A stretch of 64,000 bases of DNA, taken from Phyllobates terribilis. Its lineage: Eukaryota. Both the position numbers and the translations under genes were made by a program. The notes under the pieces are model-generated. The model saw nothing but the letters and a program-made list of their open reading frames with translations. It did no database searches and was not told where the DNA came from. Of the stretch, positions 1 to 64,000 are shown one piece after another. Positions within the stretch are counted from its first letter, which is position 1. Each line of letters opens with the position of its first letter. The DNA lies in the NCBI RefSeq assembly GCF_046119375.1, contig NW_027362769.1:410440001-410504000 (forward strand), written 5' to 3'.

Positions 1-201
1 CTACCCCTGCCAGCCGACCTTCCGGAGGCTTTTTCCCCGTTACCAATGCCCGGCCTTCATCTGATGCCTGCAGGTGTTATTTCTGCAACCAGACCGGTCA
101 TCTTAGCGCCACTTGCCCAGAGAAGCAGAGGAAGAACCCCCCCATCCAAGGCCCCAGGGCCTAATGCATCAGTTCTTTTGGTGGGTGGGCCGGTTGGGAG
201 G

Positions 202-3200
202 GCCTGTGAAAACTTTCAGTCTGTCAGGGTGGGGGACACTCTCACTGTAGGCCTCAAGGACACTGGGGCCGAACGAACCCTCATCCGACCCGAACTGGTG
301 TCCACTGAAGAGCTTATTCTGGGAAAGACCCTGACTGTCACCGGGATTGGGGGCGTCCGATGCCCCTTGCCCATTGGGGTGCGGGGAGTGGGGTGAAGGA
401 AGTGGGAGTATCCAAAAACCTACCTGCAAATGTTTTGTTGGGAACTGATTTGGGGAGGATGCTTGCTTATTATGTCCCTAACACCCCTCCCGATCTGATA
501 CGGTTGGTAAGGTTAATGCTAATAATGGGAATGTCAATGCTTTACCTGATGATGATGATGATGATGATGATGATGTATTGGAAGGTGCAGGAGAACTCAG
601 CCATGTCACGCTGCGGGGTGATGTTGCTGAGGATCCCCTAGCAGGAGCAAGTGTCAGTGCTAAGGGTAATGGGGAGAGGCACGAGGACCAAGAAGCAGGT
701 GGTGCTGTGCCAGTGACCAGTGTCACAACAGAAGGTGACCTGGCTGATAGTCGCTGCCCCATACGAAGCACTGTGCCTGAGGTAATGGAGGAGGATGGGG
801 AAATAGTACTCATAGCCGCACAGGCTGATGGGACGGTGTTATTCCCCGGGGAGACGGCCTATATATCCGCTGTTACCCGCAGTCAGAGTGCCCAGAACGC
901 AAGTAACGCCCTGCCTTCTGGACCCCCCTCGGACAGAGGAATAACAGGATCAGGTATGGACCCAGAGCCGGTTCCAGAGGGTCCCAGTGAGGACGTGGCC
1001 TTAACCTCACTTCTGGCTTCCTCCAGCCAGGAGTTTCAGGCAGCTCTTCACTCAGATGCTAGCCTGGAGACGTTAAGGAGCCTCGCTGAGAAACCCACCT
1101 CCGAGTCGGATAAGGAGAGGGTATTCTGGGACCAAGGGAGGTTGTACCGGGAGACAGTTCCCTGTACACCCCAACAGGAGTGGCTGAGGGAAAGACAGCT
1201 GGTCGTCCCCTACCAATTCAGGGATGAGTTGTTGCGGGTCGCCCATGAAATTCCACTCGCAGGACACTTGGGGGTCAGCAAAACCAAGGCCGAGCTGTCT
1301 CATCACTTTTATTGGCCCAAAATGAGGACAGATGTGGTGAACTACTGTCGCTCCTGTACCACGTGTCAAAGAGTGGGAAAGTCAGGGCCGGCCCCCAAAG
1401 CCCCCCTGATCTCTTTGCCAGTGATAGAGGAGCCTTTCCAGAGGATTGCTGTGGACATTGTGGGACCACTGGCCATGCCCAGCAGCTCTTCAAAACGTTT
1501 CATCCTTACCGTGGTAGACTATGCTACCCGGTATCCGGAGGCAGTAGCCCTGTCCTCAATTAGGGCGGATAAGGTGGCGGACACCCTCTTGGCCATCTTT
1601 TCGCGAGTAGGATTTCGCAGGGAGATGCTTACCAACCAGGGGACCCAGTTCATGTCACGCTTAATGGAGGCCCTATGTAAGAAAATGCAGGTGCAGCATT
1701 TGGTATCGAGTGCGTATCACCCCCAAACCAATGGTTTGAGTGAGCGATTCAACGGTACCCTCAAACAGATGTTAAAAATGCTGGTTGAGACCCAGGGTCG
1801 CGACTGGGAGCGTTACCTCCCACACCTGTTATTTGCTTACAGAGAGGTTCCACAGGCCTCGACGGGGTTCTCCCCCTTTGAGCTCCTGTATGGCAGGCGT
1901 GTCCGAGGACCCCTTGGGTTGATAAGGGAATTCTGGGAAGAAGAGCCGAGCTCCCCAGGAGTGTCCATCGTGGAGTATGTCATGCGCTTCCGTGACAAGA
2001 TGCAGACCTTGACGCAGTTGGTGCATGACAACATGGCGCAAGCCCAGGCTGACCAGAAGCATTGGTACGACCAGAACGCCCGAGACCGGACCTACCAGGT
2101 GGGTCAGAAGGTGTGGGTGCTGGTCCCCGTACCAAAGGACAAGCTTCAGGCGGCCTGGGAAGGCCCCTACGTCATTCACCAACAGCTCAACCCGGTCACC
2201 TACGTGATCACACTTGACCACGAGCGGGGTAGGCGGAAGGCGTTTCACGTTAATATGATGAAGGCTCGTCAAGAAGGTGGAACCTGCGTCCTACCGGTCT
2301 GCAACCTGCCCGAGGATGGGGAGGATGACCCCCCTCTTGGACATGCTCGCCCAAGCGAAGGCCAGCGGGTCCCTAGAGGATGTAGAGCTAAGCGACTTGC
2401 TATCCGCAGACCAGAGGTCTCAGATGCAAGCAGTGCTGAAACCCTTCCAAGCAGTGTTCACCAACCTGCCTGGCAGGACTGAAGTGGCGGTCCATGAAGT
2501 GGACACCGGGAATCATGCCCCACTCCGGCGGACAGCCTATCGAATCTCCGACGAGGTGCAGCATGTCATGCACCAGGAGGTCGAGGAAATGCTGCAGTTG
2601 GGGGTGATTAAGCGGTCCAAGAGCGCGTGGGCCTCACCTGTAGTCCTGGTGCCAAAGAAGGACCGGACCACCCGGTTCTGTGTGGACTACAGGGGGCCCA
2701 ACGCTATCACAGCCTCTGATGCGCAACCAATGCCACGCATTGAGGAGCTGCTGGAGCGGTTATCCAGTGCGAGCTATCTCTCCATTATGGATTTGAGTCG
2801 GGGATATTGGCAGATTCCCTTGAGCCCCAGGGCCCAGGAGAAGTCCGCCTTTATCACCCCCTTCGGATTGTATGAATCCACGGTCATGCCCTTCGGCATG
2901 AAAAATGCCCCTGCCACGTTCCAGCGAATGGTCAACCACCTGCTCCAGGGACAGGAGAGGTACGCAGTGGCGTACCTGGATGACATTGCCATCTTCAGTC
3001 CCACCTGGGAGGATCACCTCGAGCATCTGCAGCAGGTGCTCGGGCACATACACCAGGCGGGCTTGACCATCAAGCCGGGAAAGTGCCAGATGGGCATGAA
3101 CAAGGTCCACTACCTGGGGCACCGGGTAGGTTGGGGTACTCTGAAGCCAGAGCCTGGAAAGGTGGACGCTATCGTGTCCTGGCCCACCCCCAGGACCAAG

Positions 3201-3830
3201 AAGCGGGTGCAGTCCTTCTTGGGCACCGCAGGGTACTATAGATGCTTTGTACAGGACTATAGTAGCCTTGCGAAGCCCTTGACAGACCTCACCAGGAAGA
3301 GCCTACACCATTCTGTCAAGTGGATGGATGAATGCGAGGTGGCCTTTCGGGCTTTAAAGACTGCCCTGAGCAGCTCTCCTGTGCTAAAGGCGGTCGACGG
3401 CACACGGCCACTCTTAGTACTGACCGACGCCAGTGAGTTTGGCCTCGGTGCTGTACTCAGCCAGGTCGACTCGGGGAACCAAGAACACCCCGTGTTGTAC
3501 CTAAGCCGGAAACTGCTGCCGAGGGAAGTGGCCTATTCCACCATAGAGAAGGAGTGCCTGGCCATTGTATGGGCCCTCAACCACTTACAGCCTTACTTGT
3601 ACGGGCGCCCCTTCACTGTCGTGACTGACCACAACCCCCTGAGTTGGCTGCACACCATGTCAGGTGCCAATGGAAGGTTGTTACGCTGGAGCCTCACCCT
3701 CCAGCAGTAGCAGTACGACTTTACCGTTCAACACCGCAAAGGCAGCAAGCATGGCAATGCCGATGGGTTGTCCCGGCGAGGGGAGCCTCCAGACATCCGC
3801 TTGGAGGAGTACCAGAAGGTCCTACCTCCA
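202..3830 (+). pseudogene. Gmr1-like pol (PR-IN-RT-RH) with frameshifts
   Basis: PR split over two frames (46..396, 360..641). IN ORF 578..2482 has HHCC (GHLG, CRSCTTC), IAVDIVG, LTNQG (second catalytic D changed to N) and LSERFN. RT ORF 2277..3710 has YLDD and RNase H TDAS. Frame switches near 370, 490 and 2333; stop at 3708-3710. Confidence 0.9.
548..574 (+). repeat. (GAT)9 microsatellite encoding poly-Asp in the PR-IN linker frame
   Basis: Directly visible; in frame with ORF 578..2482. Confidence 0.9.
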
Positions 3831-3853
3831 TAGCGCAGTCTAAAAGGGGGAGG

Positions 3854-5044
3854 TGTCAGGCAAAAGGTATTTTTTCCCGAATTTTAAAAATGAGAGATGT
3901 TTTAAAAAAGAAAACCCCCCCACCCCCTATCCGTTTGTAAGAAGACATAGAACTGCAGTGCTGGCCCCCACCCTAAGAATTTTTATTAGCGTCGTAAACC
4001 CTCAGTGTAGCGCAGCTTCTAGCTCAAACTAGATTATTCCCTCCAAAATTCCCATTGTTTAAAAGCTTGTACAGTTAATGTAGAATTTAAAATCGCACAT
4101 GACGGTCACTAACCCAGGGACCAGATTTTTGGAATGTTCACATTTTCCTGGTTACAATTATATATTTTTCATAACTGGGATACCCCCAGAAATCGAGGAA
4201 TTGGTTTCTTAGCTTCTGAGCATCATAGAGAGGTCCTGTTTAATATCCATCTGCATGAAAATTAGTGACGGCCAACATGATGTCTCCATCTTGGATGTGG
4301 GACCCCCCCCCACACCAAGATATGAAACATGAAGATTTTTATGTTCTATGCAGCTGGGTGGTCTCACAAAGCCGAGCCCCCCTTGTGAGGTAAGTAATGG
4401 GTGTCTCCCAGAGTTTTGGCTGCTTTTCAAAAAAGCAAATCAGCTATTTTTAGGTCATTCTTCTCAGGGACGTCGAACGCACGCACACCATGCGGCGTAG
4501 AAGAATCACCTCTAATTTCCGGGGAGCCGTCCCCCCCACAGAATCTGAGACCATCACCTTGTGAAGCAGGTTTTGCTATTACTTATCCCTTTTATTTTAA
4601 TAACTGTTTATGCATATATGTAAATTGTCTCTTTTATAATATCTTGTATATCTTTTGTAAACACTGCCCACTTTCGGGAGTAAATCATTATTATTTACCA
4701 GCTTCGTTCTTCTTGTCCTATGTCGAGCAAACACGTTCCTCACCCGCTAATTCACGTTACCTACCAGGTACCCGATCCACCTGTTAAGCGATCGGTGGTG
4801 GCAGTATACCAGTATTTATGTGATATTGTGGTTTGAGGGTGGCTGGTCGGAGGTATATATACGTTCCTGGAAGGAACTGGGGGTATATATACGTCCTGTC
4901 ACATCACGTGCCGCAATAGTCGACATAAACTAGAGCAGCTGCGCCCGTGCTTATCCTCGGTCAATACCGTGTTTGACCAGCAGGATAAGGGGGCGCCAGA
5001 GAGCTGCAAGGTCTGATCCAAACGTGGGTGTTGTTTTCCTGACA
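3854..5044 (+). repeat. 3' LTR of the Gmr1-like element
   Basis: Starts TGTCAGGCAAAA after the PPT and ends TTTTCCTGACA (terminal inverted repeat); homologous to the solo LTR at 29822-31004. Confidence 0.85.
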
Positions 5045-5221
5045 GTGAGGCTAATAAAGAACTCAGCATTCAGAGCTCTGCTAGATCCTGCAGCAGAGAA
5101 AATAGGGATTGTACCAAAATGACAGCAAGAAGCCCAGTAAGTGACACATCGCGGTAAACACAGTCTCTACGCTACATCCTACTGCTCTCAGATTACATAA
5201 CAAACACCAGCTGATAGATTC

Positions 5222-5900
5222 TGTCAGGAATCACCCCAGGGACAACACCGGGGAGATCACGCAATATCTCACCGTGCCGTCACGCTGTCAGTATTTCGTC
5301 CAGAATCGCGAGCGCACGATCCAGACTACTCACTCCTTGGGCATTGGCAACCACGTAGAAATGGCATCACTCCTCCGACATTCCAGCTCCAGGAATATGG
5401 GTGTACGCCCCGTACGGTTGCTGCCGGCTGCACAATAGCCCAGTTACTAATATCATTCGCTGCCACCACCGGCCGAGTTTGAAATATAATACAGGCCTGA
5501 CGGGACGACTGCATTTTGGTAGCATAAATTAGAGGACAAAAGAAACAGAACTATTCAATTTTATATTTAATCCAAAAAGGAGGCAGTGTTTAGGAAAAAT
5601 ATATACAAGGATGCTACAAAGGAGACATTAAAATACCTAAGCAGTTACATAAATAAAACAGGATAAAAAAAAGAGAAACTTATACTATAAAGATCGCTGC
5701 GATGATTCAATATAGGTGGAGGAGGTTCTCCATTTACTGTTATCGAACAGGGTCATCCGCTATTATAGACGTATACTCCCGGGCAAAGAACACGGCTTCA
5801 GCCTCAATAAACTATTTTATGCTGAAAGAAGAGACCCCCCCAGTGATGACATCACAGGGGCTGGGCTCCACCCTTCAGATTTGTATTAAAAACCTGTTTT
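5222..5900 (-). mobile_element. Probable degenerate LTR-like repeat fragment
   Basis: 5810-5860 is similar, as reverse complement, to 53224-53280 (GTGATGTCATCAC...CATAAAA); boundaries not resolved. Confidence 0.35.
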
Positions 5901-6492
5901 TTGGGTTAACTCATCGCGCATTGATCCCAGAAGCCCAAAAGTGATATCATATTTTCTATTATGTTTTTACCTTCATGTAGAGACCACACATCGCATAGCT
6001 GCAGTCTGCTATTCTGGTGTTTTTGCGCTACAGCTCTCTGATTATGCTTACAGCCATGGAAAATTATGGATACATTCCTGGGCTGATTCTGCCACATCGT
6101 CGGACGCATGGAACTTACAATATTTCATATTTCGCTTCAGAGTCAAAGTGTCTGTAAACTTATTTTTGAAGCTCAGGAAACAAGTTTTCCCAGTTACACA
6201 CAAATTATGGCAATCCTGCCGCTAATTACCCCCTGGGTCTTCAGGGACAAGAGGCTGGCATTCTAAGTAGCTTGTAACACTTCTTGGCTGACAGCAGTTT
6301 GTTTAAGGCCTTATTCATGACTGTGTTAATTGGGGCTTTGTGCTGAGATTTTTATGGAGACAGCTTGATACTGAGAAAAGGGAGTAATGGTCAAAATCTA
6401 TGACAGGCTTTCAATATTCCTCAATATTTCCCTGACAGAATTCTCTGTAACTAAGTACTGTTAACAAATGTGATCCCAGATCTATATGTAAG

Positions 6493-6648
6493 ATAGATGA
6501 CACATTACCCCGGGTCTATACAGGATATATCATAGATGACACATTACCCCGGGTCTATACAGAATATATCATAGATGACACATTACCCCGGGTCTATACA
6601 GGATATATCATAGATGACACATTACCCCGGGTCTATACCGGATGTATC
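6493..6648. repeat. 39-bp tandem repeat, 4 copies
   Basis: Unit ATAGATGACACATTACCCCGGGTCTATACAGGATATATC starts at 6493, 6532, 6571 and 6610. Confidence 0.95.
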
Positions 6649-6653
6649 AATGA

Positions 6654-9581
6654 TAGTGTTGAGCATTCTAATACTGAAATATTGGGTATCGACCGATATT
6701 CGCGGTATCTGAGTTCCGATACTGAGTTCTGATACTTTTAGAATATCGAATACCGGAATCGGAAGTTCCCATAATGCCTGCGCTCTGCAGTGTCTCTGAT
6801 GGATGACAAGCTGGATGGCAGCGCTCAGCTTACTGTACTTGCCATTTATTGTTAAAGGATTTATTAAAAAAAATAATAGTGCTTTCATGCACCGTCTCTT
6901 TAAAAAAGCCGGCCGGCAATTCAGCAGCGGCATACACCGGTACCCGACAATTTAGAACAGAAAGAATAGAGCATCACACATAGATTACATAGATAGAAAC
7001 ATGTCAGTCACATATATAAGAAGTACAGTGACAGTGTTGGTTACTGTACTTGTCATTTAGTGTTAAAATAAAGGATTTATTAAAAAAAAAATTGGCGTGG
7101 AGTTCCCCGTAATTTTAGTCTCTAGCGGAGGTTAAGCAGACGGCTGGGGCAGATGTTTGAAGCCTGGGAAGGGGGTAATACCCACGGAGCTTCCCAGGCT
7201 ACTAATATCAGCCCCCAGCTGAATACCTAGACCTTTACTAGCTATTAAAATGGGGACCCCCCCCCCCCAAAAATGACGTGGGGTACCCCCTATTTTAATA
7301 ACTAGCAAAGGCTAGGCAGACAGCTGGGGGCTGATATTAATAGCCCAGGAAGGGAGCCATGAATATTGGCCCCCTCCCAGGCTAGAAACACCAGCCGTCA
7401 GCCGGCCCAGAAATGGCGAATCCATAGGATGCGCCAATTCTGGCACTTAGCCTCGCTCTTCCCACTGCCCTGTAGCGGTGGCAGTGGGGTAATAGGGCTG
7501 GGGTTGATGTCAGCTTATAATGCCAGCTGACATCAAGCCCAGGTTAGTAATGGAGAGGCGTCTATAAGACACCCCCATTACTAACCCCATAGTCAAAGTT
7601 ACAAAAAACCACAAACACCCAGAATAAAGTCCTTTAATTGAAATAAAGACACAATTCTTTATTGTTCTAAATTAAACCATACTTACCATCACGCCCATTC
7701 CAGCTGAAGCCAACGATCTCCTGCAATAAAAGTAAAATAATAAAGCAACCTCATCTTTACCTTTCCATGGTTCCCAGGACGGCTCCAGCTCTGCTACATT
7801 CACATGACAGGCTGGATCGCAGCAGAACGCTGCCATCCAGCTTGCCATGCCGCAGACACTGAGAAGCGCAGGCATGCTTGCGCTCCTCAGTGTCTGGCTG
7901 TGACGGCATCCAGATGAGCCGAGTTCATGTCCAATGAACTCAGGTCACCTCATGCACGTCACTGACAGCGTGGGAAAATTCTCCTGCTCAAGCGCTGAGC
8001 ACAGGAGAATTCTCCCACGCTGTCAGTGACGTGCATGAGGTGAGCAGAGTTCATTGGACATGAGCTCACCTCATGCACGTCACTGACAGAGTGGGAAAAT
8101 TCTCCTGCGCTCAGTGCTTGAGCAGGAGAATTTTCCCACGCTGTCAGTGACGTGCATGAGGTGAGCTGAGTTCATTGTCGGCTCATCTGGATGCCGTCAC
8201 AGAGAGACACTGAGGAGCGCAAGCATGCCTGCGCTTCTCAGTGTCCGCGGGATGACAGGCTGGATGGCAGGGTTCTGCTGCGGTCCAGCCTGTCATCTCG
8301 ATGTAGCAGAGCTGAAGCCGTCCTGGGTATCATGGAAAGGTAAGGATGAGTTTGCTTTATGATTTTTCTTTTATTGCAGGAGATCGTTGGCTTCAGCTGG
8401 AATGGGCGCGATGGTAAGTAGAGTTTAATTTAGAACAATAAAGAATTGTGTGTTTATTTCAATTAAAGGACTTTATTCTGGGTGTTTGTGTTTTTTTGTA
8501 ACTTTGACTATGGGGTTAGTAATGGGGGTGTCTTATAGACGCCTCTCCATTACTAACCTGGGCTTGATGTCAGCTGGCATTATAAGCTGACATCAACCCC
8601 AACCCTATTACCCCACTGCCACCGCTACAGGGCAGTGGCAAGAGCGAGGCTAAGTGCCAGAATTGGCGCATCCTATGAATGCGCCATTTCTGGGGCGGCT
8701 GACGGCTGGTGTTGCTAGCCTAGGAGGGGGCCAATATTCATGGTACCCTTCCTGGGCTATTAATATCAGCCCCCAGCTGTCTGCCTAGCCTTTGCTAGCT
8801 ATTAAAATAGGGGGGACCCCACGTCATTTTTTGGGGGGTTCCCCATTTTAATAGCTAGTAAAGGCTAGGTATTCAGCTGGGGGCTGATATTAGTAGCCTG
8901 GGAAGCTCCGTGGGTATTACCCCCCTCCCAGGCTTCAAACATCTGCCCCAGCCGTCTGCTTAACCTCCGCTAGAGACTAAAATTATGGGGACCCCCACGC
9001 CAATTTTTTTTGGGGGGTCCCCCATTTTAATAGCTAGTAAAGGCTATGTATTCAGCTGGGGGCTGATATTAGTAGCCTGGGAAGCTCCGTGGGTATTACC
9101 CCCTTCCCAGGCTTCAAACATCTGCCCCAGCCGTCTGCTTAACCTCCGCTAGAGACTAAAATTACGGGGAACCCCACGCCAATTTTTTTTTTAATAAATC
9201 TTTTATTTTAACACTAAATGACAAGTACAGTAAGCAACACTGTCACTGTACTTCTTATATATGTGACTGACATGTTTCTATCTATCTAATCTATGTGTGA
9301 TGCTCTATTCTTTCTGTTCTAAATTGTCGGGTACCGGTGTATGCCGCTGATGAATTGCCGGCTTTTCGCATAATACATTCTACATTATTCTTAGTTGTTT
9401 TCCTTCATGTAGAATTAACCTACAAGGAAAGAAAGGGTTTATTTTTATTCCGATATTTGTGTCCCATTGACTTGCATTGGTTTCCGGTATCGGAATCGGC
9501 GATATCCGATATTTTTTGGGTATCGGTCCGATCCAATCCGATCCGATATTTCCTGATATCGGAAGGTATCACTCAACACTA
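6654..9581. mobile_element. Non-autonomous hAT-type DNA transposon with a ~2.4-kb internal palindrome (fold-back)
   Basis: Terminal inverted repeats TAGTGTTGAG / CTCAACACTA; near-matching 8-bp flanks ATCAATGA / ATCATAGA; arms ~6903-7945 and 8164-9366 are reverse complements; no coding capacity. Confidence 0.75.
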
Positions 9582-9600
9582 ATCATAGATTATATATTAC

Positions 9601-9689
9601 CTCAGTTTCTCTCGATCTGGATCCGTATAATGACATATCGCTCTCATTTTCATGTTGTGAGTTTTTTGGTGTATGTTCTGAAATTTTAC
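9601..9689 (-). CDS. Linker exon 3 (G-KISEHTPKNSQHENESDMSLYGSRSRETE)
   Basis: CTTTCTGCTTGTTTTACAG acceptor, GAG|GTAATA donor, 89 bp, phase 1 to 0, open. Confidence 0.7.
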
Positions 9690-12600
9690 CTGTAAAACAA
9701 GCAGAAAGTTCCTTTTTATTTATTATCTATAATATACTGGGAGATGTTTCCCTCTGTCTGAAGCCTCTATAGACTGCGCAGTCTGGCTCCAGACAGAAGA
9801 CCGCACGGAGCCGTTACAGGTAAGAGGAGTGTATGGCACTGGGGATCGTGGTAGGTGTAGACACTGAATGCATACCGCGATCTCCGGTGCCATACTTACA
9901 TACCTGACCGGGAGGAGCGTTGCCGCGGCGCCTCTCTTCTCGCCTGAGACCGGGGCAGGAGTGAGGCGTCAGAATCGGCGCATGCACATAGCGCTATCCA
10001 GCGCCATTTTACTGTAGACACATTTGCAGTGTGTCTTCAGCAAAAAGGCGCCAGACAGCGCGGTATGGGCATGCGCGTACTCCGGCGCCACACTCCTCCC
10101 CCGGCCTCCAGCAGAACAGGACACCGCAACAGCTTGAGCACAGGGAAGAAAGGTGAGTATAAGTGTATATTTTTTTGTATGTGTGCAGTGTGAAAGGGAT
10201 GAGGGGTGTCATACATACCAGGATTGGGGGTGAGGGGTACCATACATACAAGGATGAGGGATGAGGGGTGCCATGCATACCAGGATTGGGGATGAGGGGT
10301 GCCATGCATACCAGAATTGGGGTTGAGGGGTGCCATGTGTACCAGGATTGGGGATGAGGGGGCCATGCATACTAGGATGGGGATGAGGTGTGCCATGCAT
10401 ACCAGGATTGGGGGTGAAGGGTGCCATGCATACCAGGATAGGGATGAGGGGTGCCATGCCTACCTGGATAGGATGGGGGCACAGGATGGGGGGCAGCACA
10501 TACCAGCATGGGAGACCATTTATCAATAAATATGCTCACCACCCGGGCATAGAATGGGTTCAGTAGCTAGTATCTTATAGTTCTCTATCTTCAGACTGTC
10601 CGTTATGTAACCAGACTGGTAAAACCTGATATTTCAGGAGAACCTGATGACTATTTTGGTTTTGCCATCTTTAATAACTCATCTATGAGCACAACACATC
10701 GCTTCTTTATTGGTTGTAGAGATTTAAACGTCTACTTCTTGTGTATAACGGTTGTAATATCGTCCTTCCCGGACTGTCCTATCTGAACTTCTCTCGCAGA
10801 CTCATCAGTGGGTCGTAGCTACCAGATATGAGACGATCTAATGATGAGTAATAAAGAGCGTTTTGTTTCATACCTGAAAGCTGAAGAAAATAATCCAGGA
10901 TCTTTGATTTTGCTGATTGTCCTAAGTTATCAGTCTTGTCTTCATATGAAATTAGAATCAGGTCACTGGCGTAATTGGCAATTGTCGGCTGCGAGAGAAG
11001 GATCTGGCTCTTCTTCCCATCACCGGAGTCCTCCAGATCATCAATTATCACAATTGTGTTCTTCTTCCCTGCAAATCAGTAGCTGGATTAGTGAGCTCCT
11101 CCTGAAGATCCATGTCTCCTCTACTGAAGATCCATGTCTCCTCTACTGAAGATCCATGTCTCCTCTACTGAAGATCCATGTCTCCTCTACTTTGGTTACA
11201 CATTAATGGCATAGTTCTATAGAGGACACGTGCCTCCAGATCAGACATCCGTGATGGCCTCCAAAATAGATGGTTGATCCCCCAACAATCATGTCTATGG
11301 GTAAAATATAACCTGTCCCTGCCATCTTCTGTAGGGAAACTCTTAATGGAAACATGTCGGCTACAAAAACACGAGCTACTTGTAAGTTTTTTTCTTTTTT
11401 CGCAGGTATATGGTGCTTAAATCATGTTCGGCTGGTTAATTGGAAGGGCGGCTACAGGGAGAAAATAAAGTTTTATCCTTCCTGCAACCTCTAGCTTCCA
11501 GATATAGGGATGGTAGAGGTAGCTGTAACATTCACAGCTCACTACACAGTGATCACTCCCTCTGCACATTGACTGACAGTCCGCTCTGCAGACACACACT
11601 GCTGCTGTTACATCTCCCTGCCCGTCCCTGATGTCAGAAAGTGATCGGCTGCAGGGTGATTATAACTTCATTTTCTCCCTGTAGCCGCTCTTCAGTTAAA
11701 CCAGACTTACATGATTTAAAAGTGATTTATCTGCAGATTATCCCCTATATCTGCGTATAAATTCTTGTTTTCTTTAATCCTTACACTATAAACTTATTGT
11801 AACATACCTGGCGGCGTCCTTGCATAGTGGTCCATCTCCCACTGTGCAAGAGCGCGCACTTGATCTCCTGTCCAGAATGTCTCTCTGGCTTTCCTCCTTG
11901 CTGTCTGTTTGTCTGTTTTGGCTGCATAGGGCGACGCCCGCTGAACTTCCTGTTTCTTGTACCTGCTGCGGACACGCCCCTGTTGCACCTTCAGCCTATT
12001 GCTGTCCATCTTTGGGTATTTATACCACCTTCTTCCTCAAGATGGCGCCTGAGCATAGTGTTTCTTTCAGTGTGTGCTTGCACTCTGAAGGTGCCAGGTC
12101 CCGTTCTGTGTTCTCTTGTCTGCCTATCCTGGAGGCTGTATTTCCAGACCTGTCTGAACACGCTCCTAGCCTGTTCCTCCTGCCTTCTAGGGGCCGATTA
12201 CCTAGACCTGTTCCTGTATCTTGTCTGACCTGTCTGAACACGCTCCTAGCCTGTTCCTCTCGCCTTCTAGGGGCTGATTACCTAGACCCGCTCCTGTATC
12301 TTGTCTGTCCTGTCTGAACACGCTCCTTGCCTGTTCGTCCTGCCTCTCTGGGGGCCGTATTCCCAGACCCGCTCCTGTATCCCGCTGCAGTGTCGGTCTC
12401 CTCCGTACACTCAGTTCCAGTCTGAACTCTCTCCTATCCTTTACCTGTTTTGCCTCTATGTCCGTTCCCTTCCTTTTTCTGCAGAGTCTGAACTCGTACC
12501 TAACTCCTGCTTGTTGTCTCTGTACTCCCGTTTGTGAGTTTGTGGTCCACTCGCTACTTCACTGCAAGTACCCTGTGGGTGTCTGGCTCTGCCTTTCCCT

Positions 12601-15600
12601 TCCTGTCTGTTCCGTGTGAACAGAGGCCTGTCCCCCCTACTCAGCCTAGCCTGCTCTGACTCCTTTGCTCACCGCTCCGGCGGTTCTAGCCTGCTCTGAC
12701 TCCTTTGCTCACCGCTCCGGCGGTTCTAGTCTGCTCTGACTCCTTTGCTTACCGCTCCGGCGGTTCTAGCCTGCTCTGACTCCTTGCTCACTGCTCCGGC
12801 AGTCCTGTCCTGCCCTGCTTCTGCCCGCTGCTCCGGCAGTCCTGTCCTGCCCTGCTTCTGCCCGCTGCTCCGGCAGTCCTGTCCTGCCCTGCTTCTGCCC
12901 GCTGCTCCGGCAGTCCTGTCCTGCCCTGCTTCTGCCCGCTGCTCCGGCAGTCCTGTCCTGCCCTGCTTCTGCCCGCTGCTCCGGCAGTCCTGTCCTGCCC
13001 TGCTTCTGCCCGCTGCTCCGGCAGTCCTGTCCTGCCCTGCTTCTGCCCGCTGCTCCGGCAGTCCTGTCCTGCCCTGCTTCTGCCCGCTGCTCCGGCAGTC
13101 CTGTCCTGCCCTGCTTGTGCTCGCTGCTCCTGCAGCCCTGTCCTGCTCTGTTCTTGCCCACCGCTTCGGGCGTTCCCTCTCTGCTGTGGTTGTCTACCGC
13201 ATCTGCGGTTCTGTGACCCAGTCTGTACTGGGTCTTAACCTTTCTGTGCTCCAGCCCGTCCTTTCGGCCAGTACCTCCCTGCCTGCATACTCGCCTGTAT
13301 CCACCCATCTGCATACCTGCCGTGTTTGCTTATATCCACCAGTCTGTGCCTGCCTAACCTGCCTGTTCCTGAGTCCCAGTGTGTACTGGGTCCTATCCCG
13401 CCTGTGTTCCTACCTGCTAGTGCCTCCCTGTCTGCACTCTAGCTGCGCTTGCCTTTACCCGCCTGCCTGCATACCAGTCGTGCCTGCCTATACCCTCCAG
13501 TCTGTGCGCCAGCCTAACCAGCCTGATCCAGTAATCCCTGTGTGGGTCAACCCCCGTGTCCGGAGTTTGACCTGGAGTAGCACCTGGTCCCTCTGCCCGG
13601 TTTCTCCCTGGTGCACTGGCGTCGTATGCCGTCGTGCCATCTTGGTCGGATCGGCCAGATACTTAGTCACGCCCCTCCAGGCACTCTCCGGTTCATGGTC
13701 CAGTGGAATCACTACAATCACACGCACACGCCGCTCAGCCCGGGCGTGTGCATAACAGCATGCTCAGGCCATGGTTCCCGTTGAGCCCCACGGCCTTCGC
13801 TCTCTGAGAAGTTTTCCAGCGACTACATGCATTAAAATAAATAAATAAACATTTTTTTTTTCCTTTAGCTGAGTTCCAGGCGAATTACACACCCGTCCAG
13901 ATGGATCTATCTGCTCTCGTTCCTGCGGATCCGCTACGTTATTATGGGGATCCAAGACAAAGTCGTGCATTTGTGGAGCAATGCATGCTACACTTCAAGT
14001 TCTACCCTCTATGTTTTCCCACCGATCGGGTTAAGGTGGCATTCATTATGTCTTACCTGGCGGGTGATGCCTTGGAATGGATCAACCCCCTATATGAAAC
14101 ACAGGATCCGATCCTCCTGGACCTAATGGCCTTCCTGGTGGCCTTTCTAATGGTCTTCGATGATCCTAACCCGGAGGCTCCTGCTGAAGCTTCACTTCCC
14201 AATATCCCGGAGCAGCCCCAATGGGTAATGTGTGTGGGTAGCGCAATAGTCCTCCAGCCCAATGAGACTACTGCCCACCCAGAATCCTCACAGGGTGACT
14301 ACGCTTTCCGGAATACTTCTCCCAACCTCAAGAGGCAGTCCAGACGTGCTAGACGTAGAGGCAAGCCGTCACGCCAGGGTCTGTCCTCCCTGAGACCTCC
14401 TGACCCCAACCTTGAAGTCCCTACTGAAGCTTCATCTCCCTGTATCCCGGAGAAGCCCCAACGGGTAATGTGCGTGGGTAGTGCACCAGTTCTCCTGCCC
14501 GAAGAGACTTCTGCCCATCCAGACTCCACACAGGAGAACTTCCTGCACCCGGCATCAGATGCTTCACCCACTTTAACCGGTGTGCATGTCCAAGGATGCT
14601 CCAAAGCTGTGGTTACCTCAGAGTCTGTGCACCTCTACTACCTGGCGGAGGACCCCCTGTTGCCTCCTGAATCCTCCGGGATACCACTCGATGACAAATG
14701 GAGAGAGACTTCTCTACACCCAGTACTCGATACTTTGTCCGCTTCGTCCTGTGAGCCTGACAATGGGTACCCCAAAGTGGTAGTTACCCCCGAGTCTCTA
14801 CACCCCTCCGACCAAGCGGAGGACCTCCAGTTGTCTCCTGGACCCTTCGGGGTGCTACCTGGTAGCGAAAGGACAGAGACTCTCCTATACTCTGTACCTG
14901 ATACCTCGCTCGCTTCGTCCAGTGAGTCCAACCTAGTGTACTCCGAAGCAGAGGTTACTCCTGAGTCTCTACACCCCTCCGACCAGGCGGAGGACCTCCA
15001 GTTGTCTACAGAACCCTTCGGGGTGCTACCTGGTAGCGAAAGGACAGAGACTCTCCTATACTCTGTACCTGATACCTCGCTCGCTTCGTCCACTGAGTCC
15101 AACCTAGTGTACTCCGAAGCAGTGGTTACTCCCGAGTCTCTACACCCCTCTGACCAGGCGGAGGACCTCCAGTTGTCTCCAGAACCCTTCGGGGTGCCAC
15201 CTGGTGGTGAATGGACAGAGACTTTCCTATATCCTGGATCTGATACCTCGCTTGCTTCTTCCAGTGAGTCCGACCTAGTGTACTCTGAAGCAGAGGTTAC
15301 CCGTGAGTCTCTACACCCCTCTGACCAGGTGGAGGACCTCCAGTTGTCTCCAGAACCCTTCGGGGTGCCACCTGGTGGTGAATGGACAGAGACTTTCCTA
15401 TACTCGGTACCCGATACCTCGCCTGCTTCGTCCAGTGAGTCCGACCTAGTGTACTCTGAAGCAGATGTTTTCTCTGAGCCTCGGCACTCTTCTGACCCGG
15501 CGGAGGACCTCCAGTTGTTTCCTGAATCCTCCGGGGTACCACCAGATAACAAAGAGACAGTGACTTTTCCTTATTATGTACCTGATAACCCATCTATTTC

Positions 15601-18600
15601 TTCCTGTGAGCTTGACAAGATGTACCTCGAAGCAGAGATTACCCCCAAGTCTCTGTCCCCCTCCAACCCGGTGGAGGACTTCCAGTTGTCTCCTGTACCC
15701 TCTGGGGTGCCACCTGAAAATATGTGGAGAGAGACTTCCTTGTGTGCTGTTCCTGGTACTCCACCCGTTTCGTCTGTTGCTAAGGGTGGCTGGATGGGAG
15801 GTAGCATCCTAGCTAACCAGAGGAGACCAGTTTTTCCGGTGGACAGTGGAAGTGATCTCTTCGAAGTGAAGAATTGGCCCTCGAATTCCCTGCGGAAGAT
15901 TCTGGCAGGCCTGAAGAAGAGGGGGCGTAAGGGGGGGGGTACTGTAACATACCTGGCGGCGTCCTTGCATAGTGGTCCATCTCCCACTGTGCAAGAGCGC
16001 GCACTTGATCTCCTGTCCAGAATGTCTCTCTGGCTTTCCTCCTTGCTGTCTGTTTGTCTGTTTTGGCTGCATAGGGCGACGCCCGCTGAACTTCCTGTTT
16101 CTTGTACCTGTTGCGGACACGCCCCTGTTGCACCTTCAGCCTATTGCTGTCCATCTTTGGGTATTTATACCACCTTCTTCCTCAAGATGGCGCCTGAGCA
16201 TAGTGTTTCTTTCAGTGTGTGCTTGCACTCTGAAGGTGCCAGGTCCCGTTCTGTGTTCTCTTGTCTGCCTATCCTGGAGGCTGTATTTCCAGACCTGTCT
16301 GAACACGCTCCTAGCCTGTTCCTCCTGCCTTCTAGGGGCCGATTACCTAGACCTGTTCCTGTATCTTGTCTGACCTGTCTGAACACGCTCCTAGCCTGTT
16401 CCTCTCGCCTTCTAGGGGCTGATTACCTAGACCCGCTCCTGTATCTTGTCTGTCCTGTCTGAACACGCTCCTTGCCTGTTCGTCCTGCCTCTCTGGGGGC
16501 CGTATTCCCAGACCCGCTCCTGTATCCCGCTGCAGTGTCGGTCTCCTCCGTACACTCAGTTCCAGTCTGAACTCTCTCCTATCCTTTAACTGTTTTGCCT
16601 CTATGTCCGTTCCCTTCCTTTTTCTGCAGAGTCTGAACTCGTACCTAACTCCTGCTTGTTGTCTCTGTACTCCCGTTTGTGAGTTTGTGGTCCACTCGCT
16701 ACTTCACTGCAAGTACCCTGTGGGTGTCTGGCTCTGCCTTTCCCTTCCTGTCTGTTCCGTGTGAACAGAGGCCTGTCCCCCCTACTCAGCCTAGCCTGCT
16801 CTGACTCCTTTGCTCACCGCTCCGGCGGTTCTAGCCTGCTCTGACTCCTTTGCTCACCGCTCCGGCGGTTCTAGTCTGCTCTGACTCCTTTGCTTACCGC
16901 TCCGGCGGTTCTAGCCTGCTCTGACTCCTTGCTCACTGCTCCGGCAGTCCTGTCCTGCCCTGCTTCTGCCCGCTGCTCCAGCAGTCCTGTCCTGCCCTGC
17001 TTCTGCCCGCTGCTCCGGCAGTCCTGTCCTGCCCTGCTTCTGCCCGCTGCTCCGGCAGTCCTGTCCTGCCCTGCTTCTGCCCGCTGCTCCGGCAGTCCTG
17101 TCCTGCCCTGCTTCTGCCCGCTGCTCCGGCAGTCCTGTCCTGCCCTGCTTCTGCCCGCTGCTCCGGCAGTCCTGTCCTGCCCTGCTTCTGCCCGCTGCTC
17201 CGGCAGTCCTGTCCTGCCCTGCTTCTGCCCGCTGCTCCGGCAGTCCTGTCCTGCCCTGCTTCTGCCCGCTGCTCCGGCAGTCCTGTCCTGCCCTGCTTGT
17301 GCTCGCTGCTCCTGCAGCCCTGTCCTGCTCTGTTCTTGCCCACCGCTTCGGGCGTTCCCTCTCTGCTGTGGTTGTCTACCGCATCTGCGGTTCTGTGACC
17401 CAGTCTGTACTGGGTCTTAACCTTTCTGTGCTCCAGCCCGTCCTTTCGGCCAGTACCTCCCTGCCTGCATACTCGCCTGTATCCACCCATCTGCATACCT
17501 GCCGTGTTTGCTTATATCCACCAGTCTGTGCCTGCCTAACCTGCCTGTTCCTGAGTCCCAGTGTGTACTGGGTCCTATCCCGCCTGTGTTCCTACCTGCT
17601 AGTGCCTCCCTGTCTGCACTCTAGCTGCGCTTGCCTTTACCCGCCTGCCTGCATACCAGTCGTGCCTGCCTATACCCTCCAGTCTGTGCGCCAGCCTAAC
17701 CAGCCTGATCCAGTAATCCCTGTGTGGGTCAACCCCCGTGTCCGGAGTTTGACCTGGAGTAGCACCTGGTCCCTCTGCCCGGTTTCTCCCTGGTGCACTG
17801 GCGTCGTATGCCGTCGTGCCATCTTGGTCGGATCGGCCAGATACTTAGTCACGCCCCTCCAGGCACTCTCCGGTTCATGGTCCAGTGGAATCACTACAAT
17901 CACACGCACACGCCGCTCAGCCCGGGCGTGTGCATAACACTTATTCTTAGCTCTACATCTAATAATAATTATAAAACTTAACCTAACCCTAAAACTAAAC
18001 CCTAACAGAGATGAACAAATCTCCAGAAATTAGTTTTGGGCAGATTCGCTAGAATCGTCGGGCAGATTCGTTCTAATGGGCCCCTCATTACCTTTTATTA
18101 TTCTCTGAGGTCTCTATAGAACTCAAAGCCCATGAAACTGAGGGCGGAGAAGGGGTGAACAGTAATAAAAGATTACACTGACCAGTTGAAAACCTGCCGC
18201 CCACCTCTCCTGCCACCGCAGCGCACCACTTTGTCCTCGGCTTTGGACTGTGTAATTGGTCTTCAGTATTCTGGTACTAAAAGGTCAATAACGTGCAGAC
18301 ATGTCGCTCAACATGAAATGAGGTCTAGTCGGTGCCAGAAGACTGAAGAATGATCACCTTTAAAGAGCTAGAAAGCAAGGATCGGGCGGGGATCTGCGGC
18401 AGCAGGACAGGTGAGGATAAGATTTATTTATACGAATCCTGAAAAATTTAAATTCTGGCAAATTCCAAATTTTTAAGGAATTTGTAACTAGTGTGATAAT
18501 GAATTTGATTCCCTCTTCTCTACATGCAGTATAATCCTGCCCTTAATCCTAATCCTAACAATGTATCTAACCCTAACACTAAATCAGATTCCAACCCCAA

Positions 18601-21600
18601 CCTATTACCCCAATTCCAACACTGAATTTAGCGCTAATTTTAATTTTAAACGGAATCCCAACCCTTATCCTACAGGTAACCCAATCCTAGCACTAAAACT
18701 AATCCTGACCCTAACCCTACTAGCAACCCTAACCTAAGCAGAAAATCTAATCGCAACCTGAATTCTACATCTAATCCTAACACTAACCCACGCTGATCCT
18801 TAACCTCACACCTAGCTGAAATCGTAGTGGTTGTCAGTGCAGTTCCTCCGGACAATGGTTCTTCTACAAGTCATTTTCTTGGGTGGTTTCTATCTTACCC
18901 AGGGTCGTAGACAGTTGCAGCAGCTCCTCGTCGTACAGACTGTCTGTCACATCAGTAATGTTGACTCTGCCCTTTTTCTTGGTGTGATAGAGGATCCCGA
19001 ATGTGCAGTGGGACAAGTCCTCACTCATCTGCTGGAAACCATCGTTGGAGATGAAACATGGCCGGACACCTAGGACGTGGTCTCTGAACTCCTCAGTTTT
19101 CAGCAGAGCCTTCAGCCAAGAGTAATCTCTTTCCGCTGAACTTGAGAAAATCCCAACGTTATATTTTGTCCCAAACACAACCTTGAAATGAAAAAGACAT
19201 TAAAATATTAACGGGCAACTAAAAGAGGACTGCAGACTGCACCGGGTCTCTACGACTCTACTAAGGTCTCAAGCTCCTTCATGGAGGGGGCACCAATATT
19301 TCACCAGTGGTTAGAACTATAGCCCTGCAGCGCTGGGCTCCTGGGTTCAATCCCACCAAGGACAACATCTGCAAGGGGTTTTTATGTTCTCCCCGTATTT
19401 GTGTGGATTTCCTTCAGGTTCTCTGGTTTCCTCCCACACGCTAAGACATTCTGATAGGGAATTTAGGCTGTCAGCCCCAAAAGGGACAGTGATGATGATA
19501 ATGTTTTGTATAGCGCTTTGGAATTAATGGCGCTATATAAGTTAGGAAAATAAATAAATAAAAATATATCTACCTGTTTGGAAATGTCGGCCTGATAACC
19601 TGTAGAGCAAAAAGAAATTCAAGTGAAGAAATGCAAGTAAAATGGTTGAAATATTACTGCTTACTACTAGAACCTGTATTGGAAATACTACTACTATCAG
19701 GCCAAGGAGCTTTGGAGATGGTCAAAACCAACTATTTTTTTTTCAAGCGCAAACTGGTTCCTTCTATGTGAAGTTTTTGGAGGAGTTTTGAAAAGTTTTT
19801 GAAGAGTTTTCTATTTTTGCTTTTCCTTAGTTTTTTATGTAGCCTTATGATTGGACGGGGCCTAGTTTAGAGCAGATTCCATCACAAGATGTTTCAAAGA
19901 AGTGACATGTAGTTTCTTTTTTTTTTTCCCAAATGGTATTTTACAAAATCAAAAACGGAAAAGAAAAAAAGCTCAAAAAATGAACATGTGAACAGAAAAG
20001 TGGTTTTACAAAAGAAATAAATAGGAAATGTTTTGGCGCAGCTCAAAATAATCTCCGCCTGCACATAGTCTCGCTCTAACCCCTGCCAAAAAATGATGAA
20101 AAGTTCAAAATTATGGATTCACTGGGATTTTTCACTTCCTGATAAATCTACATAGGACAGATCAGAACTTTTTGCTTCTTGAAATTTTTCTCAAGCTCAT
20201 GAAAGTCAAATATTTGTATTAATGGCTGATGTTTCACCAGATCGTTGGTCGCCACCAATGATAAATATTCTACATTTTTCTTCTTTCGAGTCTCTCGATG
20301 AGCTGGTGATCGATCAGCTCTGCAGATTGGAGCCATTATTTTGATTTACTGACTTTGTGTTGGATTTCCATCTTAAGAGAGTTGTATGATCCTTTCCATT
20401 GTTACAATGAACGTCTCTGGCTGGTATTAAGGATGAAGTTAATATCCAGACACAATGGGCTCATAGAGGACCCAAAAATGATAATAGATGACGATAGATG
20501 TAGGGTTCCCCATCCTTATGTAGCGCCCTGAGGGCTCGGCTGCTACAGGGGTATTGCACCTCAAACCAGAGGTGTGATATTCCACTCCCGGGTAAGGATG
20601 GAGTGTGGACCAGGACTCGTTAGGCTGCATGCACCACACACACCCCATTTCCGAGGGACAGGTCAACGGTGCTCCCACGAGACAGGAGTGCAGGCACGAC
20701 AGCATCTGTCCCTGTCTGGAGTGGGGAGGGGAAGGAAAACCCAGTGGTGTAGGAGCAGATAGGGGTGGGTCTCTGGGCAAAGGTAGGAGCCCATTGGTTG
20801 CTAGTCACCTGGGCTCACACATAAGGGAGGTATATAAGGTGGGCACCATCTTAGGACAGGGTCCAGTTCAGTGCAGTCTGTGAGGAGAGCAGACAGGGAG
20901 CAGCAGCTCAGGCTGGGTGCTGCTCCAGAGGCAGGCCTAGAGAAGAGGCCGGAGCCTGAGAGGAGAAGGAGAAGTAGGAACTGGAACTGGAACAGAAAGG
21001 AGATAAGGGAACTGGAACACAGAGAAAGGCCCAGAGACACGAGGACAGAAGGAACCCCATAGGCCCAGGAGATTGCGGGTGAAGGGTTGGCAGAGCAGGG
21101 TACCGGAACCCAAATTGGTGGAGGTAACAGATTCCTCAGCCAAAGACCGGAGGTTGTGACCACATCTTGGTGCGACCCCTCACTACATCCACCAGGAAAG
21201 CATACCACATAAGGTCAGGGAAACCGGAGATAGGTTTCGCCAAGAGAAGGCCCGAGGGAGCTGGACAAAGGTGGGTCACTGGTGAGGACGGCCAGAGAAG
21301 GGAAGAGAAGGGAGCCCTGTGCCACGCTCTGGAATTGCCTGGGAGTTGGTCGAGCCCCCTGCCTGGTGGACGCAGCACGGCTTGGGCAGTCATCGCCTGC
21401 AGGATTGACACGAATAACAACTGTGAGTAAAGCATTGGAAACTGCAGCCCCACGTCTCTGTGTTTCATCGCCGCACCAGCACCATCAGTATTGGGACGCT
21501 CAAACCATCACTCCCATCATCCACACAAGCTGCCCTGAGGCAATACTCCTCCCGTGGGGAGTTATCCCATACTTGGCTGCGCATACAACATCAGCCTCAG

Positions 21601-24600
21601 CAGTCTGCAGCGCAGCGGCGGTCCCCACTGACCGCAATCCACGGGTGGCGTAGTCGGACAATTATCATAATACTAAGACTGCCACTGGTTTGACCACCCT
21701 GAGCCACGGACCGGGTCGCTGCCACACTGAGACTACTACCCCCCAGCATCCCACCAGAGGACCGGTTCCGGATTCCCCACGCGGCCCAGGGGGCGAGTTA
21801 ACTTTTGGCGTAGTCGGCAGGATCTTTACCAACCCGCCACAAGCGGGTATTGCGTGCCTGAAGAAGATTGTGCATGTACCTTGAAAAGGAGTCTCCCGCC
21901 ATTTCCAGAAGTTTCCCGCCATCAGGGGCCGATTCCTGCCATCAGACGCCATCTTGGACCGTTTCCCGCCATCTTCATCCGTTTTTCCCGCCCTGGCAGA
22001 GCGGACGCCATTATGTGCGCACCAAAAGACAGCAGGAAGCTGCCTCCCATCGTGGGCCAGGTCTCGGAATGGCGCCAAAGAAGGAGCCCGCCCCCACCAG
22101 CCATGAATGCAGCAGTGGAGATGTCCATCAACGTGGGGGGGCTGCCCCTAAAGGTGATTGTCAGCAGATGCCCCCAAGACCACCCCCCATGGGGGCGGAT
22201 AGGAAATAAAACTGTGGGGCCGGGCGCGGCCTGGATCAGTCTGGACCTGCTGCACCCGGAGATGGAGGGAGCAACGAACCCCACCAGCACCCTGGCCCGC
22301 AGCCTACTGCAAGCTGAGCCACCCTGCAGCCTGACAGAGTTGCTGGCACAGCTGCCCAGAGACCCGGCCTGCGCGCGAGCTGCGCTTTAGGATCTGAATC
22401 AGAGGATGGTCCGGGCGCAGCAAGATGTGTTTCCGGGTGGAAGGAGGAGTTGGCCCGGCAGCACGAAAACAGCCAGCGGAGGACCCCGCAAGGACCGAGC
22501 AGCGCGCCTGCTGCCGAGCGCGGTGAAGATGGACCGGCGGCAGCGGACGACGCCGCGGAGGAGGCAACGGAGGCCGAGGCAGGTAACGGGGATGCCACCA
22601 CTCTACGCCCTGAGATCACCAGCCTGCCCCCACCCTCCGTTGCGGGATCCGAAGACCCGGGGACCGAACCTGACATCACGCCTCCACCGCCGCCAGCTAG
22701 GCCTCAGGCTGCAGGCGTCGCTTACACGCCCCGCCCCGCGCTGTGCCCTCTGAACCCAGGCGCCGTAAAGCAGGAGACGTCACCGGCCAGGATGCAAGGC
22801 CTAGTACACCCGGGCGCCGCTGCCTCACCAGCGCCCCCTACCGTGACTGTGCCATCCCTGGGTGCGACCATCAGGCGACCACCGGCCTGGTCGCAAGGCC
22901 GAGTGCCCCGGGTGCTGCTCCCCAAAGGGGGTCCCATGCAATACCACCCCTGGGCGCGGATCTCTTCGCCCAGCATACGGACCCAGATGGAATGCCCCTG
23001 GTGTGGCCGGCCAAACTGACCAGCGGTCAGCCCTGGAGAGCTCCACCCCTGCGTGAGCCTCTGATACCGGCTCCGGATCCCACGGAAGTCGCCCCGCCCC
23101 CACTACAAGAAACACAGGCGGACGCAGATCGTCACCTGGACTGCTGCCGTCAACAGCTGGCCACCTATGAAAGGGAGCGGCGGCAGAGGCGCATCAGGGA
23201 GGAGCGACTCCAAGCCCGGAGCGCAGAGCAGAAGAGGAGAGCCCGTCAGGACTCCCAAGCCATCCGCGGTCCATGAGCGACCAGAACCATAGTAAAGTTC
23301 CAGCTGGAGCACGACTGGGGCTTCATAAGAGACCCGGAGGCTGACACCGACGTCTTCGTCACCAGGAGAGACGTCGAAAGCCACTTGCCAGAGGGACATC
23401 ACGGCCGTGACCTGTACCCCGGCGACGGGGTCACCTACACCCGGCACAAGGGCGCAAAGGGACTGTACGCCCTCCATGTCCACCGTCTAACGGAGGAGGA
23501 GCTGCGGTACCGCCCAGACATGGACTACCCAGAGGGTCCGGACGGACCTGAAGACTACCCGGAAGAGCGAGGAGGACACCGTTACCAGTGAACAGTAAAA
23601 TTGTAACTGTATATAGTTACCCGTCTGGGTACAAGGACTGTTTTTGGAACTGTTCCCGGTTTTGAAAGTGTGGTCCCCGTTGGGACAAATAGTGAACTGT
23701 TGACTGTTTAAAAATAGCCCCTAATCCCTAACCAGGCTGAGGACTGTGAGCAGCCATTCCCCCTTGCCAAAACTGGCCGAGGACTGAGAGCAGCCATCCT
23801 GTAAATAGTTGCGCTTCTTAAAGCGCCCCCTACTGGTTTTATAGAAGAACTGCAATGTCTACCTCAAGACGGATTAAATGGACTGTTGCACTTAAAAGAA
23901 GAGTGAGCACCTGGTCACAAGTTGCACCGCGGCCAGGATTCAAGAATGTGTTTTGAGAATGTTTTCCTTGCGAATGTTTTATAATGAAAAAAGTTTTATA
24001 TGCTGCTAGAGTAATAATGCAAATGTTTTATGTGATGTTTTATATGATAAAAGAGTACCAGTAACGTTGAAAGGGAAAAGTGCCTCCCATAAAGGGATGG
24101 GTTAATAGTTATTGTCTTATATACGAATGCATTCTAAAATTTTTGTATGTTTTAAATTGTTTTTGCTCTTTTCCAGCCCAAGGACGTGCTGTGATTTACC
24201 AGGGGGGAATGTAGCACCCCGAGGGCTCGGCTGCTACAGGGGTATTGCACCTCAAACCACAGGTGTGATATTCCACTCCCGGGTAAGGATGGAGTGTGGA
24301 CCAGGACTCGTTAGGCTGCATGCACCACACACACCCCATTTCCGAGGGACAGGTCAACGGTGCTCCCACGAGACAGGAGTGCAGGCACGACCGACTATGT
24401 CCCTGCCTGGAGTGGGGAGGGTAAGGAAAACCCAGTGGTGTAGGAGCAGATAGGGGTGGGTCTCTGGGCAAAGGTAGGAGCCCATTGGTGGCTAGTCACC
24501 TGGGCTCACACATAAGGGAGGTATATAAGGTGGGCACCATCTTAGGACAGGGTCCAGTTCAGTGCAGTCTGTGAGGAGAGCAGACAGGGAGCAGCAGCTC

Positions 24601-27600
24601 AGGCTGGGTGCTGCTCCAGAGGCAGGCCTAGAGAAGAGGCCGGAGCCTGAGAGGAGAAGGAGAAGTAGGAACTGGAACTGGAACAGAAAGGAGATAAGGG
24701 AACTGGAACACAGAGAAAGGCCCAGAGACACGAGGACAGAAGGAACCCCATAGGCCCAGGAGATTGCGGGTGAAGGGTTGGCAGAGCAGGGTACCGGAAC
24801 CCAAATTGGTGGAGGTAACAGATTCCTCAGCCAAAGACCGGAGGTTGTGACCACATCTTGGTGCGACCCCTCACTACATCCACCAGGAAGGCATACCACA
24901 TAGGGTCAGGGAAACCGGAGATAGGTTTCGCCAAGAGAAGGCCCGAGGAAGCTGGACAAAGGTGGGTCACTGGTGAGGATGGCCAGAGAAGGTAAGAGAA
25001 GGGAGCCCTGTGCCACGCTCTGGAATTGCCTGGGAGTTGGTCGAGCCCCTTGCCTGGTGGACGCAGCACGGCTTGGGCAGTCATCGCCTGCAAGATTGAC
25101 ACGAATAACAACTGTGAGTAAAGCATTGGAAACTGCAGCCCCACGTCTCTGTGTTTCATCGCCGCACCAGCACCATCAGTATTGGGACGCTCACACCATC
25201 ACTCCCATCATCCACACAAGCTGCCCTGAGGCAATACTTCTCCCGTGGGGAGTTATCCCATACTTGGCTGCGCATACAACATCAGCCTCAGCGGTCTGCA
25301 GCGCAGCGGCGGTCCCCACTGACCGCAATATCCACGGGTGGCGTAGTCGGACAATTATCATAATACTAAGACTGCCACTGGTTTGACCACCCTGAGCCAC
25401 GGACCGGGTCACCGCCACACTGAGACTACCACCCCCAGCATCCCACCAGAGGCCCGGTTCCGGGTTCCCCACACGGCCCAGGGGGCGAGTCAACTCTTAC
25501 AAGCAGCTTGCCATGTGAATAGAGTGCTATACCCCAAAGCTGCTCCATCTAATGTCTTATCGACAGCCTCATCTGGTTCTCTCTGCTCAAACTCTCATGT
25601 CCTTACTCTGGTCAATGACTGTTGGGGTCATGTAGGATATAGACCTTCTCCTTCCCCTTTGTACTTATTCTGAGGTGGGAAGATAAGGCAGTCCATGGTT
25701 CAGAGTAAAGACCAAGAGACACATTAGATAGATGTAATCTAAGTGATCGGCTGACAGCGTCTCTCCCAACTCCTCCATACACATGAACAGTTGGCCAAGC
25801 ATCATCTGTCGGGGAGAGTATAGAGGTCCTCATAGCCAAGCATCATCGGTCGAGGAGAGTCTAGAGGTCCTCATAGCCAAGCATCATCTGTCGGGGAGAG
25901 TCTAGAGGTCCTCATAGCCAAGCATCATCTGTCGGGGAGAGTCTAGAGATCCTCATAGCCAAGCATCATCTGTCGGGGAGAGTCTAGAGGTCCTCAAAGC
26001 CAAGCATCATCTGTCGGGGAGAGTCTAGAGATCCTCATAGCCAAGCATCATCTGTCGGGGAGAGTATAGAAGTCCTCATAGCCAAGCATCATCGGTCAGG
26101 GAGAGTCTAGAGGTCCTCATAGCCAAGCATCATCTGTCGGGGAGAGTCTAGAGGTCCTCATAGCCAAGCATCATCTGTCGGGGAGAGTCTAGAGATCCTC
26201 ATAGCCAAGCATCATCTGTCGGGGAGAGTATAGAGGTACTCATAGCCAAGCATCATCTGTCGGGGAGAGTCTAGAGGTCCTCATAGCCAAGCATCATCTG
26301 TCGGGGAGAGTCTAGAGGTCCTCATAGCCAAGCATCATCTGTCGGGGAGAGTATAGAGGTCCTCATAGCCAAGCATCATCTGTCGGGGAGAGTCTAGAGA
26401 TCCTCATAGCCAAGCATCATCTGTCGGGGAGAGTATAGAGGTCCTCATAGCCAAGCATCATCTGTCGGGGAGAGTATAGAGGTCCGCATAGCCAAGCATC
26501 ATCTGTCGGAGAGAGTCTAGAGATCCTCATAGCCAAGCATCATCTGTCGGGGAGAGTATAGAGGTCTTCATAGCCAAGCATCATCTGTCGGGGAGAGTCT
26601 AGAGGTCCTCATACACATTAGACTGTCGGCCACTCCTACAGATATCAGTGGTTTAGGAAGACTTTGGTTAAAGGTGTACAGGAGACCCTTAGACAATCAC
26701 TGTATTCCTATATGGAAGCTATGACATAATATGTAACTTAAAAATCCACAATTGTGCTGTGAACACAATTCACCGTGTCGAGACTCCATATATTACATTT
26801 TATTATCCTCCGTTTATCCTTCCCATATTATACCTTTGACTCCGCCATTTATTTACAAAAACACATAAAACCTGTAACGAAGTAAAGGATTTTCAGGCAC
26901 TAACCTCGGGCGGCGACATTGTTAGATTCCGGCTCCGAGGAATTATAAAAACACTTCTGATAATCTGACATCTTCTCCATCGCTGTGAACAGGAAGACAG
27001 CCCGGGCATATTTCTTTATATTCGGATACTTTTCTATCATCCGATCCTTCTCATCATTATCGCTGTTCCTTACATTATCAATCACCACAACCAGATTCTT
27101 CTTCCCTGTAAACACAAGACTGAGTTCAGACCACGACCGTTTAAACTGAGATATTAATAGAAAAAAAATTTATGTTACAGATTATACAGATTTTTCTAAT
27201 TTTTCATTAAACTCACAACAGAAAATATTGCTATTTCTCACTGTCCGCTGAGTCCTCACAATAAGTGTATAATTCCTGTGACTTTTCCGCTTACACTGTG
27301 CACACTGGGACCAGAGTCAGCAGTTATCTCATTATCAGCACAGACAGGAGGACAATGAGTGGCTCTATTATAAAGACAGATCACATAGGAGCCATCATTG
27401 ATTACAGGCCCCGGGGGCCACTCTGCTCCTGTACAGCGGCCTCAGTACATGACACAGAGCATGCTCATAACACTCTTATATAGGAGTCAGTAAGTTATGG
27501 GAGCAGGTCAGCTCCTCCCCCCCTGCACAGAGACCTCTGCACATGGCACAGAGCATGCTCAGTACATTGTCTCATAGAAATCAAGAGGTGATTGGAGCAG

Positions 27601-29642
27601 GTCAGCTCCTCCCCCTCCTGCACAGAGACCTCTGCACATGGCACAGAGCATGCTCAGTACATTGTCTCATAGAAATCAAGAGGTGATTGGAGCAGGTCAG
27701 CTCCTCCCCCTCCTGCACAGACACCTCTGTATTTGAAACAGAGCATGCTCAGTACATCATCACATAGAAATCAAGAGGTGATTGGAGCAGGTCAGCTCCT
27801 CCCCCTCCTGCACAGAGACCTCTGCACATGGCACAGAGCATGCTCAGTACATTGTCTCATAGAAATCAAGAGGTGATTGGAGCAGATCAGCTCCTCCCCG
27901 TCCTGCACAGACACCTCTGTACTTGAAACAGAGCATGCTCAGTACATCGTCACATAGAAATCAAGAGGTGATTGGAGCAGGTCAGCTCCTCCCCCTCCTG
28001 CACAGAGACCTCTGCACATGGCACAGAGCATGCTCAGTACATTGTCTCATAGAAATCAAGAGGTGATTGGAGCAGGTCAGCTCCTCCCCCTCCTGCACAG
28101 ACACCTCTGTACTTGGCACAGAGCATGCTCAGTACATTGTCTCATAGAAATCAAGAGGTGATTGGAGCAGGTCAGCTCCTCCCCCTCCTGCACAGAGACC
28201 TCTGCACATGGCACAGAGCATGCTTCCTTCTCCCGCCTTCTTGTAGAGACAACTACCACTGTCCGTCCTTCCTCTGGATCAGCAGAGCCAATCATGGACT
28301 GATGGACATGACTATATATTTAGCATTATGGACGCATTGAGTGACATTTTGGTTTTATTCTTGCACCTGGCAGCAGTAGACGGTGAAACGCCGGCGCACA
28401 ATGACTCTGCAGAGTGGACGACAGCACTCAGTCCTCACAAGCCTCTTACCTTGCAGTGACAGTGACTTCAGCCTCAGAGTCGGTGTCGCGCCCGGTGTCG
28501 AGTCATATTCTCTATGGACGTAGATGCAGAAGGTGTACTCGGCGCTCTGCTTCTCCCAGCTCTTTTCCTTAATCGTACTGATGTTGATGAAGTTTGTCTG
28601 CCTGACTTGTTCTTTAAAATGTACAGAGTTTATTTTTGTCACCAACCACTGGACGTCGCCCTCATCAAGAGCGGAGATGACTACGACGTTGTGTCCCGAC
28701 GTCTGCTGGCTCTACAATGGCAGAGGACATTATACAAGCTGGACACTTATCACGGTGATGGCATTCACATAGGAGAACACTGATTTTTTCGATCTGCTTA
28801 AAGTATTTAAAATACTTTAAATAGTCACAAAACTATTGTGTAACTTTACGTTTTTACGCCACTTTTGGACAACTCTACCAAAATGGTTGGAGCATGTGAA
28901 GGACGTGGAATGGTGAAATCCGCTTGATAAATTCATCAAAGCTTGTGGCGTAACATACCAGAAATGAGATGTGAGGCTGAAACGTCGGCCCAGACCCTCT
29001 CCTTTGATGTAATTATGTAATAACATATAATACCTATAATATCTTCTACTATTCGGGGCACAAAAAAGCTTAAAGAGTTTTTACGCTCCTTTCTCTATCT
29101 TTACACATGACCTCAGTTTGGTAAATGGATAAGAAATAGCATATCCTTACCTTCTGTTCCCCTTACGATCCATCATTCCATTGACCGTGTCCTTTGCAGG
29201 TCTCCTCTTCTAAAGTAGCGTGCACATGACAGCTGCAGCCAATCACCATGGTCACTGATTGGTTGCAGCAGTCACATGCTGACCCTGCCAAAAGAGAAGG
29301 AGAGGAGAAAGGCGATGGACATGGCCAGCGGGAGGTGGAGGTGTGGCGAGTGAGTGGAAGGTGAGTAGGTGCCATTTCTGATCACATTTGAACCAAACGC
29401 AAAATTAACAAAAGGGGTTTGGGAGTAACTTTTGTAAGTAGAGAAGTGGATCTTATGTGGTCATCCATAATAGTAAAGGAGATACCAGATCTTTCCTACA
29501 AGATCTGCAGTTACTGAAGGGAAACTGGATCCCTCAGGTTGCAGATTTGGAGCAAATCAAAGGGATTCATGTTTTGGAGAATCGTTCATCCAGAACTTCT
29601 CAATAAATCTAAATCTTACCGATTTCTTTCCCTTTGTCAGAT
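9601..29642 (-). CDS. Multi-exon host gene, uncharacterised protein with two tandem alpha/beta (TIR-like?) domains; 5' and 3' ends not located
   Basis: Exons 29642-29620, 28711-28450, 27105-26905, 19599-19574, 19181-18899, 11068-10874 and 9689-9601 all have AG/GT boundaries and compatible phases (1-0, 0-1, 1-1 repeated). They splice to a stop-free frame with two homologous domains. Confidence 0.85.
9726..10570 (+). mobile_element. Non-autonomous Helitron-like element with internal 31-bp tandem array (~10195-10480)
   Basis: Starts TC after A, ends CTAG before T, short GC-rich hairpin-like motif shortly before the end, no TSD. Unit GGGATGAGGGGTGCCATGCATACCAGGATTG. Confidence 0.55.
10874..11068 (-). 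CDS. Exon B2 (G-KKNTIVIIDDLEDSGDGKKSQILLSQPTIANYASDLILISY...LQLS)
   Basis: TTTGCAG acceptor, CAG|GTATGA donor, 195 bp, phase 1 to 1. Unspliced read-through would stop at 10779. Confidence 0.85.
11102..11190. repeat. 22-bp tandem repeat, 4 copies
   Basis: Unit CTGAAGATCCATGTCTCCTCTA. Confidence 0.95.
12790..13125. repeat. 37-bp VNTR inside the 5' LTR (one unit longer in the 3' LTR, ~16935-17305)
   Basis: Unit GCTCCGGCAGTCCTGTCCTGCCCTGCTTCTGCCCGCT; LTR lengths 1960 vs 1997 differ by exactly 37. Confidence 0.9.
13901..16462 (+). CDS. 853-aa ORF: sushi-type Gag N-terminal capsid half + seven 57-aa Ser/Pro/Glu-rich repeats + read-through into the 3' LTR
   Basis: RYYGDP..FVEQC.LHF...DRVKVAFIMSYLAGDALEW.NPL...VFDDP aligns with Gag of the element at 34222; 171-bp repeat period (e.g. 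14941 vs 15112); no zinc knuckle, PR, RT or IN. Confidence 0.8.
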   Translation: MDLSALVPADPLRYYGDPRQSRAFVEQCMLHFKFYPLCFPTDRVKVAFIMSYLAGDALEWINPLYETQDPILLDLMAFLVAFLMVFDDPNPEAPAEASLPNIPEQPQWVMCVGSAIVLQPNETTAHPESSQGDYAFRNTSPNLKRQSRRARRRGKPSRQGLSSLRPPDPNLEVPTEASSPCIPEKPQRVMCVGSAPVLLPEETSAHPDSTQENFLHPASDASPTLTGVHVQGCSKAVVTSESVHLYYLAEDPLLPPESSGIPLDDKWRETSLHPVLDTLSASSCEPDNGYPKVVVTPESLHPSDQAEDLQLSPGPFGVLPGSERTETLLYSVPDTSLASSSESNLVYSEAEVTPESLHPSDQAEDLQLSTEPFGVLPGSERTETLLYSVPDTSLASSTESNLVYSEAVVTPESLHPSDQAEDLQLSPEPFGVPPGGEWTETFLYPGSDTSLASSSESDLVYSEAEVTRESLHPSDQVEDLQLSPEPFGVPPGGEWTETFLYSVPDTSPASSSESDLVYSEADVFSEPRHSSDPAEDLQLFPESSGVPPDNKETVTFPYYVPDNPSISSCELDKMYLEAEITPKSLSPSNPVEDFQLSPVPSGVPPENMWRETSLCAVPGTPPVSSVAKGGWMGGSILANQRRPVFPVDSGSDLFEVKNWPSNSLRKILAGLKKRGRKGGGTVTYLAASLHSGPSPTVQERALDLLSRMSLWLSSLLSVCLFWLHRATPAELPVSCTCCGHAPVAPSAYCCPSLGIYTTFFLKMAPEHSVSFSVCLHSEGARSRSVFSCLPILEAVFPDLSEHAPSLFLLPSRGRLPRPVPVSCLTCLNTLLACSSRLLGADYLDPLLYLVCPV
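17980..18812. repeat. Degenerate (CCCTAA)n-like low-complexity tracts (17980-18006 and ~18535-18812) flanking a probable MITE remnant
   Basis: Many AACCCT/AATCCT/CCTAAC hexamer variants. Confidence 0.5.
18899..19181 (-). CDS. Exon A2 (VVFGTKYNVGIFSSSAERDYSWL...CTFGILYHT...DSLYDEELLQLSTTL-G)
   Basis: TTTCATTTCAAG acceptor, GTAAGA donor, 283 bp, phase 0 to 1. Confidence 0.88.
19296..19560 (+). mobile_element. tRNA-derived SINE (V-SINE-like)
   Basis: B-box-like GGGTTCAATCCC (~19343), central TGTTCTCCCCGT...GGTTTCCTCCCAC core, (AAAT)n tail; second copy at 62863-63125. Confidence 0.75.
19574..19599 (-). CDS. Linker micro-exon 2 (26 bp; G-YQADISKQ)
   Basis: TCTTTTTGCTCTACAG acceptor, CAG|GTAGAT donor; supplies exactly the phase 1 to 0 change needed between B1 and A2. 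Confidence 0.75.
21806..21823 (+). promoter_or_regulatory. Primer-binding site complementary to the tRNA-Ser 3' end
   Basis: TGGCGTAGTCGGCAGGAT is the reverse complement of the vertebrate tRNA-Ser end ...ATCCTGCCGACTACGCCA. Confidence 0.9.
22013..23591 (+). pseudogene. Disrupted long ORF: Pro/Ala-rich region, CPWCG motif, Arg/Glu coiled-coil, C-terminal cold-shock domain
   Basis: 23277-23490 translates ATRTIVKFQLEHDWGFIRDPEADTDVFVTRRDVESH...DLYPGDGVTYTRHKGAKGLYALHVHR, matching the CSD pattern (VKxF, RNP1 WGFI, RNP2 DVFV, GDxVxY, GxKGxxAxxV). In frame with ORF 22743..23276 across one TGA. Confidence 0.7.
25794..26612. repeat. 41-bp minisatellite, ~20 copies
   Basis: Unit CATAGCCAAGCATCATCTGTCGGGGAGAGTCTAGAGGTCCT. 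Confidence 0.95.
26905..27105 (-). CDS. Exon B1 (G-KKNLVVVIDNVRNSDNDEKDRMIEKYPNIKKYARAVFLF...VAAR)
   Basis: TGTGTTTACAG acceptor, GTTAGT donor, 201 bp, phase 1 to 1; homologous to exon B2. Confidence 0.85.
27500..28224. repeat. 95-bp tandem repeat, ~7.5 copies, in the A1-B1 intron
   Basis: ATTGGAGCAG recurs at 27591, 27686 and 27781. Confidence 0.95.
28450..28711 (-). CDS. Exon A1 (SQQTSGHNVVVISALDEGDVQWLV...YTFCIYVH...LSLQ-G)
   Basis: CCATTGTAG acceptor, GTAAGA donor, 262 bp, phase 0 to 1; homologous to exon A2. Confidence 0.8.
29620..29642 (-). CDS. Linker micro-exon 1 (23 bp; xD-LTKGKKS)
   Basis: TTTTTCTGTTTTTCAG acceptor, GTAAGA donor, phase 1 to 0. Confidence 0.7.
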
Positions 29643-29821
29643 CTGAAAAACAGAAAAAGAAACAATAATGGAGTAAATGTACCGTGTAGACCTCTGTGAC
29701 ATTACGGTACACTGACTTATTGTAGGCTTCGTCATTAGGAGCAACGGGAGTAAAGAGCCTTTAGAATTGCAGAAATTGTGCCCCTCCACCTAATGAATGG
29801 TGGATTGTCTGATAACATGAC

Positions 29822-31004
29822 TGTCAGGCAAAATGTATTTTTGTCCTAGTTTTAAAAATGTTGAAAGGATAGCCAGAGATGCCTTAAATCTCCGCCCCCT
29901 GTTCACTTGGAAGGGACCTCCATAGAAATCTACTCTTGCTTCCCCCAAACAAGGAATTTTTATAATCGCCATAAACCTCAGCCCAGAGCAAGCATATTGG
30001 TCTACACTGGATTTCCTCTCCAAAGCCCTATTGTGTAACTGTGCAAACTTTTAATGTCGAGTTTAATAATGCCCATGACCGTCACAAACACATGGACCAC
30101 ATTTTTGGGATGTTCACCTTTTTCCAGTTATGATGGTGTATCTTTCATAACTGGGAAACCACCAGAAACCTAGGAAATGGGTTCTGAGCTTCTGAACATC
30201 ATAGAAATATCATATTTGATATCAATCTCTGTGAATATTGGTGACGGCAAACATGATGTATCCATCTTGGATGTGGGGCATCCCCCATACCATGATTTGG
30301 AAGATGAAGGATTTTTATGTCTTGTGCAGCTGGGTGGGTTCACAAAACCGAGCCCCCGTGTGAGGTAAACAACATGGGTGTGTCCTAGTGTTTTGCCTCC
30401 TTACTAAAAACCAGAACGTCCATGTTGGCTCATTCCAACCCAGGGACGTCAGACGTAAGCACTCCTCGCTGCGTGGAGGAATCACATCTAATTTCTGGGG
30501 AGCCGTCCCCCCACAGAATCTGAGACCTCATGGCACAGGTTTTGCTATTATTTACCCCTTTTATTTTAATAACTGTTTTATGCATATATGTAAATTGTCT
30601 CTTTTATAATATCTTGTATATCTTTTGTAAACACTACCAACTTTCGGGAGTAAATCATTATTATTTACCAGCTTCGTTCTTCTTGTCCTATGTCGAGCAA
30701 ACACATCCCTCACCCGCTAATTCACGTTACCTAACGGGTACCCGATCCACCTGTTAAGCGATCGGTGGTGGCAGTATACCAGTATTTATTTGATATTGTG
30801 GTTTGAGGGTGGCTGGACAGAGGTATATATACGTTTCTGGAATGAACTGGTGGTATATATACGTCCTGTCACATCACGTGCCACAATAGGCGACATAAAT
30901 GAGAGCAGCTGTACCCTGTTGCTTATTCTCGGTCAATACCGTGTTTGACCAGCAGGATAAGGGGTCGCCAGAGGGCTGCAAGGTCTGACCAAGTTTTCCT
31001 GACA
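29822..31004 (+). mobile_element. Solo LTR of a Gmr1-like family
   Basis: TGTCAGGCAAAA...TTTTCCTGACA; 5-bp TSD ATGAC (29817-21 / 31005-09); long near-identical blocks shared with LTR 3854-5044. Confidence 0.92.
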
Positions 31005-34000
31005 ATGACCCTGTAGGGCTCCATGTAGATGACGTTGTGTGCTCAATGGATGTAGGAGGATGATTAGATAAACTGAGGAGATCACGATTCAATGAGTCAC
31101 AACCCTAAGGATGACCTCGTTCTGACAAGTGGCCGTAAGGACAGACAAGGCTCAATGTCATGAGATCGTGTCATGGATGAAACCTGGTGACCAGCAGTGT
31201 CGATATCTTACGTGACCCACCTTTAGTCTGCTCCATGATCTCCTTTAACTGGTTCAGTTTCTGGTACATTACACCCCCCATATTTTATAGCGCTTTAATC
31301 CCCAGATCCACTCAACTCTGTGCTCGACTCAAGACCAACGTCCTTACAGAAGTTCTGTCCTAGAAGACTGGGGATCTTGATGTTCTGAAAGATAAATTTG
31401 TAATATTTGTCTTACTAAATATGATATTAGAGACAAATTATTTTCCAAAGGTGATGATGAAGCTCCTGGGCCCCAGGGAAGAACTTATACAGTAATAGGG
31501 TCCACACCTACTATGTGATCTTTTCATCCCTACGGCGCTTCAAGTACCAGGACCTTCATGCACAATCAGGGCCCCAACTACTATGTGGCAGACAGTGTCT
31601 TCTTATGTGGCAGAGGGGCCCTATTGGGCATTAGGGCCCGAGTGCTATATCTTGTGATATGACATATATTTTATATTAGAATTTCAACATCTTCAATTGT
31701 AATTTGGAAAAAAGAATTGAGAGAAGCCATAATCAATATTCATCAATAATCTATCATCATCACCAATAAATCAATCTTCACCATCAATAATCATTCTTCA
31801 TCACCAATAAATCAATCGTCCTGGTTATGAGAGTCTCTATGTTATCTGAGATCCTGCCATCATTGAACACATTGAATTGAGAATGCTTCTGGCCTCTTAC
31901 TGCATCGGTGGTGCTGTCTTCTCTTTTCCTGGAGGTCTTCAGGTTCCCGGGCGGTTCCTGTGTCTTCTCCCTCCTTTCTTGCCGATTATGTCGCTTATTT
32001 TCCAGCACCAACCCAAGAAGAAAGTTTATAAGGCCCCTTGTGCCTGCATCGTTACCCCAGGCCTCCCGTCCTTCACCTCCTATCTCTCCCTTAACTTTCC
32101 CGGATCTGAGAAGACGCCTCCGCCTTAGCTCCTGCTGATTGACCTTAGGCCCCAATTTATGTTTCGAATATGATTTGCATTCTCAGGTCAAGGTCCACGT
32201 GGGGCGTTCCTCCAGCTCCTTCACAAACAAAGCTGATAAAACCATATAGACTTTACTCACAGGTTTAAGAGGTAAAATAAAAAATGTAACAAAGCTTAAA
32301 GAACATCAGTCCTTACGGGACGAGACGTCGTGTGTGCACCGGAGTGATACCGAGGATTCTCATCGCTACATGCAATGTATCATGCACATTTTGACTGGTT
32401 TGTAATTCATGGAGGAGTCATCTCTTGGCTCCATGTCACATCGTTCATGTGGTTAAAGTTAATAATTGAGAGTATAAAGTGCTCAAAAGTCATTCTTGCA
32501 TTTTCAGGATGGTGTTATCTCTTCCTTTTAGGGCTACGGTCATCCCCAAGTTGATTCCAAGGACAACACAGCTTGATGTTACACGCACGCCGCTAGGTTC
32601 AGATAGGGACGAGACGGGTTTCATGAATTCTTTGGAATCCTGGGCGAACCGTTACTCAAGGCAACCATAGGCTGCAGCTTCTCTCAGGCACACGATAGAT
32701 TCAGTTGCTGACCAGACACATCTGACAAGAGTCTTTTTCAACAGTTTTACAGTGGAATTTAATTTGAAGCACGGCCAGTGCAATTCAGGGATATTACAGC
32801 AACCGGCTCTAGTAACAATACGTAGTTTCTTCACAAGGCACAGTATTACAGTCTCTTCAGTAGTATAATTCAGCATAGATTAGATCTCTTAGCTGCACAC
32901 TTCTATGCTGTAGCGTCGGCGTCTCTGCCTCCTGCTAGGCAGGGACGCTGTTCCCCTCACCTCTCTGCTCCGTGCCCGGCGGCTTCCTCCCGCTCTGCTT
33001 GCAGCGCCCGCTCTCCCCCGGTCACTGTGCTTAGGGCGCGCGCGCGCGCGCTCCCCCTCTCTTAAAGGGGCCGCATGCGCCGCCCTAAGGAGTCCCCGGC
33101 CAATGGCCGGAGGATCCCTCCATATATAAGGCACCTCCTCCAAAATGGAGGTGCCCGAGCAATGTTGTTGCACTGTTCATTACTCTGCTTCAGCCCTCAG
33201 GTCCCGTTTCCAGTTACCTGCCAGTTACCTGCCAGTTTCCTGCCAGTTTGCTGTCTGATTCCTGCCTGTTATCCGCTTACCTGCTTGCTAGCCTTAGGTC
33301 CGACGGTCTGCCTTCCGACACCAGTCAGTCTGTCTATGGACCAGCTTGTCCGCTCACCTGGGAGCGCTCATCTGCTACCTGCCTGTTAGCCTACCTGGAG
33401 GCTCCGTCGTCACGTGCTGTGACCACCTACCAGTCCAGAGACTCTTGCCCGCTCACCTGGGAGCGCTCATCTACTAGCCTACCTGGAGGCTCCGCCGTCA
33501 CGTGCTGTGACCACCTGCCAGTCCAGAGACTCTTGCCCGCTCACCTGGGAGTGCTCATCTACTAGCCTACCTGGAGGCTCCGCCGTCACGTGCTGTGACC
33601 ATCTGCCTGTCCAGAGACTCTCGCCTGCTCACCTGGGAGCACACATCTGCTACTCACCTGCTAGCCTACCTGGAGGCTCCGCTGTCACGTGCTGTGACCA
33701 CCTGCCTGTCCAGAGACTCTCGCCTGCTCACCTGGGAGCACACATCTGCTACTCGCCTGCTAGCCTACCTGGAGGCTCCGCCGTCACGTGCTGTGACCAC
33801 CTGCCTGTCCAGAGACTCTCGCCTGCTCACCTGGGAGCACACATCTGCTACTCGCCTGCTAGCCTATCTGGAGGCTCAGCCGTCACAGGTCGTACCTGCC
33901 CTTTACCCAGAGACTGCCCCGGTCACTTGCCGTGACCACCTGCTCGTTACCCAGAGACTGTCCCGGTCACTTGCCGTGACCACCTGCCCGTTTTCTAGAG

Positions 34001-34221
34001 ACTGTCCCGGTCACTTGCTGTGACCTCCTGCCCGTTTACCCAGAGACTGTCCCGATCACTTGCCGTGACCACCTGCCCGTTTACCCAGAGACTGCCCCGA
34101 TCACTTGCTGTGACTACCTGCCCATCTTCCCTGGGTGCCACCCGCTTCCTTACAAGGACCGCCCCCTTGTATAGTTGCTCAGAGGTTCCGCCTCCCAGAC
34201 CCGTTACAGTTTGCTCGGGCC

Positions 34222-35172
34222 ATGGAACCCGGTGGCACCCAAGCTCCCTCGCTCTCGGACCTTTGTCATGAACTGTCCCGACAGAGGTCCCAACAGGAGT
34301 CCATCCTGGGTCACCTGCGGAATGTCAATTCTCGCCTGGACACATTGACTGCTCCGCTAGCAACCACCGCTAGTGTCATGACTCGCAGCCTGGCTGCTCC
34401 GCTGTCCGCCAATACCATAGTATCCTGCTCCAGAACCCGGCTTTCTGCATCTCCTCGCTTCGGAGGCGACTCCGCTCAAGCTCGGGGCTTCATTAACCAG
34501 TGCACCCTGCACTTTGAACTCCTGCCCCACCAGTTTAATTCCGACCGGGCCAAGGTAGCCTTCATCATGTCCCATCTCACGGGGGAGGCACTGGCTTGGC
34601 TAAATCCTCTATGGGAGAGAGGAGATCCCCTGGTGTCCGACCTGCCAGCCTTTCTCACGGCTTTCCGGAAGGTCTTCGACGAACCCGGACGGAAGACCTC
34701 ATCAGCCTCATCTCTGCTACGCCTCCGCCAAGGGAGTCTCACCGTGGGCCAATATGCCATACGGTTCCGTACCCTTGCTTCGGAGCTGGCCTGGGATAAC
34801 AACGCCCTGGTGTCCGTCTTCTGGGAGGGTCTGTCCGGCCGTATTAAAGATGAACTCGCCGGTCGGGACATTCCTACCACTCTCGACGACTTAATTACAC
34901 TTGCCACCCGGATTGACATCCGGTTCCAGGAGCGCGCCAGGGAGGTCACCCGTGAGAGGAGGTTTCCACGTCTAGCCCCTACCTTCCAGAGACCCGTCAC
35001 TCCCTCTGTTACTCCCCAGGCACACTCACCTGAGCCTATGCAGGTCGACCAGACCAAGATGGTCAAGACCCGTCAAGACTTACGTCGTGCCGAGGGGAGC
35101 TGTTCCTACTGTGGCAGTAAGGAGCACCGGATCCGTTCCTGCCCAGAGAGGTCGGGAAATGCCTGTGTCTAG
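34222..35172 (+). CDS. Sushi-type Gag (coiled-coil, capsid, CCHC knuckle CSYCGSKEHRIRSC)
   Basis: ATG 34222 directly after the priming site; Retrotrans_gag-type motifs; open to TAG 35172. Confidence 0.92.
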   Translation: MEPGGTQAPSLSDLCHELSRQRSQQESILGHLRNVNSRLDTLTAPLATTASVMTRSLAAPLSANTIVSCSRTRLSASPRFGGDSAQARGFINQCTLHFELLPHQFNSDRAKVAFIMSHLTGEALAWLNPLWERGDPLVSDLPAFLTAFRKVFDEPGRKTSSASSLLRLRQGSLTVGQYAIRFRTLASELAWDNNALVSVFWEGLSGRIKDELAGRDIPTTLDDLITLATRIDIRFQERAREVTRERRFPRLAPTFQRPVTPSVTPQAHSPEPMQVDQTKMVKTRQDLRRAEGSCSYCGSKEHRIRSCPERSGNACV

Positions 35173-37009
35173 GATCGCTCAGAGAGGTCGCCCTAGACAA
35201 AAGTAAACCCTCTCCATCCCTGATGCTGTCTGTTTCTATCTTCTGCGGAGAGAACCGCTATTTTGAACAGGCTCAACTTGACTCAGGAGCTGCTGGAAAT
35301 CTCATCTCTCAATCCCTGGTAGAAAAATACCGCATTCCCACCAAACCTCTGGCCGTACCTTTATCTGTCGCCGCCGTGGATGGGGGCCTCTTACCACATC
35401 CCATCCAACTCATCACCGAATCTCTGACTCTACAGGTGGGAATGCTGCATTCTGAGAGCATCTCCTTTCATGTTCTGCCTGGACTCTCTCACGCACTATT
35501 GCTTGGCCTGCCTTGGCTCCAGAAACATGTGTGACACCCCAGGGGTCTGGTTGCCACAGTAATAGAGATATTATGTCTGAGAGCAAGTGGGAGGTTTCTC
35601 TGGTCAGGATCCCTAAGCATGCAACACGGTCCGCCCAGACCTGGGAGGGGAGGAATCTGCCCTTTTAAACTGGGTCTGGGGCGGGATTAGAGCAGTCAGA
35701 GTCTGGAGAGGGAAAGTGAGATCAGGAGCTCTGTAGGAGCAGTAGCAGAAGTCCAGGGGCTGGAGCTGAGCAGAGTTCGCCCTGGACGAAGATACTAAAG
35801 CCGGACACAGGAGTCCGAGGCTGTGGGGACTGATATACACCCAGCAGCAGAGACCAGCCGGCAGGGGATTCCAGGTCCTCTGGCCATAGAAGCCCGGAGG
35901 CTCAGTCACAGAGAAGGGACCAGCGCCGCCATCCAGGAGCGGAGGCTAACAGAAGGCCCCAAGTCACCAGCCATACGGGTGAGCACCACACGGTATACTC
36001 AGGGACGTGGGCTACTTGTAACCGCTGACAGCAAGGTAGCCAGAAAGAGTGCCGATAAACGGGGAGGCCTACAACTCCACCTGGCCAGGGGAACTCCTGC
36101 TTGCTCGCAGACTGACCAGGCCCCTTATACTAGCCAGTACTCCCGGGAGGGTCTGCCTTGTACTATCAGTAAAGACCCTGAACTGCACCACCCGTCTCTG
36201 TGATTCCTTGCCGCACCAGCACCATTAGTACTGGGACGCTCACACCATCACTCCCATCATCTTCCACCTTAGCTGCCCTGAGGCAATACTCCTCCCGTGG
36301 GGAGTCATCCCATACTCAGCTGCGCAAACAACATCAGCCTCAGCGGTCTGCAGCACAGCGGCGTTCCCCACTGACCGCAATCCACGGGTGGTGTAGTCGG
36401 ACACTTATTACCATACAAATAGACTGCCACTGGTTTGACCACCCTGGGCACGGACCGGGTCACCGCCACGGAGGACTACAACCCCCAGCGATCCGGCTCC
36501 GGGTATCCCCCTGCACAGCACAGGCTCAGGGGGCGCGTCAACTTTGGCGTAGTCGGCAGGATTTCGTGCCCGCAACCACCGGGTACTGCGTGCCTGAAAA
36601 AGACTTTTGAACTTACCTGTGGTGAAGTTTCCCGCCGTCCGGAGTCGTTTCCCGCCATCCGGAGTCGTTTCCCGCCGTCCGGAGTCGTTTCCCGCCATCA
36701 GACGCCATCTTGGACCGTTTCCCGCCGTCTTCTGCCTTCTTCCCGCCATCCGCAGCTGCTTCCCGCCTTCGCACGCCATCTTCGGGACGCCGCACAGGAA
36801 GAAGAGGGGTGTGGACGCCGAAAGCGCGCGAGATCCGAAGCTCCGCCGCACGCTCTGACGCTGCGCAAGGTCCTGGAAGGGAGGAAGAGCGACGCTGACG
36901 TCATCGGAGCGCGACGCCAGGTCCTCAACCCCGACGATCGACTGCGGAGCCGCGGCCTACGGAAGAAGAGCATCGCAAGGTAGGCCACGGTCCACTAGGG
37001 GGGAGGAGG

Positions 37010-37992
37010 ATGCCGGACACCGAGGGGAGCTCCACTGCCACAGCCACCGCCAGCGCAACCGCTGCAACAGTCATGCCATTCACCATGCCCTATATCCCGG
37101 GGGCAGCCTGGCTACCCCAGTACTCAGGGGAGTCACATACCCTAAATGACTTTAGAGAAAGACTGGATAGCCTCTTCCAGGTGTACCCCCTCACAGAAGA
37201 GCAAAAAGTGAGCATCCTGGTGGCCCAATTAATCGGGGCAGCCCAAAGGGAGGTAAAGTCCTGGCCACCTGGGAGGAAGAGGACTGTCAGAGACATACTA
37301 ACCCGGCTGAAAGACACATTTGACACCCGCACCTCAGCCGAAATAAAACTAAGATTTTATGGGTGCAAACAACGGGCACATGAGAGTATAAGAGACTATG
37401 CGCTAAACCTACAAGAGGCCCTGAAAGCCATTAAGCAGGCAGACCCTGACAGCGTGGGAAATGAAGATAAGCTGTTGACTGAACAATTTATGGAGGGTCT
37501 ACTGTGCAATGCCCACCGAACACATTTGCGGGCAATGGCCTTACAGGACCCTGACCTGGACTTTGCACAGTTCAAGGACAGAGCCATCCGGGTGCTCCGA
37601 GAACCGGCACCAGGTGGCGCTGTGACCCACAGGCGCCCTGCTATCACTTACCACCAGGAGACGGCGCCCTTGTCTGCAGGGCCTGTGGGAGCTGATGCGC
37701 AGGCTTTAAACAGTGACCCGGCTACAGACCTGCACCATCAGGTCCAAGAGCTGACTAAGAGCGTTGCCGCGCTAACCAGAACTGTGCAGTCTTTACAGGT
37801 CTCTTCTCCAGGAAAGATCCAGCTGGCCTCCGGACCGGAGGATGTCCCGTGGCGCCGACTGAGGAGGACCCACCGGCCAGAGGAAGACCCAGCGACAGAT
37901 ACAACGAGGAAGGACGACCCATCTGCCGCCGCTGCAATCAACCTGGACATGTGGCAAGGTACTGTCATTTAAACGGGCACAACCTGGGGTAG
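37010..37992 (+). pseudogene. Gag of the nested element (1-bp frameshift before the CCHC knuckle)
   Basis: ORF 37010..37972; CRRCNQPGHVARYC lies in another frame from ~37870. Confidence 0.85.
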
Positions 37993-40900
37993 AGGGCCAA
38001 CCCCCAGGCATAAGACCATCAGGCCCATCAAACTGGCGTGATAAATACGTAGGGGGACGTCCAATCTTGCCTGTGGTACTGGATGGCATTCCTATGAGTG
38101 CCCTACTAGACACCGGGTCACAGGTCACCACCATCCCGTACATGCTCTTCAAGCAGTACTGGAATGACTCGGACATAACCCGCTACCCAGATGATGACCT
38201 GAGTATCATCGCCAGCAATGGTCAGCCCGTGCCGCAGGTGGGATTCAAAGAGGTGACCATTAAGATCGGTAAAGTCGAACTGGCGGCACAAGGACTGATT
38301 ATAGTGGACATAGACCGTCATGAGAGTCACCCTAGAATAACCTTGGGAACTAATGTGATTGAAAATTGTCTTGCAGAGGTGATTCTCATTTTACAGCAGG
38401 TTGCCAAGAACGCCAGTTCCGGCCAGCAGCGTGTGCTCCAAAAAGAGATCCGGGCACTGATGAAGCGGCAACAGGTGGAACTATCTGGTGGTGAGATAGG
38501 TAGCGTGAGAATGTGTGACCCGTTCCCTATTGCCATGCCCCCAAAAAGTGAGATGATGATTTGGTGCCGGGCAGCTATTGGTCTAAGAGGTAGAGACTAC
38601 CAAGCAATGGTAGAACCCGTCTACTCAGACAGTAGGCCCACCATTTTGACAGCACGGGGGGTGGTCGATGTACGCCATGGGAGGGTGCCCGTTCGCATCA
38701 TAAATATCGGGGAGAGAGAAGTATACCTGCCCCGGTATGCCACGCTAGCCAAATTGTTCACCATAAACCAGAATTCTGTACAGGCCGTGGAACCCTTGCC
38801 TCCATCTCAACCAGAGGAAGGTAACGGCTCTAAGAAACCAATGGAGGACTGGTGTCAGCAACTGCATTTGGGTACTGACTCCACTCCCTCACACCAGAAA
38901 CAGGGAGTCTATCGGGTGGTTCGAGGGTACGAGAGAGTGTTTAGTAAACACCCGCTAGACTTCGGGTGAGTAAAGGGGGTAGAACACCACATCCCCACGG
39001 GAGACCATCCTCCCATAAAGGAGAGATACCGACCCGTACCCCCGGCACACTACCAACACGCCAAGGGGATGCTTAGAGACATGAAGGAGGCTGGGGTAAC
39101 CAGGGACAGCTGTAGCCCCTGGGCAGCTCCACTAGTCTTAGTGAAAAAGAAAGACAACACCATGAGAATGTGTGTAGATTACAGGAAGGTCAACCGTATC
39201 ACACACAAAGATGCGTACCCGTTACCAAGGATAGAAGAGTCCTTAGCTGCCTTAAAATCTGCTAACTTCTTCTCTACTTTGGATCTCACTAGCGGGTACT
39301 GGCAGGTTCCTGTAGCAGAGGCGGACCGGGAGAAGACCGCATTCACCACCCCGATGGGTCTCAGCGAATTTAACTGTATGCCGTTCGGGCTCTGCAACAC
39401 ACCAGGAACCTTCCAACGGTTGATGGAATGCTGTCTGGGACACCGGAACTTCCAGACGGTCCTGTTATACCTGGACGATGTCATCGTCTATTCCAAGACC
39501 TACGAGGACCACCTGAAACACCTGGCAGAAGTGTTCGAAGCTCTGGCAAACTACGGCCTAAAGGTGAAACCCTCCAAGTGTCACCTCCTGAAACCAAAGG
39601 TGCAATACCTGGGACACGTGGTGAGTGCTGACGGAGTGGCTCCCGACCCTGATAAGATCACTGTGATTAAGGAATGGCCAAGACCCTCCAGCATAAAGGA
39701 AGTGCGGCAGTTCCTCGGGTTGGTAGGCTACTACCGAAGATTCATTCCCGGTTTCACCAAAATGGCAGCCCCTATGCAGAACCTCCTGATAGGTCAATCT
39801 CGGAAAGCCAAAAACCAGAAGCCGCCCTTTAGGTGGGAAAAGCTGGAAGAGGAGTCCTTCTGCCAGCTGAAGATGGCCCTCACGGGGGATGAAATCCTGG
39901 CATATCCAGACTACAGCCAGCCCTTTATCCTCCACACGGACGCAAGCAACATCGGGCTAGGAGCCGTACTGTCCCAGATCCAGCAAGAGAAAGAACGGGT
40001 AATCGCTTACGCCAGCCGAAAGCTACGGCCCACGGAGAGGAACCCTGAGAATTATAGCTCATTCAAGCTGGAGTTCCTGGCAGTAGTGTGGGCAGTGACC
40101 GAACGTTTCAAGCATTACCTTGCCTCCTCCAAATTCACCGTGTACACGGATAACAACCCGTTGACACACCTGGACACTGCAAGGCTCGGTGCCCTGGAAC
40201 AGAGATGGATGGCCCGCCTGTCCAACTTTGAATTCACCATCAAATACCGGGCAGGGCGCTCGAATGCCAACGCGGATGCCCTGTCTAGAATGCCGAACTT
40301 ACCGGACGTGGGGGAAGATCCAGAAGATCTGGAAGAAGTTGAGCTCCCTGCGTTCCACCGTCATGGGATTACCCTGTATTCCCACCGTGTGAAGGACAGG
40401 CGCTCCGTGACGTTCAATCCCTTGCCCCACTACAACTGGGCGGAGACGCAAGACAGTGATCCCGCAGTCCATTTGGTGAAGGAAATGCTGACCCAGGCCG
40501 ATGCCCGTCTTGACCCAGATGCTCCGGAGGAGACCAAGCAACTGTGGAAGGAGAAAAGTAAGCTGTTCCTCTACAGGGAGAAGCTGTGCCGGAGAATGGT
40601 TAACTCTCGAACGCATGAGTTGACCTGGCAGGTAGTGGTCCCAAGACGAGACGCGGCTATGGTTCTGGAGGCATACCACAACGGAGCAGGGCATTTCGGA
40701 TGGAAGAAGCTGGAGTTCTTGTTGCGTGAACGTTTCTACTGGGTAGGCATGAGAGGAGCCATCGAGAGGTGGTGCAGAGACTGTGGCCCGTGCCACCTGA
40801 GAAGAAAGGACCGTGCCAGCCAGAAGACTCCCTTGCAGCCCATCATCACCAGACAGCCACTGGAACTGGTAGCCCTGGACCATGTGAAACTGGCTCCAAG

Positions 40901-41987
40901 CAGATCTGGCTATGTCTACGCCCTCACAATCGTAGATCATTACTCCCGGTTCCTGGTGGTGGTCCCGGTCAAGGACTTAACGGCTCAAACAGCAGCTAGA
41001 GCCTTCCAGCAGCACTTCTGCCATCCACATGGTTACCCGGACCAAGTGTTGACAGACCAAGGACCAGCCTTCGAAGCGGAGGTCTTCCAGGAGTTCTGCA
41101 ACCTGTATGGCTGCAAGAAGATAAGAACAACGCCCTATCACCCTCAAACCAATGGACTCTGCGAGAAGATGAACCAGGTGGTGATAGATCTGCTAAAAAC
41201 ACTGCCCCTGGAAGAACGCAGTCTGTGGCCTGAGAAACTGTCCGATCTGGTGGACCTGTATAACCACATCCCTGTAGGTTCCACCAACTGTACCCCGGCT
41301 TACCTAATGAGAGCAAGACCTGGTAAGCTGCCTATTGACCTGGATATGGGAGTCCTGACGCCTGAGGACACCTCGCCAGAGGCAGACTGGGATACAGAAC
41401 GGCAGCAGCAGTATCGGAAAGTACAGGAGAGCGTCGAGCGAAGTCTGTCTCAAGCTAGAGAAAGGCAAGAGACTGCCATCAAGCCATGAGAACCCAAAAA
41501 TCTGCGTAATCAGTAAGGATGGAGGAGAAACCACAGCCATTGTCTCCAGAGACCACCTGAAGAAGTGTCCCGAGCAGCTGCAAAGCCCTGAAGAAGATCA
41601 AGAAAATCCTCAACCCGCAGAGGAAAGGGAAGAAATGATCAGTACCGTACTCGGAGACTTCCCCCGGTCTTGGACACAAGTAACGGCGCTGTCGTAGTAC
41701 CCGTCCTCACCTTTCTCCAGCCAGCCCCGCAAGTACCTACAGAGGAACCGGTAGAGCTGGAAGAGCAGCCGGCCCAAGAGGCAGAAGAGTCCACACCAGC
41801 AGTACAGGAGGATCAACCCTCTGCTAGTAGTGAGCCTGCTGTGCCCCTAGTGAGCCAAAGAGTGCGCAGAAAGCTGCCCAGCTTACCCATAACACCTCCT
41901 ACACCCTGTAGTGCAGAACCAGTTAGTGAGCTCCGTAGGTCCACTAGAGTCACTAGAGGTCAGATGCCCGCTCGCTGGAGAATCTAA
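37968..41987 (+). pseudogene. Pol of the nested element (PR-RT-RH-IN); premature TGA at 38967-69 and deletion in the IN C-terminus
   Basis: LLDTGS, YLDD, TDAS, HHCC, ALDHV / LTDQG / LCEKMN; ORFs 38067.. and 39069.. are in the same frame. Confidence 0.92.
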
Positions 41988-44900
41988 ACCAATGCACTGT
42001 AAAGTTGACTGTTTATTGAAAAATGTTTATGGTTTTTGTTTGTTGCCTGTTACTAATTATGTTTCTCAGTTACCCTGCAGATTTATTTGGACTAACAGGT
42101 TATGGACACTGGATAACCGGAACAGTTTTGTAGATAGTTGCACCTTGGTGCCTCTTGCGAAGACGGCCGCGGAAGAGAAAACTTGTCTAGCGTGGCCTCC
42201 TTGCGGCCCAAAGTAGTTAGTCCAACCTTGCAGCCACGCCCAAGGACAACGCAAGGGGTTTGCTTTGGACAGGTCCCCTATTCTGTGCCAAGACTTCGCC
42301 TTGTTGGGTGATATGGACACCCGGTCACGGAAATGCCGTGACCTCTACAGACTAAAGCTTCTTGTAAATATGTTGTCTTGTTATTGTTATACCTTGTATT
42401 TATGTTTCTTCAAAAATGTGTTTAGTCCCGGAGTACTAAAATTTACTAGGGGGGAATGTGACACCCCAGGGGTCTGGTTGCCACAGTAATAGAGATATTA
42501 TGTCTGAGAGCAAGTGGGAGGTTTCTCTGGTCAGGATCCCTAAGCATGCAACACGGTCCGCCCAGACCTTGGAGGGGAGGAATCTGCCCTTTTAAACTGG
42601 GTCTGGGGCGGGATTAGAGCAGTCAGGAGAGGGAAAGTAAGATCAGGAGCTCTGTAGGAGCAGTAGCAGAAGTCCAGGGGCTGGAGCTGAGCAGAGTTCG
42701 CCCTGGACGAAGATACTAAAGCCGGACACAGGAGTCCGAGGCTGTGGGGACTGATATACACCCAGCAGCAGAGACCAGCCGGCAGGGGGTTCCAGGTCCT
42801 CTGGCCATAGAAGCCCGGAGGCTCAGTCACAGAGAAGGGACCAGCGCCGCCATCCAGGAGCGGAGGCTAACAGAAGGCCCCAAGTCACCAGCCATACGGG
42901 TGAGCACCACACGGTATACTCAGGGACGTGGGCTACTTGTAACCGCTGACAGCAAGGTAGCCAGGAAGAGTGCAGATAAACGGGGAGGCCTACAACTCCA
43001 CCTGGCCAGGGGAACTCCTGCTTGCTCGCCGACTGACCAGGCCCCTTATACTAGCCAGTACTCCCGGGAGGGTCTGCCTTGTACCATCAGTAAAGACCCT
43101 GAACTGCACCACCCGTCTCTGTGATTCCTTGCCGCACCAGCACCATTAGTACTGGGACGCTCACACCATCACTCCCATCATCTTCCACCTTAGCTGCCCT
43201 GAGGCAATACTCCTCCCGTGGGGAGTCATCCCATACTCAGCTGCGCAAACAACATCAGCCTCAGCGGTCTGCAGCGCAGCGGCGGTCCCCACTGACCGCA
43301 ATCCACGGGTGGCGTAGTCGGACACTTATTACCATACAAATAGACTGCCACTGGTTTGACCACCCTGGGCACGGACCGGGTCACCGCCACGGAGGACTAC
43401 AACCCCCAGCGATCCGGCTCCGGGTATCCCCCTGCACATCACATGCACCCGTGCTTGACTGGCAGACCGGAGAAGTCCTTCGCTGGGGACAGGACTGCCA
43501 TAAGACTTGTCTAGTTCCCGTTCGTCCTGCCCGTCCTTCTCCTACCCCAGCCAATCTGCCCGGTCTTCCGGTTCCCTATTGGTCTTATGCGGATGTCTTC
43601 AATAAAAAAGAGGCAGAGACTTTACCTCCTCATAGACCATACGACTGCCCAATCGACCTGATGCCCAGCTCTACTCCTCCCCGTGGGCGAATCTATCCTT
43701 TGTCCGCTGCAGAGACCCAGTCCATGTCTGAATATATTGAGGAGAACCTGGCCCGGGGATTTATCCGGAAATCTACCTCTCCGGCGGGAGCAGGCTTCTT
43801 CTTTGTCAAAAAGAAGGACGGCTCACTCCGTCCATGTATAGACTATAGAGGCCTAAACCAGATTACTGTGAAGAATAAATACCCCCTTCCGCTCATTCCT
43901 GAATTATTTGACCGTCTGAGGGGGGCTAGAATCTTCACCAAACTGGACCTCCGTGGGGCGTATAACCTGGTCCGTATCCGTCAGGGGGATGAGTGGAAGA
44001 CGGCATTCAACACCCGGGACGGCCACTATGAGTACCTTGTGATGCCCTTCGGTCTCTGTAACGCTCCTGCCATCTTTCAAGAGTTGGTCAATGACATCTT
44101 CCGTGATCTTCTCTACTCCTGCGTGGTGGTGTACCTGGACGACATCTTGGTCTTCTCTCCGGATCTTCCTACTCACCGGAGGGACGTTCGTCAGGTCCTG
44201 CTCAGGCTCAGGCAGAACCACCTCTACGCTAAATATGAGAAGTGCATCTTTGAGCAGACCTCTCTTCCATTTCTGGGCTACATAATCTCTCAGACAGGTC
44301 TACAAATGGATCCTGAGAAACTGTCTGCCATCCAAAAGTGGCCCCGACCAGAGGGGTTGAAGGCTATTCAGCGGTTCCTGGGCTTCGCCAACTATTACCG
44401 CCTGTTCATACCGCACTTCTCTTCCCGGACCGCCCCTATCTCTGCGCTCACCCGTAAAGGTACGAACCCCAGAGAATGGACACCCGAAGCAGAGGAGGCC
44501 TTTCTTTCCTAAAAAACAGGCCTTCCTCTCCGCCTCAGTGCTGCATCGTCCGGACGGCAACAAACAATTCTTCCTAGAAGTTGACGCCTCCTCCTCCGGA
44601 GCTGGGGCGGTACTTACCCAAAAGTCATCTTCCGGAAGAAAGGTAACCTGCGGCTTTTTCTCCAAACTTTTCTCCTCTTCTGAGCGCAGCTATTCTATAG
44701 GTGACCGAGAATTGTTGGCCATTAAGATGGCACTGGAGGAGTGGTGTTACCTGCTTGAGGGGGCTCTCCACCCGGTAATAATTTACACTGACCACAAGAA
44801 CTTGGCATATCTCCAGAGCGCCCAGAGACTTAACCCGCGCCAAGCCCGGTGGTCTTTGTTTTTTGCCCGCTTTGATTTCATTCTTCATTTTCGTCCGGCT

Positions 44901-47900
44901 GACAAAAACATCAAAGCTGACGCCCTGTCCCGATCCTTTCTGGTGTCTGATCTTGGGGAGGAGCCTAAACACATCATCGATCCCGCCAGAGTAATGCAGG
45001 TAGCCCCCGTGGGCCTAAATCGTATCCTTCCCGGTAAGACGTTCGTAACGGTGTCCGATCGGGAGAAGATTCTACACTGGGGTCACTCATCTAAGCTAGC
45101 TGGGCACGCCGGTCAGAAAAAGACCCTCCAGCTTATCACCCGGCACTACTGGTGGCCTACCCTGCACAAGGACGTAATAGACTTTGTTTCTGCCTGTGTG
45201 TCCTGCGCCCGCAACAAAGTTCCGAGACACCTGCCTGCTGGCCGCCTTCTCCCTCTGCCAGTACCTGCTGCCCCGTGGCAACATATAGCTATGGACTTCA
45301 TAACAGATCTCCCCGTCTCTGCCGGTTGTACGGTCATTTGGGTGGTCGCTGACCGCTTTTCCAAAATGGCTCATTTCATTCCCCTGCCAGGCCTCCCGTC
45401 TGCACCCGAGCTAGCTAAAGACTTTATCCGCCACATCTTCCGTCTCCATGGTCTGCCTCTCCACATCGTGTCGGATCGTGGGGTTCAGTTCACCTCACGC
45501 TTCTGGAGAGCCACATGTAAACTGCTCGACGTCACCCTGGACTTCTCCTCCGCTTACCACCCACAGTCCAATGGTCAAGTGGAGCGGATCAATCAGATCC
45601 TGACCAGTTACCTCCGGCACTTCGTTAATCCCCACCATTCAGACTGGGTGGATCTCCTACCATGGGCCGAGTTCTCTTACAACAATCACGAGAGTGAATC
45701 TTCCTCTAAATCCCCGTTTTTTGTAGTCTTCGGTCAGCATCCTCGGATCCCTTTTCCTGCCTCCACCTCTGTGGACAACCCGGCCGCGGAATCTCTCGTT
45801 AGCAAATTGGGAGAGTACCCGATCCGCACTCCTTCAGTCGTCCGAGCGGATGAAGAGACACGCCGACAAAAAAAGCCTGGATTCCCCACAATTTCGTCCC
45901 GGAGATAAAGTCTGCCTCTCATCCAAATATGTCCGGCTCAAGATTCCTTCCTATAAGTTAGGGCCTCGGTTCATCGGCCCACTGGAGGTTATCAAACAGA
46001 TCAACCCGGTGGCCTATAAATTGAAACTCCCGGCCAACTTACGGATCCCTAACTCCTTCCATGTATCTCTTCTCAAACCCGTGGTACTTAACTCCTTTTC
46101 CAAGTCTACAGGTACGCCCCCTGCTCCGGTTTCTGCTGAAGACGAGTTTGAGATAGAGAACATTCTGGCCACCAAAAGGGTAAGAGGAAAGACCTTTTTT
46201 CTAGTGGATTGGAAGGGGTTTGGTCCTGAGGAGAGAACATGGGAGCCCCGGGAGAACATCCATGCCTCTCTCATCCTTGCTAAATTTCTGTCTGGCCTAA
46301 AAAAGGGGGGGCCTAAAGGGGGGGGGTACTGTAGCGTCGGCGTCCCTGCCTCCTGCTAGGCAGGGACGCTGTTCCCCTCACCTCTCTGCTCCGTGCCCGG
46401 CGGCTTCCTCCCGCTCTGCTTGCAGCGCCCGCTCTCCCCCAGTCACTGTGCTTAGGGCGCGCGCGCTCCCCCTCTCTTAAAGGGGCCGCGCGCGCCGCCC
46501 TAAGGAGTCCCCGGCCAATGGCCTGAGGATCCCTCCATATATAAGGCACCTCCTCCAAAATGGAGGTGCCCGAGCAATGTTGTTGCACTGTTCACTACTC
46601 TGCTTCAGCCCTCAGGTCCCGTTTCCAGTTACCTGCCAGTTTCCTGCCAGTTTGCTGTCTGATTCCTGCCTGTTATCCGCTTACCTGCTTGCTAGCCTTA
46701 GGTCTGACGGTCTGCCTTCCGACACCAGTCAGTCTGTCTATGGACCAGCTTGCCCGCTCACCTGGGAGCGCTCATCTGCTACCTGCCTGTTAGCCTACCT
46801 GGAGGCTCCGTCGTCACGTGCTGTGACCACCTGCCAGTCCAGAGACTCTTGCCCGCTCACCTGGGAGCACTCATCTACTAGCCTACCTGGAGGCTCCGCC
46901 GTCACGTGCTGTGACCACCTGCCAGTCCAGAGACTCTTGCCCGCTCACCTGGGAGTGCTCATCTACTAGCCTACCTGGAGGCTCCGCCGTCACGTGCTGT
47001 GACCACCTGCCTGTCCAGAGACTCTCGCCTGCTCACCTGGGAGCACACATCTGCTACTCGCCTGCTAGCCTACCTGGAGGCTCCGCCGTCGCGTGCTGTG
47101 ACCACCTGCCTGTCCAGAGACTCTCGCCTGCTCACCTGGGAGCACACATCTGCTACTCGCCTGCTAGCCTATCTGGAGGCTCAGCCGTCACAGGTCGTAC
47201 CTGCCCTTTACCCAGAGACTGCCCCGGTCACTTGCCGTGACCACCTGCTCGTTACCCAGAGACTGTCCCGGTCACTTGCCGTGACCACCTGCCCATTTTC
47301 TAGAGACTGTCCCGGTCACTTGCTGTGACCTCCTGCCGGTTTACCCAGAGACTGTCCCAATCACTTGCCATGACCACCTGCCCGTTTACCCAGAGACTGC
47401 CCCGGTCACTTGCTGTGACTACCTGCCCATCTTCCCTGGGCGCCACCCGCTTCCTTACAAGGACCGCCCCCTTGTATAGTTGCTCAGAGGTTCCGCCTCC
47501 CAGACCCGTTACATATGCATACACAACCACAGGCTTTTCCTTCACAAGGACACAATAGTACACGGCATTCTTTATCCTGCATGGAGATGGAGGGGGAGGT
47601 TTGATGAGGGAGATGATCCCTGTGACATAATTCCTTCCAGTCCTTATCTTGCCACCCGATAATACTCTGCAGGAGTTTATCTGACCTGTGTTTAGTTTCT
47701 TTCCTGATCTGAACCCTGTTCAGTTGCATTCTGTCAGATCCAGATCACACACCGCCTTTCTCTTCAGCTTCAACCAGACTGTAAACAACTTCCCCCACAA
47801 TCCCACTGGGGCTCTGCTAAACAGTTCCTGTCTCCCGTGACTGTGTTAACCTCTCTAGTTGCTGGATGCTTCTGGAGCGCAACACTTCCTGTCTCCTGTG

Positions 47901-47936
47901 CTTGTGTTATTTGTAACAATTGCTGGATGCTTTTGA

Positions 47937-50410
47937 AGCAACAGCACTACTTCTGCATGTCACACTCTACAACAACACTACTTCTGCATGTCACACTCTG
48001 CAACAGCACTACTTCTGCATGTCACACTCTGCAACAGCACTACTTCTGCATGTCACACTCTGCAACAGCACTACTTCTGCATGTCACACTCTGCAACAGC
48101 ACTACTTCTGCATGTCACACTCTGCAACAGCACTACTTCTGCATGTCACACTCTGCAACAGCACTACTTCTGCATGTCACACTCTGCAACAGCACTACTT
48201 CTGCATGTCACACTCTGCAACAGCACTACTTCTGCATATCACACTCTGCAACAGCACTACTTCTGCATGTCACACTCTGCAACAGCACTACTTCTGCATG
48301 TCACACTCTACAACAGCACTACTTCTGCATGTCACACTCTGCAACAGCACTACTTCTGCATGTCACACTCTACAACAGCACTACTTCTGCATGTCACACT
48401 CTACAACAGCACTACTTCTGCATGTCACACTCTGCAACAGCACTACTTCTGCATGTCACACTCTGCAACAGCACTACTTCTGCATGTCACACTCTACAAT
48501 AGCACTACTTCTGCATGTCACACTCTACAACAGCACTACTTCTGCATGTCACACTCTGCAACAGCACTACGTCTGCATGTCACACTCTGCAACAGCACTA
48601 CTTCTGCATATCACACTCTGCAACAGCACTACTTCTGCATGTCACACTCTGCAACAGCACTACTTCTGCATGTCACACTCTACAACAGCACTACTTCTGC
48701 ATGTCACACTCTACAACAGCACTACTTCTGCATGTCACACTCTGCAACAGCACTACTTCTGCATGTCACACTCTACAACAGCACTACTTCTGCATGTCAC
48801 ACTCTACAACAGCACTACTTCTGCATGTCACACTCTACAACAGCACTACTTCTGCATGTCACACTCTGCAACAGCACTACTTCTGCATGTCACACTCTAC
48901 AATAGCACTACTTCTGCATGTCACACTCTGCAACAGCACTACTTCTGCATGTCACACTCTGCAACAGCACTACTTCTGCATGTCACACTCTGCAACAGCA
49001 CTACTTCTGCATGTCACACTCTGCAACAGCACTACTTCTGCATGTCACACTCTGCAACAGCACTACTTCTGCATGTCACACTCTGCAACAGCACTACTTC
49101 TGCATGTCACACTCTGCAACAGCACTACTTCTGCATATCACACTCTGCAACAGCACTACTTCTGCATGTCACACTCTGCAACAGCACTACTTCTGCATGT
49201 CACACTCTACAACAGCACTACTTCTGCATGTCACACTCTGCAACAGCACTACTTCTGCATGTCACACTCTACAACAGCACTACTTCTGCATGTCACACTC
49301 TACAACAGCACTACTTCTGCATGTCACACTCTGCAACAGCACTACTTCTGCATGTCACACTCTGCAACAGCACTACTTCTGCATGTCACACTCTACAATA
49401 GCACTACTTCTGCATGTCACACTCTACAACAGCACTACTTCTGCATGTCACACTCTGCAACAGCACTACGTCTGCATGTCACACTCTGCAACAGCACTAC
49501 TTCTGCATATCACACTCTGCAACAGCACTACTTCTGCATGTCACACTCTGCAACAGCACTACTTCTGCATGTCACACTCTACAACAGCACTACTTCTGCA
49601 TGTCACACTCTACAACAGCACTACTTCTGCATGTCACACTCTGCAACAGCACTACTTCTGCATGTCACACTCTGCAACAGCACTACTTCTGCATGTCACA
49701 CTCTACAACAGCACTACTTCTGCATGTCACACTCTACAACAGCACTACTTCTGCATGTCACACTCTACAACAGCACTACTTCTGCATGTCACACTCTGCA
49801 ACAGCACTACTTCTGCATGTCACACTCTACAATAGCACTACTTCTGCATGTCACACTCTACAACAGCACTACTTCTGCATGTCACACTCTGCAACAGCAC
49901 TACGTCTGCATGTCACACTCTGCAACAGCACTACTTCTGCATATCACACTCTGCAACAGCACTACTTCTGCATGTCACACTCTGCAACAGCACTACTTCT
50001 GCATGTCACACTCTACAACAGCACTACTTCTGCATGTCACACTCTGCAACAGCACTACTTCTGCATGTCACACTCTGCAACAGCACTACTTCTGCATGTC
50101 ACACTCTACAACAGCACTACTTCTGCATGTCACACTCTACAACAGCACTACTTCTGCATGTCACACTCTGCAACAGCACTACTTCTGCATGTCACACTCT
50201 ACAACAGCACTACTTCTGCATGTCACACTCTACAACAGCACTACTTCTGCATGTCACACTCTACAACAGCACTACTTCTGCATGTCACACTATACAACAG
50301 CACTACTTCTGCATGTCACACTCTGCAAGAGCACTACTTCTGCATGTCACACTCTGCAACAGCACTACTTCTGCATGTCACACTCTACAACAGCACTACT
50401 TCTGTATGTC
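47937..50410. repeat. 31-bp satellite, ~80 copies, with higher-order structure
   Basis: Unit CAGCACTACTTCTGCATGTCACACTCT(G/A)CAA; rare variants recur at 899-bp and 434-bp spacing. Confidence 0.97.
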
Positions 50411-50639
50411 ACATTGACCATTGCATATCTTGAACATGCCAGCATGGGAGACTAGATTACATTTTTACATTACATTTCCCAGGCTGGGAGGACTCTATAA
50501 ATAAGGTGATGACAAATGGTGAGGGCTCAGAGCATGATAGAGTGACTTGAATCCAAAAAGGAGGTAGTCCTGACTTACAGCCACCTAGAGAGGTGAAGGG
50601 AACTCTAGGAGAGGTTCTTCCTCTTATTCCAGGGGTTAA

Positions 50640-50950
50640 GATGATATTGAAACACTTAACAGGTTAATTTATAGGGGGATAATTGGTGAAAAATGCAAGG
50701 GAAATAATAAGGAACAGTAAAACAAATGTCATCACATAAATCCAGAAGATATGTTATTCTTTTAAAGGTATAGAATGTGCTTTGCATCAGGCCAGGATGT
50801 TAAGGATGACGCTTTCCCTTTAAGTGAAAGCAGACACAATCCTAACTAATCACACTTAACCCACAAATGGCTGCAGCAATGCAAATAATACAGTCCAAAG
50901 TTGAAGTCCAGTTGCTGCGGATGTTGGTGAACTTACAGGAACCGTTGGTG
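50640..50950. repeat. Interspersed repeat of unknown class; diverged second copy at ~53860-54170
   Basis: Colinear similarity such as TTCCCTTTAAGTGAAAG...CTAACTAATCACACTTAACC in both copies. Confidence 0.7.
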
Positions 50951-51905
50951 CACTTAATAACCCAATAAGAAAATCCTTCTCGCTGATGGTCCTATTATAA
51001 ACTCCTGCTGCGTGGAACCAGAAGTCCCAGCAATATTCCCTTAACAGGTAGTTCAATCATAACTTCCTCAACAGTGCGACCACAAGTCCGAGCAGTAGCT
51101 ACTCTTTGATGTAGCAGGTCTCGGGTCACACAGGGATCCAGCTTGGGGCTGCAAGGTCCAGGTGATTAGGGACACAGATGGTCCTCTGAGGTAAGCCTGG
51201 CAGGGGTGGACATCTCCTGGTAACCTGGCTGGTCTGCAGGTGCGGTTATGCTCCAGGGCTCACTGTCCTCCCCCAACACTGGACTGTTGGGCTGTCAGCT
51301 CTTACCATGTGTTTCTCTCCTGGCTCCTCAATGTCCCCACTCAATGAGTGACAGTTCACTTGCTCCCTAGTGCCACTAGCTCCTCCCTTCTCCATCTTGC
51401 TCAGCCAATCAGTCCTTTCTTCTGCTCTACTCCTCCTCTTCCAGGTTACAAAGAAGAACAAATGTTTCTGGTAGTTGTAGTCCGACGCAATAAAGGGATT
51501 AATGTCTGTTATTGTGTGTCATAGATGAAAATTAAAATCCATAAGACATCTCCAGAAGCAGAAGAGCTGACACTCTAACCCCTTTGACGTTGATCTCACA
51601 TTGAACATATGGAGAAGAGGGATTAATTATATCTAGGAACAGAGAAACCAATTAACACAAGAGAAACAGGGAAAGAACTGACACTAACATTTATTTGATG
51701 CCGAGCACCCCAACAGTGGCCAGGAAATAAAAATAGGAAAAGGTCTTCTATGGGAAACAGATACCAAAATGAGAGGTAACTTTTGTTCTCATCAAAGCAT
51801 CTTTCATAGACACGCCATCTCTGACGGTCAGATATGAATATTGGGGTTTGTGTCGATCTGATACTTATGGGACATAGGTTTTCGTCAAGGTAGCTAAGGG
51901 ATGGA

Positions 51906-53850
51906 TGTGACACTTTCACTCACATCCTTGTAGGGCCACTACAATCCCTCCAATTGAATAACGTTCTGATAGATGATGCTAGACATGTCATATTTGGTCT
52001 CTATGTAACTTTAAAATCATGATAAAAAATATGACGGCAATGTCTAATGATTGGGACTTTCAGAGGCAAAGATATCTTGTAAGTTATGGATCTCATAAAG
52101 TCCTGATGGGCAGAGAACATCCCACAAACAGACTTGATGAGATCATTAAGGGGAGGTGTTGTAGGCATAACTTAGGAGCTAATAAAGTGGAGAAATGGGG
52201 CTTGGATCAATTCTTAGTACTTGGTGGCATGGTTCGCTGTAGGTTCTGCCCGTTTTCCAATCGGAGTGCCTCACTCCGCTAAGCTCTGAACCATTTCCGT
52301 GACCAGGGTTAGTAAGTTTCTTTCGTTATTGCTTTTATTCTATGTAATTGTTTATACAGTATTGTTTGGTTCCCATTTTGTATCGTCTTGTATATATTTT
52401 TATAAACACTGCCTATCTTTCTGCATTAAATAGAAAATGTAATATCTCTGTAAACTACACCCCTGAAGCCATGCGCTACCTGTAATGGGTGTCCAATTGG
52501 CGTGTATAAATGATTGGTGGTGGCAGCGAGTAGGTTCTTTTCATTATTGCTCGGCTGACAGTGACCGTATGGGGGTATATACATGTATTCCATGCATTGT
52601 AATTGGAGGGTTTATATACCATACACTCACAGTGAGTTCCTCAATAACCAGCCTAGTAGTGGAAATAGCCACCATCTCACCCATCACTCTTCAGCCAATT
52701 ACGTAATTGTCCTGATGGCTGGAGGCAGTGAAGTTGTGTTCTCCTGACAAAAAGTTAACAACAGTTGGATCTGCATGACCTTCCCCTTGGCTGTGTGTCA
52801 TAAAAATATTAAGAAAATATAAATTTACACCTGGGGGAGGAGGCTGCAGCTCGTTAAGCTTCAAACACTACTCACAATAGCCATGACATTTCCAGCTGCA
52901 AACTCCATGCTTTTCGGCACCGACATAAAATATGGAATATCGAAGGTTCCATAATTCCGATAATAATGGGACACGTATTTTTAGCAGCGCGGTCAGCTAA
53001 GGAACAATACGCTTATTTTTCCGTAGCTGTATGCCCCTCCGATGAGCGGTAATGCAAAAGTACAAAATAACAGAACGCAGCTATGTCATGTGTGGTCTCT
53101 AAATATAGGTAAATTCATAATGGAAAATATGGCATCACTTGCAAGCTTCTGCGATCAACCAGCGATAAGTTATCGCGGAAGTTAGATATTTTAATGAAAA
53201 TATGAAGGCTGGAGCTCAGCACACGTGATGTCATCACAGGGGTGTGTTGGCAGGTCTCCCTCTTCGGCATAAAAAATACAGCTTAAGGGGGTGTCGGTAT
53301 TCATTGCTGGGGGATATAGATTCTCTAAGCAAGGGATCCCGTTCGATAACGGTCAAATCAATTGGAGCGCCTCCCCTCCAGCTAAATGGAATTGTCTCTG
53401 CGATCTTTTTAGTAAGTTCTTCTTTAATCCCATTTTATTTGTGTAACTGTATACTCTGTGTTGTATGGTCCACCTTTGTAAAATCTGTTATGGGTCCAGG
53501 TGGTGGAACCTCTGTGCCGCGGTGCAAGGAGGGACCCAGAGGGGCGTAACTAAGTATCAACTCAGACCGACCCTGGTCGTACGGCCGCTAACGACTCCGT
53601 GACCAGGGAGGGACCGAGCAGAGGGACCAGGTGCTACTCTGGGGACGACCTTGTAAGAGAGCAGGTGGCTCCCATGGGTGGCTCCCACTTTGTGGAAACT
53701 TGTGCTTCAGTAAAAGTATCTATAATAACGGTACCTGTCTTGATTGATCTCAGTAGTGCCTCCAATTTAACACCCCTTTAAGCCGCCTCCATGGGCAGGG
53801 TGTCTAGTGTCTCCACCTGAATTTTACTGGGGGCTCCGTTCCGTACACAA
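51906..53850. mobile_element. Two probable degenerate LTR-like sequences (~51906-52631 and ~52796-53850)
   Basis: TGTGA...TCACA ends and motifs resembling the Gmr1-like LTRs (TAAACACTG, TGGTGGCAG, GGGGTATATA); no TSD found. Confidence 0.35.
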
Positions 53851-54688
53851 TCACAAGAGATGAGATTGAAACATTTAACAGGATTATTTATAGGGGGATA
53901 AATGGTGAAAAATACAGGTGGGGGGGCATAAAAAAGAACAGCAAAATAAATATTACATAAACCCAGAAAATATGTTATTCTCTTAAAGGTACAGAATGTC
54001 CTTTGCAGCAGGCCTGGATGTTAAGGGTGACACTTTCCCTTTAAGTGAAAGAAAACACAATTCTAACTAATCACACTTAACCAAGAAATGGCTGCGGCAA
54101 TGCGACTAATACAGTCCAACGTTGGGGCCTGGTTGCCGCTGATTTTGGCACACTTACAGGAACCATTGACGTACCATGACGATGTGTCACGTGCCAGCTG
54201 CAGACAGTGATTGGCCAGTGAACAGATTAAGCAGGGATTGTCCAGGAGTGGACAAACCCTTTAAATATAAACAGCAAAATACCTAGTAACCTGCCAAATT
54301 TAATCAACAGGTTATTTTGTTTGAAGCATAAACTAGAAAATAAAAAAGTGCCTCTTTTCTACATTTGCTACATTTAAAAATGATAGAAATTACATAGTAA
54401 TTTTTTTTGCTATTTTGTATTTTGCTATTTTGCTTCCTCCCCGCCCAGGAGATGTGGTATGATCAGACCATGTTCCGTACACGGTCAGACACAGCCATTA
54501 CACAGGGGAACATGTATAAGATTATCTCAGCACAGGAACATTTTATTTAAATACATCCAATTGTGGAACTTATTATTATTCCAATATCTATTGATTAAAA
54601 TTTACTTGCATTCATGGGAAAACCCCTTTAATCCAGGGGATATTTTGAAGTTCTTAGGTGCGACATGCCTTGGTGTGAGAGAAATGAG

Positions 54689-57120
54689 GAGCGCCGAGCA
54701 GACGGCCCGAGGGCAGAGAGGAGCGCCGAGCAGACGGCCATAAGGCAGAGAGGAGCACTGAGGAGACGGCCCGAGGACAGAGAGGAGCGCCGAGCAGACG
54801 GCCCGAGGGCAGAGAGGAGTGTCGAGCAGACGGCCCGAGGGCAGAGAGGAGCGCCGCGCAGACGGCCCGAGGGCAGAGAGGAGCACTGAGCAGACGGCCC
54901 GAGGGCAGAGGGGGGCGCCAAGCAGACGGCCCGAGAGCAGAGAGGAGCACTGAGGAGACGGCCCGAGGACAGAGAGGGGCGCCAAGCAGACGGCCCGAAG
55001 GCAAAGAGGAGTGCCAAGCAGACGGCCCGAGGGCAGAGAGGAGCGCCGAGCAGACGGCCCGAGGGCAGAGAGGAGCACTGAGCAGACGGCCCGAGGGCAG
55101 AGAGGGGCGCCAAGCAGACAGCCCGAAGGCAGAGAGGAGCGCCAAGCAGATGGCCCGAGGGCAGAGAGGAGCTCCGAGCAGACGGCCCGAGGGCAGAGAG
55201 GAGCTCCAAGCAGACGGCCCGAGGACAGAGAGGGGCGCCGAGCAGACGGCCCGAGGGCAAAGAGGAGTGCCAAGCAGACGGCCCGAGGGCAGAGAGGAAC
55301 ATCAAGCAGACGGCCCGAGGGTAGAGAGGAGCGCCGAGCAGACGGCCCGAGGGCAGAGAGGAGCACTGAGGAGACGGCCCGAGGACAGAGAGGGGCGCCA
55401 AGCAGACGGCCCGAGGGCAAAGAGGAGTGCCAAGCAGACGGCCCGAGGGCAGAGAGGAGCGCCGAGCAGACGGCCCGAGGGCAGAGAGGAGCACTGAGCA
55501 GACGGCCCGAGGGCAGAGAGGGGCGCCAACAGACAGCCCGAAGGCAGAGAGGAGCGCCGAGCAGATGGCCCGATGGCAGAGAGGAGCTCCGAGCAGACGG
55601 CCTGAGGGCAGAGAGGAGCTCCGAGCAGACGGCCCGAGGACAGAGAGGGGCGCCGAGCAGACGGCCCGAGGGTAAAGAGAAGTGCCAAGCAGACGGCCCG
55701 AGGGCAGAGAGGAACATCGAGCAGACGGCCCGAGGGTAGAGAGGAGCGCCGAGCAGACGGCCCGAGGTCAGAGAGGAGCACTGAGGAGACGGCCTGAGGG
55801 CAGAGATGAGCGCCAAGCAGATGGCCCGAGGTCAGAGAGGAGCACTGAGGAGACGGCCCGAGGACAGAGGGGGGCGCCAAGCAGACGGCCCGAGGGCAGA
55901 GAGGAGCACTGAGGAGACGGCCTGAGGACAGAGAGGGGCGCCAAGCAGACGGCCCGAAGGCAAAGAGGAGTGCCAAGCAGACGGCCCGAGGGCAGAGAGG
56001 AGCGCCGAGCAGACGGCCCGAGGGCAGAGAGGAGCACGGAGCAGACGGCCCGAGGGCAGAGAGGGGCGCCAAGCAGACAGCCCGAAGGCAGAGAGGAGCG
56101 CCGAGCAGATGGCCCGAGGGCAGAGAGGAGCTACGAGCAGATGGCCCGACGGCAGAGAGGAGCTCCGAGCAGATGGCCCGAGGGCAGAGAGGAGCTCCGA
56201 GCAGACGGCCCGAGGACAGAGAGGGGCGCCGAGCAGACGGCCCGAGGGCAGAGAGGGGCTCCGAGCTGACAGCCTGAGGCCAGAGACGAGCTCCGAGCTG
56301 ACGGCCCGAGGGCAGAGAGGAGCTCTGAGCAGACGGTCTGAGGGCAGAGAGGGGCTCCTAGCAGACGGCCCGAGGACAGAGAGGAGCTCCGAGCAGACGG
56401 CCCGAGGGCAGAGAGGAGCGCCGAGCAGATCGCCCGAGGGCAGAGAGGGGCTCCGAGCTGACAGCCTGAGGCCAGAGACGAGCTCCGAGCTGACGGCCCG
56501 AGGGCAGAGAGGAGCTCTGAGCAGACGGCCTGAGGGCAGAGAGGGGCTCCTAGCAGACGGCCCGAGGACAGAGAGGAGCTCCGAGCAGACGGCCCGAGGG
56601 CAGAGAGGCGCGCCGAGCAGACGGCCCGAGGAGAGCTGATCAGATGGCCCGAGGGCAGAGAGGAGCATGGAGCAGATGGCCTGAGGGCTGAGAGGAGAAC
56701 TGAGCAGACGGCCCGAGTGCAGAGAGGAGCGCTGAGCAGAAGGCCTGAGGAGAGCTGAGCAGACGGCCTGAGGAGAGCTGAGCAGATGGCCTGAGGAGAG
56801 CTGAGCAGAAATCCTGAGTGCAGAGAGGAGCGCCGAGCAGAAGGCCCGAGGAGAGCTGAGCAGATGGCCTGAGGAGAGCTGAGCAGATGGCCTGAGGAGA
56901 GCTGAGAAGATGGCCTGAGGAGAGCTGAGCAGAAATCCCGAGTGCAGAGAGGAGCGCCGAGCAGAAGGCCCGAGGAGAGCTGAGCAGAAGGCCTGAGGAG
57001 AGCTGAGCAGATGGCCTGAGGAGAGCTGAGCAGATGGCCTGAGGAGAGCTGAGCAGAAATCCCGAGGGCAGAGAGGAGCGCTGAGCAGACGTCCTTAGGA
57101 GCACCGAGCAGATGGCCTGA
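54689..57120. repeat. GA-rich 32-bp satellite grading into a 23-bp derivative
   Basis: Unit GAGCGCCGAGCAGACGGCCCGAGGGCAGAGAG to ~56630, then GAGGAGAGCTGAGCAGATGGCCT mixed with 32-mers. Confidence 0.95.
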
Positions 57121-57637
57121 GCATGGATTTGGAAGAAAAAGAACTTAGCTGCTCTGCATCTAATGATGGATCCGTCCCCTGCTGCTTTCAGTTGCTCTGC
57201 TCCTATAATGGACCTGGCCAACGGGAGGGTATAGCAGTATTGTGAACACAAACTTAAAGTGGTTGTCCATCACGTTCTAACATTTTCTTCATGTTGCCAG
57301 GGAAAAATGAAATGGTATGGCTTGGGGGCTTGGTCGGAGGGTGGTTTGTCCCTCTTTGAGTCCCTCAGAGGTTGAGAGGTATGGGCCATGAAGATATGGG
57401 AATGACCCCAACCACAGAATATCATGCATTAAACGTCGCTGTCAGAGACTGACTGCTGTATTTAATTAAGAGGATAACAGCAGCGATCTGAGGTCATCTC
57501 TTATCACTGCTGCTAAATGCAGATGCCCGCTGTATACTCCTGGCCCGCTCTGTATACTTGCACCCAGTGTATTACCTGCATATGCCATCATGTCTCTTGA
57601 CCATTGATGTCCTCCTCCCGATGGTATTTACTTGTTA

Positions 57638-57880
57638 CTAGTGATGAGCGAGCATGCTCGCTATTGCTCGTTGCTCGGCCACTATTTCCGGGGTTGCTCG
57701 GCGGGAACTCGGGTCCCCTCCCTGCATGTTTGGCGCTCTTTAGAGAGCAAATAAACATGCAGGGATTGCCTGACACGCACTGTAATCCCGTAGCCATGTT
57801 GGTTGTGGGCATTACAGTGATTGGCTGGCCGCACAGCATCATCAGATCTATATAATAGCTGGTAATCCTATGCTCGTCAC
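57638..57880. mobile_element. Fragment of hAT-type MITE
   Basis: Begins TAGTGATGAGCG, the same terminal type as the element at 6654. Confidence 0.45.
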
Positions 57881-58101
57881 AGTCTTGTGCAAGTTCTGCC
57901 ACTTAAGATGAGAGAGGCCTGTAATTGACATCATAGGTCGACCTCAACTATGAGAGACAAAATGAGAAAACAAATCCTGAAAATCACATTGTCTGATTTG
58001 GAAAGAAATTTTTATCAAATTTTGGTGGAAAATAAGTATTTGGTCAATTACAAACAAGCGAGATTTCTGTCTCTCACAGACCTGTAACTTCTTCTTTAAG
58101 A

Positions 58102-58387
58102 GGCTCCTCTGTCCTCCACTCATTACCTGTAGTACTGGCTCCTCTGTCCTCCACTCATTACCTGTAGTACTGGCTCCTCTGTCCTCCACTCATTACCTGT
58201 AGTACTGGCTCCTCTGTCCTCCACTCATTACCTGTAGTACTGGCTCCTCTGTCCTCCACTCATTACCTGTAGTACTGGCTCCTCTGTCCTCCACTCATTA
58301 CCTGTAGTACTGGCTCCTCTGTCCTCCACTCATTACCTGTAGTACTAGCTCCTCTGTCCTCCACTCATTACCTGTAGTACTGGCTCC
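58102..58387. repeat. 35-bp tandem repeat, 8 copies, upstream of the Tc1 ORF
   Basis: Unit GGCTCCTCTGTCCTCCACTCATTACCTGTAGTACT. Confidence 0.95.
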
Positions 58388-58457
58388 TGTTTGAACTCGT
58401 TATCAGTATAAAAGACACCTGTCCGTAACCTCAAACAGTCGCACTCCAAACTCCACT

Positions 58458-59477
58458 ATGGTGAAGACCAAAGAGCTGTCGAAGGACACCAGAAACAAAA
58501 TTGTAGCCCTGCACCAGGCTGGGAAGAATGAACCTGCAATAGGCAAGCAGCTTGGTGTGAAGAAACCAACTGTGGGAGCAATAATTAGAAAATGGAAGAC
58601 ATACAAGACCACTGATAATCTCCCACGATCTGGGGCTCCACACAAGGTCTCACCCCGTGAGGTCAAAATGATCTTAAGAACGGTGAGGAAAAATCCCAGA
58701 ACCACACGGGGGGACCTAGTGAATGACCTGCAGAGAGCTGGGACCAACGTTACACAGACTACCATCAGTAACACACTACGCCGCCAGGGACTCAGATCCT
58801 GTAGTGCCAGACGTGTCCCCCTGCTTAAGCCATTACATGTCTGGGCCTGTCTGAAGTTTGCTAGAGAGCATTTGGATGATCCAGAAGAGTATTGGAATGT
58901 CATATGGTCAGAAACCAAAGTAGAACTGTTTGGTAGAAACACAACTCGGCGTGTTTGGAGGAGAAAGAATGCTGAGTTGCATCCAAAGAACACCATACCT
59001 ACCGTGAAGCATGGGGATGGCAACATAATGCTGCTTTGGGGCAGTTTCTCTGCCAAGGGACCAGGACGAATGATCCGTTTGCATGAAAGAATGAATGGGG
59101 CCATATATCGTGAGCTTTTGAGTGCAAATATCCTTCCATCAGCAAGGGCATTGAAGATGAAACGTGGCTGGGTCTTTCAGCACGACAATGATCCCAAACA
59201 CACCACCAGGGCAATGAAGGAGTTGCTTCGTAAGAAGCATTTCAAGGTCCTGGAGTGGCCTACCCAGTCTCCAGATCTAAACCCTATAGAAAACCTTTGG
59301 AGGGAGTTGAAAGTCCGTGTTGCCCAGCGACAGCCCCAAAACATCCCTGCTCTAGAGGAGATCTGCATGGAGGAATGGGCCAACATACCAGCAACAGTGT
59401 GTGCCAACCTTGTGAAGACTTACAGAAAACGTTTGACCTCTGTCATTGCCAACAAAGGATATATAACAAAGTATTGA
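58458..59477 (+). CDS. Tc1 transposase (D34E type), full-length ORF but first catalytic Asp deleted
   Basis: Paired-like HTH N-terminus, GRPR-like SGAP box, FQHDNDPKH...SPDLNPIE with 34 residues between D and E; WSET where Tc1 transposases have WSDET. Confidence 0.9.
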
Positions 59478-60009
59478 GATGAAGTTTTGTAATTTACCAA
59501 ATACTTATTTTCCACCAAAATTTGAAAAAAAAATTCTTTCCAAATCAGACAATGTGATTTTCAGGATTTGTTTTCTCATTTTCTCTCTCATAGTTGAGGT
59601 CGACCCATGATGTCAATTACAGGCCGACCTCATCTTTGTAAGTGGGAGAACTTGCACAATTGGGGGCTGACTAAATACTTTTTTTTCCCCACTGTATATA
59701 AATCTGAACTAACAGTCCTTCTGAGGACTAATCCAGCTGCAGATATTACTGGTGATAGCAGGAGTTAGGCAGGCAGAGTGTGTGGACTCTGTATACAGCA
59801 GAATAGGGTCCATTGCATGTTCTTCCTGCTGCTGCTATTACTGATATCCATAGCCCTAGATATCAGAACTAATTTTTTTTGCTCTTAATCCTGATTATTT
59901 GCTTAAACAATACAGTACACCATTTTGCTACTCCATTTGCTTGTTAGCAGCATACAGGCCGATTTTTTTTATTTTATTCACGTTACTGTATTGTGGAAGC
60001 AGAGAAACT

Positions 60010-60640
60010 TGTCCATCATCTGACGTGATCCCATATTACTGCTGTAATAATCGTGAATTTGTTTGGAGCGTGCCAAATATTATACTATCCTGTCTGACAA
60101 TTGTGTGTTGTTCAACCTATTCACACTTAGTCGCTGACCAATACCATATCTATAAGGCCACTGCCTAAAACCGTTGTCATCAGACGTGATCAGATATTAC
60201 TGCAGTAATAATACAGAATTTTTTGAAAGCGTGCCAGATATTACACTCCATTTAAAGTCTGCCAGTTGTGTGTTTTTCAAACTTATTCACATTTGTTCGC
60301 TGACCAATATCATACTATTAGGCCACTGCCTAAAACCGTGGTCATCAGCCATGATCCCATATTACTGCCGTAATAATCGTCACATTTTGGGGACCGTGCC
60401 AGATATTACGCTCCATTTAAAGTCTGCCAGTTGTGTGTTGTTCAAACCTATCTATACTTGCCTGTTGACCATTGCCAAAACCATACTACAAGGCCATTGC
60501 CTAAAGCCGTGATCATCAGAAGGGATCAGATATTACTGTGCTAATAATCCAGCATTTTTTGGGAGTGTGTCAGATATTACACTCCATTTAAATTCTGCTA
60601 GTTGTGTGTTGTTCAAACCTATTCACAGTTGGTCGCTGAC
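60010..60640. repeat. Diverged ~162-170-bp tandem repeat, ~4 copies
   Basis: GATC(C/A)(C/G)ATATTACTG...TTGTGTGTTGTTCAAACCTATT recurs; possibly internal repeats of the adjacent hAT remnant. Confidence 0.75.
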
Positions 60641-61299
60641 CAATAGTATATCTGTGAACAATGTTGTTAAGAGTATTACTCCACTTTTTTTGACTGACAA
60701 TTAAACATACAAAAAAAAAGCTAAAATGGATTTTCCTGGAAGAAATGTTAACAAACATTTTTTGCAGGGTCGTGACTTGTATATAAGGCCAAATAAACAA
60801 CAACAAAAAAAGTTATGGACTGTGGAAGAGATTTATGCGACCAGAATGAACACTCATCTCGAGCTGATGATACCACCTAGCACTTGTCCATATTGTAAAT
60901 GCAACTGACATCTTTATCGATAGGGAATAGATTAGATTTTTATTTTTTTTCGGCAGTACCAGCTGCACGCACTATAAGGCAATAACACCTGGCTGGATCG
61001 GTGTAATACGCTATCCATACTGCGATACATCACGCGTAAATGAATTTCAGATAAGACAGGTAATATTCTAGAATATAGAATATATTTGAATTTTGCTTCC
61101 CATTATTAAGGAGTGGGTCTCCTATACTGTTATTGCATATGCAGCAATTTCAAGGGCTGCCAAAAATTAGGACTTACTCCAATACACATTTGAAGAGACA
61201 TTAAAAAAAAAACTATAAAAACAGAGTAGGATCTTTCTTTAGTATAAAAACCAGACTCTCCAATGTAACCTCAATGTAATCACATTTTACAGCTCCAGC

Positions 61300-61536
61300 A
61301 CCTCCTCCTCCTCTTCGGCCTCCATCTCCGAAATGACATTAGTCACAAGCTAGAAGCACTGCAGAACTGCCTTGGCCAAGCGCCAACAGGCTGTGCTGAA
61401 GCTAATATGCTTAGGTGACAAACCGCACAATGCTGCAGAGTTGTTTAAAGCTGTAACACAGCAGCCTGATCTGTGGCTCTCACCGCTGAACATACAGCCA
61501 GGCATGGTCATGTGTGACAATGGGCGGAACCTGGTG
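61300..61536 (+). pseudogene. hAT (ZBED-like) transposase fragment
   Basis: KRQQAVLKLICLGDKPHNAAELFKAVTQQPDLWLSPLNIQPGMVMCDNGRNLV contains the hAT (T/C)DN-x-x-N catalytic motif. Confidence 0.7.
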
Positions 61537-61682
61537 ACGGAGAAATGACAGCCGGGGTAGATACGGTTTCCCTCTATGCCAGTTCTTTCACCAAGCTAAA
61601 GAATATGGCTGTGGTGAAATACAACTCTCACCGAGAAGCAGCCCTGGCTAAGAAAAGTCTGTGTGAAGGTTCCCGGACACTC

Positions 61683-62752
61683 AATTGATGCGCCCCCAGG
61701 GCAGTGGGGTACTCGGTGCCGTGTCGGTGGATGTTGAGAAAAGGGATAGGGCACGGCGGCTGGCCCGGTCCGTGGCCCATTGCGGTCAACCAAAAAGGGG
61801 ATTGGAACTTGGATAAAAATAAAAATAAATAGTTTGTGACGCCACCTGTGGTACCTGGTAATGATTACCAGCGCTGCTTCAGACCTCCGGGGGTGTTGGG
61901 ATGGCAGCTGAGGTGTTTCTGCTCCCCACAGGTGGAGCGGGCCCCCGGGGCAGGGATGGTGTGAAGGGATGCAGGAGAGAGGGGACCCAGCTGGGTCAGA
62001 GGAAGAACAGACACACAAACAGGGGTTCGCTTCAGTACTTTTACTGCAGATGGTAGTCAGGTACGGTCCAGGGTACTTGTAGGTGGGGTGCACTTCTGGT
62101 CTTGTTCCCCAGTGAGTGGGTGTAAGGCCTCCTTTCTGTATCTTCCTGTCTCTCTCCCTGGAGCTTCTGACCTGCCTGGAACAGGGTCTAGCTCCCTTGA
62201 TGTTTCTCTCACCCGTCTTGCTTGGCGCCGAGGGCTTTCCCTCTGGTTACCACGATCCCTGGACGCTGGGGCCTTCGTGGTACCTAGTCCTCTGAATGTG
62301 CGCTATTCACGGATGGACTGAGGGATATGAAATCCTCCTCAGTATGCCGGATTCCCTACTGGGCATAGAGATCCCAATAGGCTCGGGCCCGGTGCCTGGC
62401 TTGCATCAGGGGACGAACCCTCTGTGGTTCCTCTGTCCCTCATGGCTCTTCTCCTCTCCTCTGCCTTCTGGCCCACTCTAGGCCCTCACTGGCCAGACTA
62501 GCCCACAACTTGGGCCTAGCCTGGCTTTCAGCCACACAGACTTCAGCTTGTCTGGTGCTGCAGCATCGTGTCACACTCACTGCTTCCCACTGACTGACTT
62601 CCTGAACTCCACCCCCCAGTATATATATACCTGACAGGGCTCCATCTAGTGGATTTGGGAGGAGGTGTCTGCATGTATTGAGGCCACTGGGGAGAATCCA
62701 TCTGTGCAACACCCAGGAGTTCTGTGACAGCCTGCAGCCGCAGGGCGTCACA
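61683..62752 (-). mobile_element. Solo LTR of the TGTGAC...GGGGGCGC(A/G)TCA Gypsy lineage
   Basis: Minus strand starts TGTGACGCCC and ends GGGGGCGCATCA, like LTRs 35530/42457; TATA-like tract at ~62618-62627; clean TSD not resolved. Confidence 0.65.
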
Positions 62753-62862
62753 CTGTGGTTGCTTTTTTACTTTGGACTGGCTCCAGCAATCTATAAGACT
62801 TAAGAAGATGCAATCTGGCACCTTGGCAAAGCCCAATTCTTTTCTCCCTCTGATATCTAACA

Positions 62863-63125
62863 AATAATAATAATCTTTATTTATATAGCGCCAACATATT
62901 CCGCAGCGCTTTACCATTCAGACACATTATCGGCACTGTCCCAATTGGGGCTCACCATCTACATTCCCTATCAGTGTTTGGACTGTGGGAGGAAACCAGA
63001 GAATCTGGAGGAAACACACGCAAACACGGGGAGAACATGCTAACTCCTTGCAGATGTTGTCCTTGGTGGGATTTGAACCCAGGATCCCAGCGCTGCAAGA
63101 CTTCTGTGCTACCCACTGAGCCACC
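62863..63125 (-). mobile_element. tRNA-derived SINE (V-SINE-like)
   Basis: Reverse complement of the 19296-19560 family; B-box GGGTTCAAATCCC; (TTA)n tail. Confidence 0.8.
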
Positions 63126-63714
63126 ATACAGTGCTAACCACTGAGCTACCCTGCTGCCCAGACAGGTCATGCTGGAGAAACTTGCAACTACTGCCACTCA
63201 GTGTCTTCAGCTCCTTTGTTAGAAACTAATGTTTGGGCAGCCACTCAGTCTACCAAATAAAATTCCTGAGATGGAAATTGTGGATGGCTTCACTTCTAGT
63301 ACTGGGTGCTAATACCAAACCGTGGCGTGCCATAACTCACTGGAAATATTCCTGTATGGTTGGAGACAAGCTCATTCCCACAGAAAAATACCAGTGTCCG
63401 GCGGATGGCACAACACATGGATGTAAAGGGATATAGAAAGTTAAGGAGGACCCTAGTGGTAGGGAACAAGGGAAGGGACACCTCCTGACACCAACCTGTG
63501 TCCGTCCCTAAATTTCCTATCGTCCCTAGACGGGTCTCCCTCCCTCCCGTGCGCGATCACGTGCCTAAGCCATCGCTGGCCCTGGACTTAACCTGGCGAG
63601 TGCGCAGGCCAGCGAGACACTAGTCTCTCCACTACAATAGGACAACACAAGGAAGGGAAGACAAACAATGGGAAGATATCTGTATTTTATGTTCTCTCTA
63701 ACAAGAAACTTCAC

Positions 63715-64000
63715 TAGAGATGAGCGTTGTTCTACTCGAACTGTTCGCCAATCTCAAATTCGAGCTGTTTTGGGCGGTGTTCGAGCCGTTCGGCGAACAC
63801 GAACGATTTGAGAAAAATTCGGCTGTTCGAGGTTATGTTCGATAACTGTTCGTGCACCAAAATCATAACTGGATTTTTTCTCAGTAATGATGAAAATTAA
63901 TGTTAATACGCAGTTTGAGTGTACAGCGGGGCGGGGGGAGGGGCAGGGGATGGATCTCTGCAGGAACAATGAAGATCTCCATTTTTTTTTCTCTTTCCCG
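63715..64000. mobile_element. Start of a hAT-type MITE running out of the window
   Basis: TAGAGATGAGCG terminus followed by TTCG/CGAA-rich subterminal repeats. Confidence 0.45.

Follow-up and report, generated by a model that had tools for sequence, protein, structure and literature searches.

The half-capsid element found in the window, which is the whole 64,000-nucleotide stretch of Phyllobates terribilis DNA analyzed here, is not a lone locus but one young copy of a non-autonomous LTR retrotransposon family of the Tf1/sushi type, and the variation among copies shows that the transposing lineages of this family hold a reading frame open from its ATG to the polypurine tract (PPT) while its amino acids drift. 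These findings suggest that what aids copying by a helper element is the act of translation more than its protein product. At least 4,497 copies exist in the genome, as counted by exact matches of a 30-nt junction. Both LTRs were resolved in 14 of 20 whole copies, all 14 of which have their own 5-bp target-site duplication (TSD) and carry 0–24 LTR differences per ~2 kb. LTRs, a PBS, a PPT, TSDs and independent insertions, without enzymes, are what characterize a non-autonomous LTR retrotransposon, and all were found here. The parts of the element outside its main ORF are as follows.

11793..11797, no strand: left TSD, 5 bp, the identical 5-mer lying on either flank
11798..13757, + strand: 5' LTR, 1960 bp, containing 80-, 40- and 37-nt tandem arrays
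12017..12024, + strand: TATA-like box, with the self-primer 30 nt downstream
12047..12056, + strand: self-primer and presumed transcript 5' end, a 10-nt complement of the PBS
12534..12539, + strand: candidate splice donor, the sole consensus-like one in the leader, kept in 21/22 elements
13760..13769, + strand: self-priming PBS, complementary to the presumed RNA 5' end
13771..13848, + strand: ancestral Gag ATG, today a 25-codon upstream ORF, directly following the PBS, the position that it also has in the sushi Gag of the window
13852..13868, + strand: candidate splice acceptor-like T-tract plus AG, variable in length
15913..15939, + strand: PPT, whose G-run length differs among copies
15943..17939, + strand: 3' LTR, 1997 bp, the first ~520 nt of which encode aa 682-853 via read-through
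17940..17944, no strand: right TSD, CTTAT

The whole element is 6.1 kb long with an internal region of just 2.2 kb, and its LTRs, which have the termini TG..CA, differ at 2 substituted positions and by a single 37-nt tandem unit, in agreement with the roughly three differences from which the first-pass annotation had judged the element to be young and mobile. The self-primer is the longest complement of the PBS within the LTR, and the transcript start is placed there on the basis of sequence. Its core 9-mer is found upstream of the PBS in 22/22 elements, the same layout of TATA-like box and self-primer is seen in the window's autonomous-type sushi element, and the folding of the PBS region is unexceptional (z -1.25). 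An AATAAA cluster at 13836-13849 was considered as a conserved poly(A) signal and rejected; it is missing from the older subfamily. The self-priming PBS, the sushi-type capsid, the TG..CA LTRs and the 5-bp TSD are shared with the Tf1/sushi chromoviruses (Ty3/Gypsy, Metaviridae), for which PMC4600332 describes priming of this kind, with the RNA 5' end pairing to the PBS; their chromodomain end, which runs via the PPT into U3, probably has a decayed counterpart here. Unlike these, the family lacks the PR, RT, RNase H and IN that define an autonomous member, as well as the capsid CTD and zinc knuckle; its LTRs are about 2 kb, and its Gag ATG has been reduced to an upstream ORF.

The main ORF is composed of a capsid N-terminal domain, a disordered linker, acidic 57-aa units and a probable decayed chromodomain in the former pol frame, arranged as follows.

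13901..16462, + strand: single ORF, 853 aa in this copy
13925..14170, + strand: capsid N-terminal domain, aa 9-90, from DUF4939, fold prediction and Gag alignment
14171..14605, + strand: linker, which holds what is left of the beginning of the capsid CTD, an Arg-rich patch at aa 144-158 and an older duplication of ~44 aa
14606..15754, + strand: acidic Ser/Pro/Glu units of 57 aa (171 nt), seven here, the last merging into the tail
15755..15940, + strand: probable decayed integrase chromodomain end, aa 619-680, in the ancestral pol frame

The first-pass annotation described an intact 853-aa protein. The frame is indeed open for 853 codons in this copy, but the last 172 aa (682-853) come from reading on into the 3' LTR; the length is therefore not conserved: ORFs of other copies end at, e.g., 624, 681, 690, 699, 756 or 818 aa. 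The statement that PR, RT and IN are missing stands in that a Pfam profile search of the ORF matched no PR, RT, RNase H or IN family, but a pol remnant probably survives in frame because aa 619-680 seem to represent the decayed end of a chromodomain. Aligned with the window's chromodomain end, this remnant gives a protein score of 72, where shuffles give 28.7+-5.3 and 0/3000 were as good; at the DNA level, 3/1000 shuffles were as good. It has no Pfam Chromo match and lacks the conserved Trp, and its frame is still open. When the post-Gag part was shuffled 2000 times, a mean of 21 stops and a minimum of 6 resulted.

The seven units begin at aa 236 with a spacing of exactly 57 aa (TRF: period 171, 6.5 copies), and inner units 2-5 are 11-22 nt apart while pairs with an edge unit are about 41-55 nt apart, which bears out the earlier description of seven in-frame repeats that are homogeneous in the middle and diverged at the edges. 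The number of units differs from copy to copy. No homolog of the units was found among the best 150 matches of a 1.84-billion-protein search, which were confined to aa 2-209, essentially the lobe; an Atlas search gave a best value of 0.78, the chance level, and further protein and Pfam searches found no unit homolog. Derivation of the unit from the integrase SH3 region was not significant, since 556/3000 protein and 348/1000 DNA shuffles were equally good.

Stops account for none of 249 variants common to four or more copies and for 15 of the 588 that are rarer (p=0.008, with variants pooled as independent and ~135 of the 4,497 or more copies covered), and in a simulation the probability of no stop in 200 substitutions was 0.002. 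No stop is common to more than two independent copies in the samples. Private frame switches are common (13 in 43 copies, at differing places where located), whereas every shared indel ahead of the PPT, be it a change in unit number or one of 6 nt or 195 nt, keeps the frame, and shared frameshifts are plentiful in the PPT G-run and U3. We regard it as very unlikely that the frame is open only as a relic without selection, an in-frame deletion and a multiple-of-three unit having arisen by chance and too little time having elapsed since. Such a relic would agree with the facts that random shuffles of one 171-nt unit have an open frame in 36% of cases, that N/S is near neutral, that changes in unit copy number are in frame by construction, and that aa 1-235 taken alone show 57 fixed changes without a stop at P=0.16, but it is opposed by the stop counts, by the lack of a shared frameshift before the PPT, and by the edge units, which are ~30% diverged without any stop or indel.

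Amino-acid constraint on the ORF protein is weak. The N/S of shared variants divided by the private baseline is 1.06 in the linker, 0.84 in the tail, 0.70 in the capsid lobe (p=0.42) and 0.65 in the units, none of which is significant, and the constrained new protein envisaged by the first-pass annotation is not borne out. That annotation had named broken frames, repeat lengths out of multiples of three and dN/dS near 1 as evidence against its proposal; the frame is intact in 26 of 30 copies of a position-ordered sample and shared changes in unit number are in frame (171-nt unit), but a dN/dS near 1 is largely true outside the capsid lobe. Private variants comprise 165 N, 73 S and 6 stops, against expectations of 68-72% N, 25-29% S and ~3% stops. 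Single copies decay neutrally after insertion, and selection therefore acts on transposing lineages, not for the host. This also bears on whether the ORF is a host-domesticated gene or encodes a restriction factor of the RTL8 or Fv1 kind that damps the helper. The truncation is identical to that described for LDOC1/RTL8 (PMC11011659), and RTL8 is reported to antagonize PEG10 particles (PMC11684626). However, the family needs a helper, it has thousands of dispersed copies whose private variants are neutral, and the selection seen is on transposing lineages, which are beneficiaries of the helper; restriction or domestication is for these reasons most unlikely.

What the sequences point to instead, with a confidence that we would put slightly below even, is that the RNA must be translated in cis all the way to the 3' LTR if it is to survive or be routed. 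A large internal deletion would have fused the N-terminal half of the gag capsid, with the frame kept, to the chromodomain end of pol, and new tandem units would have grown between the two afterward. An autonomous sushi helper would supply Gag, RT and IN in trans, while the genomic RNA would be translated in cis to the 3' LTR. Full-length translation might let the RNA evade premature-stop decay, remain in the translating pool, or both, and helper Gag would package it out of that pool; the encoded sequence would be of little weight beyond the folded capsid lobe at its start. If the protein acted in trans, broken copies could spread as well; the lack of widely shared stops in the samples supports an action in cis. 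Coronavirus defective-interfering RNAs, which belong to an unrelated replicon and offer only a functional analogy, are reportedly helper-dependent with an open frame under selection (attributed to van der Most, 1995), the ORF being kept and its encoded sequence being seemingly dispensable. As for LTR elements, Ty1/Ty3 RNA is described as being packaged out of the translated pool (PMC4974528, PMC3945221).

Several observations stand against this requirement for translation in cis. According to the same two accounts, mini-Ty1 without gene products transposes and Ty1 Gag has no cis preference, so translation is not a general requirement. A strong upstream ATG with its 25-codon ORF precedes the main ATG, and reinitiation or splicing would therefore be needed; the candidate splice, in turn, would remove the PBS and thereby break selection in cis at the RNA level. 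The AG context of the T-tract is retained at 29/30, 27/28 and 20/20 loci and in 22/22 elements of the older subfamily. Contigs of four runs, three of them only guessed to be RNA, were compared over the LTR-to-linker stretch of one copy and had no junction at either candidate splice site, a result that is uninformative on expression. An upstream ATG that would come into frame after the candidate splice was rejected as not conserved, the distance from upstream ATG to donor being 76 nt in most sets and 75 nt in 16/28 eight-unit copies. In addition, all 20 of 20 conserved Gag positions are kept in the lobe and the neighboring CTD remnant has lost 2/4 (p=0.02), which argues for some function of the protein, although the score is biased because the reference Gags were picked for similarity to the ORF protein.

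Residues 13-104 of the ORF protein are identical to the Gag at 34222 at 46/92 positions (50%, E 3e-29), and Pfam DUF4939 matches aa 11-85, both in accord with the earlier claim that the ORF keeps only the N-terminal capsid half of Gag. The predicted lobe fold has pLDDT 93-98 across aa 11-90, and Foldseek ranks dArc, Ty1 CA and Arc lobes highest for it, with probabilities up to 0.99, yet E>0.1; a sequence search against solved structures gave Ty3 Gag as its sole match (E 0.24). The linker is predicted with pLDDT 44-63 across aa 91-210, and its older duplication is recognizable in translation at about aa 88-131 and 168-211. It is possible, if doubtful, that the ORF protein acts in cis as a tether or passenger that gives its own RNA preferential packaging. 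The nascent lobe might dock on helper Gag, the Arg-rich patch or a basic C-terminal end might hold the RNA, and the acidic disordered units might be a spacer whose composition outweighs its sequence; spacers of this type can absorb amino-acid change at N/S near 1. The predicted fold and the 20 retained core positions, which were hit by none of the 10 changes fixed between the old and young subfamilies (P=0.05), are consistent with such a tether. A capsid-less derivative with a shared stop was found at 11 loci, 10 of which were checked and share one flank; it is therefore a single insertion multiplied by segmental duplication and not a cheater lineage. That this derivative, the sole capsid-less one found, did not spread by transposition favors the tether. 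The lobe ratio that falls short of significance and the biased choice of reference Gags weigh against it, as do one lineage of ~10 copies with four lobe residues changed, two lobe core positions that vary in lineages, and Arg residues of the basic patch that are altered in some lineages. RTL8, which has only a capsid NTD, is described as entering PEG10 particles (PMC11684626), but also as reducing particle yield, which would be harmful to a parasite. That a parasitic retrotransposon evolved a cis-acting half-capsid protein, the nascent lobe of which docks on helper particles and pulls its own RNA in, we consider rather unlikely.

Whichever of these holds, the family departs from related systems as they are described. 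TR-GAG elements of plants resemble it in being active, non-autonomous LTR elements whose one ORF derives from Gag, but they code for a Gag precursor and are under 4 kb (PMC4350172), whereas the frog family is 6.1 kb, resides in an animal genome and has half a capsid only, with a nearly unconstrained sequence. RLG_Quinta of wheat is also a non-autonomous chromovirus derivative, which encodes Gag along with a domain of unknown function and is cross-mobilized by a partner; its Gag is clear and thought to supply particles, and its PBS is in common with the helper (PMC11302176). The protein of the present family has neither CTD nor NC, and helper searches with four narrow patterns, covering other interiors behind the same PBS/PPT, yielded family members only and no PBS-sharing helper. 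RTL8 and LDOC1 (SIRH/RTL/Mart) do retain only the N-terminal lobe of a sushi-type Gag, as the first-pass annotation had stated (PMC11684626, PMC11011659), but they are fixed, immobile host genes under purifying selection, in contrast with a mobile family of thousands of young, neutrally decaying copies with a long acidic tail.

In the prevailing view, as far as these accounts represent it, non-autonomous LTR elements need just their ends (mini-Ty1) or else contribute a complete Gag (TR-GAG, Quinta). The present family, thousands strong, holds a frame of 400-730 codons open with almost no amino-acid constraint and half a capsid, and either translation itself is selected for mobilization of LTR RNA or the half-capsid serves the parasite rather than the host. 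Natural intact and broken copies make both readings testable without changing any element. The family suggests how NTD-only Gag genes could form ahead of domestication. If the cis-tether is true, the family would be a selfish forerunner, still mobile, of the architecture known in mammals from the domesticated RTL8/LDOC1, and its strategy would be a novel means by which a non-autonomous LTR element cheats its helper. As a separate observation, five loci encountered in the helper search carry a DDPN-type Gag motif.

The observation behind the first-pass annotation of this element is real and larger than was noted at first: the signal for an open frame is clear, but few signs point to a new protein under constraint. 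The features concerned are:

11798-17939: the element, an LTR pair with TG..CA ends and the TSD CTTAT
13760-13769: PBS, complementary to 12047-12056, which stands 30 nt past a TATA-like box
13901-16462: ORF of 853 codons
32909-47513: sushi chromovirus of the full-length type, with the TSD TATGC, a self-priming PBS, Gag at 34222 and pol in pieces with a chromodomain

Between the LTRs of the element, 1960 bp and 1997 bp long, there are 2 substitutions, and a single 37-nt tandem unit makes up the remaining difference, in line with the earlier count of about 3 positions. The PBS/TATA-like layout is matched in the autonomous-type sushi element at 32909-47513, and the self-priming design is that of Tf1-type elements in the consulted portion of PMC4600332; by descent, the element is a Tf1/sushi chromovirus derivative. 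By deduction, its transcript would start near the PBS complement. The ATG directly 3' of the PBS, where the window Gag starts, opens just 25 codons in the element, and nearly all family copies, old ones among them, carry a T-tract and AG ahead of the main ATG. Runs with three organism labels contain 64-77% of the sampled words of 13760-14590.

The first ~100 residues of the ORF match the window Gag (46/92 identical) and Pfam DUF4939, and no enzyme family was found among the Pfam matches, in agreement with the annotated absence of PR, RT and IN. AlphaFold predicts a confident helical domain at aa 11-90 (pLDDT 93-98) and has low confidence onward to aa 210; the top Foldseek rows for this domain are retroelement capsid lobes, none of which reaches E<=0.001. 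A decayed yet recognizable capsid CTD start immediately follows the lobe (aa 9-90). The seven in-frame units described earlier were confirmed at a spacing of exactly 57 aa, the inner ones close to one another and the outer ones diverged, and sequence searches of protein collections, including the best 150 matches in a set of 1.84 billion proteins, and of the Atlas found no homologs of them. Against the chromodomain end of the window pol, residues 619-680 give an alignment equalled by 0/3000 protein shuffles and 3/1000 DNA shuffles; Pfam gives no Chromo match in the ORF. With a lobe and CTD remnant at the start and a putative chromodomain remnant in the pol frame, the ORF is, on these alignments, what an in-frame deletion between gag and pol left behind, new repeats having been added inside. 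The 3' LTR starts at codon 681, and therefore the final 172 residues of the 853-aa protein are read-through; since the pol frame of the window also continues through the PPT into U3, this read-through is ancestral.

The 30-nt junction of the family occurs 4,497 times in the 10.57-Gb genome (control, 0). Both LTRs were resolved in 14/20 whole copies; every one of these 14 has a 5-bp TSD of its own and shows 0-24 LTR-LTR differences (median divergence 0.19%, window copy included). Subfamilies are distinguished by unit number and LTR variant, so that the protein end ranges from the PPT to aa 853; an older subfamily has the same plan and lies 8.5-18% from the window copy over the first 705 nt (n=26 copies). 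The frame from ATG to PPT is open in 25/29 and 28/30 copies of two sets chosen by similarity score, and in 17/19 copies selected because their aa 1-100 are identical, one further copy of that set being interrupted. Nor do broken frames prevail when copies are chosen by position: 26/30 of those first listed on genome contig C1, leaving out one copy already sampled and one tandem neighbor, are open. Among older loci the frame is open in 10/30.

Private variants in 60 young copies (165 nonsynonymous, 73 synonymous, 6 stops) are neutral. Variants common to at least four copies have passed through active source elements, and stops make up 0/249 of these versus 15/588 rarer variants (Fisher p=0.008, assuming independent variants, while the shared class may contain recurrent CpG changes). 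This test omitted four duplicates, tandem or segmental, as well as two repeated loci, and part of the tally also omitted the set with identical aa 1-100. A few stops are common to two copies. Private frameshifts are frequent (13 switches in 43 copies) and differ in site where located; shared indels upstream of the PPT are all in frame, and shared frameshifts are plentiful in the PPT G-run and U3. The open frame is selected in source lineages, and copies decay neutrally after insertion; that the frame is a neutral relic is improbable.

Amino-acid constraint is weak. Relative to private variants, the lobe has a nonsynonymous/synonymous ratio of 0.70 (p=0.42) and the units have one of 0.65 (p=0.14); the values for the linker and the tail are 1.06 and 0.84. 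Variable columns among the units of the window copy fall 30/38/32 by codon position. The new protein proposed earlier is upheld in its open frame but shows little constraint on its residues, whose ratios stay near the private baseline. Of the positions that a set of 46 Gags chosen for similarity conserves, the lobe retains 20/20 (mean of the Gags, 17.3), versus 2/4 in the adjacent CTD remnant (p=0.02), and 0/10 fixed changes fall at its conserved positions (P=0.05); two core positions are altered in some lineages. Lobe conservation counts in favor of some protein function, and a capsid tether acting in cis might be envisaged, but we consider it rather unlikely.

The family is mobile, lacks enzymes and retains its cis signals. 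A sushi helper would act on it in trans; the chromovirus at 32909-47513, whose capsid lobe is 50% identical to that of the element, is possibly of the helper type, and narrow pattern searches of the genome found no helper with the same PBS or PPT. Because a trans-acting product together with thousands of copies would let broken copies spread, the benefit of the open frame most likely acts in cis. We propose, at slightly less than even confidence, that translation itself might be the selected feature of the element RNA. RNA decay sets in where a premature stop leaves a long 3' end, a fate that a translated element RNA would escape, and coronavirus defective RNAs reportedly offer an analogy for a translation requirement. 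Alternatively, translated element RNA would remain in the translating pool used by Gag for packaging, as Ty Gag packages RNA from the translated pool according to the sections consulted of PMC3945221 and PMC4974528. Against selection for translation, however, the upstream 25-codon ORF needs bypassing, a candidate splice would take out the PBS, and in those same sections mini-Ty1 elements without ORFs transpose and no cis preference is reported for Ty1 Gag.

Like TR-GAG (PMC4350172) and wheat Quinta (PMC11302176), as far as the consulted excerpts describe them, the element is a non-autonomous LTR element, but it has half a capsid. The suggested likeness to LDOC1 and RTL8 holds for the truncation, which is the same in the portions consulted of PMC11011659 and PMC11684626; those are fixed host genes, whereas the element is not, and the helper restriction or host domestication suggested earlier is very improbable. 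No animal family of this plan was found in the literature, with subscription papers and repeat databases mostly outside that scope, which is not proof that it is undescribed.

Family copies at G000:C1:86491982-86504325 and elsewhere lie in runs ~4 kb apart, consistent with tandem elements sharing LTRs. At L065, unrelated sequence breaks a copy within the units, and the frame continues into the insert. L187, L204 and related loci form an intermediate subfamily whose capsid lobe carries four changes; in it, an in-frame deletion of 195 nt has taken away most of the chromodomain remnant but left the basic end in place. L171-L180 represent a capsid-less, stop-bearing deletion copy within a satellite at at least 10 places; this set, the sole one of its kind found, is one insertion multiplied together with its flanks by segmental duplication, which rules it out as a transposing lineage.

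Elsewhere in the window, a gypsy element of the PNMA type (ORFs 37010-41489) is nested in the chromovirus at 32909-47513 and breaks it up. Gypsy pol pieces at 785-3710 place an integrase-like ORF upstream of an RT-like ORF, an order that we take to be Gmr1-like, and a presumably Tc1-like transposon at 57905-59636, whose transposase is open over 339 aa, has terminal inverted repeats of 128 nt. Tandem arrays of 31 nt (47938-50413) and 32 nt (54686-56851) produce long spurious ORFs, and nested long inverted repeats at 6912-9362, with arms of 661 and 324 nt (95-98%), are fold-back-like.

Follow-up and report, generated by a model that had tools for sequence, protein, structure and literature searches.

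Background

Non-autonomous LTR elements mostly have non-coding interiors or encode Gag only. Mouse VL30, the plant LARD and TRIM elements, Cassandra, TR-GAG and maize Bs1 have LTRs, a primer binding site (PBS) and a polypurine tract (PPT), lack pol, and are mobilised by helpers via common cis signals. Some carry cargo, and their interiors are non-coding or hold RNA cargo, Gag, or Gag with a host fragment, while the pol-less LTR elements of Xenopus have a Gag-like zipper and knuckle. We know of no non-autonomous LTR element with a selected cold-shock domain (CSD) protein as its sole product.

The closest published precedent is found in birds, where 46 endogenous retroviruses (ERVs) are LTR retroelements with a CSD (PF00313), captured repeatedly, for which the authors suggest adaptation (PMC12287698). 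These are retroviruses classed by RT in which the position of the CSD varies, and supplementary table 6 lists 45 rows for the CSD, and in the two that we inspected the domain scores 1e-24 to 1e-26, near host proteins (PMC12287698). Among frogs, Xenopus 1A11, lambda-olt 2-1 as well as Xretpos are likewise LTR elements that have an ORF and lack homology to pol, with 20-30 and 15 ORF copies and a mobility that their authors think lost; the passages describing them mention no CSD, and it is by description that they are set apart from the element reported here (PMC4585706).

The element considered here lies in a 64,000-nucleotide stretch of the Phyllobates terribilis genome, which was analysed as a whole and is called the window. 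Unlike the bird ERVs it has no RT, carries a divergent CSD at the end of its only ORF, on which selection was measured, and is present in thousands of copies. Our literature search found no description of this family, the main text of the frog repeat and genome papers covered being silent on CSDs.

Structure and abundance of the element

The original prediction of a complete element holds, with paired LTRs of 97.6% identity, PBS, PPT and a 4-bp target site duplication (TSD) all present. Every feature is read on the forward strand, other than the TSDs and the bases beside the right one, which have no strand. The left TSD, CTTA (20515..20518), precedes the 5' LTR (20519..21800), and an exact 4-bp TSD is found in 35/42 relatives. 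The U3/R part of the LTR is specific to the family, while its terminal ~360 bp, the probable U5, are common to an autonomous element that we regard as the likely helper. A TATA-like box (TATATAA, 20831..20837), read from the sequence, recurs at LTR position 271-315 in 5/6 relatives, and a second PBS-like 12-mer within U5 (21646..21657) is also present in 6/6 relatives and in the likely helper. The PBS itself (TGGCGTAGTCGGCAGGAT, 21806..21823) is identical in the likely helper, whose leader is resembled by the 5' leader that follows (21824..22012), a putative packaging region. Downstream of the ORF are the PPT (AGGGGGGAA, 24201..24209), again the same in the likely helper, and the 3' LTR (24210..25492). 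Three extra bases, ACT (25493-25495), stand before the right TSD, CTTA (25496-25499); they repeat the spacer between LTR and PBS and are probably an untrimmed element end.

The PBS likely matches tRNA-Ser, as first proposed. Indirect evidence comes from five loci at which tRNA 3' fragments ending in CCA lie behind the PBS, one of them extending to a TGA-anticodon loop; neither ARAGORN nor Rfam found an intact Ser tRNA gene in the 7 loci from a pattern search. An ARAGORN 'Ala' call at one locus (L133) was rejected as a chimeric fragment.

The CSD element is a non-autonomous LTR retrotransposon, with paired LTRs, PBS, PPT and TSD and no RT, integrase or protease. That its interior holds no recognisable gag or pol was borne out, both by Pfam searches of the interior frames (five of which gave nothing above a Pfam cut-off) and by searches with the likely helper's gag, PR and pol proteins, which found no match between the LTRs of 38/38 copies. 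Among 40 position-sampled copies, 39 were likewise without a match, the exception (L163) having a pol match on the opposite strand and no 3' LTR that could be found. Classification as an autonomous Ty3/Gypsy element (Metaviridae) was rejected, gag and PR-RT-RH-IN being absent. The further claim that the ORF had replaced gag/pol stands for their absence and is conjectural as an order of events; the ORF bears no detectable likeness to the likely helper's Gag (hhalign probability 0.06%, on which a Gag origin was rejected). An Atlas search with residues 25-160 of the element protein gave no usable match, a viral fold library matched the protein only with CSD/S1 folds at E<=0.001, and the ORF showed no sign of a capsid-like part.

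The family is high-copy and very young. Exact matches to the CSD motif number at least 7,808 in the genome, one subfamily is estimated at ~14,000 copies, and the exact junctions counted (566 and 16,717) point to recent amplification as a family. LTR pairs of subfamily B, the largest, are 98-100% identical, 6/19 of them at 100%. The CSD is present in 32/40 position-sampled copies (17/20 B-type and 15/20 A-type). Named relatives come from poison frogs only, with related predicted proteins in three frog genera; outside the named poison frogs a single Logan cluster (P0045/P0139) falls together with the CSDs of the element, and a search with it returned itself alone, word-based searches being weak for absence. 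Gene predictors already place the element among frog genes, calling it 'uncharacterized' or making it part of chimeric ones (P0003, P0140).

The ORF and its cold-shock domain

The single ORF (22013..23591) is broken in the window copy, and is open and ~510-630 aa long in many natural copies. The window copy had been thought to carry a lone TGA, which proved too simple: against one natural open copy it needs three frames, with stops at 22388-22390 and 23274-23276, a gap of 1 nt around 22433, small indels over 22906-22937 and ~54 nt lost at 23082-23118. Intact natural copies do exist, the ORF being open from the first Met in 14/20 subfamily B and 4/20 subfamily A copies, while a further A copy has an open frame of 620 aa. 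Although their lengths differ by up to 168 nt, 14/17 CSD-bearing B copies are open. Gaps among copies keep the frame in 32/32 cases, a figure that follows in part from the choice of open copies and is not counted as independent.

The encoded protein has a conserved helical block (~residues 92-154 of open copies, approximately 22286..22470) with no family match and, as predicted, a long Arg/Glu-rich, coiled-coil-like helix (residues 386-430, approximately 23120..23276) that runs into the CSD (23286..23483). Downstream of the CSD are only ~30 residues, mostly acidic, and the model of the full-length protein is mostly of low confidence (pLDDT 51). The CSD itself was confirmed by profile and by structure model. 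Frame 23277-23588 matches the Pfam CSD over residues 4-69 (28.5 bits against a cut-off of 27, E 1.4e-6) and is the sole CSD match among the six frames of the window, while Pfam finds the domain in 13/13 aligned element proteins. The model of a natural-copy CSD is a five-strand, OB-type barrel (pLDDT 86.5) that matches CspA and YBX structures, with an rmsd of 1.9 A against CspA 1mjc.

Whether this CSD is Y-box-like, as first described, depends on the measure used. By profile score it is, YBX1 coming first (54 bits, E 1e-13) ahead of CspA (44), LIN28 (24), CSDE1 (23) and CARHSP1 (21), but the tree does not group it with YBX, and the equivalents of W65 and H87 are lost. In that tree of 31 rows, which left out YBX1 itself, LIN28 and CARHSP1, the p-AU for grouping the element CSDs was 0.030 with CSDE1, 0.055 with YBX and 0.055 with two CSPs that we label bacterial-looking. 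A Y-box donor is favoured by profile score; the tree does not settle the donor. The element CSD resembles the Y-box proteins YBX1/2/3 (FRGY) in the long loop that links strands 3 and 4 and in its equivalents of F74, D83, F85 and K118; it differs in having ~30% identity and in replacing K64, W65, H87 and E121. Y-box proteins consist of an A/P domain, the CSD and a long tail of alternating basic and acidic stretches, whereas the element CSD is close to the C-terminus, follows a long helix and has no such tail. Across the 79 copies scored (of 92 in all, 13 failed to match the pattern), the equivalents of YB-1 F74 and D83 are kept in 79/79, F85 in 77 and K/R118 in 76/77, while those of Trp65 and His87 are replaced in 79/79, so that two of the four stacking residues are lost. 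In YB-1, exchange of any one of these four disrupts RNA binding (PMC7226217).

Selection on the ORF

The CSD, the coil and the helical block are under purifying selection, in line with the dN/dS below 1 that a functional protein had been expected to give. In five between-subfamily comparisons, which are not independent pairs and for which CSD score guided the choice of the A and first B copies, dN/dS of the CSD is 0.15-0.21 at dS 0.6-1.9, with 0.41-0.64 for the Pro-rich part and 0.11-0.28 for the Arg/Glu coil. Constraint is weak (0.41-0.86) over the N-terminal ~80 codons, and for this reason the true start of the ORF may lie further in. Among thirteen B copies sampled by position, the shared CSD variants comprise 10 nonsynonymous and 47 synonymous ones (0.08), and in 20 B copies CSD singletons stand at 0.65 against 0.09 for shared variants (Fisher p 0.0009), and selection therefore acted on the replicating lineage.

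These values speak to two ways in which the domain could be present without serving the element. A host CSD fragment might have been captured passively and carried along neutrally; the window copy is indeed disrupted, and in most of the A copies sampled the ORF is not open, yet the low between-subfamily dN/dS at such depth and the open B copies contradict this, and we find it hardly credible. Alternatively, the ORF might be kept for service to the host, for which the related predicted proteins in three frog genera could be cited. As the copies are in LTR insertions that are young and dispersed and differ in their TSDs, and as private variants come closer to neutral than shared ones, domestication appears very improbable. 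The original idea of a non-autonomous LTR family encoding its own selected CSD protein is instead supported by the real CSD, the open copies and a dN/dS far below 1.

A likely helper

At 35530..43446 of the window, on the forward strand, is an autonomous Ty3/Gypsy element with a PNMA-type Gag and PR-RT-RH-IN. This copy is itself broken, and the genome holds 11,230 exact LTR-PBS junctions of its family. It had been noted as showing no CSD ORF, and a CSD is absent there and in 10/10 of its relatives. The two elements share PBS, PPT, LTR ends, the 4-bp TSD length, U5 and leader, whereas most of U3/R and the entire coding interior are unrelated. Positions 21440-21992 of the window element are 78.5% identical to 36181-36747 of the likely helper, and U5 plus leader of three relatives reach 85-87%. 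The U5 and PBS of subfamily A are 92-96% identical to those of the likely helper, as close as A copies are among themselves, against 69-73% to subfamily B, and likely-helper U5s nest among subfamily A in a tree. For subfamily B, U5 is only 68-73% identical to the two helper types sampled, with PBS, PPT and LTR ends also in common. Three copies (L162, L175 and L134) contain 315 nt of likely-helper leader (83-87%); in L162 and L175 it lies 3' of an A-type PBS and leader and 5' of the 3' part of the CSD element, making them chimeras. Because of the subfamily A identities and these chimeras we take the autonomous family to be the likely helper, and from the recombinants we infer that its proteins mobilise the CSD element.

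The CSD protein might then replace nucleocapsid in helper particles, as the chaperone whose annealing activity serves tRNA priming as well as strand transfer. The modelled CSD fold would suit such a role, and titles in the reference list of one source describe YB-1 and CspA as annealing or chaperoning RNA (PMC7226217). However, the Gag of the likely helper keeps its CCHC knuckle in 10/10 copies, on which ground this replacement, raised in the original prediction, is decidedly unlikely, and the element ORF offers no detectable capsid-like part.

Derivatives without the CSD and putative processing signals

Eight of the 40 sampled copies are without a CSD, and the seven with LTR pairs are all 98.9-99.9% identical between LTRs. 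Two of them, L164 and L168, have a common breakpoint. Copying without an own CSD thus does happen. The spread of these derivatives would fit a protein that acts in trans, competing with host Y-box proteins or protecting the RNA of element and helper against small-RNA silencing, as would the youth and abundance of both the CSD element and the likely helper. Gypsy expression in ova, as reported, is also higher in O. pumilio than in Xenopus (PMC6278860). Such a counter-defence or decoy could favour a Ty3 boom in these frogs. Cheaters would, however, erode a freely shared product, yet 32/40 sampled copies retain their CSD, and synonymous changes strongly prevail among shared variants, and we consider action in trans rather unlikely.

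The protein could alternatively control how its own transcript is processed, acting on splicing, export or the choice of 3' end much as retroviral Rev/Rex do and sparing unspliced RNA that retains PBS and leader. The 5' LTR has a splice-donor-like GTGAGT fused with a poly(A)-signal-like AGTAAA (21423..21431), which recurs as GT[G/A]AGTAAA in 6/6 relatives; similarity to the likely helper begins directly 3' of it, and the likely helper has the AGTAAA without the donor. Just 5' of the PPT is a splice-acceptor-like pyrimidine tract with CAG (24160..24176), the tract being present in 6/6 relatives and the CAG end in 5. A putative splice between the two would delete PBS and ORF. The deletions in the CSD-less copies examined are nonetheless at short direct repeats and not at donor/acceptor pairs, and we regard this reading, too, as improbable.

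Proposed mechanism and significance

On balance, we think it probable that the CSD family is copied by a Ser-primed Ty3/Gypsy helper and that its protein binds the element's own RNA, for stability and readiness for packaging. Element RNA would be transcribed from the LTR and translated, and the protein may bind single-stranded RNA via the kept Phe/Phe/Asp/Lys face with added Arg, Trp and Tyr, preferring the RNA that encoded it. This RNA would enter likely-helper Gag particles by way of the common leader, be primed by the same tRNA as the helper and be integrated by its integrase. The CSD protein would help without being strictly required in cis, given that CSD-less derivatives also spread. Host YB-1 is reported to aid HIV RNA metabolism (PMC6040738). 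The replaced equivalents of Trp65 and His87, the CSD-less copies and the low U5 identity of subfamily B speak against this mechanism. In its fullest form, which is plausible though we hold it with less assurance, this would be a satellite-like retroelement of poison frogs without replication genes, whose remodelled CSD protein marks its own RNA for Ty3/Gypsy helper particles, which exchanges U5 with the helper so as not to fall behind it, and whose copy number now rivals the helper's.

In the frog family strong selection maintains a host-type protein other than Gag across thousands of young LTR copies, so an accessory RNA-binding protein appears to be worth its cost in an element that is parasitic on another parasite. 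Convergent CSD capture, so far a matter of domain matches in bird ERVs, gains a case in which selection has been measured, natural CSD-less derivatives can be compared and a likely helper has been identified. Together with the bird ERVs, the mechanism in its fullest form, if true, would mean that LTR elements have convergently adopted CSD capture as an accessory strategy. At an estimated 15,000-30,000 copies of 5 kb, the element would make up roughly 1% of a 10.6-Gb genome, and it is missed by pol-based counts; if the fullest form is right, it would be a contributor to giant frog genomes.

Structure and coding capacity of the element

All parts of a complete LTR element are present at 20519-25495, as originally predicted: LTRs at 20519-21800 (5') and 24210-25492 (3') that are 97.6% identical, a PBS from 21806, a PPT from 24201 and the TSD CTTA. 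Three additional bases at the 3' end (25493-25495), between the LTR end and the TSD, repeat the LTR-PBS spacer, which suggests an end left untrimmed at integration. The cold-shock domain (CSD) proposed for the end of its ORF was borne out, with the frame at 23277 exceeding the Pfam cut-off (28.5 vs 27 bits) and the CSD of a natural copy modelled as a CSD barrel (pLDDT 86.5, rmsd 1.9 Å to CspA). Decay is more extensive than the 'lone TGA' first described, as the window copy is interrupted by two stops and by frameshifts and lacks ~54 nt. The element belongs to the non-autonomous LTR elements and to PF00313, not to the Y-box proteins.

Elsewhere in the window, another LTR element (11795-17939, 98% LTRs) has one 873-aa frame with a Gag-like DUF4939 start and internal repeats, without pol. 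A Tc1-like transposase frame, recognised by eye, lies near inverted repeats at 58395-59477, and a tandem array of 31-bp units occupies 47783-50500.

Size and age of the family

The family is large and young. Searching the 10.6-Gb genome (G000) with the CSD piece turned up 36,815 first-look candidates, of which 150 were scored; all of these are 93-100% identical, and many sit in ~600-aa frames. Exact matches to one degenerate CSD motif number 7,808, a lower bound since the motif leaves out some codons. PF00313 returned 33,380 candidates, of which 30 loci were read: three yielded no frame, eight are host CSDE1-like and the remaining readable ones are element subfamilies. The host loci, which look CSDE1-like by sequence, comprise an intronless, partly tandem copy on C1 at 734.44 Mb (L071-L076) and exons on C2 at 702.79-702.81 Mb (L077, L078); one frame of the intronless copy continues into a LINE-ORF2-like stretch.

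Exact LTR-PBS junctions number 566 for subfamily A, 16,717 for B (the largest) and 11,230 for the likely helper (hereafter the helper), the autonomous element at 35530-43446. We sampled the junction loci listed first on C1, namely the first 20 for B and, passing over one previously used, 20 of the first 21 for A. A CSD was found in 17/20 B and 15/20 A copies, and 6/19 B copies have 100% identical LTR pairs. This suggests ~14,000 CSD-bearing B copies, from a sample of one chromosome end in which exact matching favours young copies. TSDs of relatives are 4 bp (exact in 35/42), and no gag, PR or pol lay between the LTRs of 38 copies read before the junction sample. Tandem elements sharing a middle LTR occur (L044, L106), as do candidate pairs 3.7-3.8 kb apart.

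Selection on the reading frame

Many natural copies retain an intact ORF, open from the first Met in 14/20 B and 4/20 A copies, with one further A copy holding a 620-aa open frame. Between subfamilies, dN/dS, from pooled and non-independent pairs, is below 1 in every region. The CSD gives 0.15-0.21, the coil 0.11-0.28 (one value undefined through saturation) and the helical block, at residues ~90-150, 0.10-0.49; the Pro-rich middle stands at 0.41-0.64 and the opening 82 codons at 0.41-0.86. Judged by these substitutions the ORF is selected, and it is highly improbable that it is neutral cargo.

Among 20 B copies, CSD variants give 0.65 for singletons vs 0.09 for shared variants (p 0.0009), and therefore selection acted during element replication. 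In the 13 position-sampled B copies alone (the 14 open ones minus the divergent L145) the same contrast is 0.16 vs 0.08 and not significant (p 0.35); their shared CSD variants comprise 10 nonsynonymous and 47 synonymous changes. Codons with several changes are omitted from both comparisons.

Range and origin of the cold-shock domain

The relatives of named origin come from Phyllobates, Ranitomeya and Anomaloglossus, as predicted proteins that cover the coding part only; one Logan cluster is a further relative. Three predicted frog proteins (P0003, P0140, P0007) join the element CSD part to unrelated sequence, namely transposase-like domains, an astacin/CUB protein and an unidentified tail, and are likely annotation chimeras.

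The description 'Y-box-like' matches the top profile score: built from 16 element CSDs, the profile gives 54 bits for YBX1/2, ahead of CspA (44), LIN28 (24), CSDE1 (23) and CARHSP1 (21). YBX did not rank first with a single-copy query or in the fold search. A tree of 31 rows places the element CSDs and the Logan protein in a single clade (96/84), and gives a p-AU of 0.055 for a sister grouping with YBX, which it neither establishes nor rejects.

Equivalents of the YB-1 RNA-face residues F74, D83, F85 and K118 are kept and W65 and H87 lost, with roles as given in PMC7226217, while an added Arg and Trp are invariant and an added Tyr near-invariant. RNA binding is therefore plausible, probably with a different specificity. 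That the protein controls splicing or the 3' end of its own transcript is possible and rather unlikely.

The likely helper and exchange with the element

The helper encodes a PNMA-type Gag and PR-RT-RH-IN, arranged as in Ty3/Gypsy elements, and is nested within a second Ty3 element (32908-47513) with a Ty3-capsid Gag. None of ten helper relatives has a CSD and all ten retain the CCHC knuckle; replacement of nucleocapsid by the CSD protein is improbable.

PBS, PPT, LTR ends and TSD length are common to helper and element. Their similarity begins directly after an AGTAAA word and spans U5, PBS and leader, with most of U3/R outside it. Subfamily A U5s are 92-96% identical to the helper and only 69-73% to B, and in a U5 tree the helper sequences branch from among those of A; the window copy is 86-90% identical to the helper, and B is 68-73% identical to both sampled helper types. 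Three mosaics (L162, L175, L134) contain 315 nt of helper leader, placed in L162 and L175 between an A-type PBS/leader and the 3' part of the CSD element; all three also hold a short unrelated stretch. Template switching between co-packaged RNAs is established retroelement biology, and such switches most simply explain these swaps.

A second PBS-like 12-mer lies inside U5 of the element (21646-21657) and helper (36389-36400). At five loci (L135, L136, L137, L182, L183; L136 and L183 being CSD-family elements) tRNA 3' fragments ending in CCA abut the PBS, as would result from copying of the primer itself.

Derivatives without the domain

The CSD is missing in 8/40 junction-sampled copies, and some such copies have spread; the benefit of the protein would therefore be partial or borrowable. 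Young derivatives lacking coil and CSD include L142, L144, L149, L164 and L168. Several losses fall at short direct repeats, with a common breakpoint in L164 and L168. A further CSD subfamily (L110-L112) has a CCAT-rich repeat before the CSD instead of a coil in 3/3 copies, and the PBS of L112, TGGCGTCACGAACAGGA, differs from the family's.

Known systems and a possible role for the protein

Non-autonomous LTR families occur in plants and mouse. CSD capture by LTR elements is already in print for birds, where PMC12287698 describes 46 ERVs with a CSD and several separate captures. Xenopus has pol-less LTR elements with an ORF, according to PMC4585706. A gag/pol-less family with a selected CSD protein as sole product was not found in the literature searched, a scope outside which lay Repbase, Dfam and most subscription journals.

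We favour, at somewhat better than even chances, a satellite-like element that has its RNA coated by the protein it encodes. What is seen directly is how the element is built, how many copies exist, that its ORF is selected and that it exchanges sequence with the helper. The ORF would be translated, the protein would coat the element's RNA, and the coated RNA would stay stable and compete for helper particles. Counter-defence by the protein in trans is unlikely, to the same degree as control of splicing or the 3' end, and domestication of the ORF by the host seems very unlikely. Selection during replication implies that the benefit of the CSD protein would go mainly to the RNA encoding it.
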